From Candidatus Omnitrophota bacterium (lineage in GTDB: Bacteria > Omnitrophota > Gorgyraeia > Zapsychrales > JANLHA01): a stretch of 64,000 bases of DNA. Below the pieces are notes generated by a model that was not told the origin of the DNA, ran no database searches, and worked only from the letters and a program-made list of their open reading frames with translations. Location of the stretch: contig JAKQKX010000065.1 of the NCBI GenBank assembly GCA_029560465.1, positions 5,148 through 69,147 of the forward strand, written 5' to 3'. How positions within the stretch are numbered: the first letter of the stretch is position 1; every line of letters begins with the position of its first letter. Below, in pieces: positions 1-64,000 of this stretch. Both the position numbers and the translations under genes were made by a program.

Positions 1-1672
1 TCGACCCGCCGGCCTCCAGCCGGTCGATAGCCCGCAGGATACGTTCTTTCTCATAACCCGGAGTGGAATCAAGCGCCAGCCCGGCCTGCCCAGCGTACGT
101 CACGATGGACACCCGTTCCTCCGGCCGCAGCCGCTCGACCATCATTTCCAAAGCGGATTTTAAAAGCGGAAGTTTTTCCGGCCTGTTCATCGACCCTGAA
201 ACGTCAATCAGAAACACGAGGTTGCTCGCCGGCATATCCGCTCCCGAAAGCTCCTTGGCCTTGATTCCGATCAGAGCCAACTGGTGCTCCGGGTTCCAGG
301 GGCAGGGCGCGGTTTCCGTGACCAGGGAAAACGGCTCCTCTCCGTCCGGCTGCGGATAATCGTACACGAAATAGTTCACCATCTCTTCGATGCGCACCGC
401 ATCCCTGGGCGGCATCTGCCCATGATTAAGATACCGGCGGACATTCGCGTAAGAAGCCGTGTCCACATCAATGGAAAACGTGGACAGGGGATTTTCCAGC
501 ACAGCCAGGAACTCGTTTTCATAAATACGGTCATATTGCTCGGTGTTCGCGTCTTCCTTCTTCTCATAATACGGGCGCGGCCCTGCCCAGTCTTCATCCG
601 GTTCAACGATCATAAACCCCGGCCGCATGGGGACAAGGCCCTTGTCCGTATAGTTATAAACCTCTCCGGACCGCCCGTTTGCAACGTACCCCTGCGTGGC
701 AGGCGCCACGGACATGGACGCCGCCGGGGAAGCCATCATTTTCTTTACCGCAGGCGAAGACCACGCTCGGGATTCTTCAGCCGCGTAACGACCGGTGAGC
801 GCCCCCGTTTCCATGGTCCTGTCGCCGAGCCGGCTATCGGCTTTCCCCTCCAACCTGTCCAAGGCAAAGGACTCCGTTTTATGGGCAGATTCCCCGTAAA
901 AAACCGGAAGAGACTCTTGTTCACGTAACTCCCTGTCTTTGCTGACCAGGACCTCATTCTGCCTAATGATCCCCAGGGGAGTTTCCTCCCGCGGAGGCTG
1001 GCCTTTAAATAAAAACCCGTCGCTGAGGACCTCTTCTCCCAAAACAGGCCCGGACACAGCCTCCATCACCGCTTTTCGCTTTTCACCCGGCTCAACAGGT
1101 GCTGCGGCTAACCGGTTCTGGCTGGAAGGGACATCCGATGGGGGTGCGGTCAAATTCGCCTTTTCCCGCAGGGCAGAGCCCCCCTCCATTCTCCCGCGCG
1201 CGGCATTCAGTTGCGGTGTTGCCACCCGCGCGTGCGTTTCTTTTTTGGCTCCCCGGGGTGCCGTTAGGGCCGGAGACGCGTTTTCCGTGCTCACGTCCTC
1301 CCGCGCTTCCTGCAAAGCCGTCTGCACGTTCCGTTTCAAATACACCCGCAAGGACACCGTAAAAACCAGCAAACAAATCATAAGCGTGCTCATCGCGTTA
1401 TAGGGGATGTGATGATCCTTTTTACGCATGTGTTGTCCCTCCCGGTTTTTGACCGCTTTGACCTGATTGATAATTTTCTGCTCCAGATCGGGAGAGAGGG
1501 ATTCGGCGCGCCAAGTTTTAAGAGAAGAGGAAATTTTTTGGACATCCCGGTAAAACCGCTGGCATTCTTCACACTCCACCAGGTGGTCTTCAACCGCCTG
1601 GCGCTCGGATTCAGACAACTCCTGGTCGATATAAGCGGAAATCAGCATGCGCATGTTTTCATGATCAGTCAT
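1..1672 (-). CDS. ZAS-type anti-sigma factor fused to an extracytoplasmic YfbK-like vWA domain; 3' end (C-terminus) lies beyond the window start
   Basis: Hand translation of the minus strand from the ATG at 1672..1670 gives an uninterrupted frame of more than 550 aa to position 1. The N-terminus has the zinc anti-sigma motif H-x3-C-x2-C (DHLVECEECQRF). A hydrophobic membrane-spanning segment follows (LMICLLVFTVSL). Next come a YfbK-like vWA N-terminal region (FSIDVDTASYANVRRYLNHGQMPPRDAVRIEEMVNYF) and the vWA MIDAS motif (LIDVSGSM). This gene is absent from the ORF track because it has no in-window stop. Confidence 0.6.
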   Translation of the reverse strand, partial: MTDHENMRMLISAYIDQELSESERQAVEDHLVECEECQRFYRDVQKISSSLKTWRAESLSPDLEQKIINQVKAVKNREGQHMRKKDHHIPYNAMSTLMICLLVFTVSLRVYLKRNVQTALQEAREDVSTENASPALTAPRGAKKETHARVATPQLNAARGRMEGGSALREKANLTAPPSDVPSSQNRLAAAPVEPGEKRKAVMEAVSGPVLGEEVLSDGFLFKGQPPREETPLGIIRQNEVLVSKDRELREQESLPVFYGESAHKTESFALDRLEGKADSRLGDRTMETGALTGRYAAEESRAWSSPAVKKMMASPAASMSVAPATQGYVANGRSGEVYNYTDKGLVPMRPGFMIVEPDEDWAGPRPYYEKKEDANTEQYDRIYENEFLAVLENPLSTFSIDVDTASYANVRRYLNHGQMPPRDAVRIEEMVNYFVYDYPQPDGEEPFSLVTETAPCPWNPEHQLALIGIKAKELSGADMPASNLVFLIDVSGSMNRPEKLPLLKSALEMMVERLRPEERVSIVTYAGQAGLALDSTPGYEKERILRAIDRLEAGGS

Positions 1673-2246
1673 CTTGCCCCTCCATTAATATGGATGGTAA
1701 ATCTTTTCGCAGCCGCGCCCTTGCTCTGTAAATAAGTATTTTCACGTTCTCGAGCGAGCAGCCCATAATTGCGGCGATATCATCATATTTAAAGCCGTGA
1801 TATTCCCTCAAAATCAGCGCTTCCTTCTGATCGTCCGGCAGTTGTTCCACCGCCCGCTGAATCGCGGTCGCGGTTTCCTCTCCCATCAAACGTTCGGGAG
1901 GCAACGGGCCGGGATCCGGGACAGGGATCTCTTCATATGTGTCACTCCCGCCGCTGGAAACCCAGAGTGACGACAACCGGTTCCGGGACCGGAGTTTAGA
2001 AATGCTGGCATTGCGGGCGATGGTGAAAAGCCAGGTCGAAAATTTGGCCTGGGGCTTATAGCTGTGCTTATGCGTGTATAATTTCATAAAGACTTCCGCC
2101 ACCACATCCTCCGCGTCCGCCCGGTTGCATAAAAGCCGCATGACAAAATTGAAAACCGGGGCCTTATACTTCCGGAACAGGTCTTCGAAAGCCCATTCCT
2201 GGCCATTTTGAAACTCCAAAATCAGCTCTTCGTCAGCGCGCTTCAT
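1665..2246 (-). CDS. ECF-family RNA polymerase sigma factor (sigma-70 regions 2 and 4)
   Basis: The 193 aa ORF has region 2 (FRKYKAPVFNFVMRLLCNRADAEDVVAEVFMKLY) and region 4 (ALILREYHGFKYDDIAAIMGCSLENVKILIYRARARL) signatures. Its stop overlaps the anti-sigma start (ATGACTGA). Confidence 0.85.
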   Translation of the reverse strand: MKRADEELILEFQNGQEWAFEDLFRKYKAPVFNFVMRLLCNRADAEDVVAEVFMKLYTHKHSYKPQAKFSTWLFTIARNASISKLRSRNRLSSLWVSSGGSDTYEEIPVPDPGPLPPERLMGEETATAIQRAVEQLPDDQKEALILREYHGFKYDDIAAIMGCSLENVKILIYRARARLRKDLPSILMEGQDD

Positions 2247-2309
2247 ATCCTCTTTTCCGCTCTCTCCTACCGGTTAAACTGCGTCCTCCCAAAAAAGTTA
2301 CACAAAATT

Positions 2310-2345
2310 TCTCCCACGCGAAAATAGCGCCCCCCGTTCCCGGGC
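2310..2345 (-). promoter_or_regulatory. Candidate ECF-type promoter (GGAAC -35-like element) upstream of the sigma factor gene
   Basis: On the minus strand GGGAAC is followed about 15 nt later by CGCGT, about 70 nt upstream of the sigma start. Autoregulated ECF promoters typically carry GGAAC -35 boxes. Only the motif supports this call. Confidence 0.2.
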
Positions 2346-2433
2346 ACTGTATGATCGCTTCGGCCTGAAAGACTGATATCATTATGTTAAAATGAAGCTA
2401 TCTTGAGGAAGATAAAAAGCGGACAACAAAAAT

Positions 2434-2532
2434 TTAACGACTGCCCATGTAAACCCAGAAAGCGGCGATAAGCAAAACAGCGATGCCTCCGAAAACAAGG
2501 GCCTTCTTTAAAATTGAAGTTATATCCTTCAT
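2434..2532 (-). CDS. Possible small membrane protein (32 aa, MKDITSILKKALVFGGIAVLLIAAFWVYMGSR)
   Basis: Short ORF with one hydrophobic helix in the 390 bp sigma-PEBP intergenic region. It is below the ORF track length cutoff. Confidence 0.15.
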   Translation of the reverse strand: MKDITSILKKALVFGGIAVLLIAAFWVYMGSR

Positions 2533-2637
2533 AAGGATCCTCTGATATACGTTAAAATCCTGTTATTAAATATAACAATATTTTTACTGCCAAGCCATCT
2601 TTTAAATAAATTTTTACAACCCGCGCGATAAGCCTTA

Positions 2638-3165
2638 TTACGGCTTACCGCGGTTAAACAGGCCGATGAGTTCCGCTTCGGCCAGGACATGGCCTTTCAT
2701 GGCTTTGATCACGTCGGCTTTGCCCCATTTCGGCGATGGGGTTAAAACCGTATCCAGGGCGTAGAGTTTAAAAAAATACCGGTGCGTTCCACTAGGCGGG
2801 CAAGGCCCGCCATAATGAGTTCTTCCGAAGCTGTTCAACGCCTGCTGCCCGGGCACGGAATTTTCCGCGATGACCTCAACCGGAGGGATATTATAAAGCA
2901 CCCAGTGGACCCATATCCCCATGGGCGCGTCAGGGTCATCCATAATCAACGCCAGTGTTTTGGCCCCTTCCGGTATTCCGTGGATATACAACGGCGGGTT
3001 GACATCCTCCCCCGAACATGTGTATCGGGCTGGAATCTTTTCATTATCATGAAAGGCCGGGCTCGTGACTTGAAACATGGAAGCGGTTATCCCGGGTTTA
3101 ACGGGCAAGGCCAGACTCCCCCCTATTAAAACACCAACACACACGAGCGCTTGATTTATTTTCAT
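2638..3165 (-). CDS. YbhB/YbcL family PEBP (Raf kinase inhibitor-like) protein with signal peptide
   Basis: 175 aa with N-terminal signal peptide. PEBP-family motifs are present (DPDAPMG...WVHWVLYNIP...GPCPPSGTHRYFFKLYALD). Confidence 0.8.
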   Translation of the reverse strand: MKINQALVCVGVLIGGSLALPVKPGITASMFQVTSPAFHDNEKIPARYTCSGEDVNPPLYIHGIPEGAKTLALIMDDPDAPMGIWVHWVLYNIPPVEVIAENSVPGQQALNSFGRTHYGGPCPPSGTHRYFFKLYALDTVLTPSPKWGKADVIKAMKGHVLAEAELIGLFNRGKP

Positions 3166-3288
3166 GAAGCCCTCCTGGTCTTATCCTCACCAGATACCCG
3201 GGTGAAGGATTTTTTCTAAAACTCTCTCTGGGTTTCCATAAGGAGGCCTCTTGCCTCCCTCCTTTATTATTAATCACGGGCATGCAGG

Positions 3289-4053
3289 TCAATAATTCCA
3301 AATAATACCCACCGGGCAGTGGTCAGAGCCCAGGACATCTTTTAAAATAAACGCGTCTTGAAGGCGCGGGAGCAAATCGGGCGTTATGAAAAAATAATCA
3401 ATCCTCCAACCGACATCCCGTTCCCGGGCTTTGGTTTTATAATCCCACCAGGAATAATGGCCCGGGCTTTTATGAAAATGCCGGAATGTGTCGATATACC
3501 CCAGGCCCAGGAAGCGCGTAAGCCAGGCGCGTTCCTCAGGCAGGAACCCGGTGTTTTTTTCGTTCTCTTTGGGACGGGCCAAGTCAATCTCGGCGTGAGC
3601 GGTATTAATATCCCCGCACATCACAACCGCCTTGCCCGCTTTACGGAATTTCTCCAGTTTCTTGAGCAAACAATCATAAAAGGCCATTTTAAAAGGCACC
3701 CGTTTGTTCCCGCTGCCGCCGTTAGGGACATACAGATTAAACAGGATAAATTCGTTGAATGTGCAAATCAGCACCCGGCCTTCTGCGTCAAATGCGTCCA
3801 CGCCCAGCCCTTCCTCCACCTTCAAAGGCTCGGTCTTTGTGTACACCGCAACCCCGCTATACCCTTTCCGTCGCGCTGATGACCAAAACGAATGGTATCC
3901 GGCCGGGGAAATGACCGCCGCAGATAATTGATCCGGCTGCGCCTTGGTTTCCTGAAGGCACAGGATATCCGGAGACGCGTCTTTCAGCCAGCTCAGGAAC
4001 CCTTTTTTCTCAACCGCTCTGATCCCGTTGACGTTCCAGCTAAGCAATTTCAT
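3289..4053 (-). CDS. xth: Exodeoxyribonuclease III
   Basis: ExoIII/AP endonuclease signatures: MKLLSWNVNGIRA, LCLQETK, and a C-terminal SDHCPV. The ORF track starts it at 4083; the internal MKLLSWNVNG start at 4053 matches the canonical Xth N-terminus. Confidence 0.85.
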   Translation of the reverse strand: MKLLSWNVNGIRAVEKKGFLSWLKDASPDILCLQETKAQPDQLSAAVISPAGYHSFWSSARRKGYSGVAVYTKTEPLKVEEGLGVDAFDAEGRVLICTFNEFILFNLYVPNGGSGNKRVPFKMAFYDCLLKKLEKFRKAGKAVVMCGDINTAHAEIDLARPKENEKNTGFLPEERAWLTRFLGLGYIDTFRHFHKSPGHYSWWDYKTKARERDVGWRIDYFFITPDLLPRLQDAFILKDVLGSDHCPVGIIWNY

Positions 4054-5113
4054 GGGGACCTCCTGCACATGTCTGCTCATCAACAGAGAAAACTCCGGCG
4101 CACTCCGTGCCGCAAAACGCGCATCGGTTGCCTTGTGTCAAATGACAAGCGCCTATTTTATACCCCACCCGTTCGATGACGCACTGCCCACAGCCGTGGC
4201 AATACGTGCTGCTCCCTTCCGGGTCAACGATATTTCCTGTATAAACATGCCGGACACCCCTGGATTTGGCAAGGCGCCTCGAGCGGGCCAAGACATCCGC
4301 CGGCGTGACAGGCGCATCCACGAGCCGGTACGCGGGATGGAACGCGGTGAGGTGCAGCGGCACGTCCGGGCCAAGGTTCGAGACGATCCAATCTGTCATC
4401 CGGGAGAGTTCATCTTCGGAATCGTTCCGGCCCGGGATCAGCAATGTGGTGATTTCCACCCAGACTGAAGTTTCGTTCTTGAGGTACAGAAGGGTTTCCA
4501 GGATCGGCCGCAAGGACCCTTGGCAGTATTCCCGGTAAAACTCTTCTGAAAAAGATTTCAGGTCCACATTGGCGGCGTCCATGGCCTGAAAAAAATCCCG
4601 GCGCGCCTGGCCGGTGATATACCCGGCGGTGACAGCCACGGTTTGGACGCCCTCTTCATGGCAGGCGTCCGCGGTATCAATCGCGTATTCCGCAAAAATA
4701 GCCGGCTCATTATACGTAAACGCCACGCTGCGGCAGCCCAACTCGCGAGCCCGGCGGGCAATAGCGTCTGGAGGCGCGTTGACCGACAGCAGGTCTTCCT
4801 GCCGGGAACGGCTCAAATCCCAGTTCTGGCAAAACCGGCAGCCCAGATTACACCCGGTTGTCCCGAAAGACAAAACACTGGAGCCTGGGAGAAAATGGTT
4901 GAGCGGTTTTTTTTCAATCGGGTCAACGCACAATCCACTGGTGCGGCCGTACGCGGTCAGGACAAGCCGCTGTCCTATATTTTGACGGATAAAACAGAAC
5001 CCCCGCTGGCCTTCAGCAAGGCGGCAGGCCCGCGGACAAAGACGGCAGACAATATGGCCTGAAGCGTCCTTGTCCCAATATTGAGCGGTATAATGCTGTT
5101 GATTTGGATTCAT
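4040..5113 (-). CDS. AmmeMemoRadiSam-system radical SAM enzyme (PFL-activase-like)
   Basis: 357 aa. Radical SAM cluster motif GCNLGCRFCQNW, with an upstream CRLCPRACRL and a C-terminal Cys-rich tail (CHGCGQC...CAFCGTEC) typical of the AmmeMemoSam_rS family. Confidence 0.7.
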   Translation of the reverse strand: MNPNQQHYTAQYWDKDASGHIVCRLCPRACRLAEGQRGFCFIRQNIGQRLVLTAYGRTSGLCVDPIEKKPLNHFLPGSSVLSFGTTGCNLGCRFCQNWDLSRSRQEDLLSVNAPPDAIARRARELGCRSVAFTYNEPAIFAEYAIDTADACHEEGVQTVAVTAGYITGQARRDFFQAMDAANVDLKSFSEEFYREYCQGSLRPILETLLYLKNETSVWVEITTLLIPGRNDSEDELSRMTDWIVSNLGPDVPLHLTAFHPAYRLVDAPVTPADVLARSRRLAKSRGVRHVYTGNIVDPEGSSTYCHGCGQCVIERVGYKIGACHLTQGNRCAFCGTECAGVFSVDEQTCAGGPHEIA

Positions 5114-5158
5114 CAGTCGTCTAGAATTTGATAACGGCCCCGCACAACCGGGGCGGTA

Positions 5159-5734
5159 TCAGTGGACAATGCCGGCAAACCCCATAAACGCCAGGGAAAG
5201 CAATCCGGCAATGACAAGCGTGATCGGGGTCCCCCTCATCCCCTCCGGGACATCCGCCAAATCCAACTGTTCACGAATACTGGAAAAAAGGATCAAGGCC
5301 ATGGAAAAGCCGATTGCGTTGGCCATGGCAAAAACCACGCTTTCCAGCAGGTTATATTCTTTCTGAATGACGAGGATCGCAACACCCAGGACAGTACAGT
5401 TGGTCGTGATCAGCGGCAGAAAAACGCCCAGGGCCTGGTAGAGCGGGCGGCTGACCTTCTTTAAAATAATTTCGACCATCTGAACCAGCGCGGCGATGAC
5501 TAAAATATAAGCCACGGTCTGCAAATAACCGATATGAAGAGGATTCAGGATGTATGTATTGACCAGGTAGGTCACGATCGTGGCGAGGGTCATGACAAAA
5601 ATAACCGCCCCGCACATGCCGACGGCGTTTGAAAAACGGTTTGAAACCCCTAGGCAGGGGCACAATCCCAGAAAACGTGTGAGGACGATATTATTGACGA
5701 GAACGGCGGAAATGATGATCAAAATGTATTCCAT
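5159..5734 (-). CDS. rnfA: Rnf electron transport complex subunit A
   Basis: 191 aa polytopic membrane protein with an RnfA/RsxA N-terminus (LVNNIVLTRFLGLCP). Confidence 0.85.
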   Translation of the reverse strand: MEYILIIISAVLVNNIVLTRFLGLCPCLGVSNRFSNAVGMCGAVIFVMTLATIVTYLVNTYILNPLHIGYLQTVAYILVIAALVQMVEIILKKVSRPLYQALGVFLPLITTNCTVLGVAILVIQKEYNLLESVVFAMANAIGFSMALILFSSIREQLDLADVPEGMRGTPITLVIAGLLSLAFMGFAGIVH

Positions 5735-5738
5735 GATT

Positions 5739-6347
5739 TTAATCCGTTTTGTTGACTAATCTGACCAGCGCGATCATGTACCCCAGGACGATGAAAGCGC
5801 CGGGAGCCAGGATAAACACCAATATCCCGTCACCGGTAATAAATTTGTGGCCAAAAACCGCGCCGCTGCCCAAAAGTTCCCGCACCCCGCCCAGGAGTGT
5901 CAGGGCAAAGGTGAACCCCAGACCCATGCTTAAACCGTCAATGACCGAAAGCCAGACCGGGTTCTTTGAAGCATACGCTTCCGCTCTTCCCAAAATAATA
6001 CAGTTAACAACAATAAGGGGCAGGAACAGCCCCAGCTGCGCGTGCAAGGCCGGCGTATAGGCCGACATCACCAGGTCCACGATCGTTACGAAAGAGGCGA
6101 TCACCACGATAAAACACGGGATCCGGACATCATCCGGGACTAAAGATTTGATCAGGGACACCACCATGTTGGACATCACCAGCACAAAGGTCGCGGCCAG
6201 CCCCATCCCCAACCCATTGACTGCGGAGGTCGTGACCCCGAGCGTGGGGCAGATTCCGAGGACCAAAACAAAAACAGGGTTTTCGCGGAGAAAACCTTTA
6301 GTGAAATTCTTCCAGATACTAATGGCTCGACTCCTTTCTATAGACAT
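5739..6347 (-). CDS. rnfE: Rnf electron transport complex subunit E
   Basis: RnfE/RsxE-like ([28 protein letters not shown]). The likely start is the internal MSIERSRA, because the track ORF start at 6416 would overlap rnfG by about 100 nt. Confidence 0.8.
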
Positions 6348-6897
6348 CATACGCTCTCTGCACCGCGTTGCAAAAGGCTCTGGAACTGATGGTCGCAGCC
6401 GTGATCGCGTCCACACTCCCCCCGTCTTTTTTCACCGTCAGGCTAAAGGCACCCGGATTCTTATTTTGAAATTGCCGGGTGAAATCCGATTTTTTACGGT
6501 CGATTTTATCCCCCAAGCCCGGGGTTTCTTTATGGTCCAGGACCTCCACGTCATAAATCGTTCCGTCAGGAAGAAACCCCACCATAAGCTTTATTTCCCC
6601 CCCGAACCCCTGCTGCGTCCAGGATTCGACAGCGGTCCCCACCACTTCCCCGGCTTTCTTGACCGGATACAGCGTGATACACCGTTCATTCTGGCAGCGT
6701 TCCGTTTTATCGTCAAACGGGGAACTGTCGAATTCCGGCACGACATTCCTGATAGCCTCTATTTTTTTATTTAATTCCGCCCGGGCCTTGGGGCCTTTCG
6801 TGACTTCATAGACAAAACCCAAGGACGCGGAAGAAACAAACGTCGCCACGAAAAGGGTCGTCACCAGATTGAGGAATGTTGGCTCCTTCTTTTTCAT
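6319..6897 (-). CDS. rnfG: Rnf complex subunit G (FMN-binding)
   Basis: 192 aa with an N-terminal membrane anchor and an FMN-binding C-terminus ([15 protein letters not shown]). Confidence 0.8.
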
Positions 6898-6898
6898 C

Positions 6899-7888
6899 TT
6901 ATTCCCCGAAACGTTTCGGCTTGCAATACCTGTTAATAAGCGGGACGAAAGCGTTCATAATAAGGATCGCGAAAGAAACCCCTTCCGGATAAGCGCCGAA
7001 AACCCGGATCGTGACGGTCAGGATCCCGATCCCGCCCCCGAAAATAAACATGCCTTTAGGGATCATCGGTGAGGTCACATAATCTGTGGCCATAAAAATA
7101 GCGCCGAGCAGGATCCCGCCGGTTAAAACATGAAAAACCGGGTTCATATATTTGACCGGGTTCACCAGCCACAATAAGCCGGAAAAAGCGGCGGCGCTTC
7201 CTATCACCGCGACCGGAATATGCCAGGTGATGATTTTCCGGTACAGCAAATACGCGCCGCCCGCCAGGAGCGCCAGGGCGGACATTTCCCCCAAGGATCC
7301 GGCCATCTTGCCCAAAAACAAATCCGAGTAACGCGGCAGCTCGCTCATCAACTGCTGCGGCGTTAGCCCGTTTTTTAATCCTTCCTTAATAATCGCTAGG
7401 GGCGTCGCGGTGGTGACCCCATCCACCGCCGCCATCGCGCCGCTAAACGGCTTGGGCCACGTCGTCATGGCCACGGGAAAAGACACCAGCAAGAAAACCC
7501 GGCCGATCAGCGCAGGGTTAAACGGATTGTTCCCCAACCCGCCGAAGGTCATTTTGGCCACCGCGATCGCGATAAAGCTGCCCAGCACCACCATCCAGCC
7601 TGGAAGCGTGGCCGGCACGTTAAACGCCAACAAAAGGCCCGTGACAGCCGCAGACCCGTCTGATACCGACGGATCTTTTTTAAGGATATACTTCTGGATC
7701 AAATATTCAAAAAAAACGGATGATATCACGGCCAAAGCCGATACTTTCAGCGCCGCCCAGCCAAAAACAATAAGGGACACGATCCAAGCGGGCATCAAAG
7801 CCACCAGCACGCCGGTCATGATTTTGCGGACCGATTCTCCGCTGTACATATGGGGCGACAAAGAAACCGTTAAAAGTGATGGGTTCAT
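6899..7888 (-). CDS. rnfD: Rnf complex subunit D
   Basis: 329 aa polytopic membrane protein with RnfD/NqrB family features (GGLGNNPFNPAL...TDYVTSP). Confidence 0.85.
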   Translation of the reverse strand: MNPSLLTVSLSPHMYSGESVRKIMTGVLVALMPAWIVSLIVFGWAALKVSALAVISSVFFEYLIQKYILKKDPSVSDGSAAVTGLLLAFNVPATLPGWMVVLGSFIAIAVAKMTFGGLGNNPFNPALIGRVFLLVSFPVAMTTWPKPFSGAMAAVDGVTTATPLAIIKEGLKNGLTPQQLMSELPRYSDLFLGKMAGSLGEMSALALLAGGAYLLYRKIITWHIPVAVIGSAAAFSGLLWLVNPVKYMNPVFHVLTGGILLGAIFMATDYVTSPMIPKGMFIFGGGIGILTVTIRVFGAYPEGVSFAILIMNAFVPLINRYCKPKRFGE

Positions 7889-9234
7889 TTTTGTTTTTGT
7901 TCCTTTAATTTCTTAAAAACGTTGGCTTTACCAAGCCGGATATAATCCAGAAGCGGCCGGTGGGACGGGCACACAAAACTACAGCAGGAGCACTCGCAGC
8001 AGCTCAGCACCCTTTCGCCAAAAGCGCGGTCCAACTGATTCCGCTCGACGAGCGCCATCAACAGATACGGCTCCAGGCCCAACGGGCAGGCAAACACGCA
8101 TTTCGCGCAGCGGATACAATTCTCAACAAGTTCACGCTTGGCCTGGTCTTCAGGCAACACGAGAAGCCCGGATGTCCCTTTGGTGACCGGGATATCGGTC
8201 GAGTCCAGGGCCCGGCCCATCATCGGACCGCCGGCAATGATTTTCCCTGTCTTATCCGGCAATCCCCCTGCGGCTTTAATAAGCTCATGAAACGGGGTCC
8301 CGACCCTGACCCAAAAGTTCGACGGGTTTTGAATCGCCGGGCCGGTGACCGTGACGACGCGTTCAATAAGCGGTTTGTTCTTTTGAACGGCTTCGTATAC
8401 AGCGAAAACAGTGCCGACATTAAACACCGCGCAACCGACATCGCTGGGAAGGCCTTTGGGCGGCGGAGGGATTTCCCGCCCGGTCAAAGCTTTGACAAGC
8501 TGCCTCTCCCCTCCCTGAGGATAGCACACCTTAAGGGGTTCGACCCGGATACCGGGATAATCGCGAGCGGCGGCGGCCAGGATATCAATCGCGTCGGGTT
8601 TATTCTCTTCGATACCGATACACGCCTGATCAATGCCCAGGCCTTTTAAAAGAATCCGGACGCCGGTCACGACCTCCTCACTCTTTTCGACCATCAGGCG
8701 GTGGTCCGCCGTGAGGTACGGCTCGCATTCAACTCCGTTAATCAGAAGAAACTCCATGGGCTTGTCTTTCGGCGGAGACAATTTGACATGGGAAGGAAAG
8801 GCCGCCCCGCCCAGGCCGACGATGCCCGCCGCAGCGATCTTCGCGATGATATCCTCCCGCCCCGGGATATCCTTCTTCAAATCCAAGCCCCTGTCAATGC
8901 CGCCCGCCCATTCATCCTCCTGAACATCAAGGATAACTGCCGGGCGTTTATAGCCCGTCACGTCTTTGACGGGATCGATTTTCTTCACGTTCCCGGTCAC
9001 CGAGGCGTGGATGTTCGCGGAGACAAACCCTTCGGCCCGGGCGATAAGCTGCCCGGTCTTCACGAAATCCCCCGCCTTCACCAGAGGAACCGCCGGAGCG
9101 CCGATATGCTGGGAAAGCAGGATCGCAACGGTCTTAGGCAAAGGAAGCATGGATAAGGGTTTGTCCGCTGAAAGCTTGCTGTCATGCGGATGAACCCCTC
9201 CCTGTGGAAATGTTTTTGGCGAACCACTCCTCAT
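7885..9234 (-). CDS. rnfC: Rnf complex subunit C (NADH-binding, 2x[4Fe-4S])
   Basis: Two ferredoxin-type Cys clusters (CIRCAKCVFACP, CCECSCCSFVCP) and an RnfC N-terminal region (FPQGGVHPHDSK). The start is taken at the internal MRSGSPKTF. Confidence 0.85.
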   Translation of the reverse strand: MRSGSPKTFPQGGVHPHDSKLSADKPLSMLPLPKTVAILLSQHIGAPAVPLVKAGDFVKTGQLIARAEGFVSANIHASVTGNVKKIDPVKDVTGYKRPAVILDVQEDEWAGGIDRGLDLKKDIPGREDIIAKIAAAGIVGLGGAAFPSHVKLSPPKDKPMEFLLINGVECEPYLTADHRLMVEKSEEVVTGVRILLKGLGIDQACIGIEENKPDAIDILAAAARDYPGIRVEPLKVCYPQGGERQLVKALTGREIPPPPKGLPSDVGCAVFNVGTVFAVYEAVQKNKPLIERVVTVTGPAIQNPSNFWVRVGTPFHELIKAAGGLPDKTGKIIAGGPMMGRALDSTDIPVTKGTSGLLVLPEDQAKRELVENCIRCAKCVFACPLGLEPYLLMALVERNQLDRAFGERVLSCCECSCCSFVCPSHRPLLDYIRLGKANVFKKLKEQKQK

Positions 9235-9290
9235 AATAAGTCCTCTATTCCAATGGCTTAACTTCCGACCCCACAAACCCGCGCCATGCG

Positions 9291-10148
9291 CTACGCTGAG
9301 CTTTTTACCCCCGCCGGTTCAGAGGCGGCTTTCAATTCGGGCAGGTTCATTTCAACGATCGCGTGTGTCGGGCACACGGGCGCGCATTTCCGGCAAAGCC
9401 GGCACTTTTCATGATCAATATACGCCAGGTTATTTTTCAACGTAATCGCCTCGAATGGGCAGGCCTTAACGCACAACCCGCAGCCGATACAGGCCACTGC
9501 GCAGGACTTTTTAGCGACCGGCCCTTTGTCCTGATTGATACAACTCACAAAAATACGCCTGTTCTTGGGCCCGCGCCTGCGCAACTCAATAATAAACCGG
9601 GGGCACGCTTTGACGCAGGCGCCGCAAGCCGTACATTTATCGTCGATCACCTCCGGAAGGCCGGTGTCCGGGTTCATGAATATCGCCTGAAATTTACAGG
9701 CTTTGACACAGTCGCCCAGGCCGAGGCAACCATAAGCGCATCCCGTATCCCCCCCGTACAAAGAAGCGGCAATGGAACAAGCCGGAGCGCTGTCATAAAG
9801 GCTCGTCTTGGCCCGGTGAGCATACGACCCCTGGCATCGGATCACCGCGATTAAGGGGTCCTTTTGAGACACCTTCTTCCCCAGGATATCAGCCACCGCG
9901 TCCATGCAGGCCTGCCCGCCGACCGGGCAATACAAATCAGTTAAATCCTCGGCCGCGACACAGGCTTCGGCGAAATTCCGGCACCCCGCATATCCGCATC
10001 CCCCGCAATTGGCCAGCGGCAACGCCGCTTCGACCTGGTCGACGCGGGGGTCTCCCTGCACTTTAAACTTCTGGGCCACGGCGTAAAGAATAACAGCAGA
10101 CAGAATACCCAGGACGCTTAATGTTACAATCGTAAAAACTATCGTCAT
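9291..10148 (-). CDS. rnfB: Rnf complex subunit B (polyferredoxin)
   Basis: N-terminal membrane helix, a CGGCGYAGCRNFAEAC cluster, and multiple CxxCxxCxxxCP ferredoxin motifs. Confidence 0.8.
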   Translation of the reverse strand: MTIVFTIVTLSVLGILSAVILYAVAQKFKVQGDPRVDQVEAALPLANCGGCGYAGCRNFAEACVAAEDLTDLYCPVGGQACMDAVADILGKKVSQKDPLIAVIRCQGSYAHRAKTSLYDSAPACSIAASLYGGDTGCAYGCLGLGDCVKACKFQAIFMNPDTGLPEVIDDKCTACGACVKACPRFIIELRRRGPKNRRIFVSCINQDKGPVAKKSCAVACIGCGLCVKACPFEAITLKNNLAYIDHEKCRLCRKCAPVCPTHAIVEMNLPELKAASEPAGVKSSA

Positions 10149-10151
10149 GTT

Positions 10152-10583
10152 TTATGGGTTATGCTTTTTATAAAGTTTCATTTGGAAAGATCCCTTCAAC
10201 CTGGGACTCAAAACGTGCAGAATGACATAATAGGGGACCAGCATCAGCAACGCCCCGCCTCCAACCAGATATTCCCGGGTTGTCATCCTTGAAAGGATCA
10301 GGAGCGAAAAAACAACAATACCTAAGGGTAACAGATACGCCAGAACCAGCGCTTTAAAACCTTTGGCCTGTTCCAGGACAATGTTGACTTCTTCCCCGAC
10401 CGTAAAATCTTCCTGATGGTCGGAGAAAACGAGAATTTGATGTTGTGTTTCCGCCGCCCCGCAATGTTGTCTGGACTCGCATGAGCCGCAGGCCGATGTC
10501 CTCATAAGCTCCACAAAAACATCCCGGCCCTTAAGCTCTTTCACAACGCCCTGGTGCTCAACATTACGACTGGTGTGCATCAT
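10152..10583 (-). CDS. RseC/MucC-family (SoxR-reducing system) membrane protein preceding rnf
   Basis: 143 aa with an N-terminal Cys-containing soluble part (ACGSCESRQHCG) and two C-terminal transmembrane helices, positioned as the first gene of the rnf operon. Confidence 0.6.
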   Translation of the reverse strand: MMHTSRNVEHQGVVKELKGRDVFVELMRTSACGSCESRQHCGAAETQHQILVFSDHQEDFTVGEEVNIVLEQAKGFKALVLAYLLPLGIVVFSLLILSRMTTREYLVGGGALLMLVPYYVILHVLSPRLKGSFQMKLYKKHNP

Positions 10584-10761
10584 ATGTTAATCCGCCGCAT
10601 CAACTAAATGTTTTTACTATATCTTTACCCCTATATCTTGTCAAGCGGCATTTAGGCCTTCTTAAGACGAAAAAGGCGTCTGCGCCTGTTTCCGGGGATA
10701 AGCTTCGCAGGCGAGTCACCCGGAAGGAGGAGCCCTCTTCTTTTTAAAATTACTTTTACTT

Positions 10762-11154
10762 TTATTTTGGGGAACGATTACGCCGGGAAGAGGTTCCCGC
10801 CACACCGGCCGTCCGTGGCAATTTTTTGCGGGAAGTTTGCTTGTAATCAAAAAACTTGATAGCAATAAGGAAAAATGCGCCGGTGACCTTTTTCTCCACG
10901 CGGACCACTTTACCATATCCGTTAAAAATATCCAGGATACCCGACATAACCACGTTCATTTCAATAATATCGTCCACGTGCAGGGGGATGTCTGAAAAGA
11001 AAGCAAGCCCCAAGAAACTCATATCATGAGTCGTGGACAAATGCCAGCGTTTATCCGCTTTTCGAAGCCGTGTTTTGACGACCCGGTATTGAATACTCAG
11101 GATACGCTTCGTGCGTAAAGCTTTCCGCATTTCGCTGGTGGATTGCTTCACCAT
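10762..11154 (-). CDS. Hypothetical protein, possibly PilZ-domain (c-di-GMP binding)
   Basis: 130 aa with an Arg-rich N-terminus (RKALRTKRILS) and a D-x-S-x-x-G-like element (HDMSFLGLAF). The fold assignment is tentative. Confidence 0.3.
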   Translation of the reverse strand: MVKQSTSEMRKALRTKRILSIQYRVVKTRLRKADKRWHLSTTHDMSFLGLAFFSDIPLHVDDIIEMNVVMSGILDIFNGYGKVVRVEKKVTGAFFLIAIKFFDYKQTSRKKLPRTAGVAGTSSRRNRSPK

Positions 11155-11257
11155 ATTCCCTCTCTTATGTTCTTCCTTCCTTAAATAAGGATAAACTTTA
11201 AATCCTTATTCGTCAAGAAGTTACTCCTTATGTTCTTGTTCTTTCTTATGAATGGGG

Positions 11258-13219
11258 TTAAAAGGGCTGCCCTTTAAGAATAAAACGAATGTCTCCCGAA
11301 GGTTTTTTATCGGTCAGGAGAAACACATATAGCCGCCTGTCCTGCACACATTGTCCCGGCTGATCCTGCCGGCAATATGTCACGAAAACCTCTGCGTAAA
11401 GCGTGTCGGCAGGGAAGATCGTGTAAACATGGAAGATGGACGTTTCATCATAGATAGCATAGAGTCGCTGAAAATCTCCCTGAGTGGTCCACAACCTCAT
11501 ATAAGGTTTCCCCTCATAAGAAATCCGTGTCCCCCGGGGCAATTTTATGGACAGCGTCAAATCCTGAACATCGTTGGAAAAAGTTTTACGGGTTCTCAGG
11601 ATCGTCCCCTCAAAACCCTCTACCCCGGGCTGCCCGGCTAGGAACGTTTCAATCTCCCCCTGGAGAGGCAGGGTTTCAACCCGTTTGTTCTCCAAATCCA
11701 GGACGCGGATACTGTGGTTATGGGTGTCGGCGATGAACACGCGGTTTTTCATATAACTTAAACCGCCGGGCTCGTTGAACAGGGCTTTATGAAAAGGGCC
11801 GTCTTTGAACCCGGCGCGGCTATCCCCACTTACGGTGCTCAAGGTGTTGTCCGCCAGGGAAAGCATACGGATTTTATTATTATAAGTATCGGCGATGACC
11901 AAGGATTCTGGAGTCCGGCATATCCCCAACGGATGCTGCAAACGCGCCGTCTCCTGGGTGCCGTCATCATCGCCAAACGTGTGCAGCCCCTTCCCCACCA
12001 CCGTCTCCACCTGGGCCCCCAAAAGCAATCCAACGCGCCTGACGGCGCTGACTTCACTGTCAAGGACGTACAGGGTATTTTCAACCGATACGATCCCCGA
12101 CGGCTGCGCGAAAGCGCTTCTGATCAGCGGGCCATCGATCAAATTCTCGACACCTGATCCGGCACACACCTTGATATCCCCGCTTTCAAGGTCCAGGACC
12201 CAAATCTGATGCGCGCCTGTCATCGCGATATAAAGCTGATCATGGATCAACGTCAAGTCCGTCGGATAATTTAAATCAACGGAGGCCCCAGCCCCCTTTG
12301 GAAAACGCGCCGTGTTTTTCCGGCCTGTTCCCGCAACGGTCATGACCTTTCCTGATTTAAGGTCGACTTTCCGTATCGCGTGATTGCCGGCATCAGCGAC
12401 ATACAAAATGTCCCCCTGCCGTGCCATTCCCTGGGGATCATGAAAACAGGCCGCCCCAAACGCCCCATCCTGAAACCCGCGGGCTCCTGAACCAATGATC
12501 TCCTGAACATGTCCCTGCCAGTCTGTCACGAGGATCCGGTCATGGCCGGAGTCGGCGATAAACAGCCGTTCATCATCCGTGGCCAGCACCTTCCCCGGGA
12601 ACGCCAGACTCGTCATCGGCTCCTTCTTCCTTTCCAGCCGCAAGGCGACTGGCTGGGTCCGCAGGAAATACTGGTTATGATTAAGGCGGGTCGTCAACTC
12701 TTTATCAACAGCCGAAAAAATATCTTCCCCAATCTGCTTATGAATAATTTTGCCCTCAGGATCAATCAAAACAACCGTCGGCCAGGCGCGTATGTCATAA
12801 TCCCGCCATATCCGCATGCGGGCGTCGTTCACCACCGGATAATCCAGCCTGTAACGGATCACCGCTTCCGTGACATTTTTGGGGTGGCGCTGCACGGGGT
12901 ATTTCGGGGAATGAACGCCGATCATGACAAGTTCCCGGGGATATTTCTTTTGCAGGGCCTTTAATTCCTGGAAAAGATTGATGCAGTTAACGCTGGAATA
13001 TGTCCAGAAGTTGAGCAGCACAAACTTGCCTTTGAGCTCCGCCAGGGTGAGCGGAGATTCAGTGTTGAGCCAGTCGAGCCCGGATCTCAAAGCCGGGGCC
13101 TGCTTATGCTGCAAATATTCCACAATGCCGGCACAGGCTGGCCGCCCGCCGGGATTCAAAAGCCACAAGGCCGCCAGGCAAAAATAAAGAAAACGGGATG
13201 TTTGTTTCATGGTTTTCAA
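11258..13219 (-). CDS. Secreted thioredoxin-like (redoxin) domain protein fused to NHL-repeat beta-propeller
   Basis: 653 aa with a signal peptide and an N-terminal redoxin fold (FVLLNFWTYSSVNCI). Repeated NHL-like blades follow (LxxPxGIAxDxxGxLYVADxxNHxIRKV). Confidence 0.7.
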   Translation of the reverse strand: MKTMKQTSRFLYFCLAALWLLNPGGRPACAGIVEYLQHKQAPALRSGLDWLNTESPLTLAELKGKFVLLNFWTYSSVNCINLFQELKALQKKYPRELVMIGVHSPKYPVQRHPKNVTEAVIRYRLDYPVVNDARMRIWRDYDIRAWPTVVLIDPEGKIIHKQIGEDIFSAVDKELTTRLNHNQYFLRTQPVALRLERKKEPMTSLAFPGKVLATDDERLFIADSGHDRILVTDWQGHVQEIIGSGARGFQDGAFGAACFHDPQGMARQGDILYVADAGNHAIRKVDLKSGKVMTVAGTGRKNTARFPKGAGASVDLNYPTDLTLIHDQLYIAMTGAHQIWVLDLESGDIKVCAGSGVENLIDGPLIRSAFAQPSGIVSVENTLYVLDSEVSAVRRVGLLLGAQVETVVGKGLHTFGDDDGTQETARLQHPLGICRTPESLVIADTYNNKIRMLSLADNTLSTVSGDSRAGFKDGPFHKALFNEPGGLSYMKNRVFIADTHNHSIRVLDLENKRVETLPLQGEIETFLAGQPGVEGFEGTILRTRKTFSNDVQDLTLSIKLPRGTRISYEGKPYMRLWTTQGDFQRLYAIYDETSIFHVYTIFPADTLYAEVFVTYCRQDQPGQCVQDRRLYVFLLTDKKPSGDIRFILKGQPF

Positions 13220-13268
13220 GCAGTGTCCGTCAGCAGAACCGCTTAATGGAATCGGTCGTGGTCCTAAA

Positions 13269-14657
13269 TCAATGAGGCCGTGTCATATCTTTGGGCCGGA
13301 TCAGGGCGTCAAATTCCGTTTCGGTGAGATACCCTGATTCGGCCGCCGCGACACGCAACGTTTTATCTTCTTTAAAAGCTTTCTGAACGATCTTGGCCGC
13401 TTTGTCATAGCCGATGTGCGGAGTCAGAGCGGTGACCAGCATGAGCGACTGTTCCAAGTGACGCTGAATGGTTTCAGCATTCAGCGCGATGCCTTGCACG
13501 CAATATTGGGTAAAATTCCGGACCGCGTCAGAGAGCAACTGGATGGATTGCAAAACGTTGAAAATGATGACCGGTTTACATACATTAAGCTGAAAATTCC
13601 CGCTGGCTCCGGCCAAGGCCACGGTCGTGTCATTCCCCACGACCTGCATACAGACCATGATCAAAGCCTCAGCCTGTGTGGGATTGACTTTCCCAGGCAT
13701 AATGGAACTTCCAGGCTCGTTGGCCGGCAATTGAAGTTCTCCGATCCCGCAACGCGGGCCGGAGCCAAGCCATCGGATGTCGTTGGCGATCTTGATCAGG
13801 GAAACCGCGATGACCTTTAAAATCCCGCTTAACTCAACCAGAGCGTCGTGGGCGGCGATCGCCTCAAATTTATTACGGGCGCTGACAAAAGGATACCCAG
13901 TCAACTCCGCCACCTGGGCAATCGCTTTTTCCGGGAATCCCGCCGGAGTGTTGATTCCGGTCCCAACGGCCGTCGCGCCCAACGCCACCTCATAAAGCCG
14001 GGGGAGCACCGCCTCAATTCTCTCCAGGCCGTTGATGATCTGCTGAGAGAACCCGCTAAATTCCTGTCCCAGCGTCAACGGAGTGGCGTCCATCAGGTGC
14101 GTGCGCCCGATCTTAACCACGTCCTCCCATTCCTCCGACTTCCGCGCCAATTGGTCCCCCATCCCCTGCAGTGCCGGGATCAGCGATTCCTGAAGCATGG
14201 TCACGGCGGCGATATGCATGGCCGTCGGAAAAACATCGTTAGAGGACTGGGACATGTTCACATGGTCGTTGGGATGCACGGGGTGTTTACTACCCAGGAC
14301 CCCCCCGGCCATTTCAATCGCCCGGTTGGCGATGACTTCATTCACGTTCATGTTGGTATGGGTGCCGCTCCCTGTCTGCCAGATTTTAAGAGGAAAATGA
14401 TCCAGGAAGAAACCGTCGATCACTTCCTCGGCTGCTTGAACAATATATTCGCAGGTTTTTGCGTCAAGCCTGCCACAGGCGGCGTTGGCCAGGGCACAGG
14501 CTTTTTTAACAATCGCCAGGGCCCGGATCATTTCCAGCGGCATGGCTTCGCCGCCAATGTCGAAATTCGTGGCTGAACGCGCGGTCTGGGCTCCGTAAAA
14601 CACATTCGCCGGCACAGGGATTTCGCCCAGGCTGTCTGATTCCATTCTGTAATCCAT
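13269..14657 (-). CDS. fumC: Class II fumarate hydratase
   Basis: 462 aa with the fumarate lyase signature [16 protein letters not shown]. The TQ variant indicates fumarase rather than aspartase. Confidence 0.85.
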
Positions 14658-14668
14658 AAAAAATATCC

Positions 14669-15412
14669 TTAACCTTTCTTCGAAATCAAGGTCTGAATCA
14701 AATCGACCGGGATCGGGAACAGGGTCGTGGTGTTGTTTTTGCCGCCGATTTCAACGAGCGTCTGAAGATAACGCAGTTGGAGCGACATGGGGGCTTTTTG
14801 CATCATCTCGGCGGCCTGGCAAATCTTTTCCGCCGCCTGAAACTCTCCTTCTGCCGCGATGATTTTCGCGCGGCGTTCCCGCTCCGCTTCGGCCTGGCGC
14901 GCCATCGCCCGCCTTAATTCCTCGGAAATATCCACATGTTTAACTTCCACATTGGTCACCTTGATGCCCCAAGGATCCGTCTGTTTATCCAAAAGCGTTT
15001 GCAGGCTGTCGTTAATCCTCTCTCTCTGGGCGAGGAGGTCATCCATCTCCATCTCCCCAAGCACGCTCCTAAGCGTTGTCTGGGCCATCTGCGAGGTCGC
15101 ATACTGGTAATTCTGAACTTCAACGATCGCCTTGATCGGGTCCATGACCCGAAAATACGCGACAGCGTTGACTTTAACCGAAACATTATCCTTGGTTATG
15201 ACATCCTGAGGCGGGACATCCAGAGTTACCAGGCGCATACTCACAACGACACCGGTCTCAATGGGGAAGAAAATAAAAATCAAACCCGGCCCCCGGGGCG
15301 CTTCCACAATTTTCCCGAGACGGAATATAACAACGCGTTCATATTCCTTAACGATTTTGACACTGTTCATCAACCACCAAGCCAGAATAACCAGGGCTCC
15401 TATAAACCACAT
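14669..15412 (-). CDS. SPFH/band-7 (stomatin-like) protein
   Basis: 247 aa with an N-terminal transmembrane helix, an SPFH domain and a C-terminal coiled coil ([19 protein letters not shown]). Confidence 0.8.
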
Positions 15413-15447
15413 GTCCCGCTCCTTTCGTAAAAGTGTTGCTTTTTTAA

Positions 15448-16935
15448 TTAGCTCTTCAAGGACTTCCTGACCTTCAGGGTCAGGCCATTGATGGCCACAA
15501 CGATGATTTTATCCCCGCCGGAGAGCGCTTCATCAGTTACGGCGTTCCACAATTCGCCGTGGACAAAAACTTTACCGTCAACGCCCGGGCCGAAATCTTT
15601 TTTCGTCACGCCCAGGGCGCCGATCATCCCTTCCTGCCCAGAAACAGGTTTCTGTCGAAAGGTCTTGATCGCCAACCTTAACAGAAAAGACGTGATAAAC
15701 GCGGTCGTCCCAAGGATGGAAATGATAATCGGCATCGAAACACGCATAATGGGTTCAGATCTGTCAAACAAGAGAACGGACCCCAGAAACATACACACCA
15801 CCCCCCCAGTCGTCATAACGCCAAATCCAGGGACAAACGCCTCTGCAATCAGGAGCCCCAACCCGACGAGGATCAGCGCCAACCCGGCATAATTTGTTGG
15901 GAGCATCTGCATGCTGAAAAAAGCCAAGATTAAGAAAATCGAGCCTAAAATGCCCGGGACACCAAACCCAGGGCTGGTTATTTCATAAAGAAGGCTTAAA
16001 AAACCCAGGATAAGGAACAAATAAGCAATATTCGGATTAGCCAGGACATTATAAAACTGCTGGCGCGCGCTCATGTCCACCCTGAAAACCTCGGCCCGGG
16101 CTGTTTTCAAAGTGACATCCATCCCGCGCACTTTCACCGTTTTTCCGTCCATCTGTTTTAACAAATCTTTTTCGTCCTGGGCGATGATATCAATGACATT
16201 CTGTTGCAACGCTTCGGTTTCCGTGATAGAAAGACTTTTGGTCACGCTTTTGATCGCCCATTCTTCATTCCGGCCGCGCAGATGGGCCATTGCCCGGATA
16301 AAAGCCACGGTATCCTGAAGGATTTTGGTGTCGAGCGCGTCATTATCCGGGATATATTCAAAGTCAGGCGCCTCTTCCGGAGACTGAGCCTCTTCCGGTT
16401 CCGGCGGCTTGACCTCAACGGGGTGTTTTTCGGCATCCTGCGATGGATCCGGGGGCAGGTTGCCTTTCGTCTCTTTGAGAATCTCCCTGACCTCTTTCCA
16501 CGGGTCGCTTTTGTGCCGGCCCATCTGGATAGGATGCGCGGCCCCGATATTGGTGGAAGGCGCCATGGCCGCGATATGCGCAGCATAGGTGATAAAAACC
16601 CCGGCGGATCCCGCACGCGACCCGCCGGGGGAAATATACACGACCACCGGCACATCCGCCGAAAGAACATATTTCACGATCTGCCGGGTCGAGGCCAGCA
16701 AGCCACCCGGAGTATCCATTTCAATAATCAAACACTGGGCTTTTTTCTCTTCCGCCAAATCAATGCCCTTCGCAATATATTCCGCAGTGATCGGGTTGAT
16801 CGTGTCATCATTAAGCCGGAGGAGATACACGCGTTCCCCGGCGGCTTCGGCCTTCTCAATGTTCGCCGGCACGCCGCTGGAAAAGCCTGCCAGCAAAATC
16901 ATGATCACAGATAAACGTAGGGATAAGGATTTCAT
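15448..16935 (-). CDS. NfeD-family membrane-bound ClpP-class serine protease (stomatin operon partner)
   Basis: 495 aa with a signal peptide, a ClpP-like protease domain ([14 protein letters not shown]...[11 protein letters not shown]), multiple transmembrane helices and a C-terminal OB-fold-like tail. It lies immediately upstream of the SPFH gene. Confidence 0.75.
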
Positions 16936-18396
16936 TTAATTCCTCTTTAAGAATTCGGTTAACAGGCGTACCCCCGCCCCGGTCGCCCCGGCCGCATAAT
17001 ATAAACGGCTTTTCCCTTCACGGAAAGCCGTGCCGGCAATATCAATATGTGCCCAAGGCGTGTCTTCGGTGAACTGGCGCAAAAATTCCGCAGCCGTCAT
17101 AGTTCCGGCCGCGCCTTTAGGGAAGCCCAAGTTTTTAAGGTCAGCGACCTGCGATTCAACCGCATCTTTGAGCTCAGGATAATTGGGCAGACGCCATAAC
17201 CGGTCATCCGTGATCTCCGCGGCGGCGAGCAATTTAGCGGCGAGGGTTTCATTATTCGAAACCAACCCGCTGTAATCATAACCCAGGGCGATTACGCAAG
17301 CGCCGGTGAGCGTGGCGATATCAATCAAACGCTGGGGCTTGTAATTTCTGACCACATAAGATATCGCGTCAGCGAGGACCAGACGGCCTTCGGCGTCCGT
17401 GTTGGCGACTTCAACCGTTTTACCACTATAACTTTTAAACACATCCCCTGGCTTGCAAGCAAGGGGACCGATGGCATTTTCCGCCAGGCCAAAGGCGAAA
17501 ATAATATTCTTTTTCAGCCCCAGGTGAATCACGTTCTTCAAAGTTCCGAGCAAAGCCGCCGCGCCGCTCATGTCAGAACGCATGGTCTCCATGTGGCCGG
17601 ACGGCTTGAGGTTAAGCCCTCCGGTATCAAACGTGATGCCCTTCCCGACCAAAGCGGTGGTCCGGGCATCGCGCGAGGCTCCCCGGTATTTGACAATAAT
17701 GAGTTTCGGCGGGTACTGGCTGCCTTTGTTCACTGCCAGGTGTAAGTTAAGCCCCTTCTCTTTAAGCTCCTCTTCATTAAGGATTTTAATGCTGGCCTGC
17801 TTGCACCCCCGGCTCACGGAAAAAACCGCTTCTTCAAACGCTTCCGAGTGAACCACGTCAGCGTTATCGTTAACTAGGTCCCTGGCCAATGTGACGCCAT
17901 CACAAACCATGACGGCTTCCGCAAAACATTTCTTTTCCTTCACCACCAGATACACCTGCCGGACTCTGGCCGGGCACTCGTCATTCTTAACGCTTCGGTA
18001 TTTATCCCATGTGTATGTCCCGATTAAAACACCTTCAATAACCGCGATGATTTCCGCGTCTTCCGCGAAAAACGCCGCCAGTTCTACTTCCCGGACCGTT
18101 TTGATAAATTCAGATGCCAGGGCCTGCCGGACCGCCACCCGCAAGGTCGTGAGAAAGCCCGGGGCCTTAGCCCCTAAGCCGACAAACAGGACGGTCCGGT
18201 TCTTCTGGACAACCGGGAAAAGCTCCCCTTTCTCCGCTTTAAAAACCTGGCCCTGTGTTAAGGAAGCAAGCGCGGACTTCAATTCGCCGGGCAGTTGACT
18301 CAGCCAGGTTTTCTGTTCAATTTGATCTTTACCGACCAAAACCAGAAGGGCCGGTTTATCCATTAATAATTTAGGACGAAATTCAATCATAAACAA
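16936..18396 (-). CDS. pepA: Leucyl aminopeptidase (M17)
   Basis: 486 aa with the M17 signature NTDAEGRLVLADAISY and a VGKGITFDTGG motif. Confidence 0.85.
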   Translation of the reverse strand: MFMIEFRPKLLMDKPALLVLVGKDQIEQKTWLSQLPGELKSALASLTQGQVFKAEKGELFPVVQKNRTVLFVGLGAKAPGFLTTLRVAVRQALASEFIKTVREVELAAFFAEDAEIIAVIEGVLIGTYTWDKYRSVKNDECPARVRQVYLVVKEKKCFAEAVMVCDGVTLARDLVNDNADVVHSEAFEEAVFSVSRGCKQASIKILNEEELKEKGLNLHLAVNKGSQYPPKLIIVKYRGASRDARTTALVGKGITFDTGGLNLKPSGHMETMRSDMSGAAALLGTLKNVIHLGLKKNIIFAFGLAENAIGPLACKPGDVFKSYSGKTVEVANTDAEGRLVLADAISYVVRNYKPQRLIDIATLTGACVIALGYDYSGLVSNNETLAAKLLAAAEITDDRLWRLPNYPELKDAVESQVADLKNLGFPKGAAGTMTAAEFLRQFTEDTPWAHIDIAGTAFREGKSRLYYAAGATGAGVRLLTEFLKRN

Positions 18397-18423
18397 TAAT
18401 CCTTTCCGATGGGGATTCCGTTA

Positions 18424-19713
18424 TTAACGCTGGTCGATGGGGATATATTCCCTCTTATTCGCCCCGACATAGATCTGCCTGGGCCTGGCAATACGCGTTT
18501 CGGGATTCTCAACCATTTCTTTCCAGTGGGCGATCCATCCCGGCAGACGGCCAATGGCAAACATCACCGGGAACATCGGCGTGGGGATCCCGATGGCTTT
18601 ATAAATCAGGCCGCTGTAAAAATCAACGTTGGGATAAAGTTTTCTTTCCGCAAAGTAATCATCTTTCAACGCCTTCTCTTCAAGCTTTACAGCTAAATCC
18701 AGCAAAGGGTCATGCCGGTCTAAAGTGTTCAGCAAGGCATGGGTCTCCGTCTTGATAATTTTGGCCCGGGGGTCATAATTTTTATAAACCCGGTGGCCGA
18801 ATCCCATAAGCCGGAACTTGCTGTCGGGGTCTTTGGCCTTCGCGATATATTTGTCCACATCCCCGCCATCAGCGGAGATCATTTCCAGCATCTCAACCAC
18901 TTTCTGGTTGGCGCCGCCGTGCAAAGGCCCCCAAAGAGCAGAGACACCAGCGGAAACCGAAGCGAACAGATTGGCCCCGGAACTGCCGACCATCCTTACC
19001 GTCGAAGTGCTGCAGTTCTGCTCATGGTCGGCATGAAGCAGAAAAAGCATCTTCAGGGTGTTCACAACGGTTTGATTAATTTTGTATTCATGGGTCGGCG
19101 TGGAAAACATCATATGTAAAAAATTCGCCACATATTCCAATTCTTCCTTGGCGTACATAAACGGCTCGCCCACTGTTTTCTTGTACGTGCAAGCCACAAT
19201 CGTCCTGACCTTGGCCATCAGTTCAATGGCGCTCAATTCAATGTCTTCCGGCCTAGGATCCGGCTTAATCAGTTCTGGGTAATAGACAGACAGCGCGCAA
19301 ATCATCGCCGAAAGCATGGCCATAGGGTGGCCTGTTGCCGGATAGCCGCCAAAAAACTTCTTCATGTCCTCATGAAGATTGGCATTTTTGGTAAAAGCAT
19401 TGGAATAACGGCTCAGCTCGGCCCGGGATGGCAGCTCCCCGTTAATAAGGAGATACGCGGTTTCTACAAACGAAGCCTTCTCGGCCAGTTGTTCGATCGG
19501 ATAGCCCCGGTAGCGCAAGATGCCTTTATCCCCGTCTATATAAGTAATCGCGCTCCGGCAGGAACCCGTGCTGGCGAACCCGGGATCAACTGTAATATAG
19601 CCGGTTTCCTGGCGCAATTTGGAAATCACAAAACCATGCTCGCCTTCCGTGCCAACCACCACCGGGAGTTCAATCGTCTTATCATCAATCACAAGTTTAA
19701 CTTTTTCTGACAT
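18424..19713 (-). CDS. gltA: Citrate synthase
   Basis: 429 aa with the citrate synthase signature GFGHRVYKNYDPRA. Confidence 0.9.
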   Translation of the reverse strand: MSEKVKLVIDDKTIELPVVVGTEGEHGFVISKLRQETGYITVDPGFASTGSCRSAITYIDGDKGILRYRGYPIEQLAEKASFVETAYLLINGELPSRAELSRYSNAFTKNANLHEDMKKFFGGYPATGHPMAMLSAMICALSVYYPELIKPDPRPEDIELSAIELMAKVRTIVACTYKKTVGEPFMYAKEELEYVANFLHMMFSTPTHEYKINQTVVNTLKMLFLLHADHEQNCSTSTVRMVGSSGANLFASVSAGVSALWGPLHGGANQKVVEMLEMISADGGDVDKYIAKAKDPDSKFRLMGFGHRVYKNYDPRAKIIKTETHALLNTLDRHDPLLDLAVKLEEKALKDDYFAERKLYPNVDFYSGLIYKAIGIPTPMFPVMFAIGRLPGWIAHWKEMVENPETRIARPRQIYVGANKREYIPIDQR

Positions 19714-19825
19714 GGCAAGCTCCTCTTTCTTTTTGAAGTAAATTGTTGCAAAATATTATATTATAATCACTTTGCATTTGCAACTCTAAAGGGGACAGGG
19801 AGGAAAAAGATACGCGGGAAGAGGG

Positions 19826-20230
19826 CTAATCCTGATCGGATTTTTCTAAAATAGATGCCAATTTGGTTAATAAAATATTAGCATCTATAGGCTTAAGAAT
19901 ATAATCATCGCAGCCTTTCTCATACGCTTCCAGGAAACGTTTTTCATACGCTGTCACAATAATAATGGGGATCCCGTCTCCCAAGGCAATACCGGCGTTT
20001 TTTTCGCTTTCCCTTATTTTTTCAAGGATTTCCAAACCGTTAATCTCCGGGAGCTCAATATCCAGGAGGATCAGGCTATATTGATCGCCTCTCTGAAGAG
20101 ACAAATTATACGCCTCGATAGCTTCCTTCCCGCTGGCCGCGAAATCACATTCCGCGACTTCCCTTAAAATTTCGGCCAGCAACTGCCTGTTCTCAAAATT
20201 ATCATCCACAATGAGGATTTTATGCATCAT
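19826..20230 (-). CDS. Single-domain response regulator (CheY-like receiver)
   Basis: 134 aa with the receiver-domain acidic pocket (ILIVDDNF...ILLDIELP...K). Confidence 0.8.
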   Translation of the reverse strand: MMHKILIVDDNFENRQLLAEILREVAECDFAASGKEAIEAYNLSLQRGDQYSLILLDIELPEINGLEILEKIRESEKNAGIALGDGIPIIIVTAYEKRFLEAYEKGCDDYILKPIDANILLTKLASILEKSDQD

Positions 20231-20262
20231 GATCTCCCGGTCGCCTTATTATACCCATATCC

Positions 20263-20607
20263 CTAAGGCATTTTATTAATATATTCCGAAAACTTTTCGG
20301 ACTCTCTCTTTAAAAGAGCAAAATATTCTGCCAACTTCACGGGGTCGGCCATACCTTTGACTTCAAGGTGCATGAAATTTTCCGCTTCATTGATACTCGA
20401 CAGCCTTAAATTGCTGGCGGTCCCTTTAACTTCATGCAAGATCCTTCGCATCGCCTCTTTATCCATGACCTGCAAAGCAGCGCCCAACTCCGTTATTTTT
20501 TCCTGAAGCGTCCCGGCAAAACTCTTGACAATACGCAGATAAATATCTGGACGGATCTTCAATTCTGAACTGATGCGTTCGGCGTCAATCTGAAATAGCT
20601 CATCCAT
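20263..20607 (-). CDS. Stand-alone Hpt (histidine phosphotransfer) protein
   Basis: 114 aa with the HxxKG motif (HEVKGTASNL) in a helical context. Confidence 0.6.
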   Translation of the reverse strand: MDELFQIDAERISSELKIRPDIYLRIVKSFAGTLQEKITELGAALQVMDKEAMRRILHEVKGTASNLRLSSINEAENFMHLEVKGMADPVKLAEYFALLKRESEKFSEYINKMP

Positions 20608-20619
20608 TTTTTCAATTAT

Positions 20620-20973
20620 TTAACGGCATCCCATGCCGGAATTTTCACAAAACTTTTTCAACTCTTTAAAAACGCCCGATAAAACCGTGAACAATCCGGT
20701 CAGCTCCGCCTGATTGATATTCCCGGATTTAACTATAACATTCATGGTGCGGGCGACAGACGACAGGTCCGTGATGCGCATGTTGTCGTAATCGCCTTTC
20801 AAACGATGCGACAGCTTCTGGACCGTGTCCCAATCTCCCCCGTTCATCGCCTTTTCAAGATCCACGATATCGCCGGTCGTCTGAGCGACAGCCTTATTTA
20901 AAATCCTCAGATAAATATCCCGCCCGATTTTAAGTTCTTCACAATTTTTATCCACATTGATCGCTAATGCCAT
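20620..20973 (-). CDS. Stand-alone Hpt (histidine phosphotransfer) protein, paralogue of the neighbour
   Basis: 117 aa with the HxxKG motif (HRLKGDYDNM). It shares the KIxxDIYLRIxK motif with the 20263..20607 protein. Confidence 0.6.
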   Translation of the reverse strand: MALAINVDKNCEELKIGRDIYLRILNKAVAQTTGDIVDLEKAMNGGDWDTVQKLSHRLKGDYDNMRITDLSSVARTMNVIVKSGNINQAELTGLFTVLSGVFKELKKFCENSGMGCR

Positions 20974-20998
20974 AAGCCCCCTCCAGACGGCACAGTAT

Positions 20999-21595
20999 TC
21001 ATTTCGTTTTCAGCCGGGGCACCGCACCCATCGTCATGTCCATCACCAACCGTCTAACATTGTCTATTTCAAAAACAACTTCAACCATGTCAAATTCATT
21101 ATAACAGAAATCCACCCCGGCAAAGGCGGAATTACGGTAATTTATAAAATGTGACATTTCAAGCTCAATATAGCCGGCGATCGAAATCTCGGATTTGAAC
21201 CGGCCGGATATAATGTTGCAAAGCGTACCGCAGGAATCCTGCATGGCGGTGTCACTCTCATCGTCAATCGGCGGATACTTTAAGAGCTTCATCATTTTGG
21301 AAATATAATCCTGCTGGACATAAATGATCAGGGCTCCCAGCGTCTTTTTTTGAGCCATATCTTTTTCGCTGGCATAGAAATTGACGGCGGAGACATACGT
21401 CGGTTCATTATCATATTTCTCCATCCCGTCAGCGCGCATTTTCCCTTCAAACTCAATGATCTTCCTCCGGGTCTTGGACGGTTCTTTGGAAAAATGCACG
21501 TCCCCCCGTTCGTTGAACAGAGCCACTGTCCCCTGCTCCAGGAGGTCGGCGAATTTATCCAATTCTTTATTTTTCTTACCCAGGAAAAACAACAA
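20999..21595 (-). CDS. Hypothetical protein in phosphorelay island, possible degenerate CheX/CheC-like phosphatase fold
   Basis: 198 aa with no confident family assignment. DSCGTLCNIISGRF resembles the xxxNIxxG core of CheC/CheX motifs but lacks the catalytic Glu. Confidence 0.35.
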   Translation of the reverse strand: MLFFLGKKNKELDKFADLLEQGTVALFNERGDVHFSKEPSKTRRKIIEFEGKMRADGMEKYDNEPTYVSAVNFYASEKDMAQKKTLGALIIYVQQDYISKMMKLLKYPPIDDESDTAMQDSCGTLCNIISGRFKSEISIAGYIELEMSHFINYRNSAFAGVDFCYNEFDMVEVVFEIDNVRRLVMDMTMGAVPRLKTK

Positions 21596-21612
21596 CCACG
21601 TCCTTTCCAGAA

Positions 21613-22023
21613 TTAATTAGACGATTTCAACTGCACAAACGGATAAATAACATCCAGCAATGATTCCGGTGTGTACGGCTTCACAACATACCCGACAAGA
21701 TTAGGATTAACCGCCCAAGCCTTTTTCTTGTTCTCATCCGTCCCGGAAGCGGTGACCATGATGATCGCTTTGTTGGCCACCTGCGGGACTTTCACCACCG
21801 CCTCCATAAATTCCATCCCCGACATCCGGGGCATCTGCCAGTCCAGGAGGATAAGCCCCACTTCCTTGTAATGGGTCCCCAGGATTTCAATCGCCTCCTC
21901 CCCTGTCCTGGCCTGCAGAAAACCATTCTGGACTCCAGCCCCTTTGAGGACCTCAATCAACAACTCCCTCTCCAGGTCAGAATCATCCACCACTAATATT
22001 TTGCCATGATTTAATTCTTCCAC
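21613..22023 (-). CDS. Single-domain response regulator (CheY-like receiver)
   Basis: 136 aa with receiver motifs (ILVVDDSDLE...ILLDWQMP...VKP). Confidence 0.8.
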   Translation of the reverse strand: MEELNHGKILVVDDSDLERELLIEVLKGAGVQNGFLQARTGEEAIEILGTHYKEVGLILLDWQMPRMSGMEFMEAVVKVPQVANKAIIMVTASGTDENKKKAWAVNPNLVGYVVKPYTPESLLDVIYPFVQLKSSN

Positions 22024-22056
22024 AAGGGTCGTCCTTTGGTTAAATAATATCCCTCA

Positions 22057-24342
22057 TCACATTTTTGTGTTACGAATAATTTTCTCCTTCAATTCATCCA
22101 CACCAAACGGCTTGGGAAGATAATCCGTCATGCCGGCTTCCAGGCACCGGTCCTTCTCGTCTTCCAGTTCCGCCGCCGTAAGCGCTATGATCGGCAAATT
22201 CTTTTTTAACTCATTCCGGATAATCCTCGTTGCTTCGACCCCGCCCATCACAGGCATTTGCAAGTCCATAAAACAGATGCCGTAATCATTCTTCCGGAGG
22301 AACTCTATCGCTTCCTGGCCGTTCGCCGCGTAATCACAGGTGCAGCCAAGTGTTTCAAAATGAACTTTCAGCAATTCCATATTGGGAATACTGTCCTCCG
22401 CGACCAGAACTCTCACTCCGGAGCAGGAAATTTTCTGGATCATCTCATCCGATAAAACGCGCGCGTAATCGGTCTTCTCACCCAGGACGCGCTGCAACAC
22501 ATCGCACAGCTCGGCCGAGATAATGGGTTTCGGCAAAAAAATGTCAAACCCGGCCTGGTTGAATTCAGAAGACGTCTCCACTTTAACATCCGACGACACG
22601 CCAATCAGCTTGATATTTTTATAATGTTCCTGCTGTTTCAGTTTATAGGCCAACATATACGCTTGTTTTTCCGGGAGAAGCAAATCAATAAAAATCAAGG
22701 CTGGTAAACTCTGCTGGCCTTTCTCCCTGGACAAGAGCAATTCGGAGGCCTGCTTGGCCGTCTGGCAGACCGCCAGGACGTTCAACCGGGCGGCCTCGAA
22801 CTGCGGGAGATACTGACGCAAAGATGTTTCGTGCATATCCACGATCAAAACTTCCGCCCCGGCGTTCTTTTGGAGGACCACCACATCTTCTTTGGGAGGG
22901 TGCTCCGTGGATTCATCAAAACAAATCGTAAAAATAAAACGGCTGCCTTCCCCCAGTTTCGATTCCAGCCATATCGTCCCCCCCATTGTTTCCACAAAAG
23001 TCTTACACAAGGCCAAACCTAACCCGGAGCCGCCATAAATGCGCGTTGTCGCATCATTGGCCTGCGTGAACGTTTCGAAAACAGCGTCCTGACGGTCTTC
23101 AGGGATCCCGATCCCGGTATCGCGCACGAGAAATTTAAGCGTCCGGCCCGGCTGCGTAAACCCATTCTGTCCGACCAGGCTGACCTCCAACCCGATCTCG
23201 CCATGTTCAGTGAATTTGATCGCGTTATCGATCAAATTGATAAAAATCTGTTTCAGCCGGGTCGGGTCTCCCATGAGAAACCGCGGGACGTCCAGCGCGA
23301 TATTGAAATACAGGTTAATAGGCTTGCTTGTCAAACGGGTACGGATAATCTTAAAAACTTCTTCAACGACATAATCAAGGTTAAAAGGGATCTTCTCCAA
23401 TTTGAGTTTCCCGGACTCAACTTTGGAGAAATCCAGGATGTCGTTGACAATCTCCAACAGCATCCGTCCGCTGACAATAATCGTGTTCAAATGCTCGTTC
23501 TGTTTGCTGTTAAGCCCGCTTTCTTTCAGGAGGTCGGTAAACCCCAAAATCGCATTGATCAGCGTCCGGATCTCATGAGACATGTTCGCCAAATATTCAC
23601 TTTTAGCCCGGGCTTCTTCCTGAGCCTGCTGCGTCAGCTTGATCGCCAGTTCACGCTCCTTGATAAGTTCCCTCTGGCGTTCATGCAACTTACTCTGGGC
23701 CACTTTCAGTTCACGGCCGGTTTCCTCATAATCCTGCAACAGCTTCGAAAGAACCCCGACCTCACAATCAACCCGGCCCTGGGCATGTTCGAGTTGTTGT
23801 TTGAACAAAGTGCAGGCTGTCATGTCCGGCTCGAAATTAATCTTGGGTATATTGCGGACAATCGGCTTCACCGGGCGGGCGGACGAGCTGCTTTTTCGGA
23901 TGGTTTCGTCAACAGCGGCGATAATGCTTGTCACATCGAGATATTCACTCTTCAACTCCCCGCCATTAACGATCTGTTCATCCAAAAGTTCCAGCAATTT
24001 CTGCAGGGCCTCAATGGCCCGCGTGATCAGCAGGATCATATCATTGTCAAGCTGGAGAAGATTCTTGCGGAACTTATCTAATAATGTTTCCGAGGAGGCG
24101 GTGAGCGAGAAGATATCGTGCAGATCTAAAAAATCGGCAAGTCCTTTAATGGTGTGGAATGTTTTAAAAACATCTTCAACCGCTTCCCGATCCGAAGGGA
24201 CAGTTTCCAAAATTAACAATGCGTTCCTGGCAGCAATGAGGTGCCGCTGGGCTTCACGGGAAAAATCCGTGAGCATTTCCGTCCCTTCCGACAGGTCCAG
24301 TTGAGGAACCTGGGGGAGGAACTCTTTTCTCTCAGGAGTCAT
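22057..24342 (-). CDS. Hybrid sensor histidine kinase: N-terminal Hpt - coiled coil - HisKA - HATPase_c - degenerate REC - REC
   Basis: 761 aa. N-terminal Hpt motif FHTIKGLADF. HisKA H-box MSHEIRTLINAILGF. ATPase boxes NLIDNAIKFT, DTGIGIP and GGSGLGLALCK. Two C-terminal receiver-like segments, the last being canonical (VLVAEDSIPN...FMDLQMP). Confidence 0.85.
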   Translation of the reverse strand: MTPERKEFLPQVPQLDLSEGTEMLTDFSREAQRHLIAARNALLILETVPSDREAVEDVFKTFHTIKGLADFLDLHDIFSLTASSETLLDKFRKNLLQLDNDMILLITRAIEALQKLLELLDEQIVNGGELKSEYLDVTSIIAAVDETIRKSSSSARPVKPIVRNIPKINFEPDMTACTLFKQQLEHAQGRVDCEVGVLSKLLQDYEETGRELKVAQSKLHERQRELIKERELAIKLTQQAQEEARAKSEYLANMSHEIRTLINAILGFTDLLKESGLNSKQNEHLNTIIVSGRMLLEIVNDILDFSKVESGKLKLEKIPFNLDYVVEEVFKIIRTRLTSKPINLYFNIALDVPRFLMGDPTRLKQIFINLIDNAIKFTEHGEIGLEVSLVGQNGFTQPGRTLKFLVRDTGIGIPEDRQDAVFETFTQANDATTRIYGGSGLGLALCKTFVETMGGTIWLESKLGEGSRFIFTICFDESTEHPPKEDVVVLQKNAGAEVLIVDMHETSLRQYLPQFEAARLNVLAVCQTAKQASELLLSREKGQQSLPALIFIDLLLPEKQAYMLAYKLKQQEHYKNIKLIGVSSDVKVETSSEFNQAGFDIFLPKPIISAELCDVLQRVLGEKTDYARVLSDEMIQKISCSGVRVLVAEDSIPNMELLKVHFETLGCTCDYAANGQEAIEFLRKNDYGICFMDLQMPVMGGVEATRIIRNELKKNLPIIALTAAELEDEKDRCLEAGMTDYLPKPFGVDELKEKIIRNTKM

Positions 24343-24434
24343 GTCAACCCCACCCGATAAAATATTAATAAATAAAACTCACAATAAATATATCATCAAC
24401 TCCTCGCAAAAAAAAGCATTGATCATAATATTTA

Positions 24435-25508
24435 CTAATATGAATTCACGCATCGGTTTCGTATATCTTCAATGAGGGGCAGAATCTCCAGGAAGCGGTC
24501 CACGATAATAGGAGAAAAATGGGTTTCTTTCATGTGCCGGATCTCTTCAACCGCCGCGTCAACCGGCCACGCTTGCTTATATGGCCGGTCCGAGGTTAAC
24601 GCATCAAAGACATCACAAATACTGCAAATCTGCCCCACGACCGGGATTTCATCGCCCCGAAGCTGTTTGGGATACCCTGTCCCGTCCCATTTTTCATGAT
24701 GCGTGATGCAGATGATCTGCGCCATTTTCATAACCGGAGAACTGCTGCCGGCAAGGAGCTTCGCGCCGATCACGGTGTGAGTCTTCATAATTTCATATTC
24801 TTCCTGTGTCAAACGGCCCGGTTTTAACAAGACGGCGTCGGGGATACCCAGCTTGCCGATATCGTGGAGCGGGCTGGCATGCAGCAAAAGGTCGCACTCC
24901 GGCAGGCTCATTCCCATGGCAACCCCGAATTTCTGGCAATACTGGCTCATCCGGATAATATGCAACCCCGTATCACTGTCGCGGAATTCCGCGGCTTGGG
25001 CGAGCCGCCGGATAATGTCCAGCTGAGTTTCCCTCAGCTCCTTCGTCCGCTCCTGCACTTTGCTTTCCAGGATCTTATTCTGGTTCTTGACTTCCATATG
25101 CAAAGACCGCATCTCGATCATGTTGTGAATGCGAAAAATAATCTCCATATTTTCATAAGGCTTATTAAGAAAATCCGTTGCGCCGGACTGCAGTGCCCGC
25201 AAGCGGACATCGGAACTCTTCTCGGAAGACAGCGCGAGGATGGGGAGATAATGCTCCCTCCGGAATTCTGCCAATTGCTCCATGATCTGAAATCCATCAA
25301 GGTGCGGCATAAAAATATCCAAGACAATGATCTCCGGCTGAAAATCCCGAACCAAACCGAGGACCTTAAGCGAATCGTTGGCGTATTCCACGTTCTTAAA
25401 TCCTTCTTCCGCGAGTATCTTTTTCAAATAAAGTCCGTGGAGTTTCTGGTCATCCACAATCAGAATCCTGGAATTATCCATTTGTTCTTTTGTATACATA
25501 AGAGCCAT
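24435..25508 (-). CDS. Response regulator with HD-GYP c-di-GMP phosphodiesterase output domain
   Basis: 357 aa with an N-terminal receiver (ILIVDDQKLH...IVLDIFMP) and an HD-GYP domain (HHEKWDGTGYP). Confidence 0.85.
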   Translation of the reverse strand: MALMYTKEQMDNSRILIVDDQKLHGLYLKKILAEEGFKNVEYANDSLKVLGLVRDFQPEIIVLDIFMPHLDGFQIMEQLAEFRREHYLPILALSSEKSSDVRLRALQSGATDFLNKPYENMEIIFRIHNMIEMRSLHMEVKNQNKILESKVQERTKELRETQLDIIRRLAQAAEFRDSDTGLHIIRMSQYCQKFGVAMGMSLPECDLLLHASPLHDIGKLGIPDAVLLKPGRLTQEEYEIMKTHTVIGAKLLAGSSSPVMKMAQIICITHHEKWDGTGYPKQLRGDEIPVVGQICSICDVFDALTSDRPYKQAWPVDAAVEEIRHMKETHFSPIIVDRFLEILPLIEDIRNRCVNSY

Positions 25509-25650
25509 CCGTCAATTAAGCGCACGCCGTGACGAATCGCGTCACGCGCCGCCTTCTCACACGCCTGATCTTTTTAAAATTTAATAAATAATACTATTTT
25601 AATGTCTGGACAAGCGGAATGTAAGTAAAATTCCGGTTTTTTAATTTTCA

Positions 25651-26424
25651 TTAAAGATTCTCAGGAATACGCTCAAGATTCCACTGTTGCAGATTCTCTA
25701 AGACCTGATAATCCGTTAAATCACATTGAACAGGGGAAATCGTGATATATTTCTTTTTCAAAGCGCTTGTATCGACATCCAAAACCCCGTCTGTCCGTGG
25801 CGCTTTCCCGCTCATCCAATAGTATGTTCTTCCTGAAGGATCCTGCCGTTTCTTGAAAATTCCTTCGATAGGCGCGACGCACTGCCGGGCCGCCCGGATC
25901 CCCTTAATATCTTTCGCCGGGAGATTGGGAACATTGATATTTAAAAACGTCCCCTTCGGGAGGCCCCGTTTCAGCACATCCCTGGCAACCAGGCGGGCCA
26001 CCTTAGCCGCGGTCCGGAAATCCGGGTTGACAAACGTGTCCAAAGAAACCGCCAAGGAAGGGATTCCGCTCAAAGCGCCTTCCCGCGCCCCGGCGACCGT
26101 TCCGGAATAAAAAACACTGCTGCCGTCGTTCCCTCCGATATTGATCCCGGACACAACAAGGCCAGGCTTTTTCTTTAAAATCACCTTTATCGCGAACTTG
26201 ACACAATCCGCCGGGGTCCCGCTGATCCCGTAGCCAAAGAACGCGCCTTTTCGCCGGATCTCTTTGTACCAGATCGGATGAGACAGAGTAATCCCGTGGC
26301 CCACAGAACTCCGCTCGCTATCCGGGGCCACGACAACGATCTCTCCCATCCTTTTCATTTCCGCGACAAGAGCGTAAATCCCTTCCGAGTAAACGCCATC
26401 ATCATTTGTAATCAGTATGGTCAT
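25651..26424 (-). CDS. surE: 5'/3'-nucleotidase SurE
   Basis: 257 aa with the SurE N-terminal signature MTILITNDDGVYSEGI. Confidence 0.85.
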   Translation of the reverse strand: MTILITNDDGVYSEGIYALVAEMKRMGEIVVVAPDSERSSVGHGITLSHPIWYKEIRRKGAFFGYGISGTPADCVKFAIKVILKKKPGLVVSGINIGGNDGSSVFYSGTVAGAREGALSGIPSLAVSLDTFVNPDFRTAAKVARLVARDVLKRGLPKGTFLNINVPNLPAKDIKGIRAARQCVAPIEGIFKKRQDPSGRTYYWMSGKAPRTDGVLDVDTSALKKKYITISPVQCDLTDYQVLENLQQWNLERIPENL

Positions 26425-26465
26425 GCCCTTCCTCCTTTAGATGGGCCGGCACACCAGCCCTGAAT

Positions 26466-27554
26466 TCACTCCGAAACACATCCCGCACCCCCCGTCAAAC
26501 AGGCACGGCCTTCACGCAGTCTTTCCACTATTTTCACGCTCCCGGAAGGCATCGCATAATCCGAAAACTCCCGGGACCTCACCCAACGGTGCGTTTCATC
26601 AGATTTCGGGATAGGCCGCGCAGAACACAGCCACACGGATAAATGCACGCGGAACTGGGTATAAAAATGCCTCACATTCATCAACGGCACTGCGGACTGA
26701 ATGGCGACGCCCAATTCTTCATCGAGTTCGCGTTCCAAGGCCCGACGGCTTGTTTCTCCCTCCTGAATCTGCCCGCCGGGGAACTCCCACAAACCCGCCA
26801 ATAACCCCGACAGAGGCCGGCGCTGGATAAAAAAACGCCCTTTATGCCTGATCACGGCAATCGCCGCGTAGATATCCTTTAGTTTCTTTGTTTTCGGCTC
26901 CGGGATAATCTCCTGCACTCCTTTATGATAGGCCTGACAGGCGTTCCGAACAGGACATTGAGAACACAAGGGAAGCTGACTGCGGCAAACCGTCGCCCCG
27001 AGCTCCATCAAAGCCTGGTTAAAATCCCCGGGGGCTCGAGCCGGCAAAAGGCGCTTTAATTCTCCGGAAATCACGCCGTCATGCCGGCCATCCGCCTTCC
27101 CGTCCAAAAGGAGCAGGCGCATAAAGACTCTGCGGACATTCGCGTCAATAATCGGTTCCGCTTTCTGAAAAGCGATACTTAAAACGGCCCCGGTCGTGTA
27201 AGCCCCGAAACCGGGCAACCGCCGGAGGTTCTCCTTATCAGCCGGCAATGTTCCCCCGTAACATTCGCAAATGATCTGGGCCGCCTTATGAACATTCCGG
27301 GCACGCTGGTAATACCCGAGCCCCTGCCAAGCTTTTAGAATTTCAGCGGGCGACGCCCGCGCGACACTTCCGACATCCGGGAACTTTTCGATCCACCGCT
27401 CATAATACGGGATGACCGCCGAAACCGTTGTCTGCTGCAACATAATTTCGGAAACCCAGACTTTATATGGATCAGAGGTCCTGCGCCACGGGAGATCCCG
27501 GGCATGCCTCCGGTACCAACAACGCAAATTCCTGTTAAAACCATTTCTATCCAT
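26466..27554 (-). CDS. mutY: A/G-specific adenine DNA glycosylase
   Basis: 362 aa with an HhH-GPD domain (LQQTTVSAVIPYYERW), a 4Fe-4S loop (CRSQLPLCSQCPVRNAC) and a C-terminal NUDIX-like domain (LWEFPGG). Confidence 0.85.
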   Translation of the reverse strand: MDRNGFNRNLRCWYRRHARDLPWRRTSDPYKVWVSEIMLQQTTVSAVIPYYERWIEKFPDVGSVARASPAEILKAWQGLGYYQRARNVHKAAQIICECYGGTLPADKENLRRLPGFGAYTTGAVLSIAFQKAEPIIDANVRRVFMRLLLLDGKADGRHDGVISGELKRLLPARAPGDFNQALMELGATVCRSQLPLCSQCPVRNACQAYHKGVQEIIPEPKTKKLKDIYAAIAVIRHKGRFFIQRRPLSGLLAGLWEFPGGQIQEGETSRRALERELDEELGVAIQSAVPLMNVRHFYTQFRVHLSVWLCSARPIPKSDETHRWVRSREFSDYAMPSGSVKIVERLREGRACLTGGAGCVSE

Positions 27555-27600
27555 GATATGATGATTTTATAAAGGCAGGCCCCCAGCGTGTCGCCCGGCA

Positions 27601-28464
27601 TCACCCCGCGACATAACGGAGACACCGGGAAGAAGACTGAACCCGCACTTGCTCCCCGAAACGGAATAAGCGCCGCTCATGTGAGCCGTCAATGTAAATC
27701 ACGCCTTCCTTCATTAAAGAAATCAGATGAATCCCCGTTTGAGAAGAGACAACCCCGGCCGTGAACCGGCATCTCGGCGCGCGGCCCCGAAAAATTTCCC
27801 GCACCCGATACTGCAGTTTTCGGCTCGTTAAAGGCATAACCGTCCCGCCGGCAGAACGGAGGGCCCCAGTCGACCCCGCGGCCGTGGCGATCCATAACCC
27901 CGAACTGTTGTGTTCCTCGCCCTTCCCCCTGATTCGAATACAATACCGGCTCATCGCCGCCGGATTCTGATGGCAGGCCAGGATATCATTCAGGGCATAA
28001 ACCGTTTCCCCTGATGATTCAAACAGGAGTCGCATCCGGTTAAGCGACAGCGTTTTCATGCGCCCGGAACACATCCGTTGCCAAAGGGGGGCGAATGTGT
28101 CCGCTGTCACGGCGCAGAAACGGCCCACGCTCCATTGAGGGTCGGAATTAACACCCAGGATATATTGCCGGGTCACCGACCGTGCCCCCTCCAAAAAGGT
28201 CCCGTCTCCTCCGACCGTAATCACCACGTCATACCTGGAATAATCAACGGGCTGTCCTCTGGGAACCATGTCAAAAGAAACCCCCTGGGCCTTCAAAGCA
28301 TTTCCAATGGCATCCAGACTCCTATAATGGGCGTCATGAGTCCCCTTAAACCGCGCAACAAAGACCTGCTCCGTCCTGCTCAAAGGCGCTGATGCACGGT
28401 GTTTCTGAAAATGGTGCTTAAACGTGCTCTTTTTATAAAGAAGCAGAACATTTTTAATTTTCAT
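27601..28464 (-). CDS. nadK: NAD(+) kinase
   Basis: 287 aa with the GGDGT motif (DVVITVGGDGTFLEGAR) and a downstream TAAGSTGALRSAGG motif. Confidence 0.75.
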   Translation of the reverse strand: MKIKNVLLLYKKSTFKHHFQKHRASAPLSRTEQVFVARFKGTHDAHYRSLDAIGNALKAQGVSFDMVPRGQPVDYSRYDVVITVGGDGTFLEGARSVTRQYILGVNSDPQWSVGRFCAVTADTFAPLWQRMCSGRMKTLSLNRMRLLFESSGETVYALNDILACHQNPAAMSRYCIRIRGKGEEHNSSGLWIATAAGSTGALRSAGGTVMPLTSRKLQYRVREIFRGRAPRCRFTAGVVSSQTGIHLISLMKEGVIYIDGSHERRLFRFGEQVRVQSSSRCLRYVAG

Positions 28465-29164
28465 CTTTCGGAAAGCCCCCTGTTAGCCTGTGGGGAAAAT
28501 TATCGCGGAAAGAAACTTTTGTCCGCATATCCTTAAATGAAGTAAAAACCCTATCTGCCTGCTTAAGATAACACGGCGGCAATGAAGTCGCGATGGCGAA
28601 ACACATTATCCCTGCGGATTTCGCCGCCTGGATTCCGAACGGTGCGTTCTCAATCACCAGCGCCCTGGGAGCGTTTACCTTGAGTTGACTCAAGGCTTTA
28701 AGATAGGGTTCCGGGGCAGGCTTGCCATGCTTGACATCATTCCCAGTCACAATCACTGTAAACTGCTTTAGAATTCTATCCGGGAGGATACGATGCATTT
28801 CGTGCCGCGAAGTCCCGGTCACCAAGGCTAAACGCATCCCGGCCCGCTCCATCTCGTTGAGAAAACTCCGAGCGCCGCAGATGAACCGTTGTTTGACGAT
28901 TTTCTTAAATAACGCTTCCTTCGCAGACAGGATCCGGTCTCCGTGGGACACCGTGTATTTCTTTTGATACATCGCTAGGATTTCACGCACACTCACACTG
29001 CCCTTCTGCCCTTCCCGACGATAAATCTCCTCATGAGGGACCGAAATCCCCTCCTCTTGGAATAAAACGGTACGCCAGGCCCGGTAATGGTCCGGCATGG
29101 TGTTGGTGATAACCCCATCCATATCAAAAAGAATCGCCTGCACGTCTAGACATGTCGGTTTCAT
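28454..29164 (-). CDS. HAD-superfamily hydrolase (subfamily IA, beta-phosphoglucomutase-like)
   Basis: 236 aa with HAD motif I (ILFDMDGVITNT) and motif IV near the C-terminus. It overlaps nadK by 11 nt. Confidence 0.75.
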   Translation of the reverse strand: MKPTCLDVQAILFDMDGVITNTMPDHYRAWRTVLFQEEGISVPHEEIYRREGQKGSVSVREILAMYQKKYTVSHGDRILSAKEALFKKIVKQRFICGARSFLNEMERAGMRLALVTGTSRHEMHRILPDRILKQFTVIVTGNDVKHGKPAPEPYLKALSQLKVNAPRALVIENAPFGIQAAKSAGIMCFAIATSLPPCYLKQADRVFTSFKDMRTKVSFRDNFPHRLTGGFPKDEN

Positions 29165-29369
29165 AATGACAACCCTTACCTTATAAAATTACACGGACCG
29201 TATTCAATCCTGGCCCATAAAAAGGAGCTGATAAAATTATACTGTTTTTGTGAAAGGACAGCGGGACAGGCAAAAATCTATAGCAGCCTGCGACTGCGGT
29301 CTGTTGAATTTTTCTGATCCCTTAAATACCCCCGCGAGAAAAACATGGGCGCCCATAAAGCGACCAAAT

Positions 29370-29765
29370 TCATTGAGCAGGTTTGTCATAAAAATATGGT
29401 TCAAATTCCTTGCGGCACTTCACTTCACAGACAAAAGGGTTGATTTCGGCTTTATTGAATTCACAATCCTGGACGCACGTTTTGCACTGCATAAAAATAT
29501 CGTTGCTGACAAAACGGCATTCCCCGTCCACAACCCGGCATTCCGCGAACTGGCGGCAAAAATCGCCGAGCTGATACATCGCCGTACAGGCCATGGGCTG
29601 GCTGAACCCGCATTGAATATCAAGCCCATGACAATTCTGAATCCGGCATTGTTCTTCCGGCCTCCCCTGCGGCCTGTCAAGGACCCCTTTTTTATCGCCG
29701 CTGCCCAGCAACACGAACACGCCGATCACGAAAGCGCAGGAAACGGTCCATTTGTTAACAATCAT
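29370..29765 (-). CDS. Small secreted cysteine-rich protein (12 Cys), last gene of the Fap-like cluster
   Basis: The likely start is MIVNKWTVSCAFVIGVFVLLGSG (signal peptide/anchor). The mature part is dense in Cys (CRIQNCHGLDIQCGF...CKTCVQDCEF...CEVKC). The track ORF extends to 29855. The overlapping plus-strand ORF 29250..29846 is judged spurious. Confidence 0.4.
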   Translation of the reverse strand: MIVNKWTVSCAFVIGVFVLLGSGDKKGVLDRPQGRPEEQCRIQNCHGLDIQCGFSQPMACTAMYQLGDFCRQFAECRVVDGECRFVSNDIFMQCKTCVQDCEFNKAEINPFVCEVKCRKEFEPYFYDKPAQ

Positions 29766-29924
29766 AATATTTTTCCCCTTATCCGCATATTTTACGGAAA
29801 TAACAACCCGCATTGCAAGACGCCGACAGAATACATGGCTTCTTAAACAACTCATATTTTATCACGCTTTAATGACGTGACGCAATCATAATGAAATTTA
29901 TAACGACTTGAAAAGACGGGGAGG

Positions 29925-31352
29925 CTAGAAACTGTACGGGAAACGGACTTCAAATGTCATGTCAGGCGCATCGCTTGTAAGCCCCAGGCTCACGGCAAAA
30001 TCCATGGAAGCCCGCTCGCTGAGCGCCCAATTGAAGCCGGTTTTGAAGTTAGCCGCGTTCTGAAAAGAACCCGGCACATCACGCCCGTCTCTATTCATCT
30101 TGCCGGTGACGGTGTGGTCAAAGGAAAAATTAATCGCCGTCTGATAACTCAAAGCGATAGCGGTGCCTAAACTGTAGCCGATGGAATCCCCGGGGTCAAC
30201 CTCCCCAAAATTCTCGATATCACCGCGAGGGATATTGTATGTGTAATTGATGCTCCCGAAAACAACGGCCGGATCGCTGGCCTTGGCTCCGACCAGAGCG
30301 CCGCTAACGGCCCAGTGTCCGGTTCCCATAGCGATATCCGTATTATACGGCTCATCCCCCGTGTTGGATTTAACGGACAGGCTCGCCACAAGATCAGGCA
30401 TTATCCCATGCTCCCAGCCGATCTGACGGCTGATCGAAACCTGAATGTCACCCAACCCGCCTTTCGAATCCGTCTGGTCATAAGTTGTGCTGTCGGTATT
30501 GGTGACGCGGTCATATTCAAACCGGCCCGGGACACGAACTTCAGTCTGAAGGTTATGTAAAAGGCCGTATTTAAACGCCCAGGTATGAATAAACACGTCC
30601 CGTTTTACTTTTTCCGTGTTGATGTCCCCAATGACTAAAATAGGAAGTATGCTGAACCCGTTAATATTAATCCGGTTCGAAGAAAAATGGGCGTAGGTCA
30701 AACTCGGTTCAAACTGCAGTTTCCCTTTCGGAAGCAGGATACTGCCTTTCTGAACGAGCGTCCGTTCAATCGAATCGACCCGCTCTAGAGTCCCTCCCTC
30801 CGGCTCGGGGGCTTGGGATGGGGCCGCTTGTTTTTTAGGGGTTTTTTCGGCATGGGATGCCGAAGCCAAAAGCATAACGTCTTGAGAAGGGGCTCTCATC
30901 ATCCCGACGCCGGGCACTTGGACATCCAATTCGATTCCTTGCCCGGCAATAAAACGGTCTAGTTCCTTATCGGTTAAACCAACATTATATTGCTCAACCG
31001 TTTCCCGGACTGTCCGGCGGACCGCCTCACGGATTGATTCTTCGCCTGGCAGGATGGCTTCCACCTGCCGCGGTAGGCCTTGCGGGTTAACGCCCCCATC
31101 AGCCTCCCCCCCTGCCTTCCGGGCCAGATACGAGTCCACTTCTCTACGGATCTCTTCCGCGATAAAAGGTTCCATCTGGGCCAGCACTTCCGCACGGATA
31201 TCCTTCCTGATCTCCTGACGGATTTGCGCGGCAAGGCCGTCCATGTCCCTGGTGGCCTTGGAATAACGGGAACGCAAAGCCCCAAGGGCCAAGAGAAGGG
31301 ATATGGTTATAACTCCCATGATATAAGGGAAGGTTTTTTTAATCATAATCAT
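29925..31352 (-). CDS. Outer-membrane beta-barrel protein with N-terminal coiled coil (FapF-like secretion pore candidate)
   Basis: 475 aa. An N-terminal signal/anchor is followed by a heptad-like helical segment (AAQIRQEIRKDIRAEVLAQMEPFIAEEIRREVDSYLARK). A C-terminal domain of about 270 aa has alternating amphipathic strands and ends in an aromatic residue (FEVRFPYSF), as outer-membrane beta-barrels do. Confidence 0.5.
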   Translation of the reverse strand: MIMIKKTFPYIMGVITISLLLALGALRSRYSKATRDMDGLAAQIRQEIRKDIRAEVLAQMEPFIAEEIRREVDSYLARKAGGEADGGVNPQGLPRQVEAILPGEESIREAVRRTVRETVEQYNVGLTDKELDRFIAGQGIELDVQVPGVGMMRAPSQDVMLLASASHAEKTPKKQAAPSQAPEPEGGTLERVDSIERTLVQKGSILLPKGKLQFEPSLTYAHFSSNRININGFSILPILVIGDINTEKVKRDVFIHTWAFKYGLLHNLQTEVRVPGRFEYDRVTNTDSTTYDQTDSKGGLGDIQVSISRQIGWEHGIMPDLVASLSVKSNTGDEPYNTDIAMGTGHWAVSGALVGAKASDPAVVFGSINYTYNIPRGDIENFGEVDPGDSIGYSLGTAIALSYQTAINFSFDHTVTGKMNRDGRDVPGSFQNAANFKTGFNWALSERASMDFAVSLGLTSDAPDMTFEVRFPYSF

Positions 31353-31355
31353 GTA

Positions 31356-32039
31356 TTACCATTCATTAGTGAACACCGTTGTCCTGAGCTGAAGCGGGTT
31401 AACAAAACGTTTCAAGGACCGGTAGTCCGCCATGCGGATATCTTCATGTTCAATCTGCAAAGCATAATCATTTTTTATTTCGTGGTCCGGGTGTTCCACC
31501 ACGAAACCGATACCATTCGTCCACATCGATATAAATTTTTCATCTTTAATTGTCATATTCCCGACCGCCGGGTCAGCGATGAATACCCTGTCACCGAAAA
31601 CACCCTTAACGACAACAAAATGCCGGTAATTTTTAAACTTGATAGGCACCAGAACCGGTTTCCCAATGGACTTTAAATACTCAAAATCCATGCGGTATCC
31701 TGTCACTTTATAGCCACGGGACTGAGCGAACTTCTTCAAATCAAATAATGAAAATCCCTGCCGTGCCATCACCTTTTCTAAAGGAATCGTGTTCAGGAGG
31801 GAATTAATGATTTCGATTTCAGGGATCGGGTCATTCAAGTAATAATTAAACAAAGTGGCTAACCCGGCCGCGCCGCAGCTGTAGTCCCAGCCTTGTGTCA
31901 CGACATTCTCCTGCCGGATCTCTTTCAAACTCCTGACTTTCTTGTTAAAACCCATCCCCCCAACCGAGAAGCTGGCCGCATTCGCAGGAAGCGCGAGGGC
32001 GCATAAAAGGCAGACAGTGATAAAAAAGTTTTTAAACAT
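31356..32039 (-). CDS. Periplasmic C39-family cysteine peptidase (FapD-like), stand-alone with Sec signal peptide
   Basis: 227 aa with signal peptide MFKNFFITVCLLCALALPANA. The C39 catalytic Cys context is QGWDYSCGAAGLATLFNYY and the His/Asp context is NYRHFVVVKGVFGDRVFIADP. There is no ABC transporter fusion. Confidence 0.7.
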   Translation of the reverse strand: MFKNFFITVCLLCALALPANAASFSVGGMGFNKKVRSLKEIRQENVVTQGWDYSCGAAGLATLFNYYLNDPIPEIEIINSLLNTIPLEKVMARQGFSLFDLKKFAQSRGYKVTGYRMDFEYLKSIGKPVLVPIKFKNYRHFVVVKGVFGDRVFIADPAVGNMTIKDEKFISMWTNGIGFVVEHPDHEIKNDYALQIEHEDIRMADYRSLKRFVNPLQLRTTVFTNEW

Positions 32040-32094
32040 TGTTATATTGTAAACGAATTAACGGCGGGACGCAACTGATTAATATGAAAGAGGT

Positions 32095-32553
32095 TTATGG
32101 CGCGATAATAAGATTATTGTTACTCATCACATTGCCGGCGATCGTTGAATTGATGATAACATTCAAATTGAGGCCGACTAAGACATTGCTGCCTGCCGCA
32201 TTGACATTGATGAGGCTATTGGCGAATTGCTGGGCATAATCCTGCAAATTAATGTAATTGATATCACCGGAACCCGTACTGAATATAGGACTCGATCCCC
32301 TATCCCCGCTAAAAAACAGCGTCGCATCCCCATTCGCCTCCAAAGTGAAATTCAGTTCCGGCGGCATAAATATTTTATCAAAATTTCCAAAAAAATCATT
32401 GAATCCGCTGAAATTAAACCCCTGCGCATAAATCTGATCTAATTCTTCATCAGACAAGAGGACTGCGGTTCCTGAGGCCACGGCCATGGAAACGGCGGTA
32501 TTCAAACACAAGAAAACAGCCGTTATAATCATAATCACACACTTTCGAACCAT
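32095..32553 (-). CDS. Small secreted N/G-rich repeat protein (FapB-like nucleator candidate)
   Basis: 152 aa with a signal peptide, then LSDEELDQIYAQG directly after the predicted cleavage site. The C-terminus has amyloid-like N-rich beta-repeats (NVNAAGSNVLVGLNLNVIINSTIAGNVMSNNN). Confidence 0.5.
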   Translation of the reverse strand: MVRKCVIMIITAVFLCLNTAVSMAVASGTAVLLSDEELDQIYAQGFNFSGFNDFFGNFDKIFMPPELNFTLEANGDATLFFSGDRGSSPIFSTGSGDINYINLQDYAQQFANSLINVNAAGSNVLVGLNLNVIINSTIAGNVMSNNNLIIAP

Positions 32554-32643
32554 CCCTGGGGCCTCTTTCTTTTAATAGTACTTTATTAAGAATTTTTAGG
32601 GGGGAGGATCGCCTCCCCCCTAAAAAATCCGATTTAACTCTTA

Positions 32644-35112
32644 TTAAAGACCATTCGTCACGTTTGCGATGTTGGACTGATTGATCGTACCGTTCAAACT
32701 GCCTGTTGCGCTCATGATATTCGTTTGAACCGCTACGCCCGACCCAACCGCATTCACAGTACTCAACGCAGTGATTCCGGCTTGTGAAGAACCGGATAAT
32801 ATCAACACGTTTTTCTCGCTCTTGTTTTGACGATTTGTGTTGTTGACTTCAGCTATGTTTGTGATGGTCTGACTTGCGTCATTCGTTGTAGCTTCAATGT
32901 CGTTCGTTTCAACTGAATTCTCGGTCTTCTCATACTGATCTTTGAATTCATCATTGTTACGAGCTTGTGCACCTTCAGAAGCCTGCTCTTCGTCATGGTT
33001 AAACGTCGTTGATAAGGCTCCTTCAGCTTCGAAGTTGCTCGTTGTTGACGCACTGCTCTCATCAGAATGATCAGTCGTGTCAATCGAGTCGGTCGAAGCA
33101 GCAACATCACGGGATGCTGATGTGGATAAAGCGTCAGAATCCGTGTACCCGATCGTCAAACTGTTAGAGGACTCCGAAGAATCCGCCTCAGAGGCTGAAG
33201 CAGAAGCCGCATCGTCATACGCTACGTTTAATGAACCGGAAGCGGTTGTTTCAGAAGAAGAAGCGGCTGACGCGGAGTCATTGTAAGTAGCATCCACGGA
33301 ATTAGAAGCCGTTGTTTCCGAAGAAGCGGCGGCTGACGCGGAATCATCATATGCCGCGTTTAAAGAACCGGAAGCTGTCGTGTCAGAAGAAGAAGCGGCT
33401 GACGCAGAATCATTGTAAGTGGCATCCACGGAATTAGAAGCCGTTGTTTCCGAAGAAGCGGCGGCTGACGCGGAATCACTATAGGTTGCGTCTAATGAAC
33501 CGGAAGCAGTGGTGTTTTCAGAAGCGGCCACAGATTGCTGAGCTTCACCAGAAGCTGCCGCATTGGCAGAATCAGATGCAGAGTCATTATAAGTCGCATT
33601 CAGATTTCCACCTTGAGTACTATTGGACTCTGCAGAGCTTGAGCTGGCAGCAGAATCATTGTAAGTCGCAGAAAGCGCGCCAGAGGCATCCGTGCCTTCA
33701 GAACTCGCTGCTGACGTTGATGCTGTGTTATCTTTGCTGTCATACGTATCACCGCGAGAAGCAACACCTTCAACCGTAGTGGTTGATGTTGCGCAATCTG
33801 CGCAAGTGTCTGTGGTCTGGGTATACGTCCCATCAAGCGCCTGGGCGCTTGTGGATGTTTCTCCATCCGTAGCCGATGAACTGCTTGAAGATTCCGACGC
33901 CGCATTATCAGAATATTGGGCATTGGCATCTAAAGTAGCGGATGTCGCGTCTTGAGCCGCAGCCTGCTCAGAGGCGCTGTCTGACGCGGAATAATCAGCT
34001 TCCAAGGAAGAGGCTGTCGCGCTGTCAGACTGTGAACTGCTTTCATACTGGGCGGCTTGGCTGGCGCTTGCTTCATAAGCGGCACTGTCAGAATAATCAG
34101 CCTCTGCACTTAACGTCGCATCAGTTGCTTCTTGCGATTGCGAAGCAGAACTATCAGAGGAAGCGGAATCCGCTGCAAATGTCGCGGAGGTCGCTTCTTC
34201 TGACTGGGCGGCTTCACTGTCAGAATAATTAACAGCTACGTCTAAGGACGCGCTGGTTGCTTCTTGTGATTGCGAAGCAGAACTATCAGAGGAAGCGGAA
34301 TCCGCTGCAAATGTCGCGGAGGTCGCTTCTTCTGACTGGGCGGCCGCACTGTCAGAATACTGAGCTTCAGCATCTAATGACGCAGACGTCGACTCGGCTG
34401 ATTCAGATTCAGACGTGTGAGCGGCTGACTGCTGAGCCTGCTGGTCATAATCAAACGTCGTGTCATTCGATGCGCTGAACTGCGCGTCGGCGCTGTCTGT
34501 TGCCGCGGCGTGATCTTCGCTCAAAGTTGAATCAGTGACTTTAGACGCTGTATCAGAAGTAGCAGAGGTCGATCCGGAAGCGGATGCGTCTAAGGTAGCC
34601 GATGTAGATTCGGAAGAGCTGCTCGCTGCCGAAGACTGCTCATTGTCATAAATTTGAGTATTGTCTTCTTTTTCCCACAGGTCAGAAGTTTTCACCGTGG
34701 TCTCTTTTGACCAAGCATTGACCTGATCCTGTTCCACGATATTCGTGGCCTTGGTGGACACGGAATAATCTTCGGAAGGATTCATGTTGACGACATTCGC
34801 GGCGTTGCTCTGGCTCGCCTCTACGTCAGCCTGATCTTCGGAGTTGCCGACGTTGGTCTGCACGGCAACCGCACTGTCAACGGTGTTGACAACACTCAAT
34901 CCCGTTAAATTTTCCTGTGCTCCACTTTCAGATTTGAGTTTATTTTCGCTGAAATAAACATCTTCCACCACATCACCTTCAGCAATCACAATCCATTCAC
35001 CAGCCGCGATTTCGTCCATCTCGGAATCGGAAAGCGCGATGCCTTCCGCATAACCGGCCACCGGATAAGCGGCGAACGCCACGGCTAGAATCCAAATAAG
35101 TAATTTTTTCAT
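32644..35112 (-). CDS. Large secreted repeat protein (FapC-like fibre subunit candidate) with giant low-complexity Ser/Thr/Ala/Asp linker
   Basis: 822 aa with a signal peptide, then LSDSEMDEIAAGE. An N-terminal N-rich repeat (LTGLSVVNTVDSAVAVQTNVGNSED) and a C-terminal repeat (ITALSTVNAVGSGVAVQTNIMSATGSLNGTINQSNIANVTNGL) match the motif of the 152 aa neighbour. The central region of about 600 aa is acidic Ser/Thr/Ala-rich tandem repeats. Confidence 0.6.
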   Translation of the reverse strand: MKKLLIWILAVAFAAYPVAGYAEGIALSDSEMDEIAAGEWIVIAEGDVVEDVYFSENKLKSESGAQENLTGLSVVNTVDSAVAVQTNVGNSEDQADVEASQSNAANVVNMNPSEDYSVSTKATNIVEQDQVNAWSKETTVKTSDLWEKEDNTQIYDNEQSSAASSSSESTSATLDASASGSTSATSDTASKVTDSTLSEDHAAATDSADAQFSASNDTTFDYDQQAQQSAAHTSESESAESTSASLDAEAQYSDSAAAQSEEATSATFAADSASSDSSASQSQEATSASLDVAVNYSDSEAAQSEEATSATFAADSASSDSSASQSQEATDATLSAEADYSDSAAYEASASQAAQYESSSQSDSATASSLEADYSASDSASEQAAAQDATSATLDANAQYSDNAASESSSSSSATDGETSTSAQALDGTYTQTTDTCADCATSTTTVEGVASRGDTYDSKDNTASTSAASSEGTDASGALSATYNDSAASSSSAESNSTQGGNLNATYNDSASDSANAAASGEAQQSVAASENTTASGSLDATYSDSASAAASSETTASNSVDATYNDSASAASSSDTTASGSLNAAYDDSASAAASSETTASNSVDATYNDSASAASSSETTASGSLNVAYDDAASASASEADSSESSNSLTIGYTDSDALSTSASRDVAASTDSIDTTDHSDESSASTTSNFEAEGALSTTFNHDEEQASEGAQARNNDEFKDQYEKTENSVETNDIEATTNDASQTITNIAEVNNTNRQNKSEKNVLILSGSSQAGITALSTVNAVGSGVAVQTNIMSATGSLNGTINQSNIANVTNGL
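33180..33560. repeat. Near-perfect tandem repeats of about 120 bp (two 60 bp subunits) inside the 822 aa gene
   Basis: The string cattgtaagtRgcatccacggaattagaagccgttgtttccgaagaagcggcggctgacgcggaatca recurs at about 33283 and 33403. It encodes (DATYNDSASAASSSETTASGSL)n. Confidence 0.7.
34136..34399. repeat. Two near-identical 132 bp (44 codon) tandem repeats inside the 822 aa gene, with diverged flanking copies
   Basis: gattgcgaagcagaactatcagaggaagcggaatccgctgcaaatgtcgcggaggtcgcttcttctgactgggcggc occurs at 34136 and again at 34268. The period of 132 is a multiple of 3. Confidence 0.75.
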
Positions 35113-35503
35113 TCTTATCCTCTCTTTAACTCGGCAAGGGCGAGAATGCCGACTGCGCTTCTCATTAACCCTTTGTTCCCAAACTTAATTCATCCTTATA
35201 AAAATTAACCCAAAACCGCCACTGCTATCAATAATCCGCACTCACCTCCTTTCAACTCTTTAACAATAAAAAACCCGGCAACTCGCCAAACCTGCTGGCC
35301 TGTTTCCGGGTATGACATTATATGACGTTATGTATTTCATAAGCAAAATTGACAGCGTACTTGAAGTAGGACCTATTTTAGCAATAAACGTGTCTTGCGC
35401 AATGGTCGCATTTGTTCATTTATTGGAAATTTTTGTCTTGATCACACCGATATATGAAGGGTAAGGCAACAGTATTTTTATAGCATTCTAAAAATGCTAA
35501 ACA

Positions 35504-36367
35504 TCAAGCGCGGGCCTCCATCTGGGCAAATCCTTGGCGGACTTTAGGTAAGGTTAAACGGCGGGACGTCTGATAAACACGGTAAAAACCCGGAGTCTTC
35601 CCATACGCCTTCTTAAACACCTTGCAAAAATAGCCCGGGTCTTCATACCCGCAGGTATAAGCGATCTCCGAAACTGACAAACTCTTATTCTGCAAAAGAC
35701 GGGAAGCGACTTGCAATCGGGTGTTATTAAGATACTGGGTAAAATTGGTTTTTAACACTTTCTTAATTAACCGGCTGAGATAATGATAGCTTAATCCGGT
35801 TTCTTCACAAAGATGCCGCAGGGAAAGATCCGGCTGGTGGTAATTTGTGCTTATATAACGGGCCACCTTCTCGACAACTTTCTGTTGATAACTCATTGTA
35901 TTATCTTTAAGATTCGAGAACAAGGTCAACTCTTCCCTGATATCCGACAAAAAATTTTCCAAAAGATTAACGATCGCTTTAATCTGTTGATGGCTGAGGC
36001 GGAAATGCGGGGTTTCCAAGACAAGCAAATAACCCACAATATCCTGACGGATTTCAATAGGGAGCAAAATCTTGGCAAACCCGGCCCGGCACTTGTCAAC
36101 CTGGATTTTCCCGGAACTGGTTGCTTTCTCTATAATAGAGGAAATCAGGGAATCACACACCTCAGTCCGGGACTGACAATCCGCGTGGAAATCCTGAATG
36201 TTCTCATGTTGAGGATTATGCAAAGCGGGAGAATAATTGCATTTAAAAATCCGGCCATCCAATGACCGGATTTCCAAGGTGGCGCCACAAAGGATACAGA
36301 TCACTTCTTGGATATGTTTGAACGCATGAGCTTCTTCAAAATACTCTAAGAGAGTATTAAAGTTCAT
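35504..36367 (-). CDS. AraC-family transcriptional regulator with N-terminal Cys-containing sensory domain
   Basis: 287 aa with a C-terminal AraC HTH (LSRLIKKVLKTNFTQYLNNTRLQVASRLL...YEDPGYFCKVFKKAYGKTPGFY). The N-terminus carries conserved Cys/His (ICILCGATLEIR...FKCNY). Confidence 0.85.
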   Translation of the reverse strand: MNFNTLLEYFEEAHAFKHIQEVICILCGATLEIRSLDGRIFKCNYSPALHNPQHENIQDFHADCQSRTEVCDSLISSIIEKATSSGKIQVDKCRAGFAKILLPIEIRQDIVGYLLVLETPHFRLSHQQIKAIVNLLENFLSDIREELTLFSNLKDNTMSYQQKVVEKVARYISTNYHQPDLSLRHLCEETGLSYHYLSRLIKKVLKTNFTQYLNNTRLQVASRLLQNKSLSVSEIAYTCGYEDPGYFCKVFKKAYGKTPGFYRVYQTSRRLTLPKVRQGFAQMEARA

Positions 36368-36521
36368 CGAGTCCTCCTTCGTTAGCTATATTAAGGAACA
36401 TGAAATTCCATATCTTTTTAATTTAATTATGACAAATTGTCAACATGACACAACAGGACAATCCCAGACATGGACACACGTGGAAACAGTATGACACAAG
36501 ATTAAAAGTAAATATTAGATG

Positions 36522-37415
36522 TTAATACTGGACATAAACTTTAACTTCTTTAAGGTGGGTTTCGGACTTTTGGGAGGAGCCCGACGATGCCAGGGATTTC
36601 TTATTAAGGCCGTCCTGGGCGTTCTGGAAATTCTGGCGGAGACAGGCCAGGGGCTGTTCGTACCCGAGGATAAACAACCCGTTCACAAGCTCCAGGTATT
36701 GAATAAAATATTGAATCGCGAAGAGGTAATTCCATTCCACGCCAACCGCCGAAGGCCCGGGCGCGAATGTTAAAGTTTTATGCCCCTGGATAATATACTC
36801 CTTGTCCCCAAGGATCGTCGGGTGAGAAAACCGCGAGCATTGCCGGAACATGGATTCGTACTCCTGGTGCAGTTCGCGGCTGACAATCCGCGCCATATCT
36901 TTGACCGTTCTCCCGGACCAGGTCACCAGGGCCCGGTCTGAAGTAACACGGTATTTCTTCTTAAAATCTTCAACATGCGAGAGGACCAGGGCTTTCTTTT
37001 CCAAAAATTCCTTCTGGCTTTTTTCCGGGGCGCGGCGCAGGGAGAGTTCTTCTTCAGCGATCGAACGCTTGAAAATGACCCACTTATATTCTACAAACCG
37101 CCTGGCTTTTTCATCCGCCTTATGGGGATCATAAATAATATACTGTACCGTAATCAGGTTTTCCAACAGGCTCCTGAGCAGGGCCGAAACATCCTGCCCA
37201 TACCCACGCTGGCATAAGACTTCAATCGCCGCGAAAGTTTTGACCGCCCGGGTCATGATAAAGAGAAAAATTCGCTTATGCGCCGGGAGGTCAAAAAGCT
37301 TAATATTTCTCCTGTTAATTTCCTGAAACAGCGTCCTCCCCAGGTCATGGGCCGCTTTTCCGGCCTGGGCCAGCTCAAGGCAAGAAATAAAGTTGTGATC
37401 CATATTCTTAGTCAT
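36522..37415 (-). CDS. Hypothetical helical protein, co-operonic with the SPL-family radical SAM gene
   Basis: 297 aa with no confident family assignment. Its start overlaps the stop of the upstream radical SAM gene (ATGA). Confidence 0.5.
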   Translation of the reverse strand: MTKNMDHNFISCLELAQAGKAAHDLGRTLFQEINRRNIKLFDLPAHKRIFLFIMTRAVKTFAAIEVLCQRGYGQDVSALLRSLLENLITVQYIIYDPHKADEKARRFVEYKWVIFKRSIAEEELSLRRAPEKSQKEFLEKKALVLSHVEDFKKKYRVTSDRALVTWSGRTVKDMARIVSRELHQEYESMFRQCSRFSHPTILGDKEYIIQGHKTLTFAPGPSAVGVEWNYLFAIQYFIQYLELVNGLFILGYEQPLACLRQNFQNAQDGLNKKSLASSGSSQKSETHLKEVKVYVQY

Positions 37416-38773
37416 TGTCTTCGAGAGAAAACCGCCCGGTCAAGTCGCCGTTCCAGCGGCAGGCCTTCCCAGGCCTCTGTCTGTTCCATGCACAAATAAA
37501 CCGGAACACCCTCATCCTCTTCCCGGATACTGTTCAACATGCTTTTATAAATCGTTCTCCTCACATTCAAGGGATACCGTAATTTCCCGTCATAACCAGG
37601 CACAAGTTCCCCGCCAAGGATGCGGGATGCCGGGAAACGGGATTCCATCACCTGTTTAAGCCGCGGCATCATCCGCAAGCATCCCAAGCTGATCCAGGCC
37701 ATCCTCTCCGGAGGCACAGCTTCAAATAAACGTCGGACCACCCCTCGGTACTCTTCTTCCCACCCCTCATCATACACGATCGGGTCGAAATGAAACGACA
37801 CACGCCAGCCCCGGCCAGCACATTTCTGAGCAGCCGCCAGGCGCTGCTCCAGCGATGCCGTCCCTTGTTCGTCACGGGCAACCACCCGTTCGGGATTCAG
37901 GGACCAACCGACACAGACATTCGGCGAAGAGTCCTCTTCCAATAATAAACTTATATTATCACTTTTAGTTTTAAATTCAAAGAACCAGTCCGGATGCCGC
38001 CGCATGAAATGGATGATGTGACGGGAATATTCTGTAAAATGATCCAACGCCAGGGAATCGCTAAATTGCCCGGTCCCGATCCGCCACGGGCCCCCGTGAG
38101 CTTCCAAGCTCCGGAAAAAATCATTAATATTCGAGGGAAAAACAATCCCCGGGGAGTTCAGATATCCTTGCATAAAGCAATATGTACAGTCAAAAGGACA
38201 CCCCTGGCCCAAATTCAGGACAGCGTAACCGCAAGAAACCGACCCTTTTGAGCAGGGACACGCTTGCCAGAATTGATGCTTTTCCCGGACGACAAAAAAC
38301 ACCTCTGCCCGTCGGTTGTACTCCGCGACGGAAAACGCCTGTTGGCGGCAATACTGCTTATACGAAACAACCAGCTCTATCGGGACGCCAGGAAGCATCC
38401 GCCGCAGGCGCTGGGCCAACGGATCAGCCAACAATGGTTCTTCCACCAATATCCTTTTCGGCTTAAAGTGACACGCCTTGGACTCCGCATCCGGTATCGG
38501 GCAGGGCTCCGGTATTTTCAAAAAACGCTGCAGTCCCCTTCTCTGAAACGCCGGCATATTCGGATACCGGCGTTTCGTCAAAAACGCTTTGACTTGCCGA
38601 AATGAGCAACTCTGCTGTACCCTTTCCGGTAAAACAGCCTGGACAGGGCAGCCGTCGCGCCTGACAATTTCAAACAGCAAACGTGAAATTTCCTGCTTTT
38701 TATTCACGCCAAAAGCCGGGAAGGTTTCATCCGTATAACGCTGAATCGAGACAGCTGAAGTCATCGCGTCCAT
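37412..38773 (-). CDS. Spore-photoproduct-lyase-family (SplB/COG1533-like) radical SAM protein with about 100 aa N-terminal extension
   Basis: 453 aa. The radical SAM cluster CPFDCTYC (C-x3-C-x2-C) sits at about residue 195 rather than about 90 as in SplB. Confidence 0.65.
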   Translation of the reverse strand: MDAMTSAVSIQRYTDETFPAFGVNKKQEISRLLFEIVRRDGCPVQAVLPERVQQSCSFRQVKAFLTKRRYPNMPAFQRRGLQRFLKIPEPCPIPDAESKACHFKPKRILVEEPLLADPLAQRLRRMLPGVPIELVVSYKQYCRQQAFSVAEYNRRAEVFFVVREKHQFWQACPCSKGSVSCGYAVLNLGQGCPFDCTYCFMQGYLNSPGIVFPSNINDFFRSLEAHGGPWRIGTGQFSDSLALDHFTEYSRHIIHFMRRHPDWFFEFKTKSDNISLLLEEDSSPNVCVGWSLNPERVVARDEQGTASLEQRLAAAQKCAGRGWRVSFHFDPIVYDEGWEEEYRGVVRRLFEAVPPERMAWISLGCLRMMPRLKQVMESRFPASRILGGELVPGYDGKLRYPLNVRRTIYKSMLNSIREEDEGVPVYLCMEQTEAWEGLPLERRLDRAVFSRRQ

Positions 38774-39700
38774 TTATAACCGTCCAATACCTTCCAGTTC
38801 TTCGTCTGACAAATCCCAGTCTGCCGCGGCCATATTATCATTCACCTGCTGAGCGGTACGGCACCCGACAACAACACTGGAAACACCTGCCTGTTGGCGC
38901 GCCCAGTTGATCGCCGTCTGATTGATCGGGCGCCCGATTTTGCGAAAAGCATCCAATACCGCCTGCGCTTTCTGGAAAGGTGCCCCGGTATAAAATTTAT
39001 AAAAAAAACTCCGGGCGTCAGCCTTATCTAAAACAGGGGGCACCGCATATTTCCCTGTCAGGAGACCCCCTCCCAAAGCGCCGTACGCAAAAACCGCCAG
39101 CCCCTCCTTCCGGCAAAACGGGAGCAACTCTCTGAGAATATCCTGGGTTAAGGCCGACAGCTGGCTCTGGGCCGAAAATACCGCTGTATAAGTCATGGCT
39201 TCTTTCAATTGCTCCGAGGAGAAATTGGACACGCCGATATGCCGGATTTTTCCTTCCCCCTGGAGTTTGCACATGGCGCTCATGGTCTCTTCCAAAGGAG
39301 TTTTCGGGTCCGGCCAATGACACTGATACACATCAATATATTCTGTCCCCAGTCGCCGCAAAGATTGTTCCACTTCAGAGCGTATACTGACGGCCTTGAG
39401 GTTGATCATAACGCGGCGGCCCTGGCGGATCAACCCGCATTTCGTTGCGATAATGACCTTGTCACGCCGCCCCTTGATAGCCTGGCCGACCAGGGTTTCC
39501 GCCTGGCCTTGACCATAAACCGGAGCCGTATCGATACAGGTCACACCCGCGTCCAACGCCGCATGAATAGCGTTAAGACTCTCCCTATCATCGCTTCCTC
39601 CCCAATTCTCCCCACCATACACCCATGTTCCCAAAGTCAATGCGGAAATCCGCAACCCCGGATAAACCTCCTTAATATATTTCATCCCCCATCCTTTCAA
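38774..39700 (-). CDS. Aldo/keto reductase
   Basis: 308 aa with an AKR N-terminus (LRISALTLGTWVYGG) and the IDTAPVYGQG and GVSNFS motifs. Confidence 0.85.
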   Translation of the reverse strand: MKGWGMKYIKEVYPGLRISALTLGTWVYGGENWGGSDDRESLNAIHAALDAGVTCIDTAPVYGQGQAETLVGQAIKGRRDKVIIATKCGLIRQGRRVMINLKAVSIRSEVEQSLRRLGTEYIDVYQCHWPDPKTPLEETMSAMCKLQGEGKIRHIGVSNFSSEQLKEAMTYTAVFSAQSQLSALTQDILRELLPFCRKEGLAVFAYGALGGGLLTGKYAVPPVLDKADARSFFYKFYTGAPFQKAQAVLDAFRKIGRPINQTAINWARQQAGVSSVVVGCRTAQQVNDNMAAADWDLSDEELEGIGRL

Positions 39701-39783
39701 TCTGTTCTATAATAAACATCCCTGTGATATAATGTTCCATTCTAACATATTTCAATAAAAATAAGAATTATCCTCTAAAGATC

Positions 39784-40506
39784 ATGTTCAGAGAGCTTTT
39801 CGGCGAAGATCCGCAAGCCATTAAACCATTCTGCCTCCTGGCGCCTTTTTACAGCGCCGCGATCCTGGACATATTACGAATACCCAGGCTGAAACAAGGC
39901 ACGCTCTACGCCTGCGGGCACAATCATGATTTGACTTTCATTCATACCCGCATCGGGCCGACCTTCCTGGGAGATGCGGTCCTTCACCTTGAAAAAACAC
40001 CCTGCCAGAATCTTACCCTGCTCGGAGCCTGCGGCGCCACTTCCATGACACCAGGGATGGAATTGGGAACCCCGATCTTCCCGTCAGGCAGTTACGCCAT
40101 GGACTCTTTCTCCGCGGTCTTGTCCAAAACTAAAACCAACTTCCCTTTTTATAAAAGTGATGCCGCGCTGACCGAAGACTTATTTCACCATAACGGCGGC
40201 GCCGGGCAACGCGTCTCCGCGGCTGCCAGCTTCAGCTCTTTTTATTTGGAAACGCAATATCGCGATCTTTTCCTCAAGAAAGGGATCGAAGTTGTCGACA
40301 TGGAAACAGCCGCTTTGTTCCAGGCCGCGGCGCTCACCGGGAAGAAAGCGGGAGCCGTGCTTTACGTTACGGATATTCTTGACATATCCCACCCCTTCCG
40401 CCACTGGTCAAGGGCAGAAAAACGCCTCTTGCAAGAGGCATCCCGGCAGGCGGCATCGATCATCCTGCGGACAGCCCGTCAAAAAAACAAATCGGCGAGC
40501 AATTAA
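39784..40506 (+). CDS. PNP_UDP_1 family nucleoside phosphorylase/nucleosidase (MTA/SAH nucleosidase or futalosine hydrolase-like)
   Basis: 240 aa with a C-terminal VVDMETAALFQAAAL segment characteristic of the phosphorylase-I family. The specific subfamily is undetermined. Confidence 0.45.
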   Translation: MFRELFGEDPQAIKPFCLLAPFYSAAILDILRIPRLKQGTLYACGHNHDLTFIHTRIGPTFLGDAVLHLEKTPCQNLTLLGACGATSMTPGMELGTPIFPSGSYAMDSFSAVLSKTKTNFPFYKSDAALTEDLFHHNGGAGQRVSAAASFSSFYLETQYRDLFLKKGIEVVDMETAALFQAAALTGKKAGAVLYVTDILDISHPFRHWSRAEKRLLQEASRQAASIILRTARQKNKSASN

Positions 40507-40614
40507 CCAGTTAAACACCCCAAAAATCTTCCAAGGAAACGTTGTCGTCCAGGAAACAACTATTCCAACGGCTAGGCAAACCGGCTTTATATATGTTATA
40601 CTTCAATTGACAAT

Positions 40615-40725
40615 TAGAAAGGTAAACTATTCGAAAGAATAGGGCGCAAAGCCGTGAGCCTAAATCTTCCTGCAAAAAGGCGGGAATGATATGGTTGTCT
40701 GGCTACCGTGACCATCCGGTTTCGT
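40615..40725 (+). ncRNA. Probable c-di-GMP-I (GEMM) riboswitch aptamer
   Basis: UAAACUAUUCGAAAGAAUAGGGCGCAAAGCCGUGAGCCUAAA aligns almost position-for-position with the Vibrio Vc2 aptamer core (AAACCAUUCGAAAGAGUGGGACGCAAAGCC...GCCUAAA). The P2 stem CUAUUC/GAAUAG carries a GAAA tetraloop, and a second stem UUCCUGC/GCGGGAA follows. Confidence 0.55.
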
Positions 40726-40734
40726 GAAAATATG

Positions 40735-40769
40735 AGCCCTTCGAATCTTTCGAAGGGCTTTTTCTTTTT
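40735..40769 (+). terminator. Intrinsic terminator/expression platform downstream of the riboswitch
   Basis: Perfect hairpin GCCCTTCGAA-TCTTT-CGAAGGGC followed by TTTTTCTTTTT. An RBS (AAGGAG) and the ATG of the next gene follow within 15 nt. Confidence 0.6.
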
Positions 40770-40782
40770 AAAGGAGCATTTT

Positions 40783-41046
40783 ATGAATAAATTTTTATTG
40801 ATATCCCTCATCGCAATTCTTCTTGCGCCCTTCTGTCCAAAATCCTCTATGGCGGCGCCGACTTCTTCCCAGGAGTTTAAAATTGTTGTGTATATTCCGG
40901 CGATCCCTGGGATCAATGCCCCCCTGGACAAACTGACTGAAGATGTGCGCGTCGACGGGATGACAGGGACATCATTTTACGTCACGACAGAAGAACTCCA
41001 GGAAGATGGCCAAAAGGTCTTCCGGGAAACGATTGTGGCCAGGTAG
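40783..41046 (+). CDS. Small secreted protein (87 aa) under riboswitch control
   Basis: A strong RBS (AAGGAGcattttATG) precedes signal peptide MNKFLLISLIAILLAPFCPKSSMA. There is no recognisable family. The track ORF starts upstream at 40708 inside the terminator. Confidence 0.5.
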   Translation: MNKFLLISLIAILLAPFCPKSSMAAPTSSQEFKIVVYIPAIPGINAPLDKLTEDVRVDGMTGTSFYVTTEELQEDGQKVFRETIVAR

Positions 41047-41054
41047 GAAGCTGG

Positions 41055-43811
41055 CTATTTAGCCTTTTCTTTGAGGGGGATATTGAACACGTACGTGATC
41101 CCTTCCGCGACTTTAATCTCATTCTTAATTTTAACTAACGGGATACAATTCTTAGGAAGAGAATTGACGTCCAGTTCCAGGACGTGTATTCCGGGCTTAA
41201 TATTGTCAAAACTATATGTCCCTTCAAAATCACTAAATGTTACCTCTTTCCCATCCAAAATAACCTTGGCTTTGGAGACAAACTTGTCATCCTTATCCAG
41301 GACATTGTTTTGATTAGTATCAATGAACACAACGCCGTAAACACCCGACTGGCTGGTCAGGCCGAAGTTGTTCACGTTCACTTTCCTATGCTCAACAATG
41401 ACATCCTTCATGAATCCGTTGGAATTTACGTAACCGGTCGGCAAAGTCGAAATATCCAACGCAACCCGCACCTTCCGGGCTTTAACCTTCGCGAAATATC
41501 GCCCCTGGCTGTTAGTTTTAACGACCTTATCCCCGACTTTGATCCCAATACCGGGGATGCCCTCTTCTCCCAAATCAAGAACAGTATTTCCGTTTATGTC
41601 GTTAAATACACGCCCTTGAAAAATTCCGGTGGGATTCCAGCGGAAAAAGGTATCCCAATTGGTCCGCAACCCTAACCGCACGTCAGCGTCATTAAAAGGC
41701 GAATTGTCAGGGTTTTCCGTCCAAACGCTGCGGATATTGCCATCTAAATATATTTCAAAATCACGATTCGGGCGGTAAACGAACCCTAAAGATCCACGGA
41801 TAGAGTCCTCCCCGGAAAGGAAACTGAACTGCTCTGTTGTCTTCTCTTCATCCCGGTATCGTAAGCTCATCCTTCCGGACAAGGGTTCGAACATCCTCCA
41901 GGTATAATCAACCCCCGTAGTCAGCACATGCGGATATGTCCAATCATCGGCCTGGATATTATGGACAAATGAATATTCATAATTCACGTAAAAACTCATA
42001 TCTGAAAAAAGCGGCATCCGCAGCCCCGCGGATAAAGAATTACGGTCAAACTCAGACGCCGGAGATTTATCATAACGGTTTTGCTGGAACGTCTGCCCGA
42101 GAGAAAACGTCATCGCCCGTCCCCCAAAAAACGGAAAACGCTGATTAAACATATTCATAATACTTCTACTTTGATGCGGGGAAATAAGCTGCGGGGTGTA
42201 GGAAACAAAAGCCCCTGTCGTCCATGAGGACGCGGACGATAGGGGATAGTTAAAAGAGCCGTTCCAGTCAACATTCAGGTCATCCTCTTTGTCGGGATTA
42301 AACAAAAAGCGGTCGCGGTAAATATCAAGATTCGAATTAAGACGGGTTTTCTCTCCCCGGAACGCATAACGTATATTGCCACCCACTTCCCCTCGGTCCG
42401 AAGGACGCCCGACCAGAGTCACATAGTCTTTATCAATATCGCGAAAATTTATGTTTAAAGTATAATTTTTCTTTTTAATCTCCGTCCTAATGACGTCACT
42501 ATAAACGTCTTCATCGGAGGCAATCTCCCCGTATATTTTGAAATCATTGAATTTGTGTTCAGTCTCCGCCGAAAACACTTTATCTTTAAGAAAATTATCC
42601 CGGGAGTCTCCATACCCCCGCCCGACATTAATCGTGTAATTATGGTCATCGTCAGGGAACAACGTGACACTCGCTCCTTCAATATGGGTTTTCTTAACAG
42701 ACAGGATCCCAGGACTGATAAACAAAAACTGGGCGCGGTCCTGCCCTTGAAAGACCGTATAACGAAGATTATGATGCGCCGCGTAACTTTCTAACTTGAC
42801 TCCCCGGAAACTCCGGCCCGGGATTGACAGGTCAGAGAAGAAGACCTCGGTGTCAAAGCCCCGAATTGTAAAATCCCGGAAAGGACCCACGAGGCCATTG
42901 GTCAGCCCTACCCGCTCGCCTATCCGCTCCGTGGATTCGGCATATTTATAAAAATTCATAGAAGCATCAAAATCGCCATAGGGCGTTTTCCCGTACATCC
43001 CAACCCACTGCGAAAAATTGAGGTTTGTCCGAACCATGTCCGGGATACGGTCCCCGAGATAAATACTGCTCCAATTATTAGAATACGCGATATTAAACGG
43101 CGGGGAATCTTCTTTCCCGGTCAATTCAAACTTTTCCACCTGCACGTTCTGCTGAATACGCGGGAGCTGGCCTTTAACGTTAAAAGTCCAGCGGCCCCGG
43201 TCGTCCCAGATGTGAAAAAAAGTATTCGCCCGGACTTTAGTCATAATACTGATACGATTTTGGTCCAACCGATCCACTTCCAGGATTCCTTCGTTGACCG
43301 CCAGGAACTGTTTAATATTCCGGCCCTGCAAAATATAAGTCTTATTCGTTTCGATTTCCAAGTCGGTATTAGGCTGCCTGGCCCACAGCGTGTCATCCAG
43401 GTTAAGGATTGCCGCATGTTTCGGTTTAAGAGCCTCTTCCTTGGCTTTCATCATGGCCGGCGATGCGGTAAACTGCTGCACGATGGCCGTCCGTTCCTCC
43501 TCCCTCTGTTGATCAGGGGTCACCACCTCTTTGGGAAAAACATCCGGTTGCACAACAGCCATGCGGCCTTCCTTAAAACGTTTAATGAGTTTAATGTATT
43601 TGAAAGGAGTTTCTTTGGATGGGGCAATCGCCTGAGCCTGTTCAAAATACAAAATAGCTTTATCATAAAAGCCCTTATCAAAAGCCCGGACGCCCAAACT
43701 CATATAATAATGATAATCAGATTCTGAAGCAGCGGAGCTTGCTCCAGGACAGGAAAGGATAAATAATGCAGCGATAAGAATTCCAAGGAAAAATTTGCTC
43801 ATACCTCGCAA
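41055..43811 (-). CDS. Large outer-membrane protein: N-terminal TPR region, central beta-barrel-like region, C-terminal carboxypeptidase-regulatory-like (Ig-like) domains; usher-like candidate
   Basis: 918 aa with signal peptide, TPR-like helices (YYMSLGVRAFDKGFYDKAILYFEQAQAIAP) and a long Tyr/Asn/Asp-rich beta-strand region. Two C-terminal CarbopepD_reg-like modules are present (VFNDINGNTVLDLGEEGIPGIGIKV...; VYGVVFIDTNQNNVLDKDDKFVSKAKVILDGKEV). Confidence 0.45.
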   Translation of the reverse strand: MRGMSKFFLGILIAALFILSCPGASSAASESDYHYYMSLGVRAFDKGFYDKAILYFEQAQAIAPSKETPFKYIKLIKRFKEGRMAVVQPDVFPKEVVTPDQQREEERTAIVQQFTASPAMMKAKEEALKPKHAAILNLDDTLWARQPNTDLEIETNKTYILQGRNIKQFLAVNEGILEVDRLDQNRISIMTKVRANTFFHIWDDRGRWTFNVKGQLPRIQQNVQVEKFELTGKEDSPPFNIAYSNNWSSIYLGDRIPDMVRTNLNFSQWVGMYGKTPYGDFDASMNFYKYAESTERIGERVGLTNGLVGPFRDFTIRGFDTEVFFSDLSIPGRSFRGVKLESYAAHHNLRYTVFQGQDRAQFLFISPGILSVKKTHIEGASVTLFPDDDHNYTINVGRGYGDSRDNFLKDKVFSAETEHKFNDFKIYGEIASDEDVYSDVIRTEIKKKNYTLNINFRDIDKDYVTLVGRPSDRGEVGGNIRYAFRGEKTRLNSNLDIYRDRFLFNPDKEDDLNVDWNGSFNYPLSSASSWTTGAFVSYTPQLISPHQSRSIMNMFNQRFPFFGGRAMTFSLGQTFQQNRYDKSPASEFDRNSLSAGLRMPLFSDMSFYVNYEYSFVHNIQADDWTYPHVLTTGVDYTWRMFEPLSGRMSLRYRDEEKTTEQFSFLSGEDSIRGSLGFVYRPNRDFEIYLDGNIRSVWTENPDNSPFNDADVRLGLRTNWDTFFRWNPTGIFQGRVFNDINGNTVLDLGEEGIPGIGIKVGDKVVKTNSQGRYFAKVKARKVRVALDISTLPTGYVNSNGFMKDVIVEHRKVNVNNFGLTSQSGVYGVVFIDTNQNNVLDKDDKFVSKAKVILDGKEVTFSDFEGTYSFDNIKPGIHVLELDVNSLPKNCIPLVKIKNEIKVAEGITYVFNIPLKEKAK

Positions 43812-43988
43812 CGTTTCTGCGGTTCCACGGCATCTTCTGAAAAATCCGAACTATAACCCAGCCTCTTGTCCCAAGAATATTTCCCATGGTATCTTTGAAT
43901 CAAATTCAGCATGAGGCCGAAACACAGAAAAATTTTCACCACCTTTATTATAAATATTATCCGGCAAAACAAAAGCGGGATCGGGAAA

Positions 43989-44885
43989 TTAATCCCGTGT
44001 GGCAACCAAATTTATATCCCCTTCCGGATTCTTATTAAAATCAACTTCGATGACCACACTGTCCCCGCGCTCCAAATCAAATGTCAAGACAACCGTATGC
44101 TTCCCCGGAGGGAGTGTTTCAGGAATAACAAATTGAAAATCCGCTTTCGCCTGCGGCGGGACATACAGCTTATTAACTTCTCCCCGGTCTTCGACCAAGC
44201 CATCCTCACTGAGGAAAAAGAAGACTCCTTTGGGGAAAAGCACGACATCCCCCTGGTTATGAAAATTCCCCTGCAGCACTCCTCCATTAAGAGCCAGATC
44301 TTCAACCTTCGCGGATTTGTTCGCATCCGTTGACTCGAGAAAAAACAAAGTGCCAATCCTGGTCACAAAACTCATCCCGATTCTTGACTTAGCCACATCC
44401 GGGCTCATCTCAAAAAAAAGCACGCCATCGCAGCCTGTTTTAAATGATTCCGGGACTTTAACCGAATACTTTACCTCTTGCTTCCCGAACGGCGGAAGGG
44501 TTATTGTATTGGGGCTAAACGTGATTTTGTCCGCGCAGGAATAATCAGAGGTGCCGCTCGGCATAAATTCTTTGTTCCCTTTATCAAACGGTTGGCGGTA
44601 AATAAAATCCTGCCAATACAATTTTACGGCTAACGGCTTATTGGTGCTGTTTGTGACTTCCAGGGAATCCACGATTCCCGAGCCCGGAGCCATTTCATGT
44701 TTAATGACGCTCTTCTGAATAATCAGTTGCGCAGAAACTCTGCCCGGCATACCGAGTAAACCGACAAAGAAAAAAGGGATTATATGGATAAATCGATGCA
44801 TAAGTTTAATAACTTTTGCGGGCAGGTTACTCCTGCCCGCAAAAGTTTCAATTTTTAAAAACAAATTACGGTCCAGGAGCAGCAA
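43989..44885 (-). CDS. Periplasmic protein with PapD-like pilus-chaperone N-terminal pattern (two Ig-like domains)
   Basis: The likely start is the internal MHRFIHIIPFFFVGLLGMPGRVSA (near 44801). The mature N-terminus AQLIIQKSVIKHEMAPGSGIVDSLEVTNSTNKPLAVKLYW follows the chaperone pattern A-x-[LIV]-x-[LIV]...[LIV]x[LIV]xNxxxxP[LIV][LIV]xxW. Single-base sequence reading around 44820 was ambiguous, so the coordinates follow the ORF track. Confidence 0.35.
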   Translation of the reverse strand: MLLLDRNLFLKIETFAGRSNLPAKVIKLMHRFIHIIPFFFVGLLGMPGRVSAQLIIQKSVIKHEMAPGSGIVDSLEVTNSTNKPLAVKLYWQDFIYRQPFDKGNKEFMPSGTSDYSCADKITFSPNTITLPPFGKQEVKYSVKVPESFKTGCDGVLFFEMSPDVAKSRIGMSFVTRIGTLFFLESTDANKSAKVEDLALNGGVLQGNFHNQGDVVLFPKGVFFFLSEDGLVEDRGEVNKLYVPPQAKADFQFVIPETLPPGKHTVVLTFDLERGDSVVIEVDFNKNPEGDINLVATRD

Positions 44886-45549
44886 CAGTCATGGTTAACG
44901 TGCCGGTGTAATTACCAGGCGTGTCTCCCGGATTAAACGGGATAGCCCCAGCAGGTTCCGATTCAAGCGGATTCCCGGTTGAAAGCCCGACATAAAAACG
45001 CAAATACTGCCCGTTGGCTAAAATATCCGCAGCATAAACAGTTTGTGCGATGTTCGCCAATATCGCCCGGGTTCCTATTTGAGTTTCAGTGTCATCGGTG
45101 TAAACATCCGGAGTCCCATTGTTGTCATTCGCAACAGGCGTTCCAATGGCATGAACTCCAAGGCCACTTCCATCATTCGGTGAGCCGTTGGGGTTGTCGT
45201 CATCCGTATAAGTAAGAGTAACATTAAGAGCACCCGCCCCATACGGCCACACATCAACAGCATAGTAAACATCGCCCAGGTAAGCATATTGAGGTGGATC
45301 CCCAGGATCCGCGACATTAGTGAGGATCGGCTCAAACTGCAAAGTTGTGGACGGCCAATCTGTGAATACCCCTCCGTCAACCTGGTAGACTACGAACGTT
45401 GCCGTGCTGGCGTTGTCGATGTCAACGGTAATCGGGAACGTCGCCGAGCTGGTCTGCGCCGAGGCGCCGGACACGAAGCACAACAAGGCCCCCACCATTA
45501 ACACCGTTAAGAAAGTTAGTTTTCGCATTTTCTTCCTTCCTCCTTTCAA
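44866..45549 (-). CDS. Secreted beta-rich protein (fibre/pilin-like subunit candidate)
   Basis: Signal peptide MRKLTFLTVLMVGALLCFVSGASA, Thr/Asp/Gly-rich with a Pro-rich C-terminus. No family assigned. Confidence 0.4.
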   Translation of the reverse strand: MKGGRKKMRKLTFLTVLMVGALLCFVSGASAQTSSATFPITVDIDNASTATFVVYQVDGGVFTDWPSTTLQFEPILTNVADPGDPPQYAYLGDVYYAVDVWPYGAGALNVTLTYTDDDNPNGSPNDGSGLGVHAIGTPVANDNNGTPDVYTDDTETQIGTRAILANIAQTVYAADILANGQYLRFYVGLSTGNPLESEPAGAIPFNPGDTPGNYTGTLTMTVAAPGP

Positions 45550-45557
45550 AAATTAAA

Positions 45558-46937
45558 CTAAATGGCACCTAATGAATACATCACTTGCACTTTATAATTA
45601 CCAGCCTGCATATTCGGATAAGGCTTCATACGGTAACTCACAGTCAAAACAGCTGACGACCCCAGGTCGTCTGAAACGTATAAAGGAACCTCACCCTTGC
45701 TTACTGGAGAAAAATCGTCGTGTTGAACGCTTCCCTGCCCATCAACAAGTTCTTCCTTGAATGTAAAGAATTCGCTGGAAAATTCCTCCCCCTCTTCATT
45801 AGTCAGCGGTGCGTGTAAAATTTGATTCACGACATACGGTTTGCCCAAGTTTGTCTTGACCGCAACTTTAATCTCCTTAATTTGCGGCGGGTCGGTTTCC
45901 AGGGTGCCGTGAAAACTCATACCCTCGGTGGGATACTCCACGTTCAGTTCAAAAACCGGGTCCACCACAAGCTCCAAATGAACATCAAACACGTGTTCAC
46001 CCCGCCTGCTTTCAACAATATATCTGGCAGCGCCTTCATAACGGCCCGCCTGGTAATTTTGCACCAAATCCTGATTCACGCTATAGTTAACTCCGATTGT
46101 ATCGTGGCTGGCGGTCCCTTCATAAATAAGCGTTTGTTCCGGCCGCAAATCACCCGAGGACTCCTGAAGGACCTCCCCCCGTTCCCCCCCAAAAACCAGA
46201 TATTGAATCAAACCCAATTCAACCGACTGCATCAACTCGTCTCTGGGGAAGGCGTCGATCTTTTGATAAATCTTAATGGGGTTGCCTTCAACGTTGTTCG
46301 TAAAAGAGATCGAAAAATTCGCCTCTGAAACAGGCCTCTGATCTGTTGTTATCCTGATGCGGTCCTGACCGGCATTCCCAGACGTTTCAATCTTTAAATC
46401 GCCGCCAGCTTCCAAAGTGACAGTCAGGACTCTTTCATCAATTGCCCCCTCACCTATCTGACGGACAGTATAAAACATCTGTCCCTGAAAAGATCCTGAA
46501 ACGCTCAACGCATCCGGGTCGACTTTATAAAAGACCACAAAAGAATCCGCGGTCCCGGAAGGGTCAGAAGAATAAATCTGCTGATCGGAAAGCCCCAAAG
46601 GCTCAACATCCTGAATATAGAGCGTGCCACGGGAATTGGAACCAAGCAACCCCCCGCTTAAGATAGCGGAGCGATACAGGGTTTCCCCTTTTTCATTAAC
46701 CAGTGGGCCTATCCTTTGAAAGACCTGGTATTGTTGCCCTTCATCAGAATTCACACGGATACGGACTTCCTTATCTTCTGAGGAGAAAGTATCTACACGC
46801 CCAAAACGGATACTCCCGCCCCCTTCAGCCGGAATCACAGACAGCGTCACCGCGGCAAAAGATAAATTAGGGATAATTTCTATTAAAAATAATATTAATG
46901 CTATAGTTAAATATTTTTTTAAGTTTACATAATTCAT
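45558..46937 (-). CDS. Secreted multi-domain beta-rich protein (tip/adhesin-like candidate)
   Basis: 459 aa with a signal peptide and repeated Ig-like strand patterns. It is the first gene after a 170 bp AT-rich promoter tract. Confidence 0.4.
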   Translation of the reverse strand: MNYVNLKKYLTIALILFLIEIIPNLSFAAVTLSVIPAEGGGSIRFGRVDTFSSEDKEVRIRVNSDEGQQYQVFQRIGPLVNEKGETLYRSAILSGGLLGSNSRGTLYIQDVEPLGLSDQQIYSSDPSGTADSFVVFYKVDPDALSVSGSFQGQMFYTVRQIGEGAIDERVLTVTLEAGGDLKIETSGNAGQDRIRITTDQRPVSEANFSISFTNNVEGNPIKIYQKIDAFPRDELMQSVELGLIQYLVFGGERGEVLQESSGDLRPEQTLIYEGTASHDTIGVNYSVNQDLVQNYQAGRYEGAARYIVESRRGEHVFDVHLELVVDPVFELNVEYPTEGMSFHGTLETDPPQIKEIKVAVKTNLGKPYVVNQILHAPLTNEEGEEFSSEFFTFKEELVDGQGSVQHDDFSPVSKGEVPLYVSDDLGSSAVLTVSYRMKPYPNMQAGNYKVQVMYSLGAI

Positions 46938-47111
46938 ATTTAATATCTTACTAAATAATCATCAAAAAGTATAGATATTTCTTTTCCATAAATATATGAA
47001 AAATAACAATTTATATTTTTAATAAATTTTTTTCTTAAATAAAATTAAAAATTTAAAAATTCTATAATAAAATTGAATCTTTATGATATAAATAATTTTA
47101 ATTAATATAAT

Positions 47112-48605
47112 TTATTCTTTAACTACGCTTTTTAACCATTCCTCGACTTCTTTGGAATATGGAGCAGGAATATTATTCCGTCCTATAATATGCTCGGTTA
47201 GCTGGGCAATATTTTCGGTTCTTAAAATAAAATGATGCCGCATCTGAGTTTCTATGACCGTAAAAGGCCCCGGGGCTTTCGCCAGCAATTGCACAAACTC
47301 TTTAAATGATTCAAATTCCTGGCCATCAACTTTCTGGTTCACTTCATTACTGAAATCATGGTATCCGATATTCACATCATCAGGCAGAACCTGAAGTAGA
47401 ACAACTAGTTCTTTCTTACGGGCGAGGTTTAAACGCCCCTCTCCTGTTAAATAGGCCATAAACTCCAAAGGGGCCTTTTCCCACCACTGATTCCCCCAGG
47501 ACTGCAGCAAATCCGCGCTGAGGACAGTAAAAACCATGCCTCCAAATATATAATAAGGAGGTTTCTTAAAAAAATTGGGCTGGGGAATTAATTCAGCGTA
47601 AGGATGCAACGGGACTATTTTCTCCTGAACAACTCCGTTCCGGACAATTTCAAAAGGGATTGCGTGACCAATGTGCTCATTATGAATGAGATAAGAAAAA
47701 CCCAACCGTTCATTATCTCGGAATTCGAAGGTGCCGTCCATGCCAATGGGAACGCCATTCACGGCCAGGATGATATCCCCTTCCTGCAATATCCTGTCTG
47801 CGGAAGAAAAGGGCAAAACCCTCGTGATATAAACCCCTCCATTATGATCCGTAAATTGATAAAACTCCCTCAGCGCCGGGTTTTCCGTGTTGTGATATTC
47901 CACCCCCAAGCTAGGAAATCCGTCATACTGTCCGTTATCATGTAAATCTTTCAGGAAATGATGAATGATCGGGACCGGGATCATATAACCGATATTCTGG
48001 CTGTGCCTCATGGCTTGCATGGCGACACCAACAATTTTTCCATCTTTAAAAACCGGGCCGCCACTGTTGCCGGGATTGATCGCCGCGTCGATCTGCACCG
48101 CCAGCAGCCGTTTGGATGTTTGCACATACGGGATAATTTCAATACGGGAAACCACCCCTTCGGTGATCGACAACTTATCCCCGCCCTCGGGGAACCCCAG
48201 CACGACAACCGTGTCCTGGAGCTGCGGGAGGTCACCGAAATCCAACGGGACGACCCCGTCGAAAAACCGAGGGTCATCCACGGTGAGGATGGCCAGATCA
48301 CAGTCGTGCCCGAGGGCTTCGACCCTGGCGGTATATTTCGTGGGATCGGATTCTTTCCGCACCTGGATGAAGGTGCTGTCAACGACAACATGCGCATTCG
48401 TTAAAATTCTTTGCCCCGCCAATATACACCCTGATCCGGTCGCGGAAAAACTTCCGCGCGACTGCCAAGGCCGGTAAAAATCCATTTGGTTGGACGTGAC
48501 AAAGATTTTAACAACCGAATCACGCGGGTTGTCACAATGGCCATCGGCAAGATAAAAGCACACACATCCGGCCGCCAAAAGAAAACATAGCAAGGCTTTC
48601 TTCAT
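47112..48605 (-). CDS. S1C-family trypsin-like serine protease with PDZ domains (HtrA/DegP-related)
   Basis: 497 aa with a signal peptide and the catalytic triad contexts TNAHVV, DLAIL and GNSGGPVF. A PDZ-like C-terminal half follows. Confidence 0.8.
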   Translation of the reverse strand: MKKALLCFLLAAGCVCFYLADGHCDNPRDSVVKIFVTSNQMDFYRPWQSRGSFSATGSGCILAGQRILTNAHVVVDSTFIQVRKESDPTKYTARVEALGHDCDLAILTVDDPRFFDGVVPLDFGDLPQLQDTVVVLGFPEGGDKLSITEGVVSRIEIIPYVQTSKRLLAVQIDAAINPGNSGGPVFKDGKIVGVAMQAMRHSQNIGYMIPVPIIHHFLKDLHDNGQYDGFPSLGVEYHNTENPALREFYQFTDHNGGVYITRVLPFSSADRILQEGDIILAVNGVPIGMDGTFEFRDNERLGFSYLIHNEHIGHAIPFEIVRNGVVQEKIVPLHPYAELIPQPNFFKKPPYYIFGGMVFTVLSADLLQSWGNQWWEKAPLEFMAYLTGEGRLNLARKKELVVLLQVLPDDVNIGYHDFSNEVNQKVDGQEFESFKEFVQLLAKAPGPFTVIETQMRHHFILRTENIAQLTEHIIGRNNIPAPYSKEVEEWLKSVVKE

Positions 48606-48640
48606 AAATAACTCCGTTGTTAATAGCTGGTTGTAATACT

Positions 48641-50275
48641 TTACTTAAACTGAATTATTTCGCTGTTTAGAGGCTTTGTGTTCATTAAATTTTCGACACG
48701 GTATTTCGTGCTTTCGAGAATCGGAAGGGCTGCTTTGCTGTCGATCATGCCCGGAGGGGTAACAGAATCACGGTTGGCGGGAGCAGGGACTTCTGGGACA
48801 TTCTTGTCTTCTGAAACAGAATCAGCAGGGAAATCAAACGTGTTTTGATCAAAAAGGCTTTCCAACCCGCGGAGCTGTTGTTCAATTTCAAAAATATACA
48901 TATCCCTTTTCTTCAACAGTTCACAGGTATCGTCCAGCCGGCCTTTATATATTTCCAGAATCCCCTTCACCTGAACTAACTCCTGCTCTTTCTTAAAATG
49001 GCTTTGCCGGTAAGAAATAACCTTGCGGTCCAGTAATCCGACGAGCTGATTAAGTTCGGAGATATGGGATTCTTTTTCCTTCACAACATCCTCAAGAGTC
49101 TGATATTTCGCGCTTAAAGCGCCCAATTTCTCCTCAAAAGCCGTCACAGGGCCACCCGTCCCGAGGGGAAAAAGGACCGGCCCAGCCTGATCAGAAACTG
49201 GGGCCTCGAAGCCCCCCCCCGTGGCCAGATGAACCGCCTCTCTGGTTTTTAAACGCTCCTCCAGTTGCCGGAGTTGCGACTGGAACTCCGCAATCCGTTC
49301 GTCCTTCTCTCCAATAATGCCCTGAACAAGCTGTAACTGGGCCTGGGACTCTCTCAGCTGTTCGCTTAACTGCCGGATCATGGCATCCTTGTCCTCAAGC
49401 ATCTTCTGTTTATCAAATCCGTCCAGAGACATTCCGGCAAGTTCTTTGGTTAACTCCGCCAATTTTCTATCCGTGTCAGTCATTTTTCGCTGAAGATCGG
49501 AGAACTCCAGTCGAACCTCTTGCAAGTCACCGCGCAACGATTGGATTTGCTTGTTCTGCATCTCAATCTGGGCTTCTTTCTCCGCCAGTTGCTTGTGCAA
49601 CCCCTCCGAACTCTGGTCTGTTTTTTCTGGGAGTGGTAGCCGTTGCCTTGCAATTTCCTTGTCAACCAACGCCTGTTTGAGGGAACGCAGCTGGCTGTTG
49701 ATCCGCTGTTTCGTTTCGAGCGTCTCCATAGACTGTTCTTTCTGATCCAACATCAGCTTAACCGCAAGGCTTAAGGTTTCAACATCATGGGCGTCTCGGA
49801 TCTGCTCTAATTTTGTGGCTAACGCCTGGATATCCCGTTTGGGTTTGACCATCGAGGCCAAGGCCTCAAAATTTTCCTGGTTTTTATCCGTCACAAGGTT
49901 GTTTTTTTTAATAAACGCGAAAAGCCGTTCATTCGATTCATCCAGGTACGCAATCCGGGAATTCAGGAAATCCGTTTGATCCGCCAGGTCCAGGAATTTT
50001 TTGAGTTTATATTGCTCATACTTATCCTTTAAAACGGCCTCCATGTCTGGCCGAGACAAATAGTCCCTGGCTTTGGGATGTGCCGGGTTAAGAAGGGTCA
50101 CAATCAGGAACTGATTCATGGCCAAAAGATAATCCTCTTTCTCAAGCAACCGTTCGCCCTTGGCCAGATAAAAATCAACAAGGGAATATTTTTCTTGAGC
50201 AAAAATTCTTTCGGGGAAAGTCAGTCCCGCAGCAATCATGGAAAACGATAAGATAAATATAAGGAATTTACGCAT
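48641..50275 (-). CDS. Secreted long coiled-coil protein with N-terminal TPR-like segment
   Basis: 544 aa with a signal peptide and extended heptad-rich Glu/Lys/Leu/Gln sequence. Confidence 0.5.
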   Translation of the reverse strand: MRKFLIFILSFSMIAAGLTFPERIFAQEKYSLVDFYLAKGERLLEKEDYLLAMNQFLIVTLLNPAHPKARDYLSRPDMEAVLKDKYEQYKLKKFLDLADQTDFLNSRIAYLDESNERLFAFIKKNNLVTDKNQENFEALASMVKPKRDIQALATKLEQIRDAHDVETLSLAVKLMLDQKEQSMETLETKQRINSQLRSLKQALVDKEIARQRLPLPEKTDQSSEGLHKQLAEKEAQIEMQNKQIQSLRGDLQEVRLEFSDLQRKMTDTDRKLAELTKELAGMSLDGFDKQKMLEDKDAMIRQLSEQLRESQAQLQLVQGIIGEKDERIAEFQSQLRQLEERLKTREAVHLATGGGFEAPVSDQAGPVLFPLGTGGPVTAFEEKLGALSAKYQTLEDVVKEKESHISELNQLVGLLDRKVISYRQSHFKKEQELVQVKGILEIYKGRLDDTCELLKKRDMYIFEIEQQLRGLESLFDQNTFDFPADSVSEDKNVPEVPAPANRDSVTPPGMIDSKAALPILESTKYRVENLMNTKPLNSEIIQFK

Positions 50276-50372
50276 TGTCCGCCTATTTCTTGGAATGAAA
50301 GTGTGGGGAGATTATAGCATTAAAAAGGGGCGTGTTCAAGCACCAGAATTTTTGTCCGTGAAATAAAACCGG

Positions 50373-51323
50373 CTATTTTCTTCTAGACAAAGGGCATACG
50401 AAAGGAGGCGGGCCCGGCTCTTTATCAATCACCTTGAACGACAATAGTTTAGACGCGGTAATCTCTTGTGAGCCCATATTCCAGACTCCGATAATCAGCA
50501 CTTCGTAAAGGCCGAGGCTGGCATCAGACTCAATACGCAGGGAATATTGACCACTCACATCCTTATCTTCCAGAGAATAAAACGGCGACAGGATAAGCAA
50601 TTTATCCGGCTTCTTGACGTCTTCCGCGAATTGAATTTTCAAAGGAACGGTTTGTCCTCGGCGGACACGGGTGTTGTTTCTAGGGAACAGAATATCAATA
50701 TCCGTATCTTGGGGAATCTTATTTGGAGTTCCTCCTGGGACAAAACAAATCTCATCAATCGGGATCAAAAGTTCAAACGGGTAAAACAGTTCTTGGGGCG
50801 AAACCGAAACTTTTAATATCAAGTTATCCCGGATCTCATCAAAAGACTGGAAATACAGCGCCACGCTGTCCGGCCCTGGGATAGCATGCCGGGGTTCAGC
50901 CGGGGGCCGGGCGGCACCATCCCTCCCCCCCCGCTCTTCATTCAAGAATTTCATGGCCCGGCCCTGCGTGTCCCTCAACTCATATTGAAAGACCGTCTTG
51001 TCATCAAACGGCCAACTCTGCCCGTTTCTTAAAACCGCCATATTCAATGAAATAATATATCGCATTTCAGAAGACTGCGGGATGTCTTGCGGGAGCGGGA
51101 AAATGTTCATCGCCAGGGCAGGCGGGGTTGGCATCTTAATAATTTCCGCGCGGCGGATAAAAAATTCTAAATTTTTTTCAGTATGCCGATCCGGGGGGAG
51201 TTCCGCACGAAGCGGAGCCGTCCCGACACCCATGCCCAGCCCAAAAAACATAGAAAGAAAAAATACCCAAATTATTTGTGATATTGTTTTCACGGGCAAC
51301 ATTATAACAAAAAAATGCCGCAA
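50373..51323 (-). CDS. Hypothetical secreted/membrane-anchored protein
   Basis: 316 aa with an N-terminal hydrophobic segment. No recognisable family. Confidence 0.4.
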   Translation of the reverse strand: MRHFFVIMLPVKTISQIIWVFFLSMFFGLGMGVGTAPLRAELPPDRHTEKNLEFFIRRAEIIKMPTPPALAMNIFPLPQDIPQSSEMRYIISLNMAVLRNGQSWPFDDKTVFQYELRDTQGRAMKFLNEERGGRDGAARPPAEPRHAIPGPDSVALYFQSFDEIRDNLILKVSVSPQELFYPFELLIPIDEICFVPGGTPNKIPQDTDIDILFPRNNTRVRRGQTVPLKIQFAEDVKKPDKLLILSPFYSLEDKDVSGQYSLRIESDASLGLYEVLIIGVWNMGSQEITASKLLSFKVIDKEPGPPPFVCPLSRRK

Positions 51324-51370
51324 CTAAATCTATTAAATGACTTTTTATCTAAATATATAGCACCCCAAAA

Positions 51371-51754
51371 TCAGAACCCGTCTTCTAAATTCTGTTCGAT
51401 GGCTGCGATTAACTCTTCGACGGATGAGGGTTTGGCTAGAAAAACGTGCCCCCCGACCAGGCCACAACCAGACGCCGTTTCCTCTTTTGTAATTGTGGCT
51501 GTCAGGAAAATAACAGGAATATCCCTGGAAAGAGGATGGTTCCGCAGCTGAAAGGCCACGTCCGGGCCTTCCCGGTACGGCATAATGACATCAAGAAGGA
51601 TGATATCCGGCTGGGTCCGTATAACCGTATCCATGGCGAATTCAGAATCGTTCTCGATAAAAACACGGTAACGCCCGGTCACCTCAAGATTGAGCTTGAC
51701 CATTTCTGTAAAACCACGCTCATCGTCAATAATCAGGATTTTGGCTTTTCTCAT
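51371..51754 (-). CDS. Single-domain response regulator
   Basis: 127 aa with receiver motifs (ILIIDDERGF...ILLDVIMP). Confidence 0.8.
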   Translation of the reverse strand: MRKAKILIIDDERGFTEMVKLNLEVTGRYRVFIENDSEFAMDTVIRTQPDIILLDVIMPYREGPDVAFQLRNHPLSRDIPVIFLTATITKEETASGCGLVGGHVFLAKPSSVEELIAAIEQNLEDGF

Positions 51755-51767
51755 ATCCCCGGCACCC

Positions 51768-52961
51768 TTATCTTTTAAAAATCAAGCGCGCCCGCACGCC
51801 CCCGTCTGCCATATTCGTGATGCTGATCAGCCCTTGGTGGTTATGCATGATCGTGCGGGCGATGGACAGGCCGAGCCCGACGCCCCCGGCAGCACGTTTT
51901 GTAGTAAAAAAAGGGTCGAATATCTTCGACAAATATTCCGCGCTGATCCCTTCCCCGGAATCAACGATATCGACAATCACCACGGGATCGCCGATGTTAA
52001 TCGAGCATGACGGCGGCCTGGCAAATCCGTCGTCATCGCTGGCAAAAAATTTCACCTGTGTGGAGATTTTCAAAGCCCCCCCGCGCGGCATGGCTTGGAT
52101 CGCGTTTAACGTCAGGTCCAGGATGACTTGTTCGATCCGGTTGCGGTCAATGTATATTTCGGGGACCGAGGGAGCGTATTTCTTCTGAATATCAATAGAA
52201 AATTTCTCGCACTGGTGGTGAATCAATGTCAGGGCATGGTCAATAACCGAATGAATATCCTCCGCCCGTTTCTGTAGCGACGAGAGGCTGGCAAAATCCA
52301 GAAGATCTTTAATAATCCTATTGGCCTTGACCGCCGCCTCCTGGATGGCATTCAATGTAACGTGGATCTGCTCGTCATCCGTGTCTTCAAACTTAGTGTA
52401 AAGGAATTCAATCCCGTATAAAATAGTGGCCAGGGGATTTTTAACTTCATGCGCGACCCCGCTGGCCAGGCCACCGATGACATTGATTTTTTCGGCCTGA
52501 ATCAGTTGAGCCTGCGTCTCCCGCAGATGGTTATAAGCCGCCTTCAGATCCTGCTCCGCCTTTTTGCGTTCAACCGCATAATAAAGCGCTTTGCTTAATC
52601 CGTAAGGCAGATATTTCCCTTTAATCAGATAATCCTGCGCGCCGCTGGTGATCGCCTTAAGCCCCATACTATCTTCATAGGCGCCTGTGTTAATAACGAT
52701 CGGCAAATGAGGGAACTGGTGATGGATCCGCCCCAGCGTATCAAGCCCCCGGCTATCCTGAAGATTCAAATCCAGGAGGACAACATCATAAGTATTATTT
52801 TCCAACCGTCGGCAAGCGTCCGCGAGGCAACTGCAGCAATCGAGGTCAAACGACCCGTAAGCCGTTTTCTCCAACATCCCTTTCAACATCCGGCTGTCCA
52901 CCTGATTGTTTTCAACAATCAGGACAAATAGCTTCCTTTTCATCTCAGGGCTTGTGGGCAT
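51768..52961 (-). CDS. Hybrid response regulator/histidine kinase (REC-HisKA-HATPase_c)
   Basis: 397 aa with an N-terminal receiver (VLIVENNQVDSRML...VLLDLNLQD) and H-box VAHEVKNPLATI. The ATPase boxes DLTLNAIQAM and GGVGLGLSIARTIM are present. Confidence 0.8.
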   Translation of the reverse strand: MPTSPEMKRKLFVLIVENNQVDSRMLKGMLEKTAYGSFDLDCCSCLADACRRLENNTYDVVLLDLNLQDSRGLDTLGRIHHQFPHLPIVINTGAYEDSMGLKAITSGAQDYLIKGKYLPYGLSKALYYAVERKKAEQDLKAAYNHLRETQAQLIQAEKINVIGGLASGVAHEVKNPLATILYGIEFLYTKFEDTDDEQIHVTLNAIQEAAVKANRIIKDLLDFASLSSLQKRAEDIHSVIDHALTLIHHQCEKFSIDIQKKYAPSVPEIYIDRNRIEQVILDLTLNAIQAMPRGGALKISTQVKFFASDDDGFARPPSCSINIGDPVVIVDIVDSGEGISAEYLSKIFDPFFTTKRAAGGVGLGLSIARTIMHNHQGLISITNMADGGVRARLIFKR

Positions 52962-53028
52962 GTGTCTCTCTCCCCCCTTAAGAAAAAGAATATCCGAAGC
53001 TCGGCTTTCAGGCGTGATGGGAAACGAA

Positions 53029-54204
53029 TTACCGGGGGCCGAGCAGATTGCGGGAAAATACCGCGGGCATATGTTGTTTGATCCAGTCGACTTTTTGGTC
53101 GTCAGTCGCCAAAGTCAAATATTTGGAAAAATATGTGACGGCCGAATCATAATCCCCTAAAGACTGGATCGAGCGCCCAGCGAAAAAATAAGCATTAGCC
53201 TTATCCGGCTGCAAATCAATTACCCGCCGGAAATGGTCATATGCCTTGCGATAATCGGCCATACTGAAGTAGAGGTTCCCCAGCTTGTAATGCACTTCGA
53301 TATCGCGGCCGTGGGACAAAAGCGCCTTCTCAAAAAAGTCCGCCGCCAAAGGCGCGTTCCCCTCTTTCTCGGCCTGGTGTCCTTTTGCGAGCCATAGATA
53401 GAACTGCGCTTGGCCCCTGTTCCCGCTCAGTTGCAGAGCCCGCGACAACGATCTGACGGATGCGTGGTAGTCCCCCATCCTCAGATAAGCCAAACCGAGA
53501 TATTCATTCAACTCGTAAGAGCTGTCTTCCAGTTCCAGCGCCTGCCGGCAATAATGAACCGTTTTATCATACTGCTGATATTTGTTCAGGTGGATCCAGG
53601 CCAACCGTTTCAAAATTTTCTGGCGCAATTCCTGTCCCGGGTTCATATCCAACGCAATCAAGAAATATTCCACCGCTTTTTGCGGTTCATCCTGATCCAA
53701 AACAAAGGAACCGGCGTAAAAGAATGTCTTCGGGTCTTCCGGATACAGTGTTAAATAAATCTGGGCCTCTTTTTTATTCAGGTAATAATTTTCGAATATT
53801 TTTTCGATTCCCGAATAATGATCGTGGACGGCGCGGATCGTCGGGCCTAATTCCAGGGCTTTAACAGCGTTAGGCAAGGCTTGTTCGTGCACCAGTTTCA
53901 TATTGTAATGGTTGTCGAATAAAGCCGCCTCCATCAAGAGGGACTGACTCATCCCCAAGTAGCCAAAAGCCGATTCGGGATAGCGTACGATTAACTGCTG
54001 AAAAATTTTCTGGGCTTCGAGGATGTCCTGCCTGTCCCCGCGGAATGACGTCAGGAACTCTGTTCCTCTTTCATAATAGTCTAAAGGATGCGGGGTGGTG
54101 GTGGCGCCGGCGCCCCCCCCAAAAACGGTAAGGAGAATTAGCAAACTTGCGCCTAAATTGATGCCCCTGGTTTTATATTTCATACTCCAGATGTTCCTTA
54201 TCAT
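53029..54204 (-). CDS. Secreted TPR-repeat protein
   Basis: 391 aa with a signal peptide and multiple 34-residue TPR-like repeats (AxxYxxLGxxY patterns). Confidence 0.7.
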   Translation of the reverse strand: MIRNIWSMKYKTRGINLGASLLILLTVFGGGAGATTTPHPLDYYERGTEFLTSFRGDRQDILEAQKIFQQLIVRYPESAFGYLGMSQSLLMEAALFDNHYNMKLVHEQALPNAVKALELGPTIRAVHDHYSGIEKIFENYYLNKKEAQIYLTLYPEDPKTFFYAGSFVLDQDEPQKAVEYFLIALDMNPGQELRQKILKRLAWIHLNKYQQYDKTVHYCRQALELEDSSYELNEYLGLAYLRMGDYHASVRSLSRALQLSGNRGQAQFYLWLAKGHQAEKEGNAPLAADFFEKALLSHGRDIEVHYKLGNLYFSMADYRKAYDHFRRVIDLQPDKANAYFFAGRSIQSLGDYDSAVTYFSKYLTLATDDQKVDWIKQHMPAVFSRNLLGPR

Positions 54205-54425
54205 TACATTTTATAAACTGCTATCAAAAAATAACTTCAATACTAGGGAAGCGTTTCCTCCCGTCCATGACCTATCACAGGGAAAGTGTAACATATTCCA
54301 AAGCCAAAACAAGAGCCTCTAATATTATTTATTATTATAGAAGGTCTGTGGAAGGGAGCTGAAATATACCGCATCCATCCCACCCCTCAAGTCCATCATT
54401 ATATATGGCAGGGGGGCTCTACGCT

Positions 54426-55031
54426 TCACGTGTCAACAGAAGGATTAGGATAGGCCGGGGCCGAGGAAAAATAGGATTTGACATGCGGCTTACAAAAATA
54501 GCTGATCAGCAATAACCAAATCACCAGGGGCTGCAGAAACGCCTGCAGGAAATAAGTTGGCTGCTCCCTCACAACATCAAAAACACTGGGATTCAAAAGC
54601 ATGGATTGCGCCAGGAGAAAACGGTATTTCCAATTCAAGAACAGGGACAAACCAGCCAGAGGGACGACGGTCATGGTGACCCGTCTGGCCCAAGGCCTCG
54701 CCATGTAAAGGCTGACGCCCGCCGAGTAAAACAAAAGCGGCATAATCCCGTACAGGATAAACCCGAGGAAAGCCAATGGGGTTGTGATCAGGAGGGAACT
54801 CAACCCGTGCACACGGACTGAATCCAGGATAAAAATAAAAATAATGATTGTTGAAAACCCGCCAACCACAATCATTAAACTGCTGACAAACGTAACCCCC
54901 CAAGGACGTTTTTGCATGGCAAATACCGGATAAAACCGACTTCGGGAGATGTCCTCAACGTTCTTCCCCCCCCAAGAACGCCGGCTCTCAATCATTGAAA
55001 ATGGAAGACAAGACCTACAACGGTCGTCCAA
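54426..55031 (-). CDS. Hypothetical polytopic membrane protein
   Basis: 201 aa with 4-5 predicted transmembrane helices. The start is probably internal, because the track ORF overlaps the MipA gene by about 40 nt. Confidence 0.4.
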   Translation of the reverse strand: MDDRCRSCLPFSMIESRRSWGGKNVEDISRSRFYPVFAMQKRPWGVTFVSSLMIVVGGFSTIIIFIFILDSVRVHGLSSLLITTPLAFLGFILYGIMPLLFYSAGVSLYMARPWARRVTMTVVPLAGLSLFLNWKYRFLLAQSMLLNPSVFDVVREQPTYFLQAFLQPLVIWLLLISYFCKPHVKSYFSSAPAYPNPSVDT

Positions 55032-55783
55032 AGCCTTTGTTTGTCCACCAAAGGGCTCTTCTCAATCTTAGAGCCCAATTCCTCAAACTGGACATCGGTG
55101 ACAAGAACCCAGGAGGCTCTTACGGGAAGAGCCATCTGGATTCCCGCCGTGAAATTAACAGCCGGGCCGCCTTCATAGGCTGGACGGCCAGGCCTCGATT
55201 CCTCCCCTCGAACCCCATAATAATAATCAACAATATCCTCATTGAGCCAGCTCACCCCAACCCGCGGGGTGAGGAAGCCTTGATAAAATTGATGGGACAC
55301 CAAGACCTTCATTTCCTGCCCCTGGTGATTATTAAAAAGGTCTGAAACGCCAACCAACTCCAGGCTAAAAAAGCGGTGACTCCAAAGGCAGCGGATCCCT
55401 CCGTCGATGCCGCTGTCACGGTCATCCATCCCGTCTAAAAACGGGCTATCATCATGATCGTAACCGTTAAAGCGGGGAACCCCGACCAAGGACAAGTCCC
55501 CGGATGGAAAACGTTTCAGGACGTAGCCGAGTTTGCGACCATCCATAAAAAAATTCTTATACCGACCCACGATAAGCGGAACCGGACACACATCATGATC
55601 CTTGTCAATATACGGGGATTCCGCATACCGTACTCCCAGCCCCGTGACCGTAATGTCTAGGTCTTCTTCATGGGCATCCGTAAAATCTTTGAAGCGGGCA
55701 TGCAGCGAAGTTCCAGCGCAGGGAGAAACCAGCAGGGAAAAAAATGACAAAACCATAAAACAAATAATAATGGGAATTTTCAT
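54992..55783 (-). CDS. MipA/OmpV-family outer-membrane protein
   Basis: 263 aa with a signal peptide. It has the MipA-type segment LGVRYAESPYIDKDHDVCPVPLIVGRYKNFFMDGRKLGY and a C-terminal aromatic residue. Confidence 0.6.
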   Translation of the reverse strand: MKIPIIICFMVLSFFSLLVSPCAGTSLHARFKDFTDAHEEDLDITVTGLGVRYAESPYIDKDHDVCPVPLIVGRYKNFFMDGRKLGYVLKRFPSGDLSLVGVPRFNGYDHDDSPFLDGMDDRDSGIDGGIRCLWSHRFFSLELVGVSDLFNNHQGQEMKVLVSHQFYQGFLTPRVGVSWLNEDIVDYYYGVRGEESRPGRPAYEGGPAVNFTAGIQMALPVRASWVLVTDVQFEELGSKIEKSPLVDKQRLWTTVVGLVFHFQ

Positions 55784-55807
55784 GATAACGATTGAAGAAT
55801 ATTATTG

Positions 55808-56773
55808 CTAGTCGACCGACAGGACGATTTTACCGAAAGCCCCGGGCTGCATAACGGCGTCATGCGCCAGGGAGGCATCCTTAAGTTTAAATTCCCGACC
55901 GACCACCGGGCTTAAACTGCCGTTTTGAAAATACGGATCCAAAGCCTGAAACACTTTCTGGCGCTCTTCGGCAGGAAGGTTCAAGAGAGACATACCGCAG
56001 ATAGTGGCGTCCCGGGACATCGCATCTCGGGGATTAATCGTAACTTCCCCGCGGCACCCCACGATCACGACACGGCTGTTTTGGTCCAACATCTGAAGGT
56101 CAGCCGCCAAATTCTTATTAGCCAGCATTTCAACAATAATTTGCACCCCGCGGCCACGGGTAAAATCAAGGACCTCATGGCAATAATGTTCAGTGGTGTG
56201 GTTCAAAACCAGGTCCGCGCCAAGATCCCGGAGCAAAGAAAGCCCTTTTTCACTGCCAGCGGTCGCGATCACAGCCAACCCCAGGCATTTTGCCAATTGC
56301 ACTACGGCTGTGCCAACGCCACCGCTGCCGCCGTGCACCATAACCGTTTCTTTATCAACAGCCTGGGCTTTTGTAAATAACGCGCGGTACGCTGTGGCGA
56401 AAGGGACTCCAATCGCAGCGCCCTGCGCAAAAGAAAAAGCTTCCGGGAGGAAAACCGCTTCATGAACCGAGCACACGGCCTCATCGGCGTAAGTCCCCAA
56501 ATGTGTTCCGCTGATATACACCTTATCCCCAGGGGCAAAACGGGTCACCCCTTCACCTGTTTCTTCGACAACGCCGGAGGCATCCATCCCCGGAGTAAAA
56601 GGCAATGTGATATCAAGAGGGTACAGGCCTTTGCGGATATACGTATCAACAGGGTTGACCCCCGCAGCCTTTATCCGGACAAGAATCTGGCCGGCCTGTG
56701 GCCGCCGGGACTCGACAGTTTCCAAACACATAACATCACTCTCACCAAAATTATGGATACGAATGGCTCGCAT
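55808..56773 (-). CDS. NADPH:quinone oxidoreductase (zinc-independent MDR superfamily)
   Basis: 321 aa with a GroES-like N-terminal domain and a Rossmann motif (VMVHGGSGGVGTAVVQLAK). Confidence 0.8.
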   Translation of the reverse strand: MRAIRIHNFGESDVMCLETVESRRPQAGQILVRIKAAGVNPVDTYIRKGLYPLDITLPFTPGMDASGVVEETGEGVTRFAPGDKVYISGTHLGTYADEAVCSVHEAVFLPEAFSFAQGAAIGVPFATAYRALFTKAQAVDKETVMVHGGSGGVGTAVVQLAKCLGLAVIATAGSEKGLSLLRDLGADLVLNHTTEHYCHEVLDFTRGRGVQIIVEMLANKNLAADLQMLDQNSRVVIVGCRGEVTINPRDAMSRDATICGMSLLNLPAEERQKVFQALDPYFQNGSLSPVVGREFKLKDASLAHDAVMQPGAFGKIVLSVD

Positions 56774-56990
56774 AACATCCTTTCATAAAAAAGCCGCAGG
56801 GTCTGCCGCAGCTAGGTTGATCCCATCCCATTTATGACATGTTCTCATGGCTATCCCCCTGCATCCTTTCCCCTTCCCCCTATGACGTGGGGACGGTTTA
56901 TCCTCTCCTCGAATATTACAAAATAAATATTCCGTTGTCAAACACTAGGTCAAAAACTTCATCGCTTGGTAAGAAGGGGCCCACTGTTAT

Positions 56991-57032
56991 TAAAACAAAA
57001 AAATGAGGCCAGTGATCCCCAGCCTCATTTTT
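56991..57032. terminator. Bidirectional intrinsic terminator between csp and the quinone oxidoreductase gene
   Basis: Hairpin AATGAGGC-CAGTGATCCCCA-GCCTCATT is flanked by an A-run on the left and a T-run on the right. It serves the minus-strand csp gene. Confidence 0.5.
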
Positions 57033-57051
57033 TGTCGGATTATTATATCTA

Positions 57052-57252
57052 TTAAAACTTTACGACATTTTGAGCATGTTCTCCTTTAGGACCATTCTCA
57101 ACTTCAAATTCAACATCCTGGCCTTCCTCTAGGGTCTTATAACCATCTCCTTGGATGGCAGAATGATGGACAAAAACATCCTCTCCCCCATCCCTTGAGA
57201 TAAAACCGTACCCTTTTGTGTTATTAAACCATTTGACTTTACCTTTTGCCAT
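57052..57252 (-). CDS. cspA: Cold-shock protein, CspA family
   Basis: 66 aa with the RNP1/RNP2 motifs of the CspA family ([34 protein letters not shown]). Confidence 0.9.
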
Positions 57253-57482
57253 TACTTACCCTCCTTTCTTAATTTCATGCAAGCAAATAATGGCAGAAAC
57301 CGGTACCTTTCGTACTCCTTAATTTAGGCACATTGATGAAACGACCTCAAAAAACGAAACCTAGAAGGACACCCAAAAAGTAACCACGTTCACACGATTA
57401 TTCACTTCAAAATTAGTATGCCTGATTTGTCAAATATTGTCAAATGACCCGTAAAAAAAACACAGAAGATGGGAATCTGAAA

Positions 57483-57833
57483 TCAAGCCCCCTTATCCGC
57501 CAACAACTGCGTCAATTTTTTCTCATAACGCTCAAAACATATCTTCAGGATATCCTCCATCGAGGCCTCATATTCAACAAGCAATTCCAGGCAAAGAACA
57601 ATCAAATCTCCGGTTTCCACCAAAAAATGGCGGTCTTGCTCTTCCCAAAGACTCTGAATCTCAGCGGTATGGCTAGCCATAAGCTCCAACAGCCTCCGGC
57701 TGTGGTCATTGCGGATTTTCTGGTTATACGTCTTCGATAAACCGTGAATATCCCGGATTCGTTGTTCCGTATAACAGGTCAACGCACGCTCACGCATATC
57801 CTTCGCCTCCTTAAAAATATTAAAACTGACCAC
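57483..57833 (-). CDS. Small helical protein, possibly MazG-like nucleotide pyrophosphohydrolase fold
   Basis: About 104-116 aa. The Glu-rich helices (LWEEQDRHFLVETGDLIVLCLELL) resemble the MazG EExxE/EExGD metal-binding pattern. This is weak evidence. Confidence 0.3.
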   Translation of the reverse strand: MVSFNIFKEAKDMRERALTCYTEQRIRDIHGLSKTYNQKIRNDHSRRLLELMASHTAEIQSLWEEQDRHFLVETGDLIVLCLELLVEYEASMEDILKICFERYEKKLTQLLADKGA

Positions 57834-58179
57834 TTTTCAATAACAGGAGCGTGCAGGCGCGCTGCGTGACAATCCCATGCGCTTTCGCCTCGCACTCCAG
57901 AGCCTCATTTTCAGCCCCGGGATTAAAAATAATCCTTTGGGGATGGCTGTCCAAGATATCAGCCTGGATGCCGGAAGAAACATCGGCGTTAACATACAGC
58001 GTAATCGTGTCCAAAGGGCCGGGAACCGCAGCGAGATTCGGATAAACCGTAAGCCCCAGTACTGTCTTAAGCCTTGGACGCACCGGGTAAACGGTATGCC
58101 CATATTTTAACAGCAACTCAACCGCTTTGTAAGAATACCGGTCCTTTTTATCAGACGCTCCCAAAACCGCAACGCGCAT
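57820..58179 (-). CDS. CoA-binding domain protein (YccU-like)
   Basis: 119 aa with the CoA-binding Rossmann start RVAVLGASDKKDRYSYKAVELLLKYGHTVYPV. Confidence 0.7.
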   Translation of the reverse strand: MRVAVLGASDKKDRYSYKAVELLLKYGHTVYPVRPRLKTVLGLTVYPNLAAVPGPLDTITLYVNADVSSGIQADILDSHPQRIIFNPGAENEALECEAKAHGIVTQRACTLLLLKSGQF

Positions 58180-58183
58180 ACGC

Positions 58184-59032
58184 TCACTCCTTCCAGGATT
58201 TAAGCCCGTTTAAGAAATCATTCAATTGCTGGACAAACGTACGGTCAGAAAACCAGCCGATGTACGCGTTCGCCCCGGACAAAAGACAGGCTTCATGCCC
58301 GGCATCGATCATCTCCGTCCTCTGCCGGATATCTTCGCTGCCAAGGTTTTCGACCCGGTAATAACTGAACACAACCACCGGGGTCCTTTGGAAGTCCGGC
58401 AGAAGGCGCAGGGCCTTGATATATTCCGCCGGCGCACCCAGTCCCGGCAAAAGGACATCCATGACGATCAGATGCGGTTGAAAAACCAGCGCCCGAGTTA
58501 ATATATCTTGTCCTTTCCGAACCACCACCACTTCGCAGGATTCCTGCCTAAGGAGCCCGGCCATGAGCTCGGCATTATCACGCTCATGCCCTCCCAGCAA
58601 AACTCTCCGGCGGTAAAGGCAGGACTGGCGTTGCTTCGCGATCAGATCCAGGGCGTTCCCCGGGCTGCGGGTGCGGGAGAGCGCACTGGATAAAAGCGAT
58701 AGCAAAAAATATTCATCAATCGGTTTATAAATAATATGATCAACGCCCAAGACTTTAAAGCCCTCTTCCCTCTGACGGCGGCTCAACAACAGGACGATTG
58801 GAACCACAGCGAGTTTTTTTATGCCCTTGATGCGTTTGCACAACTCAAAGGCATTTCCCCCCGACCATTCTTCATCAATAAGAAAGAGATCAGCCGGTTG
58901 CCCGCTGATATACTCAAACCCGGCTTCGCCGGAAGGCGCGAGCAGTAATCGGTAGCCGGCCTGTTCCAACAAAAGGCCCAGCCGCTGAAGACAAGCCTGG
59001 TCATGGCTGGCCGCAAGAATACAAGGTATCAT
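58184..59032 (-). CDS. Tandem-receiver protein (two REC-like domains, first degenerate)
   Basis: 282 aa. REC1 has SH instead of the DD pair but retains the LFLIDEEW phospho-acceptor context and a lysine. REC2 carries LIVMDVLLPG. Confidence 0.55.
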   Translation of the reverse strand: MIPCILAASHDQACLQRLGLLLEQAGYRLLLAPSGEAGFEYISGQPADLFLIDEEWSGGNAFELCKRIKGIKKLAVVPIVLLLSRRQREEGFKVLGVDHIIYKPIDEYFLLSLLSSALSRTRSPGNALDLIAKQRQSCLYRRRVLLGGHERDNAELMAGLLRQESCEVVVVRKGQDILTRALVFQPHLIVMDVLLPGLGAPAEYIKALRLLPDFQRTPVVVFSYYRVENLGSEDIRQRTEMIDAGHEACLLSGANAYIGWFSDRTFVQQLNDFLNGLKSWKE

Positions 59033-59111
59033 GGAAATCCCTCCTCAAGGGGGCCGCCGCCACAATTTCATCTACGGACCACAAAGAGCGCGGTTACTCA
59101 AGACAGCTCAC

Positions 59112-59142
59112 AACAAAAAAAGTCCTGGCTACAAGCCAGGAC
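59112..59142 (-). terminator. Intrinsic terminator downstream of the 97 aa membrane protein gene
   Basis: Perfect 9 bp stem GTCCTGGCT-ACAA-GCCAGGAC, followed on the minus strand by TTTTTTT. Confidence 0.5.
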
Positions 59143-59177
59143 TTCAATGGTCGTCATTCCCGTTTTAAAAAAAGCAG

Positions 59178-59471
59178 TTAATTCTTCCGGGTGTTTTGTT
59201 CGATGTGGACCTGGCACAGAGCCTGCTGGGCCTGCATCTTAAGCTCAAATGCCCGGTTTTGTCCGGAACCATAGCCCATCACACCGCCGATCATCGCGCC
59301 GATGGCCACAATAAGCGCGTCGTAGCTTCCCAACAAAGCGTCGCTCACCCCGCCGAATATAATGATCCCGAAAAAGATGCCGATAAAGAAATGCCGCATC
59401 GTTGTGGCCCTGGCTTGCGAATATAGCCGCTTGGCATATGCCTTGACCAGTTCAAGATCGTATTCAACCAT
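59178..59471 (-). CDS. Small Gly-rich membrane protein
   Basis: 97 aa with two glycine-zipper-like transmembrane helices (FFIGIFFGIIIFGGV; AIGAMIGGVMGYGSG). Confidence 0.4.
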   Translation of the reverse strand: MVEYDLELVKAYAKRLYSQARATTMRHFFIGIFFGIIIFGGVSDALLGSYDALIVAIGAMIGGVMGYGSGQNRAFELKMQAQQALCQVHIEQNTRKN

Positions 59472-59572
59472 ATTAAGCCTCCATTGTATTGGTTAGTAGT
59501 CAAAAAACATAATCTATAAAACAGTTATATACGCAAAGATATAGGATGTCAACGGGTAAAGAGACTTTTTCA

Positions 59573-59890
59573 TCATTCTTCCATTAAAATATTTTTAGTC
59601 CTCTGCACATACGCGCACGCCTCCCGGCCCGGCCAAGAGTCATGCAAAATTTCCCGTATCGGGAGGCAGCGGAAAAGCCGGCCCCCCACGGTTTTTCTGA
59701 TTCCAAAACGCTCTTCGTATATACGGCAAAAAAACCGCCCCGACGATTCGCTTTGAAGATGCTCGCAGGGATCCCCGTCAAAGGCGCCACAGCAGGCCCC
59801 GCACCGAAGACAGAGGGATTCCCATCGACGTTGCTGTTCCTTTTGAAAACAGATGTAATCCCGCTCCCCGCCATCATGGTCTGGCATCAT
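59573..59890 (-). CDS. YkgJ-family cysteine-cluster protein (CxxCxxCC putative Fe-S/Zn chelating domain)
   Basis: 105 aa with CLRCGACCG matching the CxxCGxCC signature, plus additional C-terminal Cys residues. Confidence 0.55.
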   Translation of the reverse strand: MMPDHDGGERDYICFQKEQQRRWESLCLRCGACCGAFDGDPCEHLQSESSGRFFCRIYEERFGIRKTVGGRLFRCLPIREILHDSWPGREACAYVQRTKNILMEE

Positions 59891-59923
59891 AAAACTCGCG
59901 GTTCCCTCCCCTCCCGGGATACG

Positions 59924-61924
59924 TTACGGCGACGATTTAATCATTTGGTCGATATTTCTTTCAATGCGCCTTTCTATAAAATCCGGGATCCTTTTTTTTA
60001 TAAGGTCTTTGACATGGGAAGGCAGCCATTGGAAGTTAACCGCTTCCAGCGGTCCGGAAAGCTGAAATTCAAAATTATAATTAAGACGGGCCGGATTTTT
60101 CTCTTTCAACAACTGGGCAAGTTCAAGAGACTGATCCACGTAAGACGTGTCCATAAGAATGGATAACCGGCTTGAGACCATTTTTTGCGCAGAAAGCGAA
60201 AAATTCCCCCGGATATGGACACGGTCACTGATAAGGCTCAACCGGTCGATATGGACACCAGATGGATCCATCACCATCGACAAAGAAAGCGCGTCGAACT
60301 TCAAACGTTTCATCGCTTTGAACCCAAAGGCCGCTGAAAACCACTCCAAAAATCTCACCCGATTCAAGACCCCGTCCGTAAAAAGCATCTTCCCTTTCAT
60401 GGTGAACATGGGGTCGGCCCGGAGAAAATAACGGCCGGATAAACGGCCGGACACGGCAGCGAGCCCCTGCCAATCCTGATGCCAATCTTCCAAGTGCAAA
60501 TTCTGCAAATCCAGAGCCCAGAAAGAACGGGCGTTCCCGTTCGCATCTTTTCTAAACCAGGCCCGGCTGAAAAACCGGCCCGAATACAACTGCCCGGTGA
60601 AGAATAAATAATCCATATTATTTAAGCGCGCGTTCCAAAACATGTCAACCCCTTTTAGGCGGACATCCCCGGACGGCAAGGAAATCGTCAACGCATCAAT
60701 GCCAACCCCCGGGCAGCGCTGGACATCTTTAAAATGGAGTCCTTCCACCTGAAGCGCCACCTTAACCTCACGGGAGATGGCCCCTGGAGGCCGGGCCAGC
60801 ACGGTGAGCAGCCCTGATGAAATCCAACGACGGTCCTTCACCCGGCCCTGGATATCCCCCTGCAGGCTGTAACAGCCGGGGAAAAACCGCTCGAGTTTCG
60901 GCGACTGGGCCAAGATGGAAACCCGAGTTGGCAAATCACCCGTGGTCCCAAGCCCGCCGCTCACCCGCACCGGGACAGTGTTCACATGGAAACAAAGAGT
61001 GTCAAGGCGGATCTCAGCCGGAGTGACTGTCACCGTGGCGTGCATATCAAGGATAACCAGATTAGGGTCCCAACGGGCGGCCGGGACTCCCCATCCTTCC
61101 AAAGGCCGGCCCTCCGCCCCATCATGGCGGCGGGTGTCCCCAAGGGCATACCCCGTCACCTGTGCCGTACGCCCATCCCATAAGCCCTGCCAATGGCCTT
61201 CTCCCCGCGGGTGTTTGATCATCAAATCCTTAATACGGCTTTTATCCTTGCCCAGGTCCATGGAGAGCAGAAGACTCAAAGCATCCGGAGCCCCGAGGAC
61301 CCGGCTTGCCAGACCCAGGGGCAAACGGCACCGGAAGCCCGGGGCGCACATTCGGCCTTCCAATTCCAATTGCTCCGGGTTCTGTCGGAAGACAGCGTTT
61401 ATAATGTACCCTTTATCAGGGCTGCTTTCCCTGTTCACGGACTCGAGGCGGGCATTCCGCACCTTAACAGTGAGAAAGGCGGGCCTTTCTCCCGCCGGGG
61501 CAGGCAAGAACGAACCGAACTCCCTCCCCACCTGCAGGAGATCCGGATAGTTCCCGCGCAAGGACTTCAAAACAATCACGGGGAAGATGATTTTCTTTTC
61601 AAAAAAATATCTTTTCAAAGAAAACCTTAGGACCAAGGTAGGAATCCGGGCCAGGACCCGGCCTTGAGACTCCCCCTCCTTTTCAGGGAAGAAACGGATA
61701 TCCATGTCCTGAATAATAATACCATTCGGAGGAAGAAAAAAACCCGGACCAGCCCGGAAACGATAACCGGGGGATCGCGCATTCAGGCCGCTTAAAAGAA
61801 AATCTTTCGTGATATTCAGGCGCCACGTCCCTATACCAACTGCGAGGCAAAACATCAAAAAAGAAGTGGCCCCGAAGGTAAACAACACCTTAATACAATA
61901 TCGTTTCGAAAGGAATGTCATCAA
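59924..61924 (-). CDS. Large membrane-anchored beta-rich protein, AsmA-like
   Basis: 666 aa with a single N-terminal transmembrane helix and a long Arg/Gly/Leu-rich beta-type periplasmic region, as in the AsmA/TamB-like family. This is a weak assignment. Confidence 0.35.
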   Translation of the reverse strand: MMTFLSKRYCIKVLFTFGATSFLMFCLAVGIGTWRLNITKDFLLSGLNARSPGYRFRAGPGFFLPPNGIIIQDMDIRFFPEKEGESQGRVLARIPTLVLRFSLKRYFFEKKIIFPVIVLKSLRGNYPDLLQVGREFGSFLPAPAGERPAFLTVKVRNARLESVNRESSPDKGYIINAVFRQNPEQLELEGRMCAPGFRCRLPLGLASRVLGAPDALSLLLSMDLGKDKSRIKDLMIKHPRGEGHWQGLWDGRTAQVTGYALGDTRRHDGAEGRPLEGWGVPAARWDPNLVILDMHATVTVTPAEIRLDTLCFHVNTVPVRVSGGLGTTGDLPTRVSILAQSPKLERFFPGCYSLQGDIQGRVKDRRWISSGLLTVLARPPGAISREVKVALQVEGLHFKDVQRCPGVGIDALTISLPSGDVRLKGVDMFWNARLNNMDYLFFTGQLYSGRFFSRAWFRKDANGNARSFWALDLQNLHLEDWHQDWQGLAAVSGRLSGRYFLRADPMFTMKGKMLFTDGVLNRVRFLEWFSAAFGFKAMKRLKFDALSLSMVMDPSGVHIDRLSLISDRVHIRGNFSLSAQKMVSSRLSILMDTSYVDQSLELAQLLKEKNPARLNYNFEFQLSGPLEAVNFQWLPSHVKDLIKKRIPDFIERRIERNIDQMIKSSP

Positions 61925-62441
61925 TCATGAATTCTATTTTGTCTATGCTGTACACAGCCCGGTAGTGCCTGAAGAAGGGTGACGTGAAATGAAAATCTTT
62001 AGATTTTCTGAATATAAGGCTCAATTGTTGAGATTGAACGATCCGTTGCTTCATAGCCTCGACGTCCGCCAGATTTTTGCCTTTTCGGGCGATGTGGTAG
62101 CCGTTCACCATGGCGAAAAGAGATTCCGGGACATCGTTGGGATACTGTTCAAGAAAAGCCTGCCAGGCTGATTTCGCGGACAGGGTATCTCCCGAAAGGG
62201 AAAAATATTCCGCCTTGGCAAATAAAGCGGTTTTGTGATATTTCGAATGCGGCAACCTTAAGATAGAATTGTAATACGCATATGCGGCATCGCGCCGTCC
62301 GGCTTTAGCCGCCTCGGCGGCCTTGCTGTACAGATAACTCCCGCTCGCCGCTTCAACCGGGGCGTGGGCCACCCCCCCTAAAACAGCCACCATTCCCAGA
62401 AAACCGATCACGCGGATTCGAACATCTTTTAAAAAGTTCAT
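61890..62441 (-). CDS. Secreted TPR-like helical protein
   Basis: 183 aa with a signal peptide and Ala/Tyr-rich helical repeats (AAYAYYNSIL...AKAEYFSLSGD). Confidence 0.4.
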   Translation of the reverse strand: MNFLKDVRIRVIGFLGMVAVLGGVAHAPVEAASGSYLYSKAAEAAKAGRRDAAYAYYNSILRLPHSKYHKTALFAKAEYFSLSGDTLSAKSAWQAFLEQYPNDVPESLFAMVNGYHIARKGKNLADVEAMKQRIVQSQQLSLIFRKSKDFHFTSPFFRHYRAVYSIDKIEFMIDDIPFETILY

Positions 62442-62455
62442 GGCGTATCACAATC

Positions 62456-62827
62456 TTATTCCCCGAGGATATCGCGGATCCTGGCAACAAGCTCTGAAGT
62501 CTTAAAAGGTTTTGCGAGCACGTTAAAAAATGACTCCTCGATATTGGCCCCCAAATGCTCCTCATCCTTGGAAAGGGCACACGTTAAAAAAAGCACCGGG
62601 ATATCTTCGGTTTCCGGGTCGGCTTTGATCAGGCTATACGCTTCGGTCCCGTCCATTTCAGGCATCAGGATATCCATCAGGATAAGATCCGGACGGATAT
62701 CCCGCGCTTTCGCAATGCTGTCCAATCCGTTATCGGCCGTGACGATTTTATATTGGAATTTTTCCAACGTGTCCGAAATCAATTTCAGGTCCACCGGATC
62801 ATCATCAACCACCAAAATCGTCTTCAT
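62456..62827 (-). CDS. Single-domain response regulator
   Basis: 123 aa with receiver motifs (ILVVDDDPVD...ILMDILMPEMDG). Confidence 0.8.
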   Translation of the reverse strand: MKTILVVDDDPVDLKLISDTLEKFQYKIVTADNGLDSIAKARDIRPDLILMDILMPEMDGTEAYSLIKADPETEDIPVLFLTCALSKDEEHLGANIEESFFNVLAKPFKTSELVARIRDILGE

Positions 62828-62891
62828 ATTTCGGCTCCTTATTGTAGAAGTGCCCCCTGGGATGCCCCACCCTCAAAATGCAATGCAAAAC

Positions 62892-63275
62892 TTATTTGGA
62901 CGAATTCAGGATCAATTTAATAATATCTCGACGGCTAATCACCCCCATGACCCTGCCGTTTTCAACGATAGGGACCCGGCGCACGTTCGTTCTGATAAAA
63001 AATTCGCAAATATCAATCACACTATCCCCGGGAGCAAAAAATTGCACATCCAACGACATGTAATCACCCACGACTTCCTGGGAAGTAATCACATCGCTGA
63101 CTAAAAGCCTCAAAAGGTCCTTCTCCGTTATGACCCCTATGAGTTTTTCGTCTTTATCCACGACCGGCAACCCGCTAATCCGCTTCTCAACCAATATTCT
63201 CATAGCGTCAAGCAACGGGGTGGTCTGATGGACCACGATAACATCCTTTATCATAATATCTCTGGCGTTTAACAT
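62892..63275 (-). CDS. CBS-pair domain protein
   Basis: 127 aa with two CBS motifs (IMIKDVIVVHQTTPLLDAMRIL...ISGLPVVD and GDYMSLDVQFFAPGDSV...RRVPIVENGRVMGVISRRDI). Confidence 0.8.
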   Translation of the reverse strand: MLNARDIMIKDVIVVHQTTPLLDAMRILVEKRISGLPVVDKDEKLIGVITEKDLLRLLVSDVITSQEVVGDYMSLDVQFFAPGDSVIDICEFFIRTNVRRVPIVENGRVMGVISRRDIIKLILNSSK

Positions 63276-63292
63276 AAAAACCCCTCCCCCCG

Positions 63293-63658
63293 TTATTCCC
63301 CCAAAGCGGATCGGACGGCGGAAAGGACCCGGTCGCTTTCAAAAGGCTTGATGATATAATCCACCGCCCCGGCGCGGATCGCTTTCATCAAGGCCACCCG
63401 CTGATCCACGGCGGTCACCATGATGATTTTCGCTTTCCCGTCAATAGCCAGGATATCATGGATCGCCTCAATGCCATCCTTTTCAGGCATGACAATATCC
63501 ATTGTCAACAAATCCGGCCGCAGCTCGCGGAAAAGCTCAACAGCTTCTTTGCCGTTATTGCATTCCGCGGTCACCTCATAACCCGCCTGGACAAGAATAT
63601 CTTTAAGCATGGAACGGATTATAGGAGCGTCGTCAACTACAATAATCTTTTTTGACAT
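63293..63658 (-). CDS. Single-domain response regulator (CheY-like)
   Basis: 121 aa with receiver motifs (IIVVDDAPII...LLTMDIVMPEKDG...IIKP). Confidence 0.8.
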   Translation of the reverse strand: MSKKIIVVDDAPIIRSMLKDILVQAGYEVTAECNNGKEAVELFRELRPDLLTMDIVMPEKDGIEAIHDILAIDGKAKIIMVTAVDQRVALMKAIRAGAVDYIIKPFESDRVLSAVRSALGE

Positions 63659-63673
63659 AGGAACCCTCTTTTT

Positions 63674-64000
63674 TTACATAGTATTAATAATATAACTTAA
63701 AACTTTCTCGCTTTCCCCCAGGGGAAGAAGATACATGTGACAACGGATATCATTTTTAATGACATGGAAACAACTCTCCATAATCAGGATATCATTACGC
63801 TCGGGAGCCGCGCTCACCAGGAATTCCTGGAATACGGTGCCGACATAATCGTTCACGACCTCCGGAGGGGTCGGATGGAGGTCAATGCTGAAATCGGACG
63901 AAAAAACTCCGGAAATGGCGCTGGCCAGGATATTCCCGATTTCCTGCACCGCGCTGGCGGCATACACATCAAATTCTTTTGTTGTCCCCACCTCCCGGCG
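63674..64000 (-). CDS. CheC/CheX-family phosphatase-like protein, N-terminus outside window
   Basis: AVQEIGNILASAISGVF matches the CheC/CheX E-[IV]-G-N-I-x-x-G motif. The frame stays open to the window edge (GTG at 63991 is not necessarily the start). Confidence 0.5.
   Translation of the reverse strand, partial: RREVGTTKEFDVYAASAVQEIGNILASAISGVFSSDFSIDLHPTPPEVVNDYVGTVFQEFLVSAAPERNDILIMESCFHVIKNDIRCHMYLLPLGESEKVLSYIINTM

Follow-up and report, generated by a model that had tools for sequence, protein, structure and literature searches.

The window analysed here, a 64 000-nucleotide stretch of DNA from Candidatus Omnitrophota bacterium, contains seven co-directional open reading frames on the minus strand between positions 19826 and 25508 (Table 1), all of them as listed in a first-pass annotation of this DNA, whose domain assignments were confirmed by Pfam. 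They encode a REC-HD-GYP protein, an Hpt-HisKA-HATPase-REC-REC kinase, a CheY-like receiver (REC_A), a CheX-fold protein, two Hpt proteins (Hpt1 and Hpt2) and a second receiver (REC_B). The block is flanked by surE and citrate synthase (gltA), and its order is identical in 31 genome loci, which belong to separate species-representative genomes, all of uncultured Omnitrophota, and recurs in at least five metagenome contigs. Its intergenic gaps are short (roughly 10–20 nt; medians 11–18 nt), and in some genomes (L003 and L058) stop and start codons overlap within it. The recurrence of the order places the adjacency of the genes beyond chance and, together with the short gaps and the overlaps, links the seven genes functionally; from the spacing and the synteny we infer that they are co-transcribed.

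Table 1. Features of the seven-gene operon and of the chemosensory cluster at the end of the window
Feature	Position	Strand	Length or residues	Evidence
REC_B, second single-domain receiver	19826..20230	-	134 aa; D57 in LLDIELP	Pfam Response_reg 77 bits
Hpt2, stand-alone phosphotransfer protein	20263..20607	-	114 aa; His58 in LHEVKGTASNLRL	Pfam Hpt 26.0 bits
Hpt1, stand-alone phosphotransfer protein	20620..20973	-	117 aa; His56 in SHRLKGDYDNMRI	Pfam Hpt 25.6 bits
CheX-fold protein	20999..21595	-	198 aa; TTG start	AlphaFold2, Foldseek, Pfam CheX
Motif of CheX-fold protein	21215-21238	-	D120-x3-T124-x2-N127	
REC_A, CheY-like single-domain receiver	21613..22023	-	136 aa	Pfam Response_reg
Cytoplasmic hybrid histidine kinase	22057..24342	-	761 aa	Pfam Hpt (39 bits; FHTIKG), HisKA, HATPase_c, two Response_reg stretches
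Kinase REC2, canonical receiver	22078..22410	-	aa 645-755; Asp693	Residue conservation
Kinase REC1, degenerate pseudo-receiver	22507..22854	-	aa ~497-612	Residue conservation
Kinase HisKA and HATPase_c core	22921..23607	-	His256	Conserved H-box His, N, G1 and G2 boxes
Kinase N-terminal CheA-P1-like Hpt	23860..24321	-	aa 8-161; His63 in FHTIKG	CheA P1 identity
REC-HD-GYP response regulator	24435..25508	-	357 aa	Pfam Response_reg 81 bits, HD_5 102 bits
Tail of true chemosensory cluster	62456..64000	-	Runs beyond window edge	Pfam
Receiver gene of Che cluster	62456-62827	-		Pfam
CBS protein gene of Che cluster	62892-63275	-		Pfam
CheY of Che cluster	63293-63658	-		Pfam
CheC-like gene of Che cluster	63674 to beyond 64000	-		Pfam

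The block had previously been called an island. This word is misleading, and it is all that speaks for a chance adjacency or a horizontally acquired island without common function. That explanation is scarcely credible and was rejected, being refuted by synteny: order and flanks are kept in 31 separate genomes although the CheX-like proteins encoded there have diverged to 39–94% identity with that of the window, the GC content of the block is unremarkable, and no mobile-element genes were found among the flanking genes examined. The block is a real signalling operon of Omnitrophota, a core locus inherited vertically. As the first-pass annotation had noted, CheA, CheW and CheB/R are absent from it (tblastn detected no CheA core, CheW, CheR or CheB methylesterase inside the block), and neither CheW nor a CheA core was found within the operon across >30 genomes.

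The hybrid kinase consists of a P1-like Hpt, a coiled coil, HisKA, HATPase_c, a pseudo-receiver and a receiver, in this order, and neither a transmembrane segment nor a sensor domain was found in its 761 residues. It belongs to the HisKA type and is no CheA. Wherever an orthologue covers them, its H-box His and its N, G1 and G2 boxes are conserved. The catalytic core is 38% identical to a CHASE4 hybrid kinase in L044, and among solved structures the closest relatives of the kinase are a cytokinin-receptor-type kinase (7p8e) and ShkA (6qrj), both of which have the plan DHp-CA-pseudoREC-REC. The N-terminus is a CheA-P1-like Hpt domain, as had been proposed, with 48.7% identity to CheA P1 in L035 (E 3e-39) and 43% to that in L038, compared with just 31% to its counterpart in the same genome's CheA. 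His63 is kept in 22 of the 25 sequences that cover this position and is replaced by Tyr in L029-L031, so the relay cannot depend on this site in every genome. Both of the C-terminal receivers reported earlier are present, but only the second is canonical: in REC2, D650 (the second Asp of the acidic pair), the phospho-acceptor Asp, the Thr and the Lys are each invariant in 28 of 28 sequences. REC1 is degenerate; its Asp is mostly kept, its Lys is variable, and conservation is lost at the acidic pair, where D, T, E or S precedes a variable residue. The L023 and L026 kinases lack this domain altogether; those of L054, L061, L064 and L065 are ~130 aa shorter and have no match over the REC1 region. 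Judged from its sequence, the kinase is a CheA-P1-like Hpt fused to a core of the ShkA/cytokinin-receptor type, and this fusion is a new point.

The two small Hpt proteins, both given as 115 aa in the first-pass annotation, differ slightly in length (Table 1), and both score above the Pfam Hpt cut-off of 24.6 bits. Their predicted phospho-accepting His is conserved: it is invariant in all orthologues of Hpt1 and Hpt2 alike, and it is matched by the His of Hpt domains of known structure in the profile matches of Hpt1 (7c1i, RcsD 1sr2 and YPD1) and of Hpt2 (7c1i, 3myf and the ArcB Hpt). The best solved match of both is the 116-aa Hpt chain 7c1i_A. Hpt1 and Hpt2 are 29% identical, and a 42-nt DNA repeat between their genes is a remnant of the Hpt gene duplication. 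They are ancient paralogues, one or other of which has been lost in different lineages; the tandem pair is present here as described, but it is not universal, 12 of the 31 genome loci having only one Hpt gene. Because either protein can be lost, the ‘branched’ wiring suggested earlier is not fixed.

REC_A and REC_B are canonical receivers by their residues. REC_A has the motifs DD, D61 in LLDWQMP, and GYVVKPY, and REC_B has an insertion between alpha3 and beta4. Both surpass citrate synthase in conservation (median identities of 78% for REC_A across Omnitrophota and 76% for REC_B, compared with 68%). The REC_A gene always adjoins the CheX-like gene, even in the divergent genome L034, where these two genes occur by themselves and no kinase, Hpt or HD-GYP gene accompanies them. 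Since this pair can work without the rest, REC_A may receive its phosphoryl group from another kinase, such as CheA.

In the HD-GYP protein, the receiver Asp is D64, and the HD pair (H215 and D216) and the HHE-WDG-GYP residues (270–280) are recognized in the sequences HDIGK and HHEKWDGTGYP. In an alignment of 24 sequences (that of the window and 23 orthologues), the catalytic and GYP residues are invariant except that three sequences replace H271 by Q and that one has an ambiguous residue in the HD pair. Among the receiver residues, the first acidic Asp is kept in all 24, the second in 22, the phospho-Asp in 23, the Ser/Thr in 22 and the Lys in 20. Hydrolysis of c-di-GMP, which had been put forward as the terminal output, is plausible as one output; it is probably not the single terminal one, the single-domain receivers being the most conserved parts. 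The operon probably controls c-di-GMP and two small switch proteins.

The suspicion that the 198-aa protein carries a degenerate CheX-like motif proved correct. Its CheX fold is predicted with confidence (AlphaFold2 pLDDT 92.9); its Pfam CheX score (25.4 bits) lies just below the cut-off of 27, and the ten best Foldseek matches in the PDB are CheX or CheC-like (E ~1e-8), followed by CheC, FliY and FliM. Alignments with Borrelia burgdorferi CheX and canonical CheX proteins place Thr124 at the position of the catalytic Glu and Asn127 at that of the catalytic Asn, and both residues are invariant in 33 aligned family sequences. More distant relatives, among them a paralogue encoded by this genome itself, retain E-x2-N; these are found in true Che clusters and also beside type IV pilus genes. 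The family is small, with 198 representatives at 50% identity among 1.84 billion proteins. The protein resembles the CheX/CheC/FliY phosphatases (T. maritima and B. burgdorferi CheX; 1xko, 3hzh) in its predicted fold, active-site helix, catalytic Asn with D-x3-?-x2-N spacing and adjacent CheY-like receiver gene. It differs from them in the invariant Thr, in an excess length of ~40 residues, which includes an extended N-terminus and a conserved ~15-residue insertion (EY-G-MR-DG-EKF), and in the cysteines that flank its motif (C-G-T-L-C).

Since the catalytic Asn is kept but Thr replaces the catalytic Glu, the CheX-fold protein most likely either works as a weak phosphatase through the Asn alone or binds phosphorylated REC_A without catalysis. 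There is an appreciable but minor chance that it is instead a fully active CheY-P phosphatase in an ordinary two-component relay, the Thr substitution being without consequence. The fold, the invariance of the Asn and its surrounding helix, and the conserved receiver gene next door would suit such an enzyme, and an amide residue alone suffices in Rap phosphatases; however, an acidic residue is reported to be necessary for the wild-type activity of CheC, CheX and FliY (PMC3035606). Moreover, the Thr is fixed in all 33 members while the same genome keeps an E-type paralogue, which suggests functional divergence rather than neutrality.

A true chemosensory cluster begins near the end of the window. 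Contig L073, 100% identical to positions 54001–64000, runs on into genes for CheD, CheA, CheB, CheR, PilZ, CheW, CheW and a partial receiver, and contigs L072 and L074 (98–99% identical) add the whole 125-aa receiver and a CheX-like gene of the E type. This Che cluster is complete and includes PilZ, and its CheA is encoded ~38 kb from the operon. The earlier label ‘Che-like’ was apt, as genuine Che clusters contain the closest relatives of the kinase N-terminus, of the CheY-like receiver and of the CheX-like protein. REC_A is 51–54% identical to the CheY proteins adjoining CheX-like genes in such clusters. L038 has a Che cluster whose CheX-like, CheY, Hpt and REC_B-like genes follow nearly the order of the operon; Hpt1 is 30% identical to the Hpt of that cluster's Hpt-REC pair, and REC_B is 58.5% identical to the receiver following the Hpt gene. 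The operon appears, from these similarities, to have been assembled from recycled chemosensory parts.

It might also be the output branch of a chemosensory pathway, in which chemoreceptors would act through the distant CheA on the operon and change c-di-GMP, with phosphate passing from CheA to the P1-like Hpt or a receiver of the kinase, and/or directly to REC_A. The homology of the P1-like domain, REC_A and the CheX-like protein to Che components, the Che cluster with PilZ in the same genome, the gene order in L038, the kinase without a sensor domain of its own and the lone pair in L034 are all consistent with this, and flow of phosphate from CheA to a HisKA kinase has a precedent in Rhodospirillum centenum, where CheA3 phosphorylates CheS3 (PMC3868531). 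Nevertheless, such a branch is unlikely: the autokinase core of the kinase is complete and conserved, its P1-like domain is closer to foreign CheAs than to that of its own genome, the Che cluster has a CheY/CheX-like pair of its own, and in >30 genomes neither CheW nor a CheA core was found inside the operon.

We somewhat favor the interpretation that the operon encodes a vertically inherited, cytoplasmic, sensor-less multi-step phosphorelay built from chemosensory parts. In this relay as we infer it, in its phosphotransfer steps, enzymatic outputs and input signal alike, the hybrid kinase would autophosphorylate at His256 and pass the phosphoryl group to Asp693 of REC2, from which it would reach His63 of the kinase and/or His56 of Hpt1 and His58 of Hpt2. 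The Hpt modules would then supply three terminal receivers, REC_A, REC_B and that of the HD-GYP enzyme. Phosphorylation of the last would change c-di-GMP hydrolysis, whereas REC_A and REC_B probably bind conserved cellular partners or serve as phosphate sinks. The CheX-fold protein would be a dedicated partner of REC_A, and REC1, which has disappeared from some lineages, would serve in regulation or as a scaffold.

REC1 could also act as in ShkA, a kinase core without an input domain, with c-di-GMP binding REC1 and freeing REC2, and with the co-encoded HD-GYP enzyme closing a negative feedback loop. Indeed, the REC1-linker-REC2 region has its best match of known structure in ShkA (E 2.6e-22), the two kinases share an input-less plan, Hpt is also encoded as a protein of its own, like ShpA, and the operon encodes a c-di-GMP enzyme. 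Such gating is very improbable here, because the c-di-GMP contacts Y338, R344, S347 and Q351 of ShkA correspond to F602, I608, E611 and D614 (R324 lies outside the alignment), its linker motif DDR is DEM (roles of these residues from PMC6969517), and kinases lacking REC1, or a match to it, occur as described above.

The system belongs to an already known type, of which the operon is a variant form. With the Caulobacter ShkA-ShpA-TacA pathway and the plant cytokinin-receptor kinases it shares the DHp-CA-pseudo-receiver-receiver plan, and ShkA is likewise cytosolic and input-less; as in the Caulobacter pathway, the onward signal would pass through a separate Hpt protein, with a link to c-di-GMP. 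The operon kinase has an additional N-terminal Hpt, does not conserve the c-di-GMP-binding residues and DDR linker motif of ShkA, and would signal to an HD-GYP enzyme and single-domain receivers, not to a transcription factor. The operon also resembles Che pathways with alternative cellular functions, such as R. centenum Che3 (CheA3/CheS3/CheY3): its Hpt of the CheA-P1 type, its CheY-like receiver and its CheX-fold partner are each nearest to proteins of true Che clusters, its hybrid kinase is of the HisKA type, like CheS3, and its output is probably not flagellar. In contrast to such pathways, the operon lacks CheW, CheR, CheB and the CheA core (P3-P5), no chemoreceptor was seen among its seven products, a HisKA hybrid kinase directly carries the P1 domain, and stand-alone Hpt proteins and an HD-GYP enzyme are included.

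Xanthomonas RpfC/RpfG and other kinase-to-REC-HD-GYP systems, such as the H-NOX HnoK/HnoB/HnoD network, resemble the operon in combining an Hpt-bearing hybrid kinase with a REC-HD-GYP regulator expected to lower c-di-GMP, and as branched relays with several receivers. Unlike the operon kinase, RpfC senses at the membrane and carries its Hpt at the C-terminus. To our knowledge, these systems include no CheX-fold protein, no stand-alone Hpt pair and no CheA-P1-like domain. Pseudomonas HptB-type relays, in which a free Hpt serves hybrid kinases, share with the operon the small free Hpt protein; the operon has a tandem paralogous pair with reciprocal lineage loss, and other downstream partners.

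Seven consecutive ORFs were called on the minus strand of 19826–25508, and their domain make-up as given by Pfam (see table) agrees in every domain-level detail with the first-pass annotation; NCBIfam has no equivalog for any of the seven proteins. From the kinase onward the intergenic gaps in the window are only 12–33 nt long, and the HD-GYP gene is separated from the kinase gene by 92 nt. In several genomes, stop and start codons overlap, for example between the HD-GYP and kinase genes in L003 and L058, two of the orthologous loci. A promoter/terminator consensus scan gave no clear operon boundaries: the terminator-like matches are intragenic, save one on the opposite strand across the Hpt2 stop codon. 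An Rfam scan of 18000–27000 (E ≤ 1) did not detect any RNA family, riboswitches included. A 20-nt AT-rich stretch occurs in both of the longer intergenic regions at 85% identity (24360–24379, upstream of the kinase gene, and 25576–25595, upstream of the HD-GYP gene), a likeness that could be due to chance in AT-rich DNA, and a small perfect palindrome, GTGACG-N5-CGTCAC, is located upstream of the HD-GYP gene (25530–25560).

Features of the operon, its two conserved neighbors and the Che cluster tail in the window. Median identities to the window proteins were computed without the three closest genomes
Feature	Position	Strand	Content (Pfam)	Median identity (%)
surE				59
REC-HD-GYP protein	24435–25508	minus	Response_reg + HD_5/HD; HDIGK and HHEKWDGTGYP seen in sequence	61
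Hybrid kinase	22057–24342	minus	Hpt (aa 22–114, FHTIKG) + HisKA + HATPase_c + two Response_reg stretches	53
REC_A	21613–22023	minus	Response_reg	78
CheX-like protein	20999–21595	minus	CheX (PF13690), 25.4 bits, slightly under the gathering cut-off of 27	59
Hpt1	20620–20973	minus	Hpt, 25.6 bits, cut-off 24.6	42
Hpt2	20263–20607	minus	Hpt, 26.0 bits, cut-off 24.6	44
REC_B	19826–20230	minus	Response_reg	76
Citrate synthase				68
Che cluster tail	62456–64000	minus	CheC-like (canonical E-x2-N), CheY (121 aa), CBS-pair protein, receiver (123 aa)	

A scan of species-representative genomes recovered 31 loci, all of them in Omnitrophota-type metagenome-assembled genomes (MAGs), and five further copies were found in metagenome contigs. 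Many of these records (L004, L008, L011–L014 and others) are titled 'uncultured Planctomycetales bacterium', which seems to reflect imprecise taxonomic labelling of MAGs and not a true occurrence in Planctomycetes. Mapping the proteins of the window onto the 31 loci revealed a single invariant order, namely surE, REC-HD-GYP, kinase, REC_A, CheX-like, Hpt, REC_B and citrate synthase; conservation of the genes as a block, for which the first-pass annotation had proposed a synteny check, thus extends to all 31 loci and the five metagenome copies. The flanks in the window consist of housekeeping genes, with surE, mutY, an NAD-kinase-like gene and a HAD hydrolase gene upstream, and genes for citrate synthase, an M17 peptidase, NfeD and an SPFH protein downstream, and the G+C content of the region is ordinary. 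Based on the one invariant order and the conserved flanks, the operon is therefore a vertically inherited core locus; the earlier label of 'island' is not borne out, and a mobile or horizontally acquired element is ruled out by the same flanks and synteny.

The median identities of REC_A and REC_B exceed that of citrate synthase, and both receivers are thus more strongly constrained than the adjoining enzyme of the TCA cycle, which singles out the operon as a circuit central to the control of these cells. This stronger conservation suggests that REC_A and REC_B are at least as important as outputs as cyclic di-GMP (c-di-GMP). In the HD-GYP protein (HD_5, 102 bits), residues H183, H215, D216, K219, H270, E272, D275, G278, Y279 and P280 are kept in 24 aligned sequences, except for one ambiguous residue at the HD pair, and H271 is replaced by Gln in three of the 24. 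This near-complete invariance of the HD-GYP residues makes c-di-GMP plausible as an output.

The hybrid kinase shows strong matches to HisKA (68 bits) and HATPase_c (100 bits), and the H-box His256 and the N, G1 and G2 boxes are kept in every orthologue covering them. REC2 is canonical, each of D650, D693, T722 and K744 being invariant (28/28). REC1 is degenerate, with an acidic pair that is not conserved and a variable Lys, and it is deleted in L023 and L026, which represent a lineage without the pseudo-receiver in which Hpt2 is the only Hpt gene kept. The kinases of four metagenome contigs (L054, L061, L064 and L065) are ~130 aa shorter and have no match over REC1; these contigs probably belong to the same lineage with Hpt2 only.

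With regard to CheA features, the kinase possesses a P1 Hpt domain, and Pfam detected neither H-kinase_dim (P3) nor the CheW-like P5 in it, HisKA being present instead. Residues 8–161 show 48.7% identity (E 3e-39) to the P1 domain of CheA in L035 and 43% to that of CheA in L038, both from metagenome Che clusters; the identity to the CheA P1 of its own genome is only 31%. The values of 43–48.7% set the N-terminal 160 residues apart from generic Hpt domains, and the kinase is therefore a chimera in which a CheA-P1-type domain is joined to a HisKA hybrid-kinase core. Of the 25 sequences covering position 63, 22 keep the His; it is replaced by Tyr (FYTIKG) in the Omnitrophota lineage of L029, L030 and L031, in which an Hpt2-type gene is also the sole Hpt gene. 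A protein search with the kinase N-terminus (aa 1–211) returned only five matches and is uninformative on the spread of the P1-HisKA fusion.

The nearest solved relatives of the kinase are the cytokinin-receptor-type kinase 7p8e and Caulobacter ShkA (6qrj), with which it shares the DHp-CA-pseudo-receiver-receiver plan. ShkA is an input-less hybrid kinase, as is the operon kinase, and it is activated by binding of c-di-GMP to the pseudo-receiver, with contacts at R324, Y338, R344, S347 and Q351 of REC1 and a linker motif DDR (PMC6969517). The matching architecture raises the possibility that the operon kinase is likewise gated by c-di-GMP. However, the contact residues Y338, R344, S347 and Q351 align with F602, I608, E611 and D614 of the operon kinase, R324 is outside the alignment, and the linker DDR aligns with DEM. 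Conservation thus extends neither to the ligand-contact residues nor to DDR, and some lineages do without REC1; a ShkA mechanism is accordingly unsupported and has a low probability here.

The two small proteins fall into two clear orthologous groups, Hpt1 with SHRLKGDYDNMRI and Hpt2 with LHEIKGTAGNLRL, in which the phospho-accepting histidines (His56 in Hpt1, His58 in Hpt2) are invariant in all orthologues. Profiles of the two groups match solved Hpt domains (7c1i, RcsD 1sr2, YPD1, ArcB and 3myf), and in the alignments to 7c1i, RcsD 1sr2 and 3myf the histidine coincides with the conserved one of the H-x2-KG motif, corresponding to AHSFKG of 7c1i and AHRLKG of RcsD-Hpt. The identification of these proteins as Hpt proteins with a conserved phospho-accepting His therefore stands. 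Hpt1 and Hpt2 are only 29% identical, and a 42-nt DNA repeat is still left between their genes. Both Hpt genes exist in 19 of the 31 genome loci, Hpt1 alone in six complete loci and Hpt2 alone in another six; L025, which ends straight after Hpt1, was left out of the count of complete Hpt1-only loci. Single Hpt genes were typed with profiles built from two-Hpt genomes only, whose scores differed two- to three-fold, and the space available in these loci has room for only one gene. The presence of two orthologous groups, either of which has been lost, shows that the duplication is ancient and the loss reciprocal. This reciprocal loss argues for a partial overlap in the roles of Hpt1 and Hpt2.

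The CheX-like homologues are all ~190–198 aa long, and the named ones are from Candidatus Omnitrophota. The Pfam CheX score falls below the cut-off for the window protein, and some orthologues carry a precomputed PF13690 match. The AlphaFold2 model (pLDDT 92.9) has a predicted CheC-like alpha/beta fold, as in the CheX, CheC and FliY phosphatases: the top ten PDB structures in a Foldseek search are all CheX or CheC-like (E about 1e-8), including 1squ, 3hm4, 3h4y, 3iic, 1xko, 6vpw, 3h2d and 3hzh, followed by CheC, FliY and FliM. The family is highly conserved (33 sequences). Both a profile alignment with Borrelia burgdorferi CheX (3hzh_B) and a multiple alignment that included a pair of canonical CheX proteins from metagenome Che clusters placed D120-S-C-G-T124-L-C-N127 on the canonical D-x3-E-x2-N; a phmmer search of the PDB with the C-terminal half gave only spurious armadillo and PAS matches, the CheX alignment having come from the profile search. 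N127 is aligned with the catalytic Asn that CheX carries on its active-site helix (N99 in B. burgdorferi CheX) and is invariant in the 33 sequences. In contrast to the phosphatases, the protein lacks the acidic residue of E-x2-N: Thr124 occupies the position of the catalytic Glu in 33 of 33 sequences, whereas Glu is found in canonical CheX and in E-type relatives.

In the CheC/CheX/FliY phosphatases, the Asn is inserted and orients the attacking water, and the acidic residue is reported to be required for wild-type activity; in Rap phosphatases, an amide residue alone suffices (PMC3035606). Given these roles, the retention of Asn and the replacement of Glu by Thr make a weak phosphatase or a binder of a phosphorylated receiver the most likely function of the CheX-like protein. 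An exhaustive profile search of 1.84 billion proteins with the CheX-like family yielded only 198 representatives (E ≤ 0.001), and many of the distant relatives have the intact motif (e.g. CGEFCNVIAG), which indicates that Thr at the catalytic position is a derived state. C122 and C126 flank the altered position (C122-G-T-L-C126, within aa 120–127 at 21215–21238), and C164 is nearly invariant; the Cys right before the Asn is also frequent in E-type relatives and is absent from canonical CheX. That these cysteines form a redox or metal site in a pathway without a sensor domain is pure speculation.

Neither CheW nor a CheA core is encoded by the operon, be it in the window or in any orthologous locus, and Pfam detected no chemoreceptor domain in the seven operon products. 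The earlier description of the locus as Che-like without a Che core thus holds for the operon itself, but the same genome contains a complete Che cluster, the tail of which lies at the end of the window. L073, a contig 100% identical to 54001–64000, runs beyond the window end, and L072 and L074 are 98–99% identical. Upstream of CheC, these contigs encode CheD, a 934-aa CheA, CheB, CheR, PilZ, two CheW, a 125-aa receiver and an E-type N-extended CheX-like protein (DFCSEFCNMITGQF). REC_A is 53.7% identical to the 125-aa receiver. Thus, one genome has a Glu-type CheY/CheX-like pair in the Che cluster and a Thr-type pair in the operon. These paralogues are a natural experiment on the CheX active site, and may reveal what the acidic residue contributes.

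Three further loci with E-type CheX-like genes were taken from metagenomes and annotated. L035 comprises CheA, CheD, CheR, CheB, CheX-like, CheY, CheX and a CheX-domain protein. L038 comprises CheA, PilZ, CheR, CheB, CBS, CheX-like, CheY, CheX, Hpt, a REC_B-like receiver, a REC-HisKA kinase, REC, CheA and Hpt. REC_A has 51–53% identity to the CheY adjoining the CheX-like gene in these two loci, REC_B has 58.5% identity to the L038 receiver after Hpt, and Hpt1 has 30% identity to that Hpt. L044 has three receivers, Hpt, a CHASE-PAS protein, a CHASE4 hybrid kinase and CheX-like, then pseudopilin, PilM and PilN; its E-type CheX-like gene is located directly between the CHASE4 hybrid kinase and the pseudopilin/PilM/PilN genes (L044:7566–10754), which hints that the N-extended CheX-like family is tied to type IV pilus control in some organisms. 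Furthermore, in a divergent Omnitrophota MAG (L034, 451–1438), REC_A and a Thr-type CheX-like gene form an isolated pair. Their neighbors are a lipid-A-biosynthesis-domain gene on one side and a DsbA-like thioredoxin gene on the other, and the vicinity contains no gene for a kinase, an Hpt protein or an HD-GYP protein. This lone pair indicates that REC_A and the CheX-like protein form the minimal module.

The best-supported reading of the operon is a predicted cytoplasmic relay derived from Che components. The kinase would autophosphorylate on His256 and pass the phosphoryl group to Asp693, from which it would reach the Hpt histidine of the P1-like domain, Hpt1 or Hpt2, and then REC_A, REC_B and the HD-GYP receiver. 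The CheX-fold protein would act on phosphorylated REC_A, either tuning it or reading it out. A serious alternative is that the CheA of the genome's own Che cluster feeds the operon, a precedent being Rhodospirillum centenum, in which CheA3 phosphorylates a receiver of the HisKA-type kinase CheS3 (PMC3868531). A more specific version of the Che-derived relay is that a chemotaxis pathway has lost its receptors and turned into a self-contained cytoplasmic relay, with the CheA P1 grafted onto a HisKA hybrid kinase. The CheX-fold protein, in which Thr is fixed in place of the catalytic Glu, would then no longer be a phosphatase but a phospho-CheY-dependent effector or adaptor, in analogy to FliM, which binds CheY-P with the same fold. 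We consider this version as a whole rather unlikely. If it were true, the CheC-like fold would have a new output role, one linked to the turnover of c-di-GMP in a phylum whose members are ultra-small and in part dependent on hosts.

All operon components belong to known families, and there are known examples of multi-step relays that end in HD-GYP regulators. Searches of the literature on Omnitrophota with HD-GYP, chemotaxis or pili turned up no description of the operon; nor did we find described there the CheA-P1-type/HisKA hybrid kinase fusion, the pairing of a CheX-fold protein that has a fixed Thr-for-Glu change with a CheY-like receiver, a tandem Hpt pair with reciprocal loss, or conservation of the whole block across this uncultured phylum. 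The operon shows the re-use of the P1 domain, CheY and CheX in a receptor-less relay tied to c-di-GMP, and it is conserved in the clade sampled of a widespread phylum known here from metagenome-assembled genomes alone.

The remaining parts of the window at ~4000–10600 and 13269–19713 are devoted to housekeeping and energy metabolism, with genes for Rnf/Nqr-type complex subunits, fumarase, citrate synthase, M17 aminopeptidase and an NfeD/SPFH pair, as well as an ECF-type sigma factor and an AraC-type regulator; GGDEF, EAL and PilZ are not among the families listed for the scanned ORFs. A double-receiver protein is encoded at 58184–59032. On the minus strand of 51371–52961, the gene for a 397-aa REC-HisKA-HATPase kinase precedes that for a 127-aa single-domain receiver. 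In the L038 Che cluster, a REC-HisKA-HATPase protein, also of 397 aa, and a receiver are arranged likewise, and the two pairs may be homologous.

Follow-up and report, generated by a model that had tools for sequence, protein, structure and literature searches.

Gene content and conservation of the locus

The analyzed window (a 64,000-nt stretch of a contig from a Candidatus Omnitrophota bacterium) contains five co-directional minus-strand ORFs encoding, in transcription order, a large "A-type" cargo (822 aa; 32644..35112), a small "B-type" cargo (152 aa; 32095..32553), a stand-alone C39 cysteine peptidase (227 aa; 31356..32039), a FapF-like outer-membrane pore (475 aa; 29925..31352) and a small secreted Cys-rich protein (29370..29765). 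These ORFs and their intervening gaps (90, 55, 3, and 69 nt) confirm the arrangement of five genes separated by 3–90 bp that was given in an earlier note on this DNA. All features described below are also on the minus strand. An AraC regulator was correctly placed upstream by the same note: a gene at 35504..36367 encodes a 287-aa AraC-family protein with a PocR-like sensory N-terminal part (Pfam HTH_18 1.4e-22, HTH_AraC 2.7e-16, PocR 1.3e-4). It is followed by a 391-nt stretch (35113..35503), taken to be intergenic and to hold the cargo operon's 5' leader, in which no Rfam family was matched. Further upstream is a gene for a 297-aa DUF5677 protein (36522..37415; Pfam DUF5677 1.2e-20), on which a signal peptide was not noted. 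Both this gene and the double-glycine-like propeptide motif described below had been missed in the earlier note.

Seven loci from different Omnitrophota, with differing flanking genes, share the order DUF5677, AraC, large cargo, small cargo, C39 peptidase, FapF-like pore, and this module is conserved as a unit across the phylum. The DUF5677 gene, the first of the module, lies directly upstream at each of the seven independent loci; in six of them the AraC gene separates it from that of the large cargo (AraC is missing from L017). The pore gene adjoins the C39 gene at every locus, being 3 nt apart in the window. Among the homologues collected for the peptidase (114) and the pore (116), all those for which a source is named come from Omnitrophota/Omnitrophica.

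The Cys-rich ORF is outside this conserved module. Its full frame (29370..29855) spans 161 aa, and comparison with the orthologue from L002 indicates that translation most likely starts at the internal Met31, giving a protein of 131 aa with 12 Cys in its mature part. No family or PDB match was obtained for this protein, and its gene is not downstream of the pore gene in five diverged loci (L004, L006, L013, L016, and L017). The proposal that it is a fifth member of the cluster was thus not borne out, and its membership in the system is doubtful.

The FapF-like pore and the C39 peptidase

By sequence comparison and structure modeling, the 475-aa protein is a FapF homologue. It matches the NCBIfam FapF model (5.3e-44) and the FapF structures 5o65/5o67 in the PDB (E=2e-32), and a Foldseek search with its AF2 model (pLDDT 80.9) returned FapF chains at all ranks from 1 to 18 (E down to 1e-24, TM 0.81–0.87, 27–28% identity), with the next fold, the COG4313 channel 4rl8, far behind (E=8e-15, 16% identity). 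The predicted layout comprises an N-terminal hydrophobic segment, charged helices to approximately residue 121, a propeptide-like motif, a disordered P/A/Q linker (137–188), a plug helix (194–201) and a beta-barrel (212–470). The structure prediction suggested in the earlier note thus yielded a FapF fold rather than an unrelated porin; as to the N-terminal coiled coil with a C-terminal barrel proposed there, the barrel holds, while the N-terminal part is predicted to be helical only. The NCBIfam score (150.7 bits) is below the equivalog cut-off of 700 bits, and is level with that of the pore from a divergent fap operon, L014 (151.7 bits).

The peptidase (Pfam Peptidase_C39 3.6e-22) has a Sec signal peptide ending in ..ALPANA (followed by AS), and is therefore predicted to be periplasmic. 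The catalytic Cys/His alignment was checked, and Q49, C55, H140, and D156 are all present with C39 spacing; an alignment with LahT150 (PDB 6mpz; 2.9e-10) spans the Cys, His, and Asp motifs. The best NCBIfam match is FilB (5.1e-41), followed by FapD (1.3e-33; 116 bits, below the cut-off of 330 bits). Judged by these residues, it is a catalytically intact C39 enzyme, exported via its own Sec signal, in agreement with the stand-alone periplasmic C39 peptidase of the earlier note.

Two cargo proteins and a double-glycine-type motif

Both cargos have Sec signal peptides. In the large cargo, the signal peptide is followed by a propeptide motif, an N-terminal Q/N-rich motif, an acidic S/A/T/D/E spacer of about 600–625 aa with 22/44-aa repeats (66/132-nt tandem repeats in the gene), a C-terminal Q/N-rich motif and a terminal NGL. 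Its overall composition (S 21%, A 19%, T 10.5%, D 8.9%, E 7.3%; pI 4.05) corrects the previous description of an N/G-rich repeat protein: the repeats are real, and N/G richness is confined to the last ~60 residues. Orthologues of 322–973 aa with the same ends are found in L001, L002, L004, L006, L013, L016, and L017, always terminating in NG[FLM]; the protein matches no Pfam or NCBIfam family. Just 3' of its gene, a strong GC-rich hairpin (15-bp stem, 8 GC pairs) followed by a T-rich sequence (32593..32626) is probably an intra-operon attenuator or mRNA stabilizer, and a hairpin of different sequence occupies the same position in L002, L004, L006, and L013 (MFE of the whole intergenic region from -30 to -47 kcal/mol).

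The small cargo belongs to a family of 94 representative clusters (among 1.84 billion proteins), and its AF2 monomer model is unstructured (pLDDT 65.6, pTM 0.25). Its C-terminal motif, QQFANSLINVNAAGSNVLVGLNLNVIINST, lies within residues 101–146 (32116..32253). An HMM built from the C-terminus of this family confirmed that the terminal motif is indeed common to the two secreted proteins, as had been noted, by detecting the C-terminal copy of the large cargo, ...ITALSTVNAVGSGVAVQTNIMSATGSLNGTINQSN (residues 771–814; 32671..32802; E=1.1e-6) as well as its N-terminal copy, ...LTGLSVVNTVDSAVAVQTNV (residues 65–88; 34849..34920; E=0.009); among other ORFs of the window, nothing scored better than E=3. 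The two copies of the large cargo share 14 of 23 residues (read from the sequence), and several relatives of the small cargo carry the motif twice. In an amyloid-propensity profile of the kind recommended in the earlier note, the hot spots fall in these conserved motifs, and the mature cargos have no other aggregation-prone segments (a rough AGGRESCAN-type profile); amyloid formation by the cargos is putative.

At E<=0.1, neither cargo matches the Pfam FapBC model or those for FapB, FapC, FapE and FilA, no FapB, FapC, FapBC or FapE match was found for 45 cargo-family members at E<=10, and the cargos have no relatives among solved structures; the FapB/FapC/FapBC models do detect the divergent fap operon L014. 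The interpretation of the locus as a Fap-like amyloid cluster is strongly supported for the machinery (FapF-like pore, FapD/FilB-related peptidase) and unsupported for the Fap repeat subunits.

A motif of the form LSDxE[LM]DxI.A.G stands right after the Sec signal peptides of both cargos: LSDSEMDEIAAG, followed by EW, in the large cargo (residues 27–38; 34999..35034; leader HMM E=1.5e-4) and LSDEELDQIYAQG in the small cargo (residues 33–45; 32419..32457). The same motif, as LTDKELDRFIAGQG, is present in the periplasmic arm of the pore (residues 126–139; 30936..30977). Across the six-frame translation of the window (128,000 residues), there are three instances of the seven-residue core L[STN]D.[EQ][LM]D, all of them in the two cargos and the pore. 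Within the small-cargo family, the leader pattern is found in 82 of 98 sequences, about 30 residues from the N-terminus, and an HMM built from this family picks up the motif at the equivalent place in each of the eight large-cargo sequences (E from 1e-5 to 2.5e-3). The window pore obtains a leader-HMM score of only E=3.8, so the case for its motif rests on the exact pattern and on family-wide conservation, with a consensus of LSDEELDQYVA[GS]GGIEP and a column conservation of 0.61 (0.30 and 0.33 for the periplasmic regions on either side). The motif is predicted to be helical in the AF2 models of the pore and the small cargo.

The pattern and spacing L(-12) E(-8) L(-7) I(-4) G/A(-2) G(-1) are highly conserved in both cargos and the pore, with a register shift of one residue between the classes; the position ahead of the conserved Gly varies among members of the small-cargo family (G/E/Q/K/R, with Q in the window). 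Curated leader models gave no significant match to family members, and the weak NCBIfam matches of these proteins include the double-glycine-leader families CTB bacteriocin, lacticin 481, and BlpC. Leader-like strings seen by eye in FilA, in the FapE-like protein of L014 and in L008 proteins are not significant. An hhalign comparison of the small-cargo profile with the L014 FapE-like protein aligned the leader alone (E=0.11); in function, the small cargo may correspond to FapE. New here is the double-glycine-type motif itself, which is found on both cargos and on the pore arm and is likely a recognition tag for the C39 peptidase. The substrate of FapD is still undetermined according to the literature, which describes this peptidase as "thought to" process FapE at its N-terminal end, as well as the FapF periplasmic region (PMC5557850, PMC6173800, PMC12822426); the Omnitrophota motifs, at the cargo N-termini and in the periplasmic arm of the pore, occupy these very sites.

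Relation to known systems and a proposed secretion mechanism

With the Fap system, described from three classes of Proteobacteria (PMC9268375), the Omnitrophota module shares (i) a FapF-type pore with a plug helix, a long linker and an N-terminal helical arm, (ii) a Sec-exported stand-alone C39 peptidase homologous to FapD and (iii) Sec-dependent unfolded cargos with Q/N/S/A/G-rich beta-prone motifs and variable linkers, all encoded in one operon. It differs in its cargos, which match none of the FapB, FapC, FapE or FapBC models, carry one or two motif copies (vs. three or more tandem repeats in Fap, a departure from known functional amyloids in general) and, in the large cargo, include the ~600-aa acidic spacer, as well as in the presence of AraC and DUF5677 genes within the module. 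It also differs in the clear double-glycine-type propeptide of its cargos and pore; canonical C39 sequences are reported to be absent from Fap proteins (PMC5557850). No candidate ORF for FapA was found in the cluster, and FapA is the most commonly missing Fap gene according to one review (PMC6173800). The same review (Rouse et al., 2018) notes co-localised fapD and fapF homologues outside Proteobacteria, with less than 5 kb between them, in a further five phyla; the Omnitrophota locus is such a pair, and the review's passages on those pairs describe no cargo, recognition motif or operon architecture.

The putative pilus system Fil of Acinetobacter (filA-E), not mechanistically characterized in the papers retrieved, shares with our locus a peptidase of the FilB type, which tops the NCBIfam list, a FapF-type barrel (FilC) and a Sec-exported cargo, FilA, which is Gly/Ala/Ser/Thr-rich by eye and encoded just upstream of the peptidase. 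However, the window proteins score far below the cut-offs of the FilB (140.9 vs. 475 bits) and FilC models (60.7 vs. 630 bits), which a real Fil locus, L015, exceeds (544 and 681 bits), and the window pore is much nearer to FapF than FilC is (150.7 vs. 57.6 bits). No cluster protein matches FilA, FilD (FadL-type) or FilE, whose models work on L015. The peptidase-containing ABC transporters (PCATs) LahT, PCAT1, and ComA have the C39 fold and catalytic residues in common with our peptidase (6mpz), and the LSxxELxxIxGG-type spacing of the predicted helical leader with our cargos. In contrast to them, the Omnitrophota C39 is unfused to an ABC transporter and predicted to be periplasmic, the cargo leader comes after a Sec signal peptide rather than forming the N-terminus itself, and export of the large, disordered cargos would proceed via an outer-membrane barrel.

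The best explanation of these observations, and in our judgment a moderately probable one, is a two-step outer-membrane secretion operon of the Fap/Fil type exporting two intrinsically disordered cargos. After Sec export and removal of the signal peptide, each cargo would keep a 16–19-residue propeptide with an amphipathic double-glycine-type leader. The periplasmic C39 peptidase would recognize this leader, most likely cleave it, and pass the unfolded cargo to the pore, whose own motif may either dock the peptidase or, by being cut, switch the channel on or reset it. Once exported, the cargos would associate outside the cell via the Q/N-rich beta-prone motifs that both carry (the large cargo at each of its ends), forming a fibre or meshwork with the ~600-residue acidic Ser/Ala/Thr spacer standing out from it as a hydrated brush. 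Expression would be controlled by the AraC/PocR-type regulator, and the hairpin after the first gene would make the large cargo the most abundantly expressed.

An alternative concerns the fate of the cargos. Using the same secretion route, they could instead form an acidic mucin-like coat or an adhesin, secreted or surface-attached, with the terminal motifs acting as export or anchoring signals read by the pore rather than as a polymerization core. We regard this as rather unlikely, even though the fold-free monomer model of the small cargo, the presence of just one or two motif copies per protein, the low-complexity acidic spacer, the lack of homology to FapB, FapC or CsgA-type repeats and the invariant NG[FLM] end of the large cargo, suggestive of a recognized C-terminus, all agree with it. 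It would be odd for a single targeting signal to stand at either end of the large cargo and to be duplicated in several relatives of the small one; moreover, the aggregation-prone segments of the mature proteins (by the rough profile) coincide with the motifs, and the homologous Fap (PMC5557850) and Fil machineries are both associated with fibres.

Within the proposed route, the peptidase might bind without cutting, serving as a receptor or chaperone in the manner of C39-like domains in some type 1 secretion ABC transporters, which would leave the motif as only a docking tag. The lack of conservation at the expected -1 position in the small-cargo family and the occurrence of the motif in the pore, where a need for cleavage is not obvious, would fit such a role, which is nevertheless improbable given the complete Gln, Cys, His, and Asp set with canonical spacing and the requirement of the FapD catalytic Cys for secretion in Pseudomonas (PMC5557850). 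Much less probable still is an uptake channel for hydrophobic compounds of the COG4313/Phenol_MetA_deg type, incidentally adjacent to the other genes: the sole significant Pfam match of the pore is Phenol_MetA_deg (4e-9), 4rl8 is its second-best fold match and NCBI names it just "transporter," but FapF is matched much more strongly, the pore gene invariably adjoins the C39 gene, the pore has the cargo motif, and no C39 partners are reported for COG4313 channels (PMC6173800). Least credible is a bacteriocin or toxin export locus, which the leader pattern and the weak matches to bacteriocin/pheromone leader families would recall, since the cluster is devoid of an ABC transporter or immunity gene, the cargos are 150–970-aa low-complexity proteins with Sec signals, and the peptidase itself is Sec-signaled and predicted to be periplasmic.

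Returning to two-step secretion of disordered cargos, the locus takes Fap-type machinery, here with an unrelated cargo family, into a phylum outside the Proteobacteria. It also adds a conserved, regulated operon for a probable surface structure in Omnitrophota, a group about whose cell-surface biology little is known. The FapD cleavage target and FapD-FapF cooperation have been open questions since 2017, which the Omnitrophota motif makes testable by peptide cleavage and mutagenesis. A broader and tentative reading, which we put forward as a possibility somewhat short of even, is that Fap, Fil and the Omnitrophota module represent one general pathway, in which a periplasmic C39 peptidase reads a post-Sec double-glycine propeptide on the cargo and the pore arm, and cleavage gates both export and head-to-tail polymerization via matching N- and C-terminal motifs. 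If so, the Omnitrophota proteins would be the first to offer a recognition site for a FapD-type protease that is defined by sequence, as well as defining a phylum-wide "bottle-brush" surface fibre in ultra-small, possibly host-dependent bacteria. A cargo design in which sticky Q/N ends are linked by a long, acidic and disordered spacer that varies in length may also interest the field of engineered secreted biomaterials.

A conserved Fap/Fil-related operon in Omnitrophota

The locus is a real, conserved secretion operon related to the Fap and Fil systems and carrying a cargo family that has not been described. Five minus-strand ORFs preceded by an AraC-family gene (35504..36367), as delineated in the earlier note, were all recovered in place: a large cargo (822 aa, 32644..35112), a small cargo (152 aa, 32095..32553), a C39 peptidase (227 aa, 31356..32039), a FapF-like pore (475 aa, 29925..31352) and a Cys-rich ORF (161 aa as called, 29370..29855), separated by gaps of 90, 55, 3 and 69 nt. 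Comparison of gene context in seven independent loci (the window and Omnitrophota loci L002, L004, L006, L013, L016 and L017) revealed a common order of DUF5677, AraC, large cargo, small cargo, C39 peptidase and FapF-like barrel, from which AraC is missing only in L017; cargo sizes across these loci range from 322 to 973 aa (large) and from 151 to 470 aa (small). The genes flanking the module differ between loci, and the constancy of its internal order while outside genes vary marks the module as a functional unit. The DUF5677 gene (36522..37415, minus strand), which opens the module in 7/7 loci and which the earlier note did not mention, encodes a product with no obvious link to secretion. 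The gene for a spore-photoproduct-lyase-like radical SAM protein (37412..38773, minus strand) adjoins the module in the window and L002 only and is probably unconnected with it.

Homologues in a set of 5.8 billion proteins number 114 for the peptidase and 116 for the pore, and all of those with a named source are labelled Omnitrophota or Omnitrophica. The database contains 100% identical copies of both the pore and the peptidase, the pore copy being assigned to Candidatus Omnitrophota by its source, and the nearest genome locus (L002) lies on a 3.36 Mb Omnitrophota MAG chromosome.

Comparison with the L002 orthologue indicates that the Cys-rich ORF probably starts at Met31 (131 aa, 29370..29765, minus strand). 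The resulting secreted protein has 12 cysteines in its mature part and no match in Pfam, NCBIfam or PDB. Its gene, conserved in L002 (a close relative), lies behind the pore only in such relatives; in 5/5 diverged loci unrelated genes occupy this position. Its proposed inclusion in the system was thus abandoned, and it was rejected as a core component, being missing from, and unlinked to the module in, all five of these loci.

The large-cargo gene is followed directly by a strong, GC-rich hairpin of 15 bp with T-rich sequence behind it (32593..32626, minus strand), which probably acts as an attenuator or mRNA stabiliser within the operon. A hairpin, of differing sequence, occupies this position in five loci (window, L002, L004, L006, L013), which suggests that the large cargo is expressed above the downstream genes, a pattern known from many pilus operons. 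Neither the cluster nor the 391-nt leader matched an Rfam family, and a sigma-70 promoter scan gave nothing above shuffled expectation.

The C39 peptidase and the FapF-like pore

The peptidase, which has its own signal peptide, matches Pfam C39 at 3.6e-22, its best named relatives being FilB (5.1e-41) and FapD (1.3e-33). Alignment with the double-glycine protease LahT150 extends across the catalytic motifs and assigns Q49, C55, H140 and D156 at canonical spacing, in agreement with the earlier identification of a C39 peptidase. Residues 194-475 of the pore hit the NCBIfam FapF model at 5.3e-44, and the pore aligns with the barrel of the FapF crystal structure (E=2e-32) as far as the C-terminal PYxF. 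Its AF2 model (48-sequence alignment; pLDDT 80.9) contains helices at 8-80, 107-121 and 128-136, disorder at 137-188 and a barrel at 212-470, with a short helix (194-201) where FapF has its plug. An unrelated porin or autotransporter fold, given as a refuting outcome in the earlier note, is disfavoured by a Foldseek search with this model, in which FapF chains occupy ranks 1-18 (E down to 1e-24, TM 0.81-0.87, 27-28% identity) and the next fold is a COG4313 channel (8e-15, 16% identity). The scores of both proteins lie far below the NCBIfam equivalog cut-offs, so that they belong to the families but are not orthologous to FapD/FapF or FilB/FilC. An interpretation of the N-terminal hydrophobic segment of the pore as an uncleaved membrane anchor was not adopted, as cleavage sites of ordinary signal peptides occur in several homologues.

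Cargo proteins and a shared leader-like motif

Neither cargo matches a Pfam or NCBIfam family. The FapB/FapC/FapE models are sensitive: Pfam FapBC and NCBIfam FapB, FapC and, weakly, FapE recognise L014 (GCA_021776435.1, 2629..8539; three FapBC-family genes plus those for FapD, a FapE-like protein of 151 aa and FapF), a fap operon that is genuine despite its divergence; likewise, the FilA-E models recognise the Acinetobacter baumannii Fil locus. The small-cargo family is rare (5 close relatives; 94 representative clusters among 1.84 billion proteins) and combines conserved N- and C-terminal blocks with a linker that can have nearly any length and is frequently Pro/Thr/Ser-rich. An HMM of its C-terminal block (consensus QQ.L.SLVNVNAAGS.V.V.LNL.V.INS) matches the large cargo twice, at the C-terminus (E=1e-6) and near the N-terminus (E=0.009), with the same two-end result in large-cargo orthologues and no other window ORF better than E=3. 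The terminal motif earlier proposed to be common to both cargos is thereby substantiated, and the two proteins are related through it, the large cargo having one copy at each end; two copies also occur in several small-cargo relatives. The large cargo itself was previously taken to be N/G-rich, a description that applies only to its last ~60 residues: overall it is Ser/Ala/Thr/Asp/Glu-rich (S 21%, A 19%, T 10.5%, D 8.9%, E 7.3%; pI 4.05), and its gene contains 66/132-nt tandem repeats.

AF2 modelling of the small cargo (45-sequence alignment) gave no confident fold (pLDDT 65.6, pTM 0.25), its family profile produced a single chance match among PDB sequences (protocadherin, E=0.52), and an hhalign comparison with the FapE-like protein was not significant. 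In a rough AGGRESCAN-type aggregation profile, hot spots of the mature cargos are confined to the shared motifs and do not occur in the ~600-residue spacer. In its middle, this acidic spacer contains the sole two cysteines of the large cargo, arranged as a CxxC (TCADCA, residues 438-441, window ~33790..33801, minus strand); the CxxC is kept in L001, L002 and L004, L006 has no Cys, and L013 has two that do not form a CxxC. A conserved CxxC is also ascribed to FapC. On a further, short contig (L011, 6483..7405), a pair of neighbouring small-cargo-type genes (159 and 134 aa) encode proteins that both have the leader and the C-terminal motif; the contig breaks off too early to show a peptidase or pore.

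Double-glycine leaders of bacteriocin, NHLP and Nif11 precursors share L-12, E-8, L/M-7, I-4 and small residues at -2/-1. A motif of this kind stands directly behind the predicted signal-peptidase sites of the large cargo (LSDSEMDEIAAG-EW) and the small cargo (LSDEELDQIYAQG-F), and its spacing is that of the leader recognised by C39 peptidases. It is found in 82/98 small-cargo family sequences, ~30 residues from the N-terminus, and in 8/8 large-cargo sequences. A further copy (LTDKELDRFIAGQG, residues 126-139; 30936..30977, minus strand) is located in the periplasmic arm of the pore, with the consensus LSDEELDQYVA[GS]GGIEP over 41 Omnitrophota pores and a conservation of 0.61 vs. 0.30 and 0.33 in its flanks (barrel, 0.70); it is absent from distant pore homologues (24-29% identity). 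Within the 128,000 six-frame residues of the window, matches to the 7-residue core L[STN]D.[EQ][LM]D number three and are confined to the two cargos and the pore, vs. a roughly estimated chance expectation of <0.1. The AF2 models of the pore and the small cargo predict the motif as a short helix, and three double-glycine-leader peptide families are among the weak NCBIfam matches of family members. It is likely a protease-recognition motif.

A candidate secretion mechanism and its relation to known systems

Beyond the homology and conservation shown above, we infer the cleavage, export and assembly of the cargos as follows. They would be exported by Sec with removal of their signal peptides; the periplasmic C39 enzyme would recognise, and most likely cleave, the remaining 16-19-residue propeptide; and the unfolded cargo would then pass through the FapF-like pore, whose own leader copy would serve either to bring the peptidase to the channel or, through its cleavage, to control the channel. 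Once outside, the cargos may assemble via their shared Q/N-rich motifs, displaying the acidic spacer of the large cargo as a brush. The secretion and processing part of this model appears reasonably probable to us; the fibre-forming step is less certain, and the putative "functional amyloid" label of the locus is unproven.

In Pseudomonas, the catalytic Cys of FapD is needed for secretion, its target was not known at that time, and Fap proteins were reported to be without canonical C39 sequences, the FapE N-terminus and the FapF linker being the suspected targets (PMC5557850, PMC6173800); a 2025 review still words FapD targets as "thought to" (PMC12822426). The Omnitrophota family displays a clear motif at the very positions suspected in Fap. 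Fap has been described from three classes of Proteobacteria (PMC9268375), and co-localised fapD/fapF homologues were noted in five additional phyla in 2018, with no description of their cargo found in the portion of that article covered here (PMC6173800). A literature search combining Omnitrophota with amyloid or C39 retrieved only C39 domains of giant proteins and no paper on this operon, and one for filA, filB and filC together retrieved nothing.

By eye, leader-like strings can also be discerned outside Omnitrophota: a canonical-looking double-glycine leader behind the signal peptide of the L014 FapE-like protein (LSDKEMGELRGG / ALSDKEMGELRGG), a string right behind that of A. baumannii FilA (L015, 4646..5515; MDDAALSAATGQ / MDDAALSAATGQDG), and two (IADRQLANARGG and VSDRLLDRLRGG) in proteins encoded beside a FapD/FapF-like pair in a proteobacterial-type locus (L008, 6499..8780). 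Neither the leader HMM, built from the small-cargo family, nor the C-terminal-motif HMM scored significantly for FilA, the L014 Fap proteins or the L008 proteins; these resemblances are thus suggestive only, and generality of the leader beyond Omnitrophota is a lead. The A. baumannii record (NZ_CP104448.1) has 37 annotated features in all, none over the stretch holding the Fil genes; listed as a "plasmid" in PLSDB, it is 4.09 Mb long and evidently chromosome-sized.

Follow-up and report, generated by a model that had tools for sequence, protein, structure and literature searches.

A 12-residue leader motif of the double-glycine type lies just behind the Sec signal peptide of both secreted cargo proteins of an operon in the window (the whole 64 kb stretch of Candidatus Omnitrophota DNA analyzed here), and a further copy is present in the outer-membrane barrel protein (OMP) of the same operon. 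The initial annotation had tied this leader to a stand-alone C39 peptidase, proposing a two-step route and a candidate determinant for the peptidase FapD, and comparison with other genomes lends strong support to that proposal. It is probable that the cargo is exported by Sec, that the leader is then recognized and likely cleaved by the C39 peptidase in the periplasm, and that export through the barrel follows, the leader being the likely substrate determinant of the FapD/FilB peptidases.

The operon and its products

The genes and sequence elements concerned are the following (positions in the window):

35504..36367, minus strand: AraC/PocR-type regulator, directly upstream of the operon (Pfam HTH_18 and PocR)
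32644..35112, minus strand: cargo 1 gene, 822-aa acidic Ser/Ala/Thr/Asp-rich repeat protein (ORF)
34996..35034, minus strand: leader motif of cargo 1, L27-S-D-S-E-M-D-E-I-A-A-G38-E39 (PSSM 33.1)
32593..32626, minus strand: terminator-like hairpin with a 15-bp stem, between the genes of cargo 1 and cargo 2 (consensus scan)
32095..32553, minus strand: cargo 2 gene, 152-aa protein (ORF)
32419..32457, minus strand: leader motif of cargo 2, L33-S-D-E-E-L-D-Q-I-Y-A-Q44-G45 (PSSM 35.5)
31356..32039, minus strand: stand-alone periplasmic C39 cysteine peptidase gene, 227 aa (ORF, Pfam PF03412)
29925..31352, minus strand: FapF/FilC-like outer-membrane beta-barrel (OMP) gene, 475 aa (ORF, NCBIfam FapF, Pfam Phenol_MetA_deg)
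30939..30977, minus strand: third motif copy, in the OMP linker, L126-T-D-K-E-L-D-R-F-I-A-G-Q138 (regex)

On sequence comparison, this operon is best described as a distant Fap/Fil-like outer-membrane secretion system and not as a Fap operon, because neither the peptidase nor the OMP reaches the FapD/FapF or FilB/FilC cut-offs and the cargo has no homology to FapB, FapC or FapE. The 822-aa, 152-aa and 161-aa proteins gave no match in Pfam or NCBIfam, with the FapB, FapC and FapE models included in the library, and the link to FapB/C/E homologues implied in the initial annotation is not upheld. The Paraburkholderia locus L050, which served as positive control, matches the models of FapB, FapC, FapE, FapD and FapF.

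The peptidase matches Pfam Peptidase_C39 (PF03412) with E=3.6e-22 and 79.1 bits (cut-off 22), and the features that define peptidase family C39, a papain-like fold and a Cys/His/Asp set with an oxyanion Gln, are all present in it. The catalytic residues Gln49, Cys55, His140 and Asp156 are invariant in 33 homologues, and the AF2 model (pLDDT 85) resembles the ComA peptidase domain 3K8U (TM 0.85, 2.3 Å) and also matches LahT and PCAT1; the closest solved sequence in a PDB profile search is 6MPZ LahT147 (E 1.8e-14). As had been annotated, the protein stands alone and has its own signal peptide (MFKNFFITVCLLCALALPANA|AS, a typical Sec signal at residues 1-21); it ends in a C-terminal extension of ~40 aa. 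An N-terminal hydrophobic segment is present in 95 of 100 full-length homologues. The best-scoring NCBIfam model is FilB (140.9 bits, cut-off 475), while C39_FapD gives E=1.3e-33 and 116.1 bits against an equivalog cut-off of 330, scores that identify the peptidase as a FapD homologue and not as an equivalog.

The OMP matches the NCBIfam FapF model with E=5.3e-44 and 150.7 bits (cut-off 700) over residues 194-475, a match confined to the barrel part (profile positions 106-420), and FilC with 60.7 bits (cut-off 630). Its N-terminus is a long charged helical region, predicted to be periplasmic, and a homologous barrel gene occurs in 77 of 84 peptidase loci. The third motif copy (LTDKELDRFIAGQ, residues 126-138), absent from the initial annotation, lies in the periplasmic linker, ~55 residues ahead of the barrel, and is kept in the OMPs of six other loci (L081, L082, L001, L002, L003 and L071) while the flanking linker diverges. 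The long helical domain was considered as a general receptor for the motif and rejected: the FilC-type and Aquificales barrels are devoid of it, yet their cargo retains the motif, so that, apart from the barrel, the peptidase is the one conserved component of these loci left as a candidate periplasmic reader of the motif.

A leader-like motif behind the Sec signal peptide

Signal peptides were predicted from sequence features. The N-terminus of cargo 1 reads MKKLLIWILAVAFAAYPVAGYA|EGIA-LSDSEMDEIAAG-E, with the signal peptide at residues 1-22 and the motif at residues 27-38, starting 4 residues past the predicted GYA|E signal-peptidase site. That of cargo 2 reads MVRKCVIMIITAVFLCLNTAVSMA|VASGTAVL-LSDEELDQIYAQ-G, with a signal peptide of ~24-26 residues and the motif at residues 33-44. 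The LSDxE[LM]DxI motif that had been noticed after the Sec sites of both cargo proteins is thus borne out, at 4-8 residues beyond the cleavage site; a position inside the signal peptide, which would have spoken against the proposal, does not apply, since in both proteins the motif lies downstream of the hydrophobic core and of an AxA-type cleavage site.

Beyond this segment, the two proteins have little in common: in a BLASTP comparison, their best common segment comprises the signal peptide and motif only, and weakly (E 0.07). The gene of cargo 1 contains 66/132-nt tandem repeats, and the N-terminus of the protein is kept in its syntenic orthologues in loci L081 and L082. In cargo 2, the signal peptide and leader are followed by a conserved C-terminal module (AQQ..NVNAAGSNVLVGLNLNV..NS). 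The family of this small protein is rare, with 61 representatives at E<=1e-3 among 1.84 billion proteins, and 53 of the 61 have a signal peptide and a leader near residue 30. Residues S34, D35, E37, L38, D39, A43 and G45 of the motif are invariant in five orthologues; within the family, motif position 12 varies and A11 and G13 are fixed.

Translated in six frames, the 64 kb window contains three copies of the pattern L-[ST]-D-x-E-[LM]-D-x-[IF], all in one minus-strand operon. For the broader expression L[ST]D.E[LMIV]D.[IVLF], the three matches in six frames compare with 0.002 expected from residue frequencies and none in 200 shuffles. The post-signal leader motif is real and far above chance.

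Conservation was examined in a non-circular way, with a BLOSUM62 profile built from the three window copies alone (score >=26). This profile gave 36 matches in 80 other FapD/FilB-like peptidase loci, compared with 1.0 in shuffles, and all 36 lie on the strand of the peptidase, from -8 to +3.5 kb of it. The motif accompanies a similar periplasmic peptidase in most of these 80 loci from other genomes; approximately 12-20 of the 84 peptidase loci, some of them on truncated contigs, have no detectable copy. A strongly hydrophobic 10-mer is found in the 45 residues upstream of 85 of 101 PSSM matches (control 8.9%), with a median of 11 residues from the end of the hydrophobic core to the motif. Iteration of a short motif HMM did not widen the set of hits because of HMMER weighting on models of 13-19 residues, and the PSSM and the window-only BLOSUM profile were used in its place. 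Behind the signal peptide, the motif is found on unrelated cargo in Omnitrophota, Acidobacteriota, Aquificota, Desulfobacterota and Pseudomonadota; these proteins share no Pfam or NCBIfam family, as is expected of a sorting or processing tag. The open literature searched yielded no description of the motif and no functional account of it under DUF6160 or the Fil pilus.

Relation to the double-glycine code

The determinants mapped experimentally for the C39 domains of ComA and LahT are Leu-12, Glu-8, Leu-7, Val/Ile-4 and a small residue at -2 (PMC6363468). A logo of 76 non-identical instances of the motif from 44 loci shows L/M/V/I at -12, D at -10, E/Q at -8, L/M at -7 (100%), V/I at -4 and A/G at -2 (100%). 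Both the window copies and the 76 instances agree with the double-glycine code at -12, -8, -7, -4 and -2, and by this comparison the likeness to double-glycine leaders seen in the initial annotation extends to the spacing itself, which equals the recognition rule of ComA/LahT (Leu-12-x3-Glu-8-Leu-7 plus Val-4 and a small pair; PMC6363468).

The last position is less regular. The -1 residue is G in 49% and Q in 34% of the logo; in the window, it is G in cargo 1 and the OMP and Q in cargo 2. Across the carriers, the canonical register often places another residue here: Q (Fil type as well as cargo 2), R/K (FapE) or E. Since Gly, Ala or Ser is required at this position by classical C39 domains, the exact scissile bond is uncertain, and these departures, together with the variable position 12 between A11 and G13 in the cargo 2 family, would allow recognition without cleavage. 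When the bare leader segments were searched at E<=10, the curated NCBIfam double-glycine-leader models gave only a marginal match to the VP1 pheromone (E 0.07), and the FilA model was also matched. The ends of NHLP/Nif11 leaders (LSDEELEGVAGG) presumably form a string nearly identical to the window motif.

The PCAT/AMS peptidases (ComA, LahT, PCAT1; PMC6363468) share the fold, the catalytic residues and, at -12, -8, -7, -4 and -2, the leader code with the window system. They are fused to an ABC exporter, whereas the window peptidase stands alone, has its own signal peptide and no ABC domain, and is predicted to be periplasmic. Their substrates are cytoplasmic precursors that begin with the leader and lose it to the ABC-fused peptidase in the course of export, and the window leader follows a Sec signal peptide; moreover, -1 is often not Gly among the instances of the motif, and the cargo is large, with a predicted exit through an outer-membrane barrel.

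Comparison with other export systems

In the Fap system of Pseudomonas, FapD is a periplasmic C39 peptidase and FapF a trimeric barrel (Rouse et al., 2017; PMC5557850). The C38A variant of FapD abolishes secretion, the secretion of FapC requires FapD, and the target of FapD was stated to be unknown (PMC5557850); a later paper settling its substrate or recognition sequence was not found in the open literature searched. Genuine FapE sequences were collected by querying with the FapE peptides of the Rouse et al. supplement, since a Paraburkholderia FapE-like protein used as query gave only Paraburkholderia proteins among the matches listed. Of the 111 genuine FapE sequences from Pseudomonas, 108 show the pattern [LM]xD[AS]E[LM]A[ED]LRGR[FY] at residue 29, which is 8 residues past the signal peptide. 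In the Fap-type operon examined (Paraburkholderia), FapE alone carries the motif, and FapB and FapC lack it. Given that FapC needs FapD for its secretion, not every secreted subunit has to bear the tag. Residues 21-38 of FapE, an ideal tryptic leader peptide, are missing from the whole-cell mass spectrometry data of Rouse et al., in which the first FapE peptide begins at residue 72; this is weak evidence, since most of residues 39-89 yields no usable tryptic peptide.

The Fap and window systems thus have in common a stand-alone, Sec-exported C39 peptidase beside a FapF-family barrel with a helical periplasmic N-terminal region, secreted fiber or matrix cargo encoded upstream, and a similar leader after a signal peptide, on FapE in the former. 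They differ in that the window operon has no homologues of FapA, FapB, FapC or FapE, belongs to an Omnitrophota host, and encodes as cargo a repeat protein rich in Ser, Ala, Thr and Asp and a small protein with the NVNAAGS module. All the cargo and the barrel of the window carry the motif, in contrast to FapE alone in the Paraburkholderia operon.

The putative Fil pilus system of Acinetobacter and Pseudomonas (FilA/DUF6160, FilB, FilC and FilD; NF050077-80) includes the best model for the window peptidase, FilB, and its FilA-like proteins carry MDDSALSxVTGQDG directly after the signal peptide, the same motif class as the window cargo. The window operon, for its part, has neither DUF6160 cargo nor a FadL-like FilD, all its scores are below cut-off, and its OMP has the long periplasmic domain that FilC-type barrels lack. 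Locus L011, a positive control, matches the FilA-D models. The Tol 5 proteome supplement gives FilA at the protein level only, and hence no N-terminus.

In curli, the N22 segment of CsgA, which follows the Sec signal, targets the protein for outer-membrane secretion; it stays on mature CsgA and is recognized by the CsgG/CsgE machinery instead of a protease. Both systems thus combine a Sec signal with a short N-terminal segment that steers an unfolded fiber subunit to a dedicated outer-membrane channel, and N22 has no sequence similarity to the window motif. LapG is a bacterial transglutaminase-like cysteine proteinase, controlled by c-di-GMP through LapD, that cuts a di-alanine site in the retention module of LapA; it frees an adhesin that is already anchored in its outer-membrane pore of the type 1 secretion system, and export does not depend on it. 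The LapG-like logic suggested in the initial annotation survives insofar as a periplasmic cysteine protease would act on the N-terminal part of a large repeat adhesin, and fails insofar as LapG is of another family and acts on an adhesin that has already been exported. Pfam and NCBIfam searches of the window operon brought up no gene for LapD, LapG or type 1 secretion.

Proposed mechanism and alternative explanations

The sequences suggest the following course. The 822-aa and 152-aa pre-proteins would cross the inner membrane via Sec and shed a classical signal peptide, and the new N-terminus would expose, past a spacer of 4-8 residues, an amphipathic leader, L-S/T-D-x-E/Q-L/M-D-x-V/I-x-A/G-x, whose hydrophobic residues at -12, -7 and -4, acidic residue at -8 and small residue at -2 are spaced like those that C39 domains of the ComA/LahT type read through a hydrophobic groove. 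By homology, the Sec-exported peptidase would bind the leader in the periplasm and most probably cut at or beside the invariant small residue, the predicted bond being G38|E39 or A37|G38 in cargo 1 and Q44|G45 or A43|Q44 in cargo 2. The processed, still unfolded cargo would then leave through the barrel, as homology with FapF suggests. More speculatively, the position of the OMP motif between the helical periplasmic domain and the barrel raises the idea that the peptidase docks there, or that it cleaves the channel protein and so changes its gating. The similar leaders on FapE of the Pseudomonas Fap system and on FilA/DUF6160 of the Fil system make it likely that the leader is a general FapD/FilB substrate determinant.

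The main competitor, which we consider unlikely, is that the motif serves for targeting or handover in the periplasm, bound uncut by the C39 protein acting as receptor or chaperone, or by the barrel, and that the substrate of the peptidase lies elsewhere, for example in the OMP linker only. The frequent Q, R, K or E at -1, unfavorable for classical C39 cleavage, would be explained in this way, and there are precedents in the targeting segment that CsgA keeps and, among the systems cited in part of the Fap literature (PMC5557850), in the non-catalytic C39-like tethering domains of type 1 secretion. Against it stand the invariance of the Gln/Cys/His/Asp set and the need for FapD catalysis in secretion (PMC5557850), as well as the strict Ala/Gly at -2, a constraint like that of a cleavage site, and the missing FapE leader peptide in whole-cell proteomics.

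It is less probable still that the motif belongs to the structure of the mature fiber or matrix proteins, for example as an N-terminal helix or strand for subunit assembly, and resembles a leader by coincidence. All carriers do appear to be surface, fiber or matrix proteins, and some families conserve hydrophobic or Gly-rich residues after the motif (GFNF.., DGISISG); however, the cargo families are unrelated in fold and composition and have nothing in common but this segment, which keeps a constant distance to the signal peptide, the motif recurs in the periplasmic linker of a channel protein, five of its positions are spaced as in a protease recognition code mapped by experiment (PMC6363468), and the 36 top matches are without exception genomically coupled to the peptidase. 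Acidic, Ser/Asp/Glu-rich N-termini could in principle generate such a string by composition, an explanation that retains practically no probability in view of the excess over expectation in the window and in the other loci, the perfect strand and position bias, and orthologues that keep the motif while their flanks diverge.

Wider meaning

About evenly balanced is a broader proposal that builds on the favored reading, cleavage of the leader after Sec export: in at least five phyla, the cargo of FapD/FilB-FapF/FilC systems would be marked by a general, undescribed bipartite export code made of a Sec signal and a periplasmic double-glycine-type leader; a C39 peptidase that has left the cytoplasmic side of ABC exporters for the periplasm would recognize this leader and take it off, and the Omnitrophota channel would be a substrate as well, with the protease switching the pore. 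FapD has been known since 2017 as an essential, catalytically active periplasmic C39 peptidase (PMC5557850), and the motif is probably its missing target. If the code is true, the substrate of FapD in Pseudomonas is FapE, and neither FapB nor FapC, and the cargo of these systems is predictable from sequence alone. The motif also provides a testable hypothesis on which protein is cut (FapE, FilA, both window cargo proteins and perhaps the channel), at which site and through which key residues. It would supply a rule for finding family-less cargo in uncultured phyla such as Omnitrophota, exemplify how a module for double-glycine processing was put to new use after Sec export, and offer a possible secretion tag for engineering and an anti-biofilm target in Pseudomonas and Acinetobacter.

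With regard to expression, the hairpin between the two cargo genes may act as a transcriptional attenuator that fixes the ratio of the subunits. The AraC/PocR-type regulator may control the cargo/peptidase/OMP operon; its gene is syntenic in related genomes, at the equivalent position in loci L081 and L082.

Operon and gene families

Four co-oriented genes on the minus strand, at 29.9–35.1 kb of the window, encode two cargo proteins, a peptidase and an outer-membrane protein (OMP):

35112–32644, minus strand, cargo 1, 822 aa, acidic and rich in Ser/Ala/Thr/Asp, with tandem repeats of 22/44 residues
32553–32095, minus strand, cargo 2 (the small cargo), 152 aa
32039–31356, minus strand, peptidase, 227 aa, Pfam Peptidase_C39 (E=3.6e-22)
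31352–29925, minus strand, OMP with a FapF-like barrel, 475 aa, Pfam Phenol_MetA_deg match

The nearest NCBIfam models are FilB (140.9 bits) and FapD (116.1 bits) for the peptidase, and FapF (150.7 bits) and FilC (60.7 bits) for the barrel, all of these scores lying far under the curated cut-offs, and neither cargo protein has an NCBIfam match. Peptidases near-identical to that of the window carry the annotation Candidatus Omnitrophota, and the gene order, including the AraC/PocR regulator upstream, is kept in syntenic loci with 72% and 81% peptidase identity. Judged by these sequence matches, the locus is a distant member, with new cargo and in Omnitrophota, of the class of secretion systems built from a C39 peptidase and a barrel. 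Its identity as a Fap operon was rejected because FapA/B/C/E are absent, and as a Fil operon because DUF6160 and FilD are absent.

Between the two cargo genes there is a terminator-like hairpin (32593–32626, minus strand; 15-bp stem with 8 G-C pairs), which may attenuate transcription and leave the large protein in excess over the products of the downstream genes. The barrel gene is adjoined downstream by a Cys-rich ORF (29370–29855, minus strand; 161 aa as listed) that has no family match in Pfam or NCBIfam and probably starts at an internal MIVNKW…, with a hydrophobic segment; its place is taken by a 131-aa gene in L081 and by radical-SAM/B12-binding genes in L082, both of them syntenic loci.

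The peptidase

The initial annotation described the C39 peptidase as a stand-alone protein with its own signal peptide, and this holds: sequence features place a signal peptide at …LPANA/AS (the slash marks the predicted cleavage site), and of 100 full-length homologues, 95 show a hydrophobic segment at the N-terminus. The catalytic site is intact, with Gln49, Cys55, His140 and Asp156 invariant across the family. Among solved structures, LahT147 (6MPZ) is nearest in sequence, and the AlphaFold model (pLDDT 85; above 90 for the core, residues 40–180) aligns with the peptidase domain of ComA (TM 0.85, 2.3 Å) as well as with LahT and PCAT1. Past the C39 core, the family has an extension of ~40 residues (186–227; window 31356–31481, minus strand), absent in ABC-fused domains and of low confidence in the model, through which the peptidase might dock on the barrel.

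A leader-like motif behind the signal peptides

Both cargo proteins begin with a classical signal peptide, as indicated by sequence features (MKKLLIWILAVAFAAYPVAGYA/E in cargo 1 and MVRKCVIMIITAVFLCLNTAVSMA/V in cargo 2), and in both the motif lies behind the predicted cleavage site, as first proposed, starting 4–8 residues past it: LSDSEMDEIAAGE at residues 27–39 of cargo 1 and LSDEELDQIYAQG at residues 33–45 of cargo 2, where the peptide VASGTAVLLSDEELDQIYAQGFNFSGF covers the leader region with L33, L38, I41 and A43. A third copy, absent from the initial annotation, is LTDKELDRFIAGQ at residues 126–138 of the OMP, behind a charged helical N-terminal region and ahead of the barrel. Translated in all six frames, the 64 kb hold 3 matches to L[ST]D.E[LMIV]D.[IVLF], against 0.002 expected, and 200 shuffles gave none; chance as the origin of the motif is excluded. 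Beyond the N-terminal segment, BLASTP between cargo 1 and cargo 2 found nothing shared.

The small-cargo family also has a conserved C-terminal module (residues ~105–150; AQQ..(L/V)VNVNAAGSxVPVxxNLxVxxNS), which may take part in assembly or act as a second element for secretion. By eye, module-like strings lie near both ends of cargo 1 (residues ~70–90 and ~780–822; SVVNTVDSAVAVQTNVGN and STVNAVGSGVAVQTNIMSA), a likeness undetected by BLASTP of cargo 1 against cargo 2.

Conservation across peptidase loci

The motif was sought in 80 loci around peptidase relatives, taken from species-representative genomes of Omnitrophota, Acidobacteriota, Aquificales, Desulfobacterota, Nitrospirales and alpha-, beta- and gamma-proteobacteria. 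With the three window copies alone as the basis, a BLOSUM62 profile gave 36 matches at a score of at least 26, compared with 1.0 in shuffled sequences, and all 36 lie on the peptidase strand, at −8 to +3.5 kb relative to the peptidase start. This test is reported separately because a broader PSSM took its training instances from these very loci, which makes its statistics partly circular. Among the matches of that PSSM, 85 of 101 have a strongly hydrophobic 10-mer within the 45 residues before the motif (8.9% at random positions), and the median distance from the end of the hydrophobic core to the motif is 11 residues (interquartile range 10–16); the motif therefore lies just past the signal-peptidase site and outside the signal peptide, a point named for checking beforehand.

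At least one protein with signal peptide and leader is encoded in 64 of 84 loci, with weaker versions in several more; about 12–20 loci, some of them truncated contigs, are without the motif. A FapF/FilC-like barrel gene is present in 77 of the 84. The carriers are mutually unrelated and most have no Pfam family; those of the Fil type belong to DUF6160, a “family of unknown function”. The cargo 2 family is rare (61 representatives among 1.84 billion proteins), and 53 of the 61 have a signal peptide and a leader near residue 30. In L058 (Noviherbaspirillum), L056 (a Rhodospirillaceae MAG), L008 and L080 (Methylobacter), a single peptidase is preceded by consecutive genes for 4–6 different small leader-bearing proteins, an arrangement that looks like multi-precursor bacteriocin/lanthipeptide clusters.

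Likeness to the double-glycine leader code

A logo of 76 non-identical instances has L/M/V/I at −12, D at −10, E/Q at −8, L/M at −7 (100%), D at −6, V/I at −4, T/S at −3 and A/G at −2 (100%), while −1 is G in 49%, Q in 34% and other residues in the rest. ComA recognizes Leu-12-x3-Glu-8-Leu-7 followed by Gly-Gly/Ala/Ser (PMC6363468); the spacing is therefore identical, which supports the proposed likeness to the double-glycine consensus. The window leader would work as those leaders do, but it departs from two defining traits of their family: no cytoplasmic precursor has it at its very N-terminus, and the peptidase lacks fusion to an ABC exporter.

Fap and Fil relatives

In Pseudomonas and Kistimonas loci matching the FilA-D models, MDDSALSxVTGQDG follows straight after the FilA signal peptide, and in many proteobacteria FapE-like proteins whose genes lie immediately downstream of the peptidase gene carry …ELDxMRGG[FY]. 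The expectation that FapB, FapC and FapE homologues would share the motif was borne out for FapE but not for the others: in a divergent Fap operon of Paraburkholderia, which matches the FapB, FapC, FapD, FapE and FapF models, only the FapE homologue has it. True Pseudomonas FapE proteins, gathered with the FapE peptides of Rouse et al. (2017; PMC5557850) as queries, have [LM]xD[AS]E[LM]A[ED]LRGR[FY] in 108 of 111 full-length sequences, from residue 29, eight residues past …AYA/SS. Paraburkholderia FapE-like proteins (L050, P. fungorum, 10662–11474; homologues P0124–P0243) are widely labelled “peptidase C39” in public databases, although they are the FapE homologue neighbouring the peptidase.

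According to Rouse et al., canonical C39 sequences are absent from Fap proteins and the target of FapD is unclear (PMC5557850). No description of the motif in FapE, FilA or DUF6160 was found in the open literature searched, beyond whose scope other papers may exist. The finding is of high interest because, through the motif, the question of the FapD substrate becomes a direct experiment.

Proposed mechanism and alternatives

By homology, the leader helix would dock in the peptidase groove for cleavage close to the invariant small residue, with the barrel serving as export pore; in the Fap system, FapF is the secretion pore and FapD catalysis is needed for secretion (PMC5557850). Fil-type and Aquificales barrels are devoid of the long periplasmic domain and their cargo keeps the motif, so the peptidase, and not that domain, is likely the common reader. 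Although the linker around it diverges, the OMP copy is kept in the Omnitrophota clade and in the OMP of one Desulfobacterales MAG, and it sits where cleavage of FapF by FapD was speculated upon (PMC5557850); it may, speculatively, be a cleavage site that alters gating or a docking site that keeps the peptidase at the pore.

The main alternative is that the motif is bound but not cleaved. It draws on the non-Gly residues at −1. In the canonical register, −1 would be G38 in cargo 1 and Q44 in cargo 2, and in FapE it is R/K/G; in the small-cargo family, position 12 is variable (G/E/Q/H/K/S) and A11 and G13 are fixed. The putative scissile bond may equally well lie a residue upstream of the canonical one, directly behind the A/G that is small in every instance. 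Against binding without cleavage stand the invariant catalytic set, the strictly small residue at −2 and published proteomics: the sole convenient tryptic peptide of the FapE N-terminal region is the leader-bearing SSAFKPIEMNDAELAELR (residues 21–38), and the earliest FapE peptide in whole-cell data starts at residue 72, with none before (PMC5557850, supplement). The missing SSAFKPIEMNDAELAELR agrees with leader removal, without proving it. Because the cargo proteins are unrelated, the distance from the signal peptide is fixed and the channel protein holds a copy, the motif is unlikely to have a structural role in the mature fibre.

A possible second surface locus

Elsewhere in the window, a c-di-GMP-I riboswitch (RF01051; 40611–40710, plus strand; 63.8 bits, gathering score 35) precedes a small ORF (inside 40708–41046, plus strand) with a signal-peptide-like start, MNKFLLISLIAILLAPF…. 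The riboswitch adjoins a minus-strand cluster (41055–46937) of signal-peptide-bearing proteins of 918, 298, 227 and 459 aa, which looks like another surface-structure locus.
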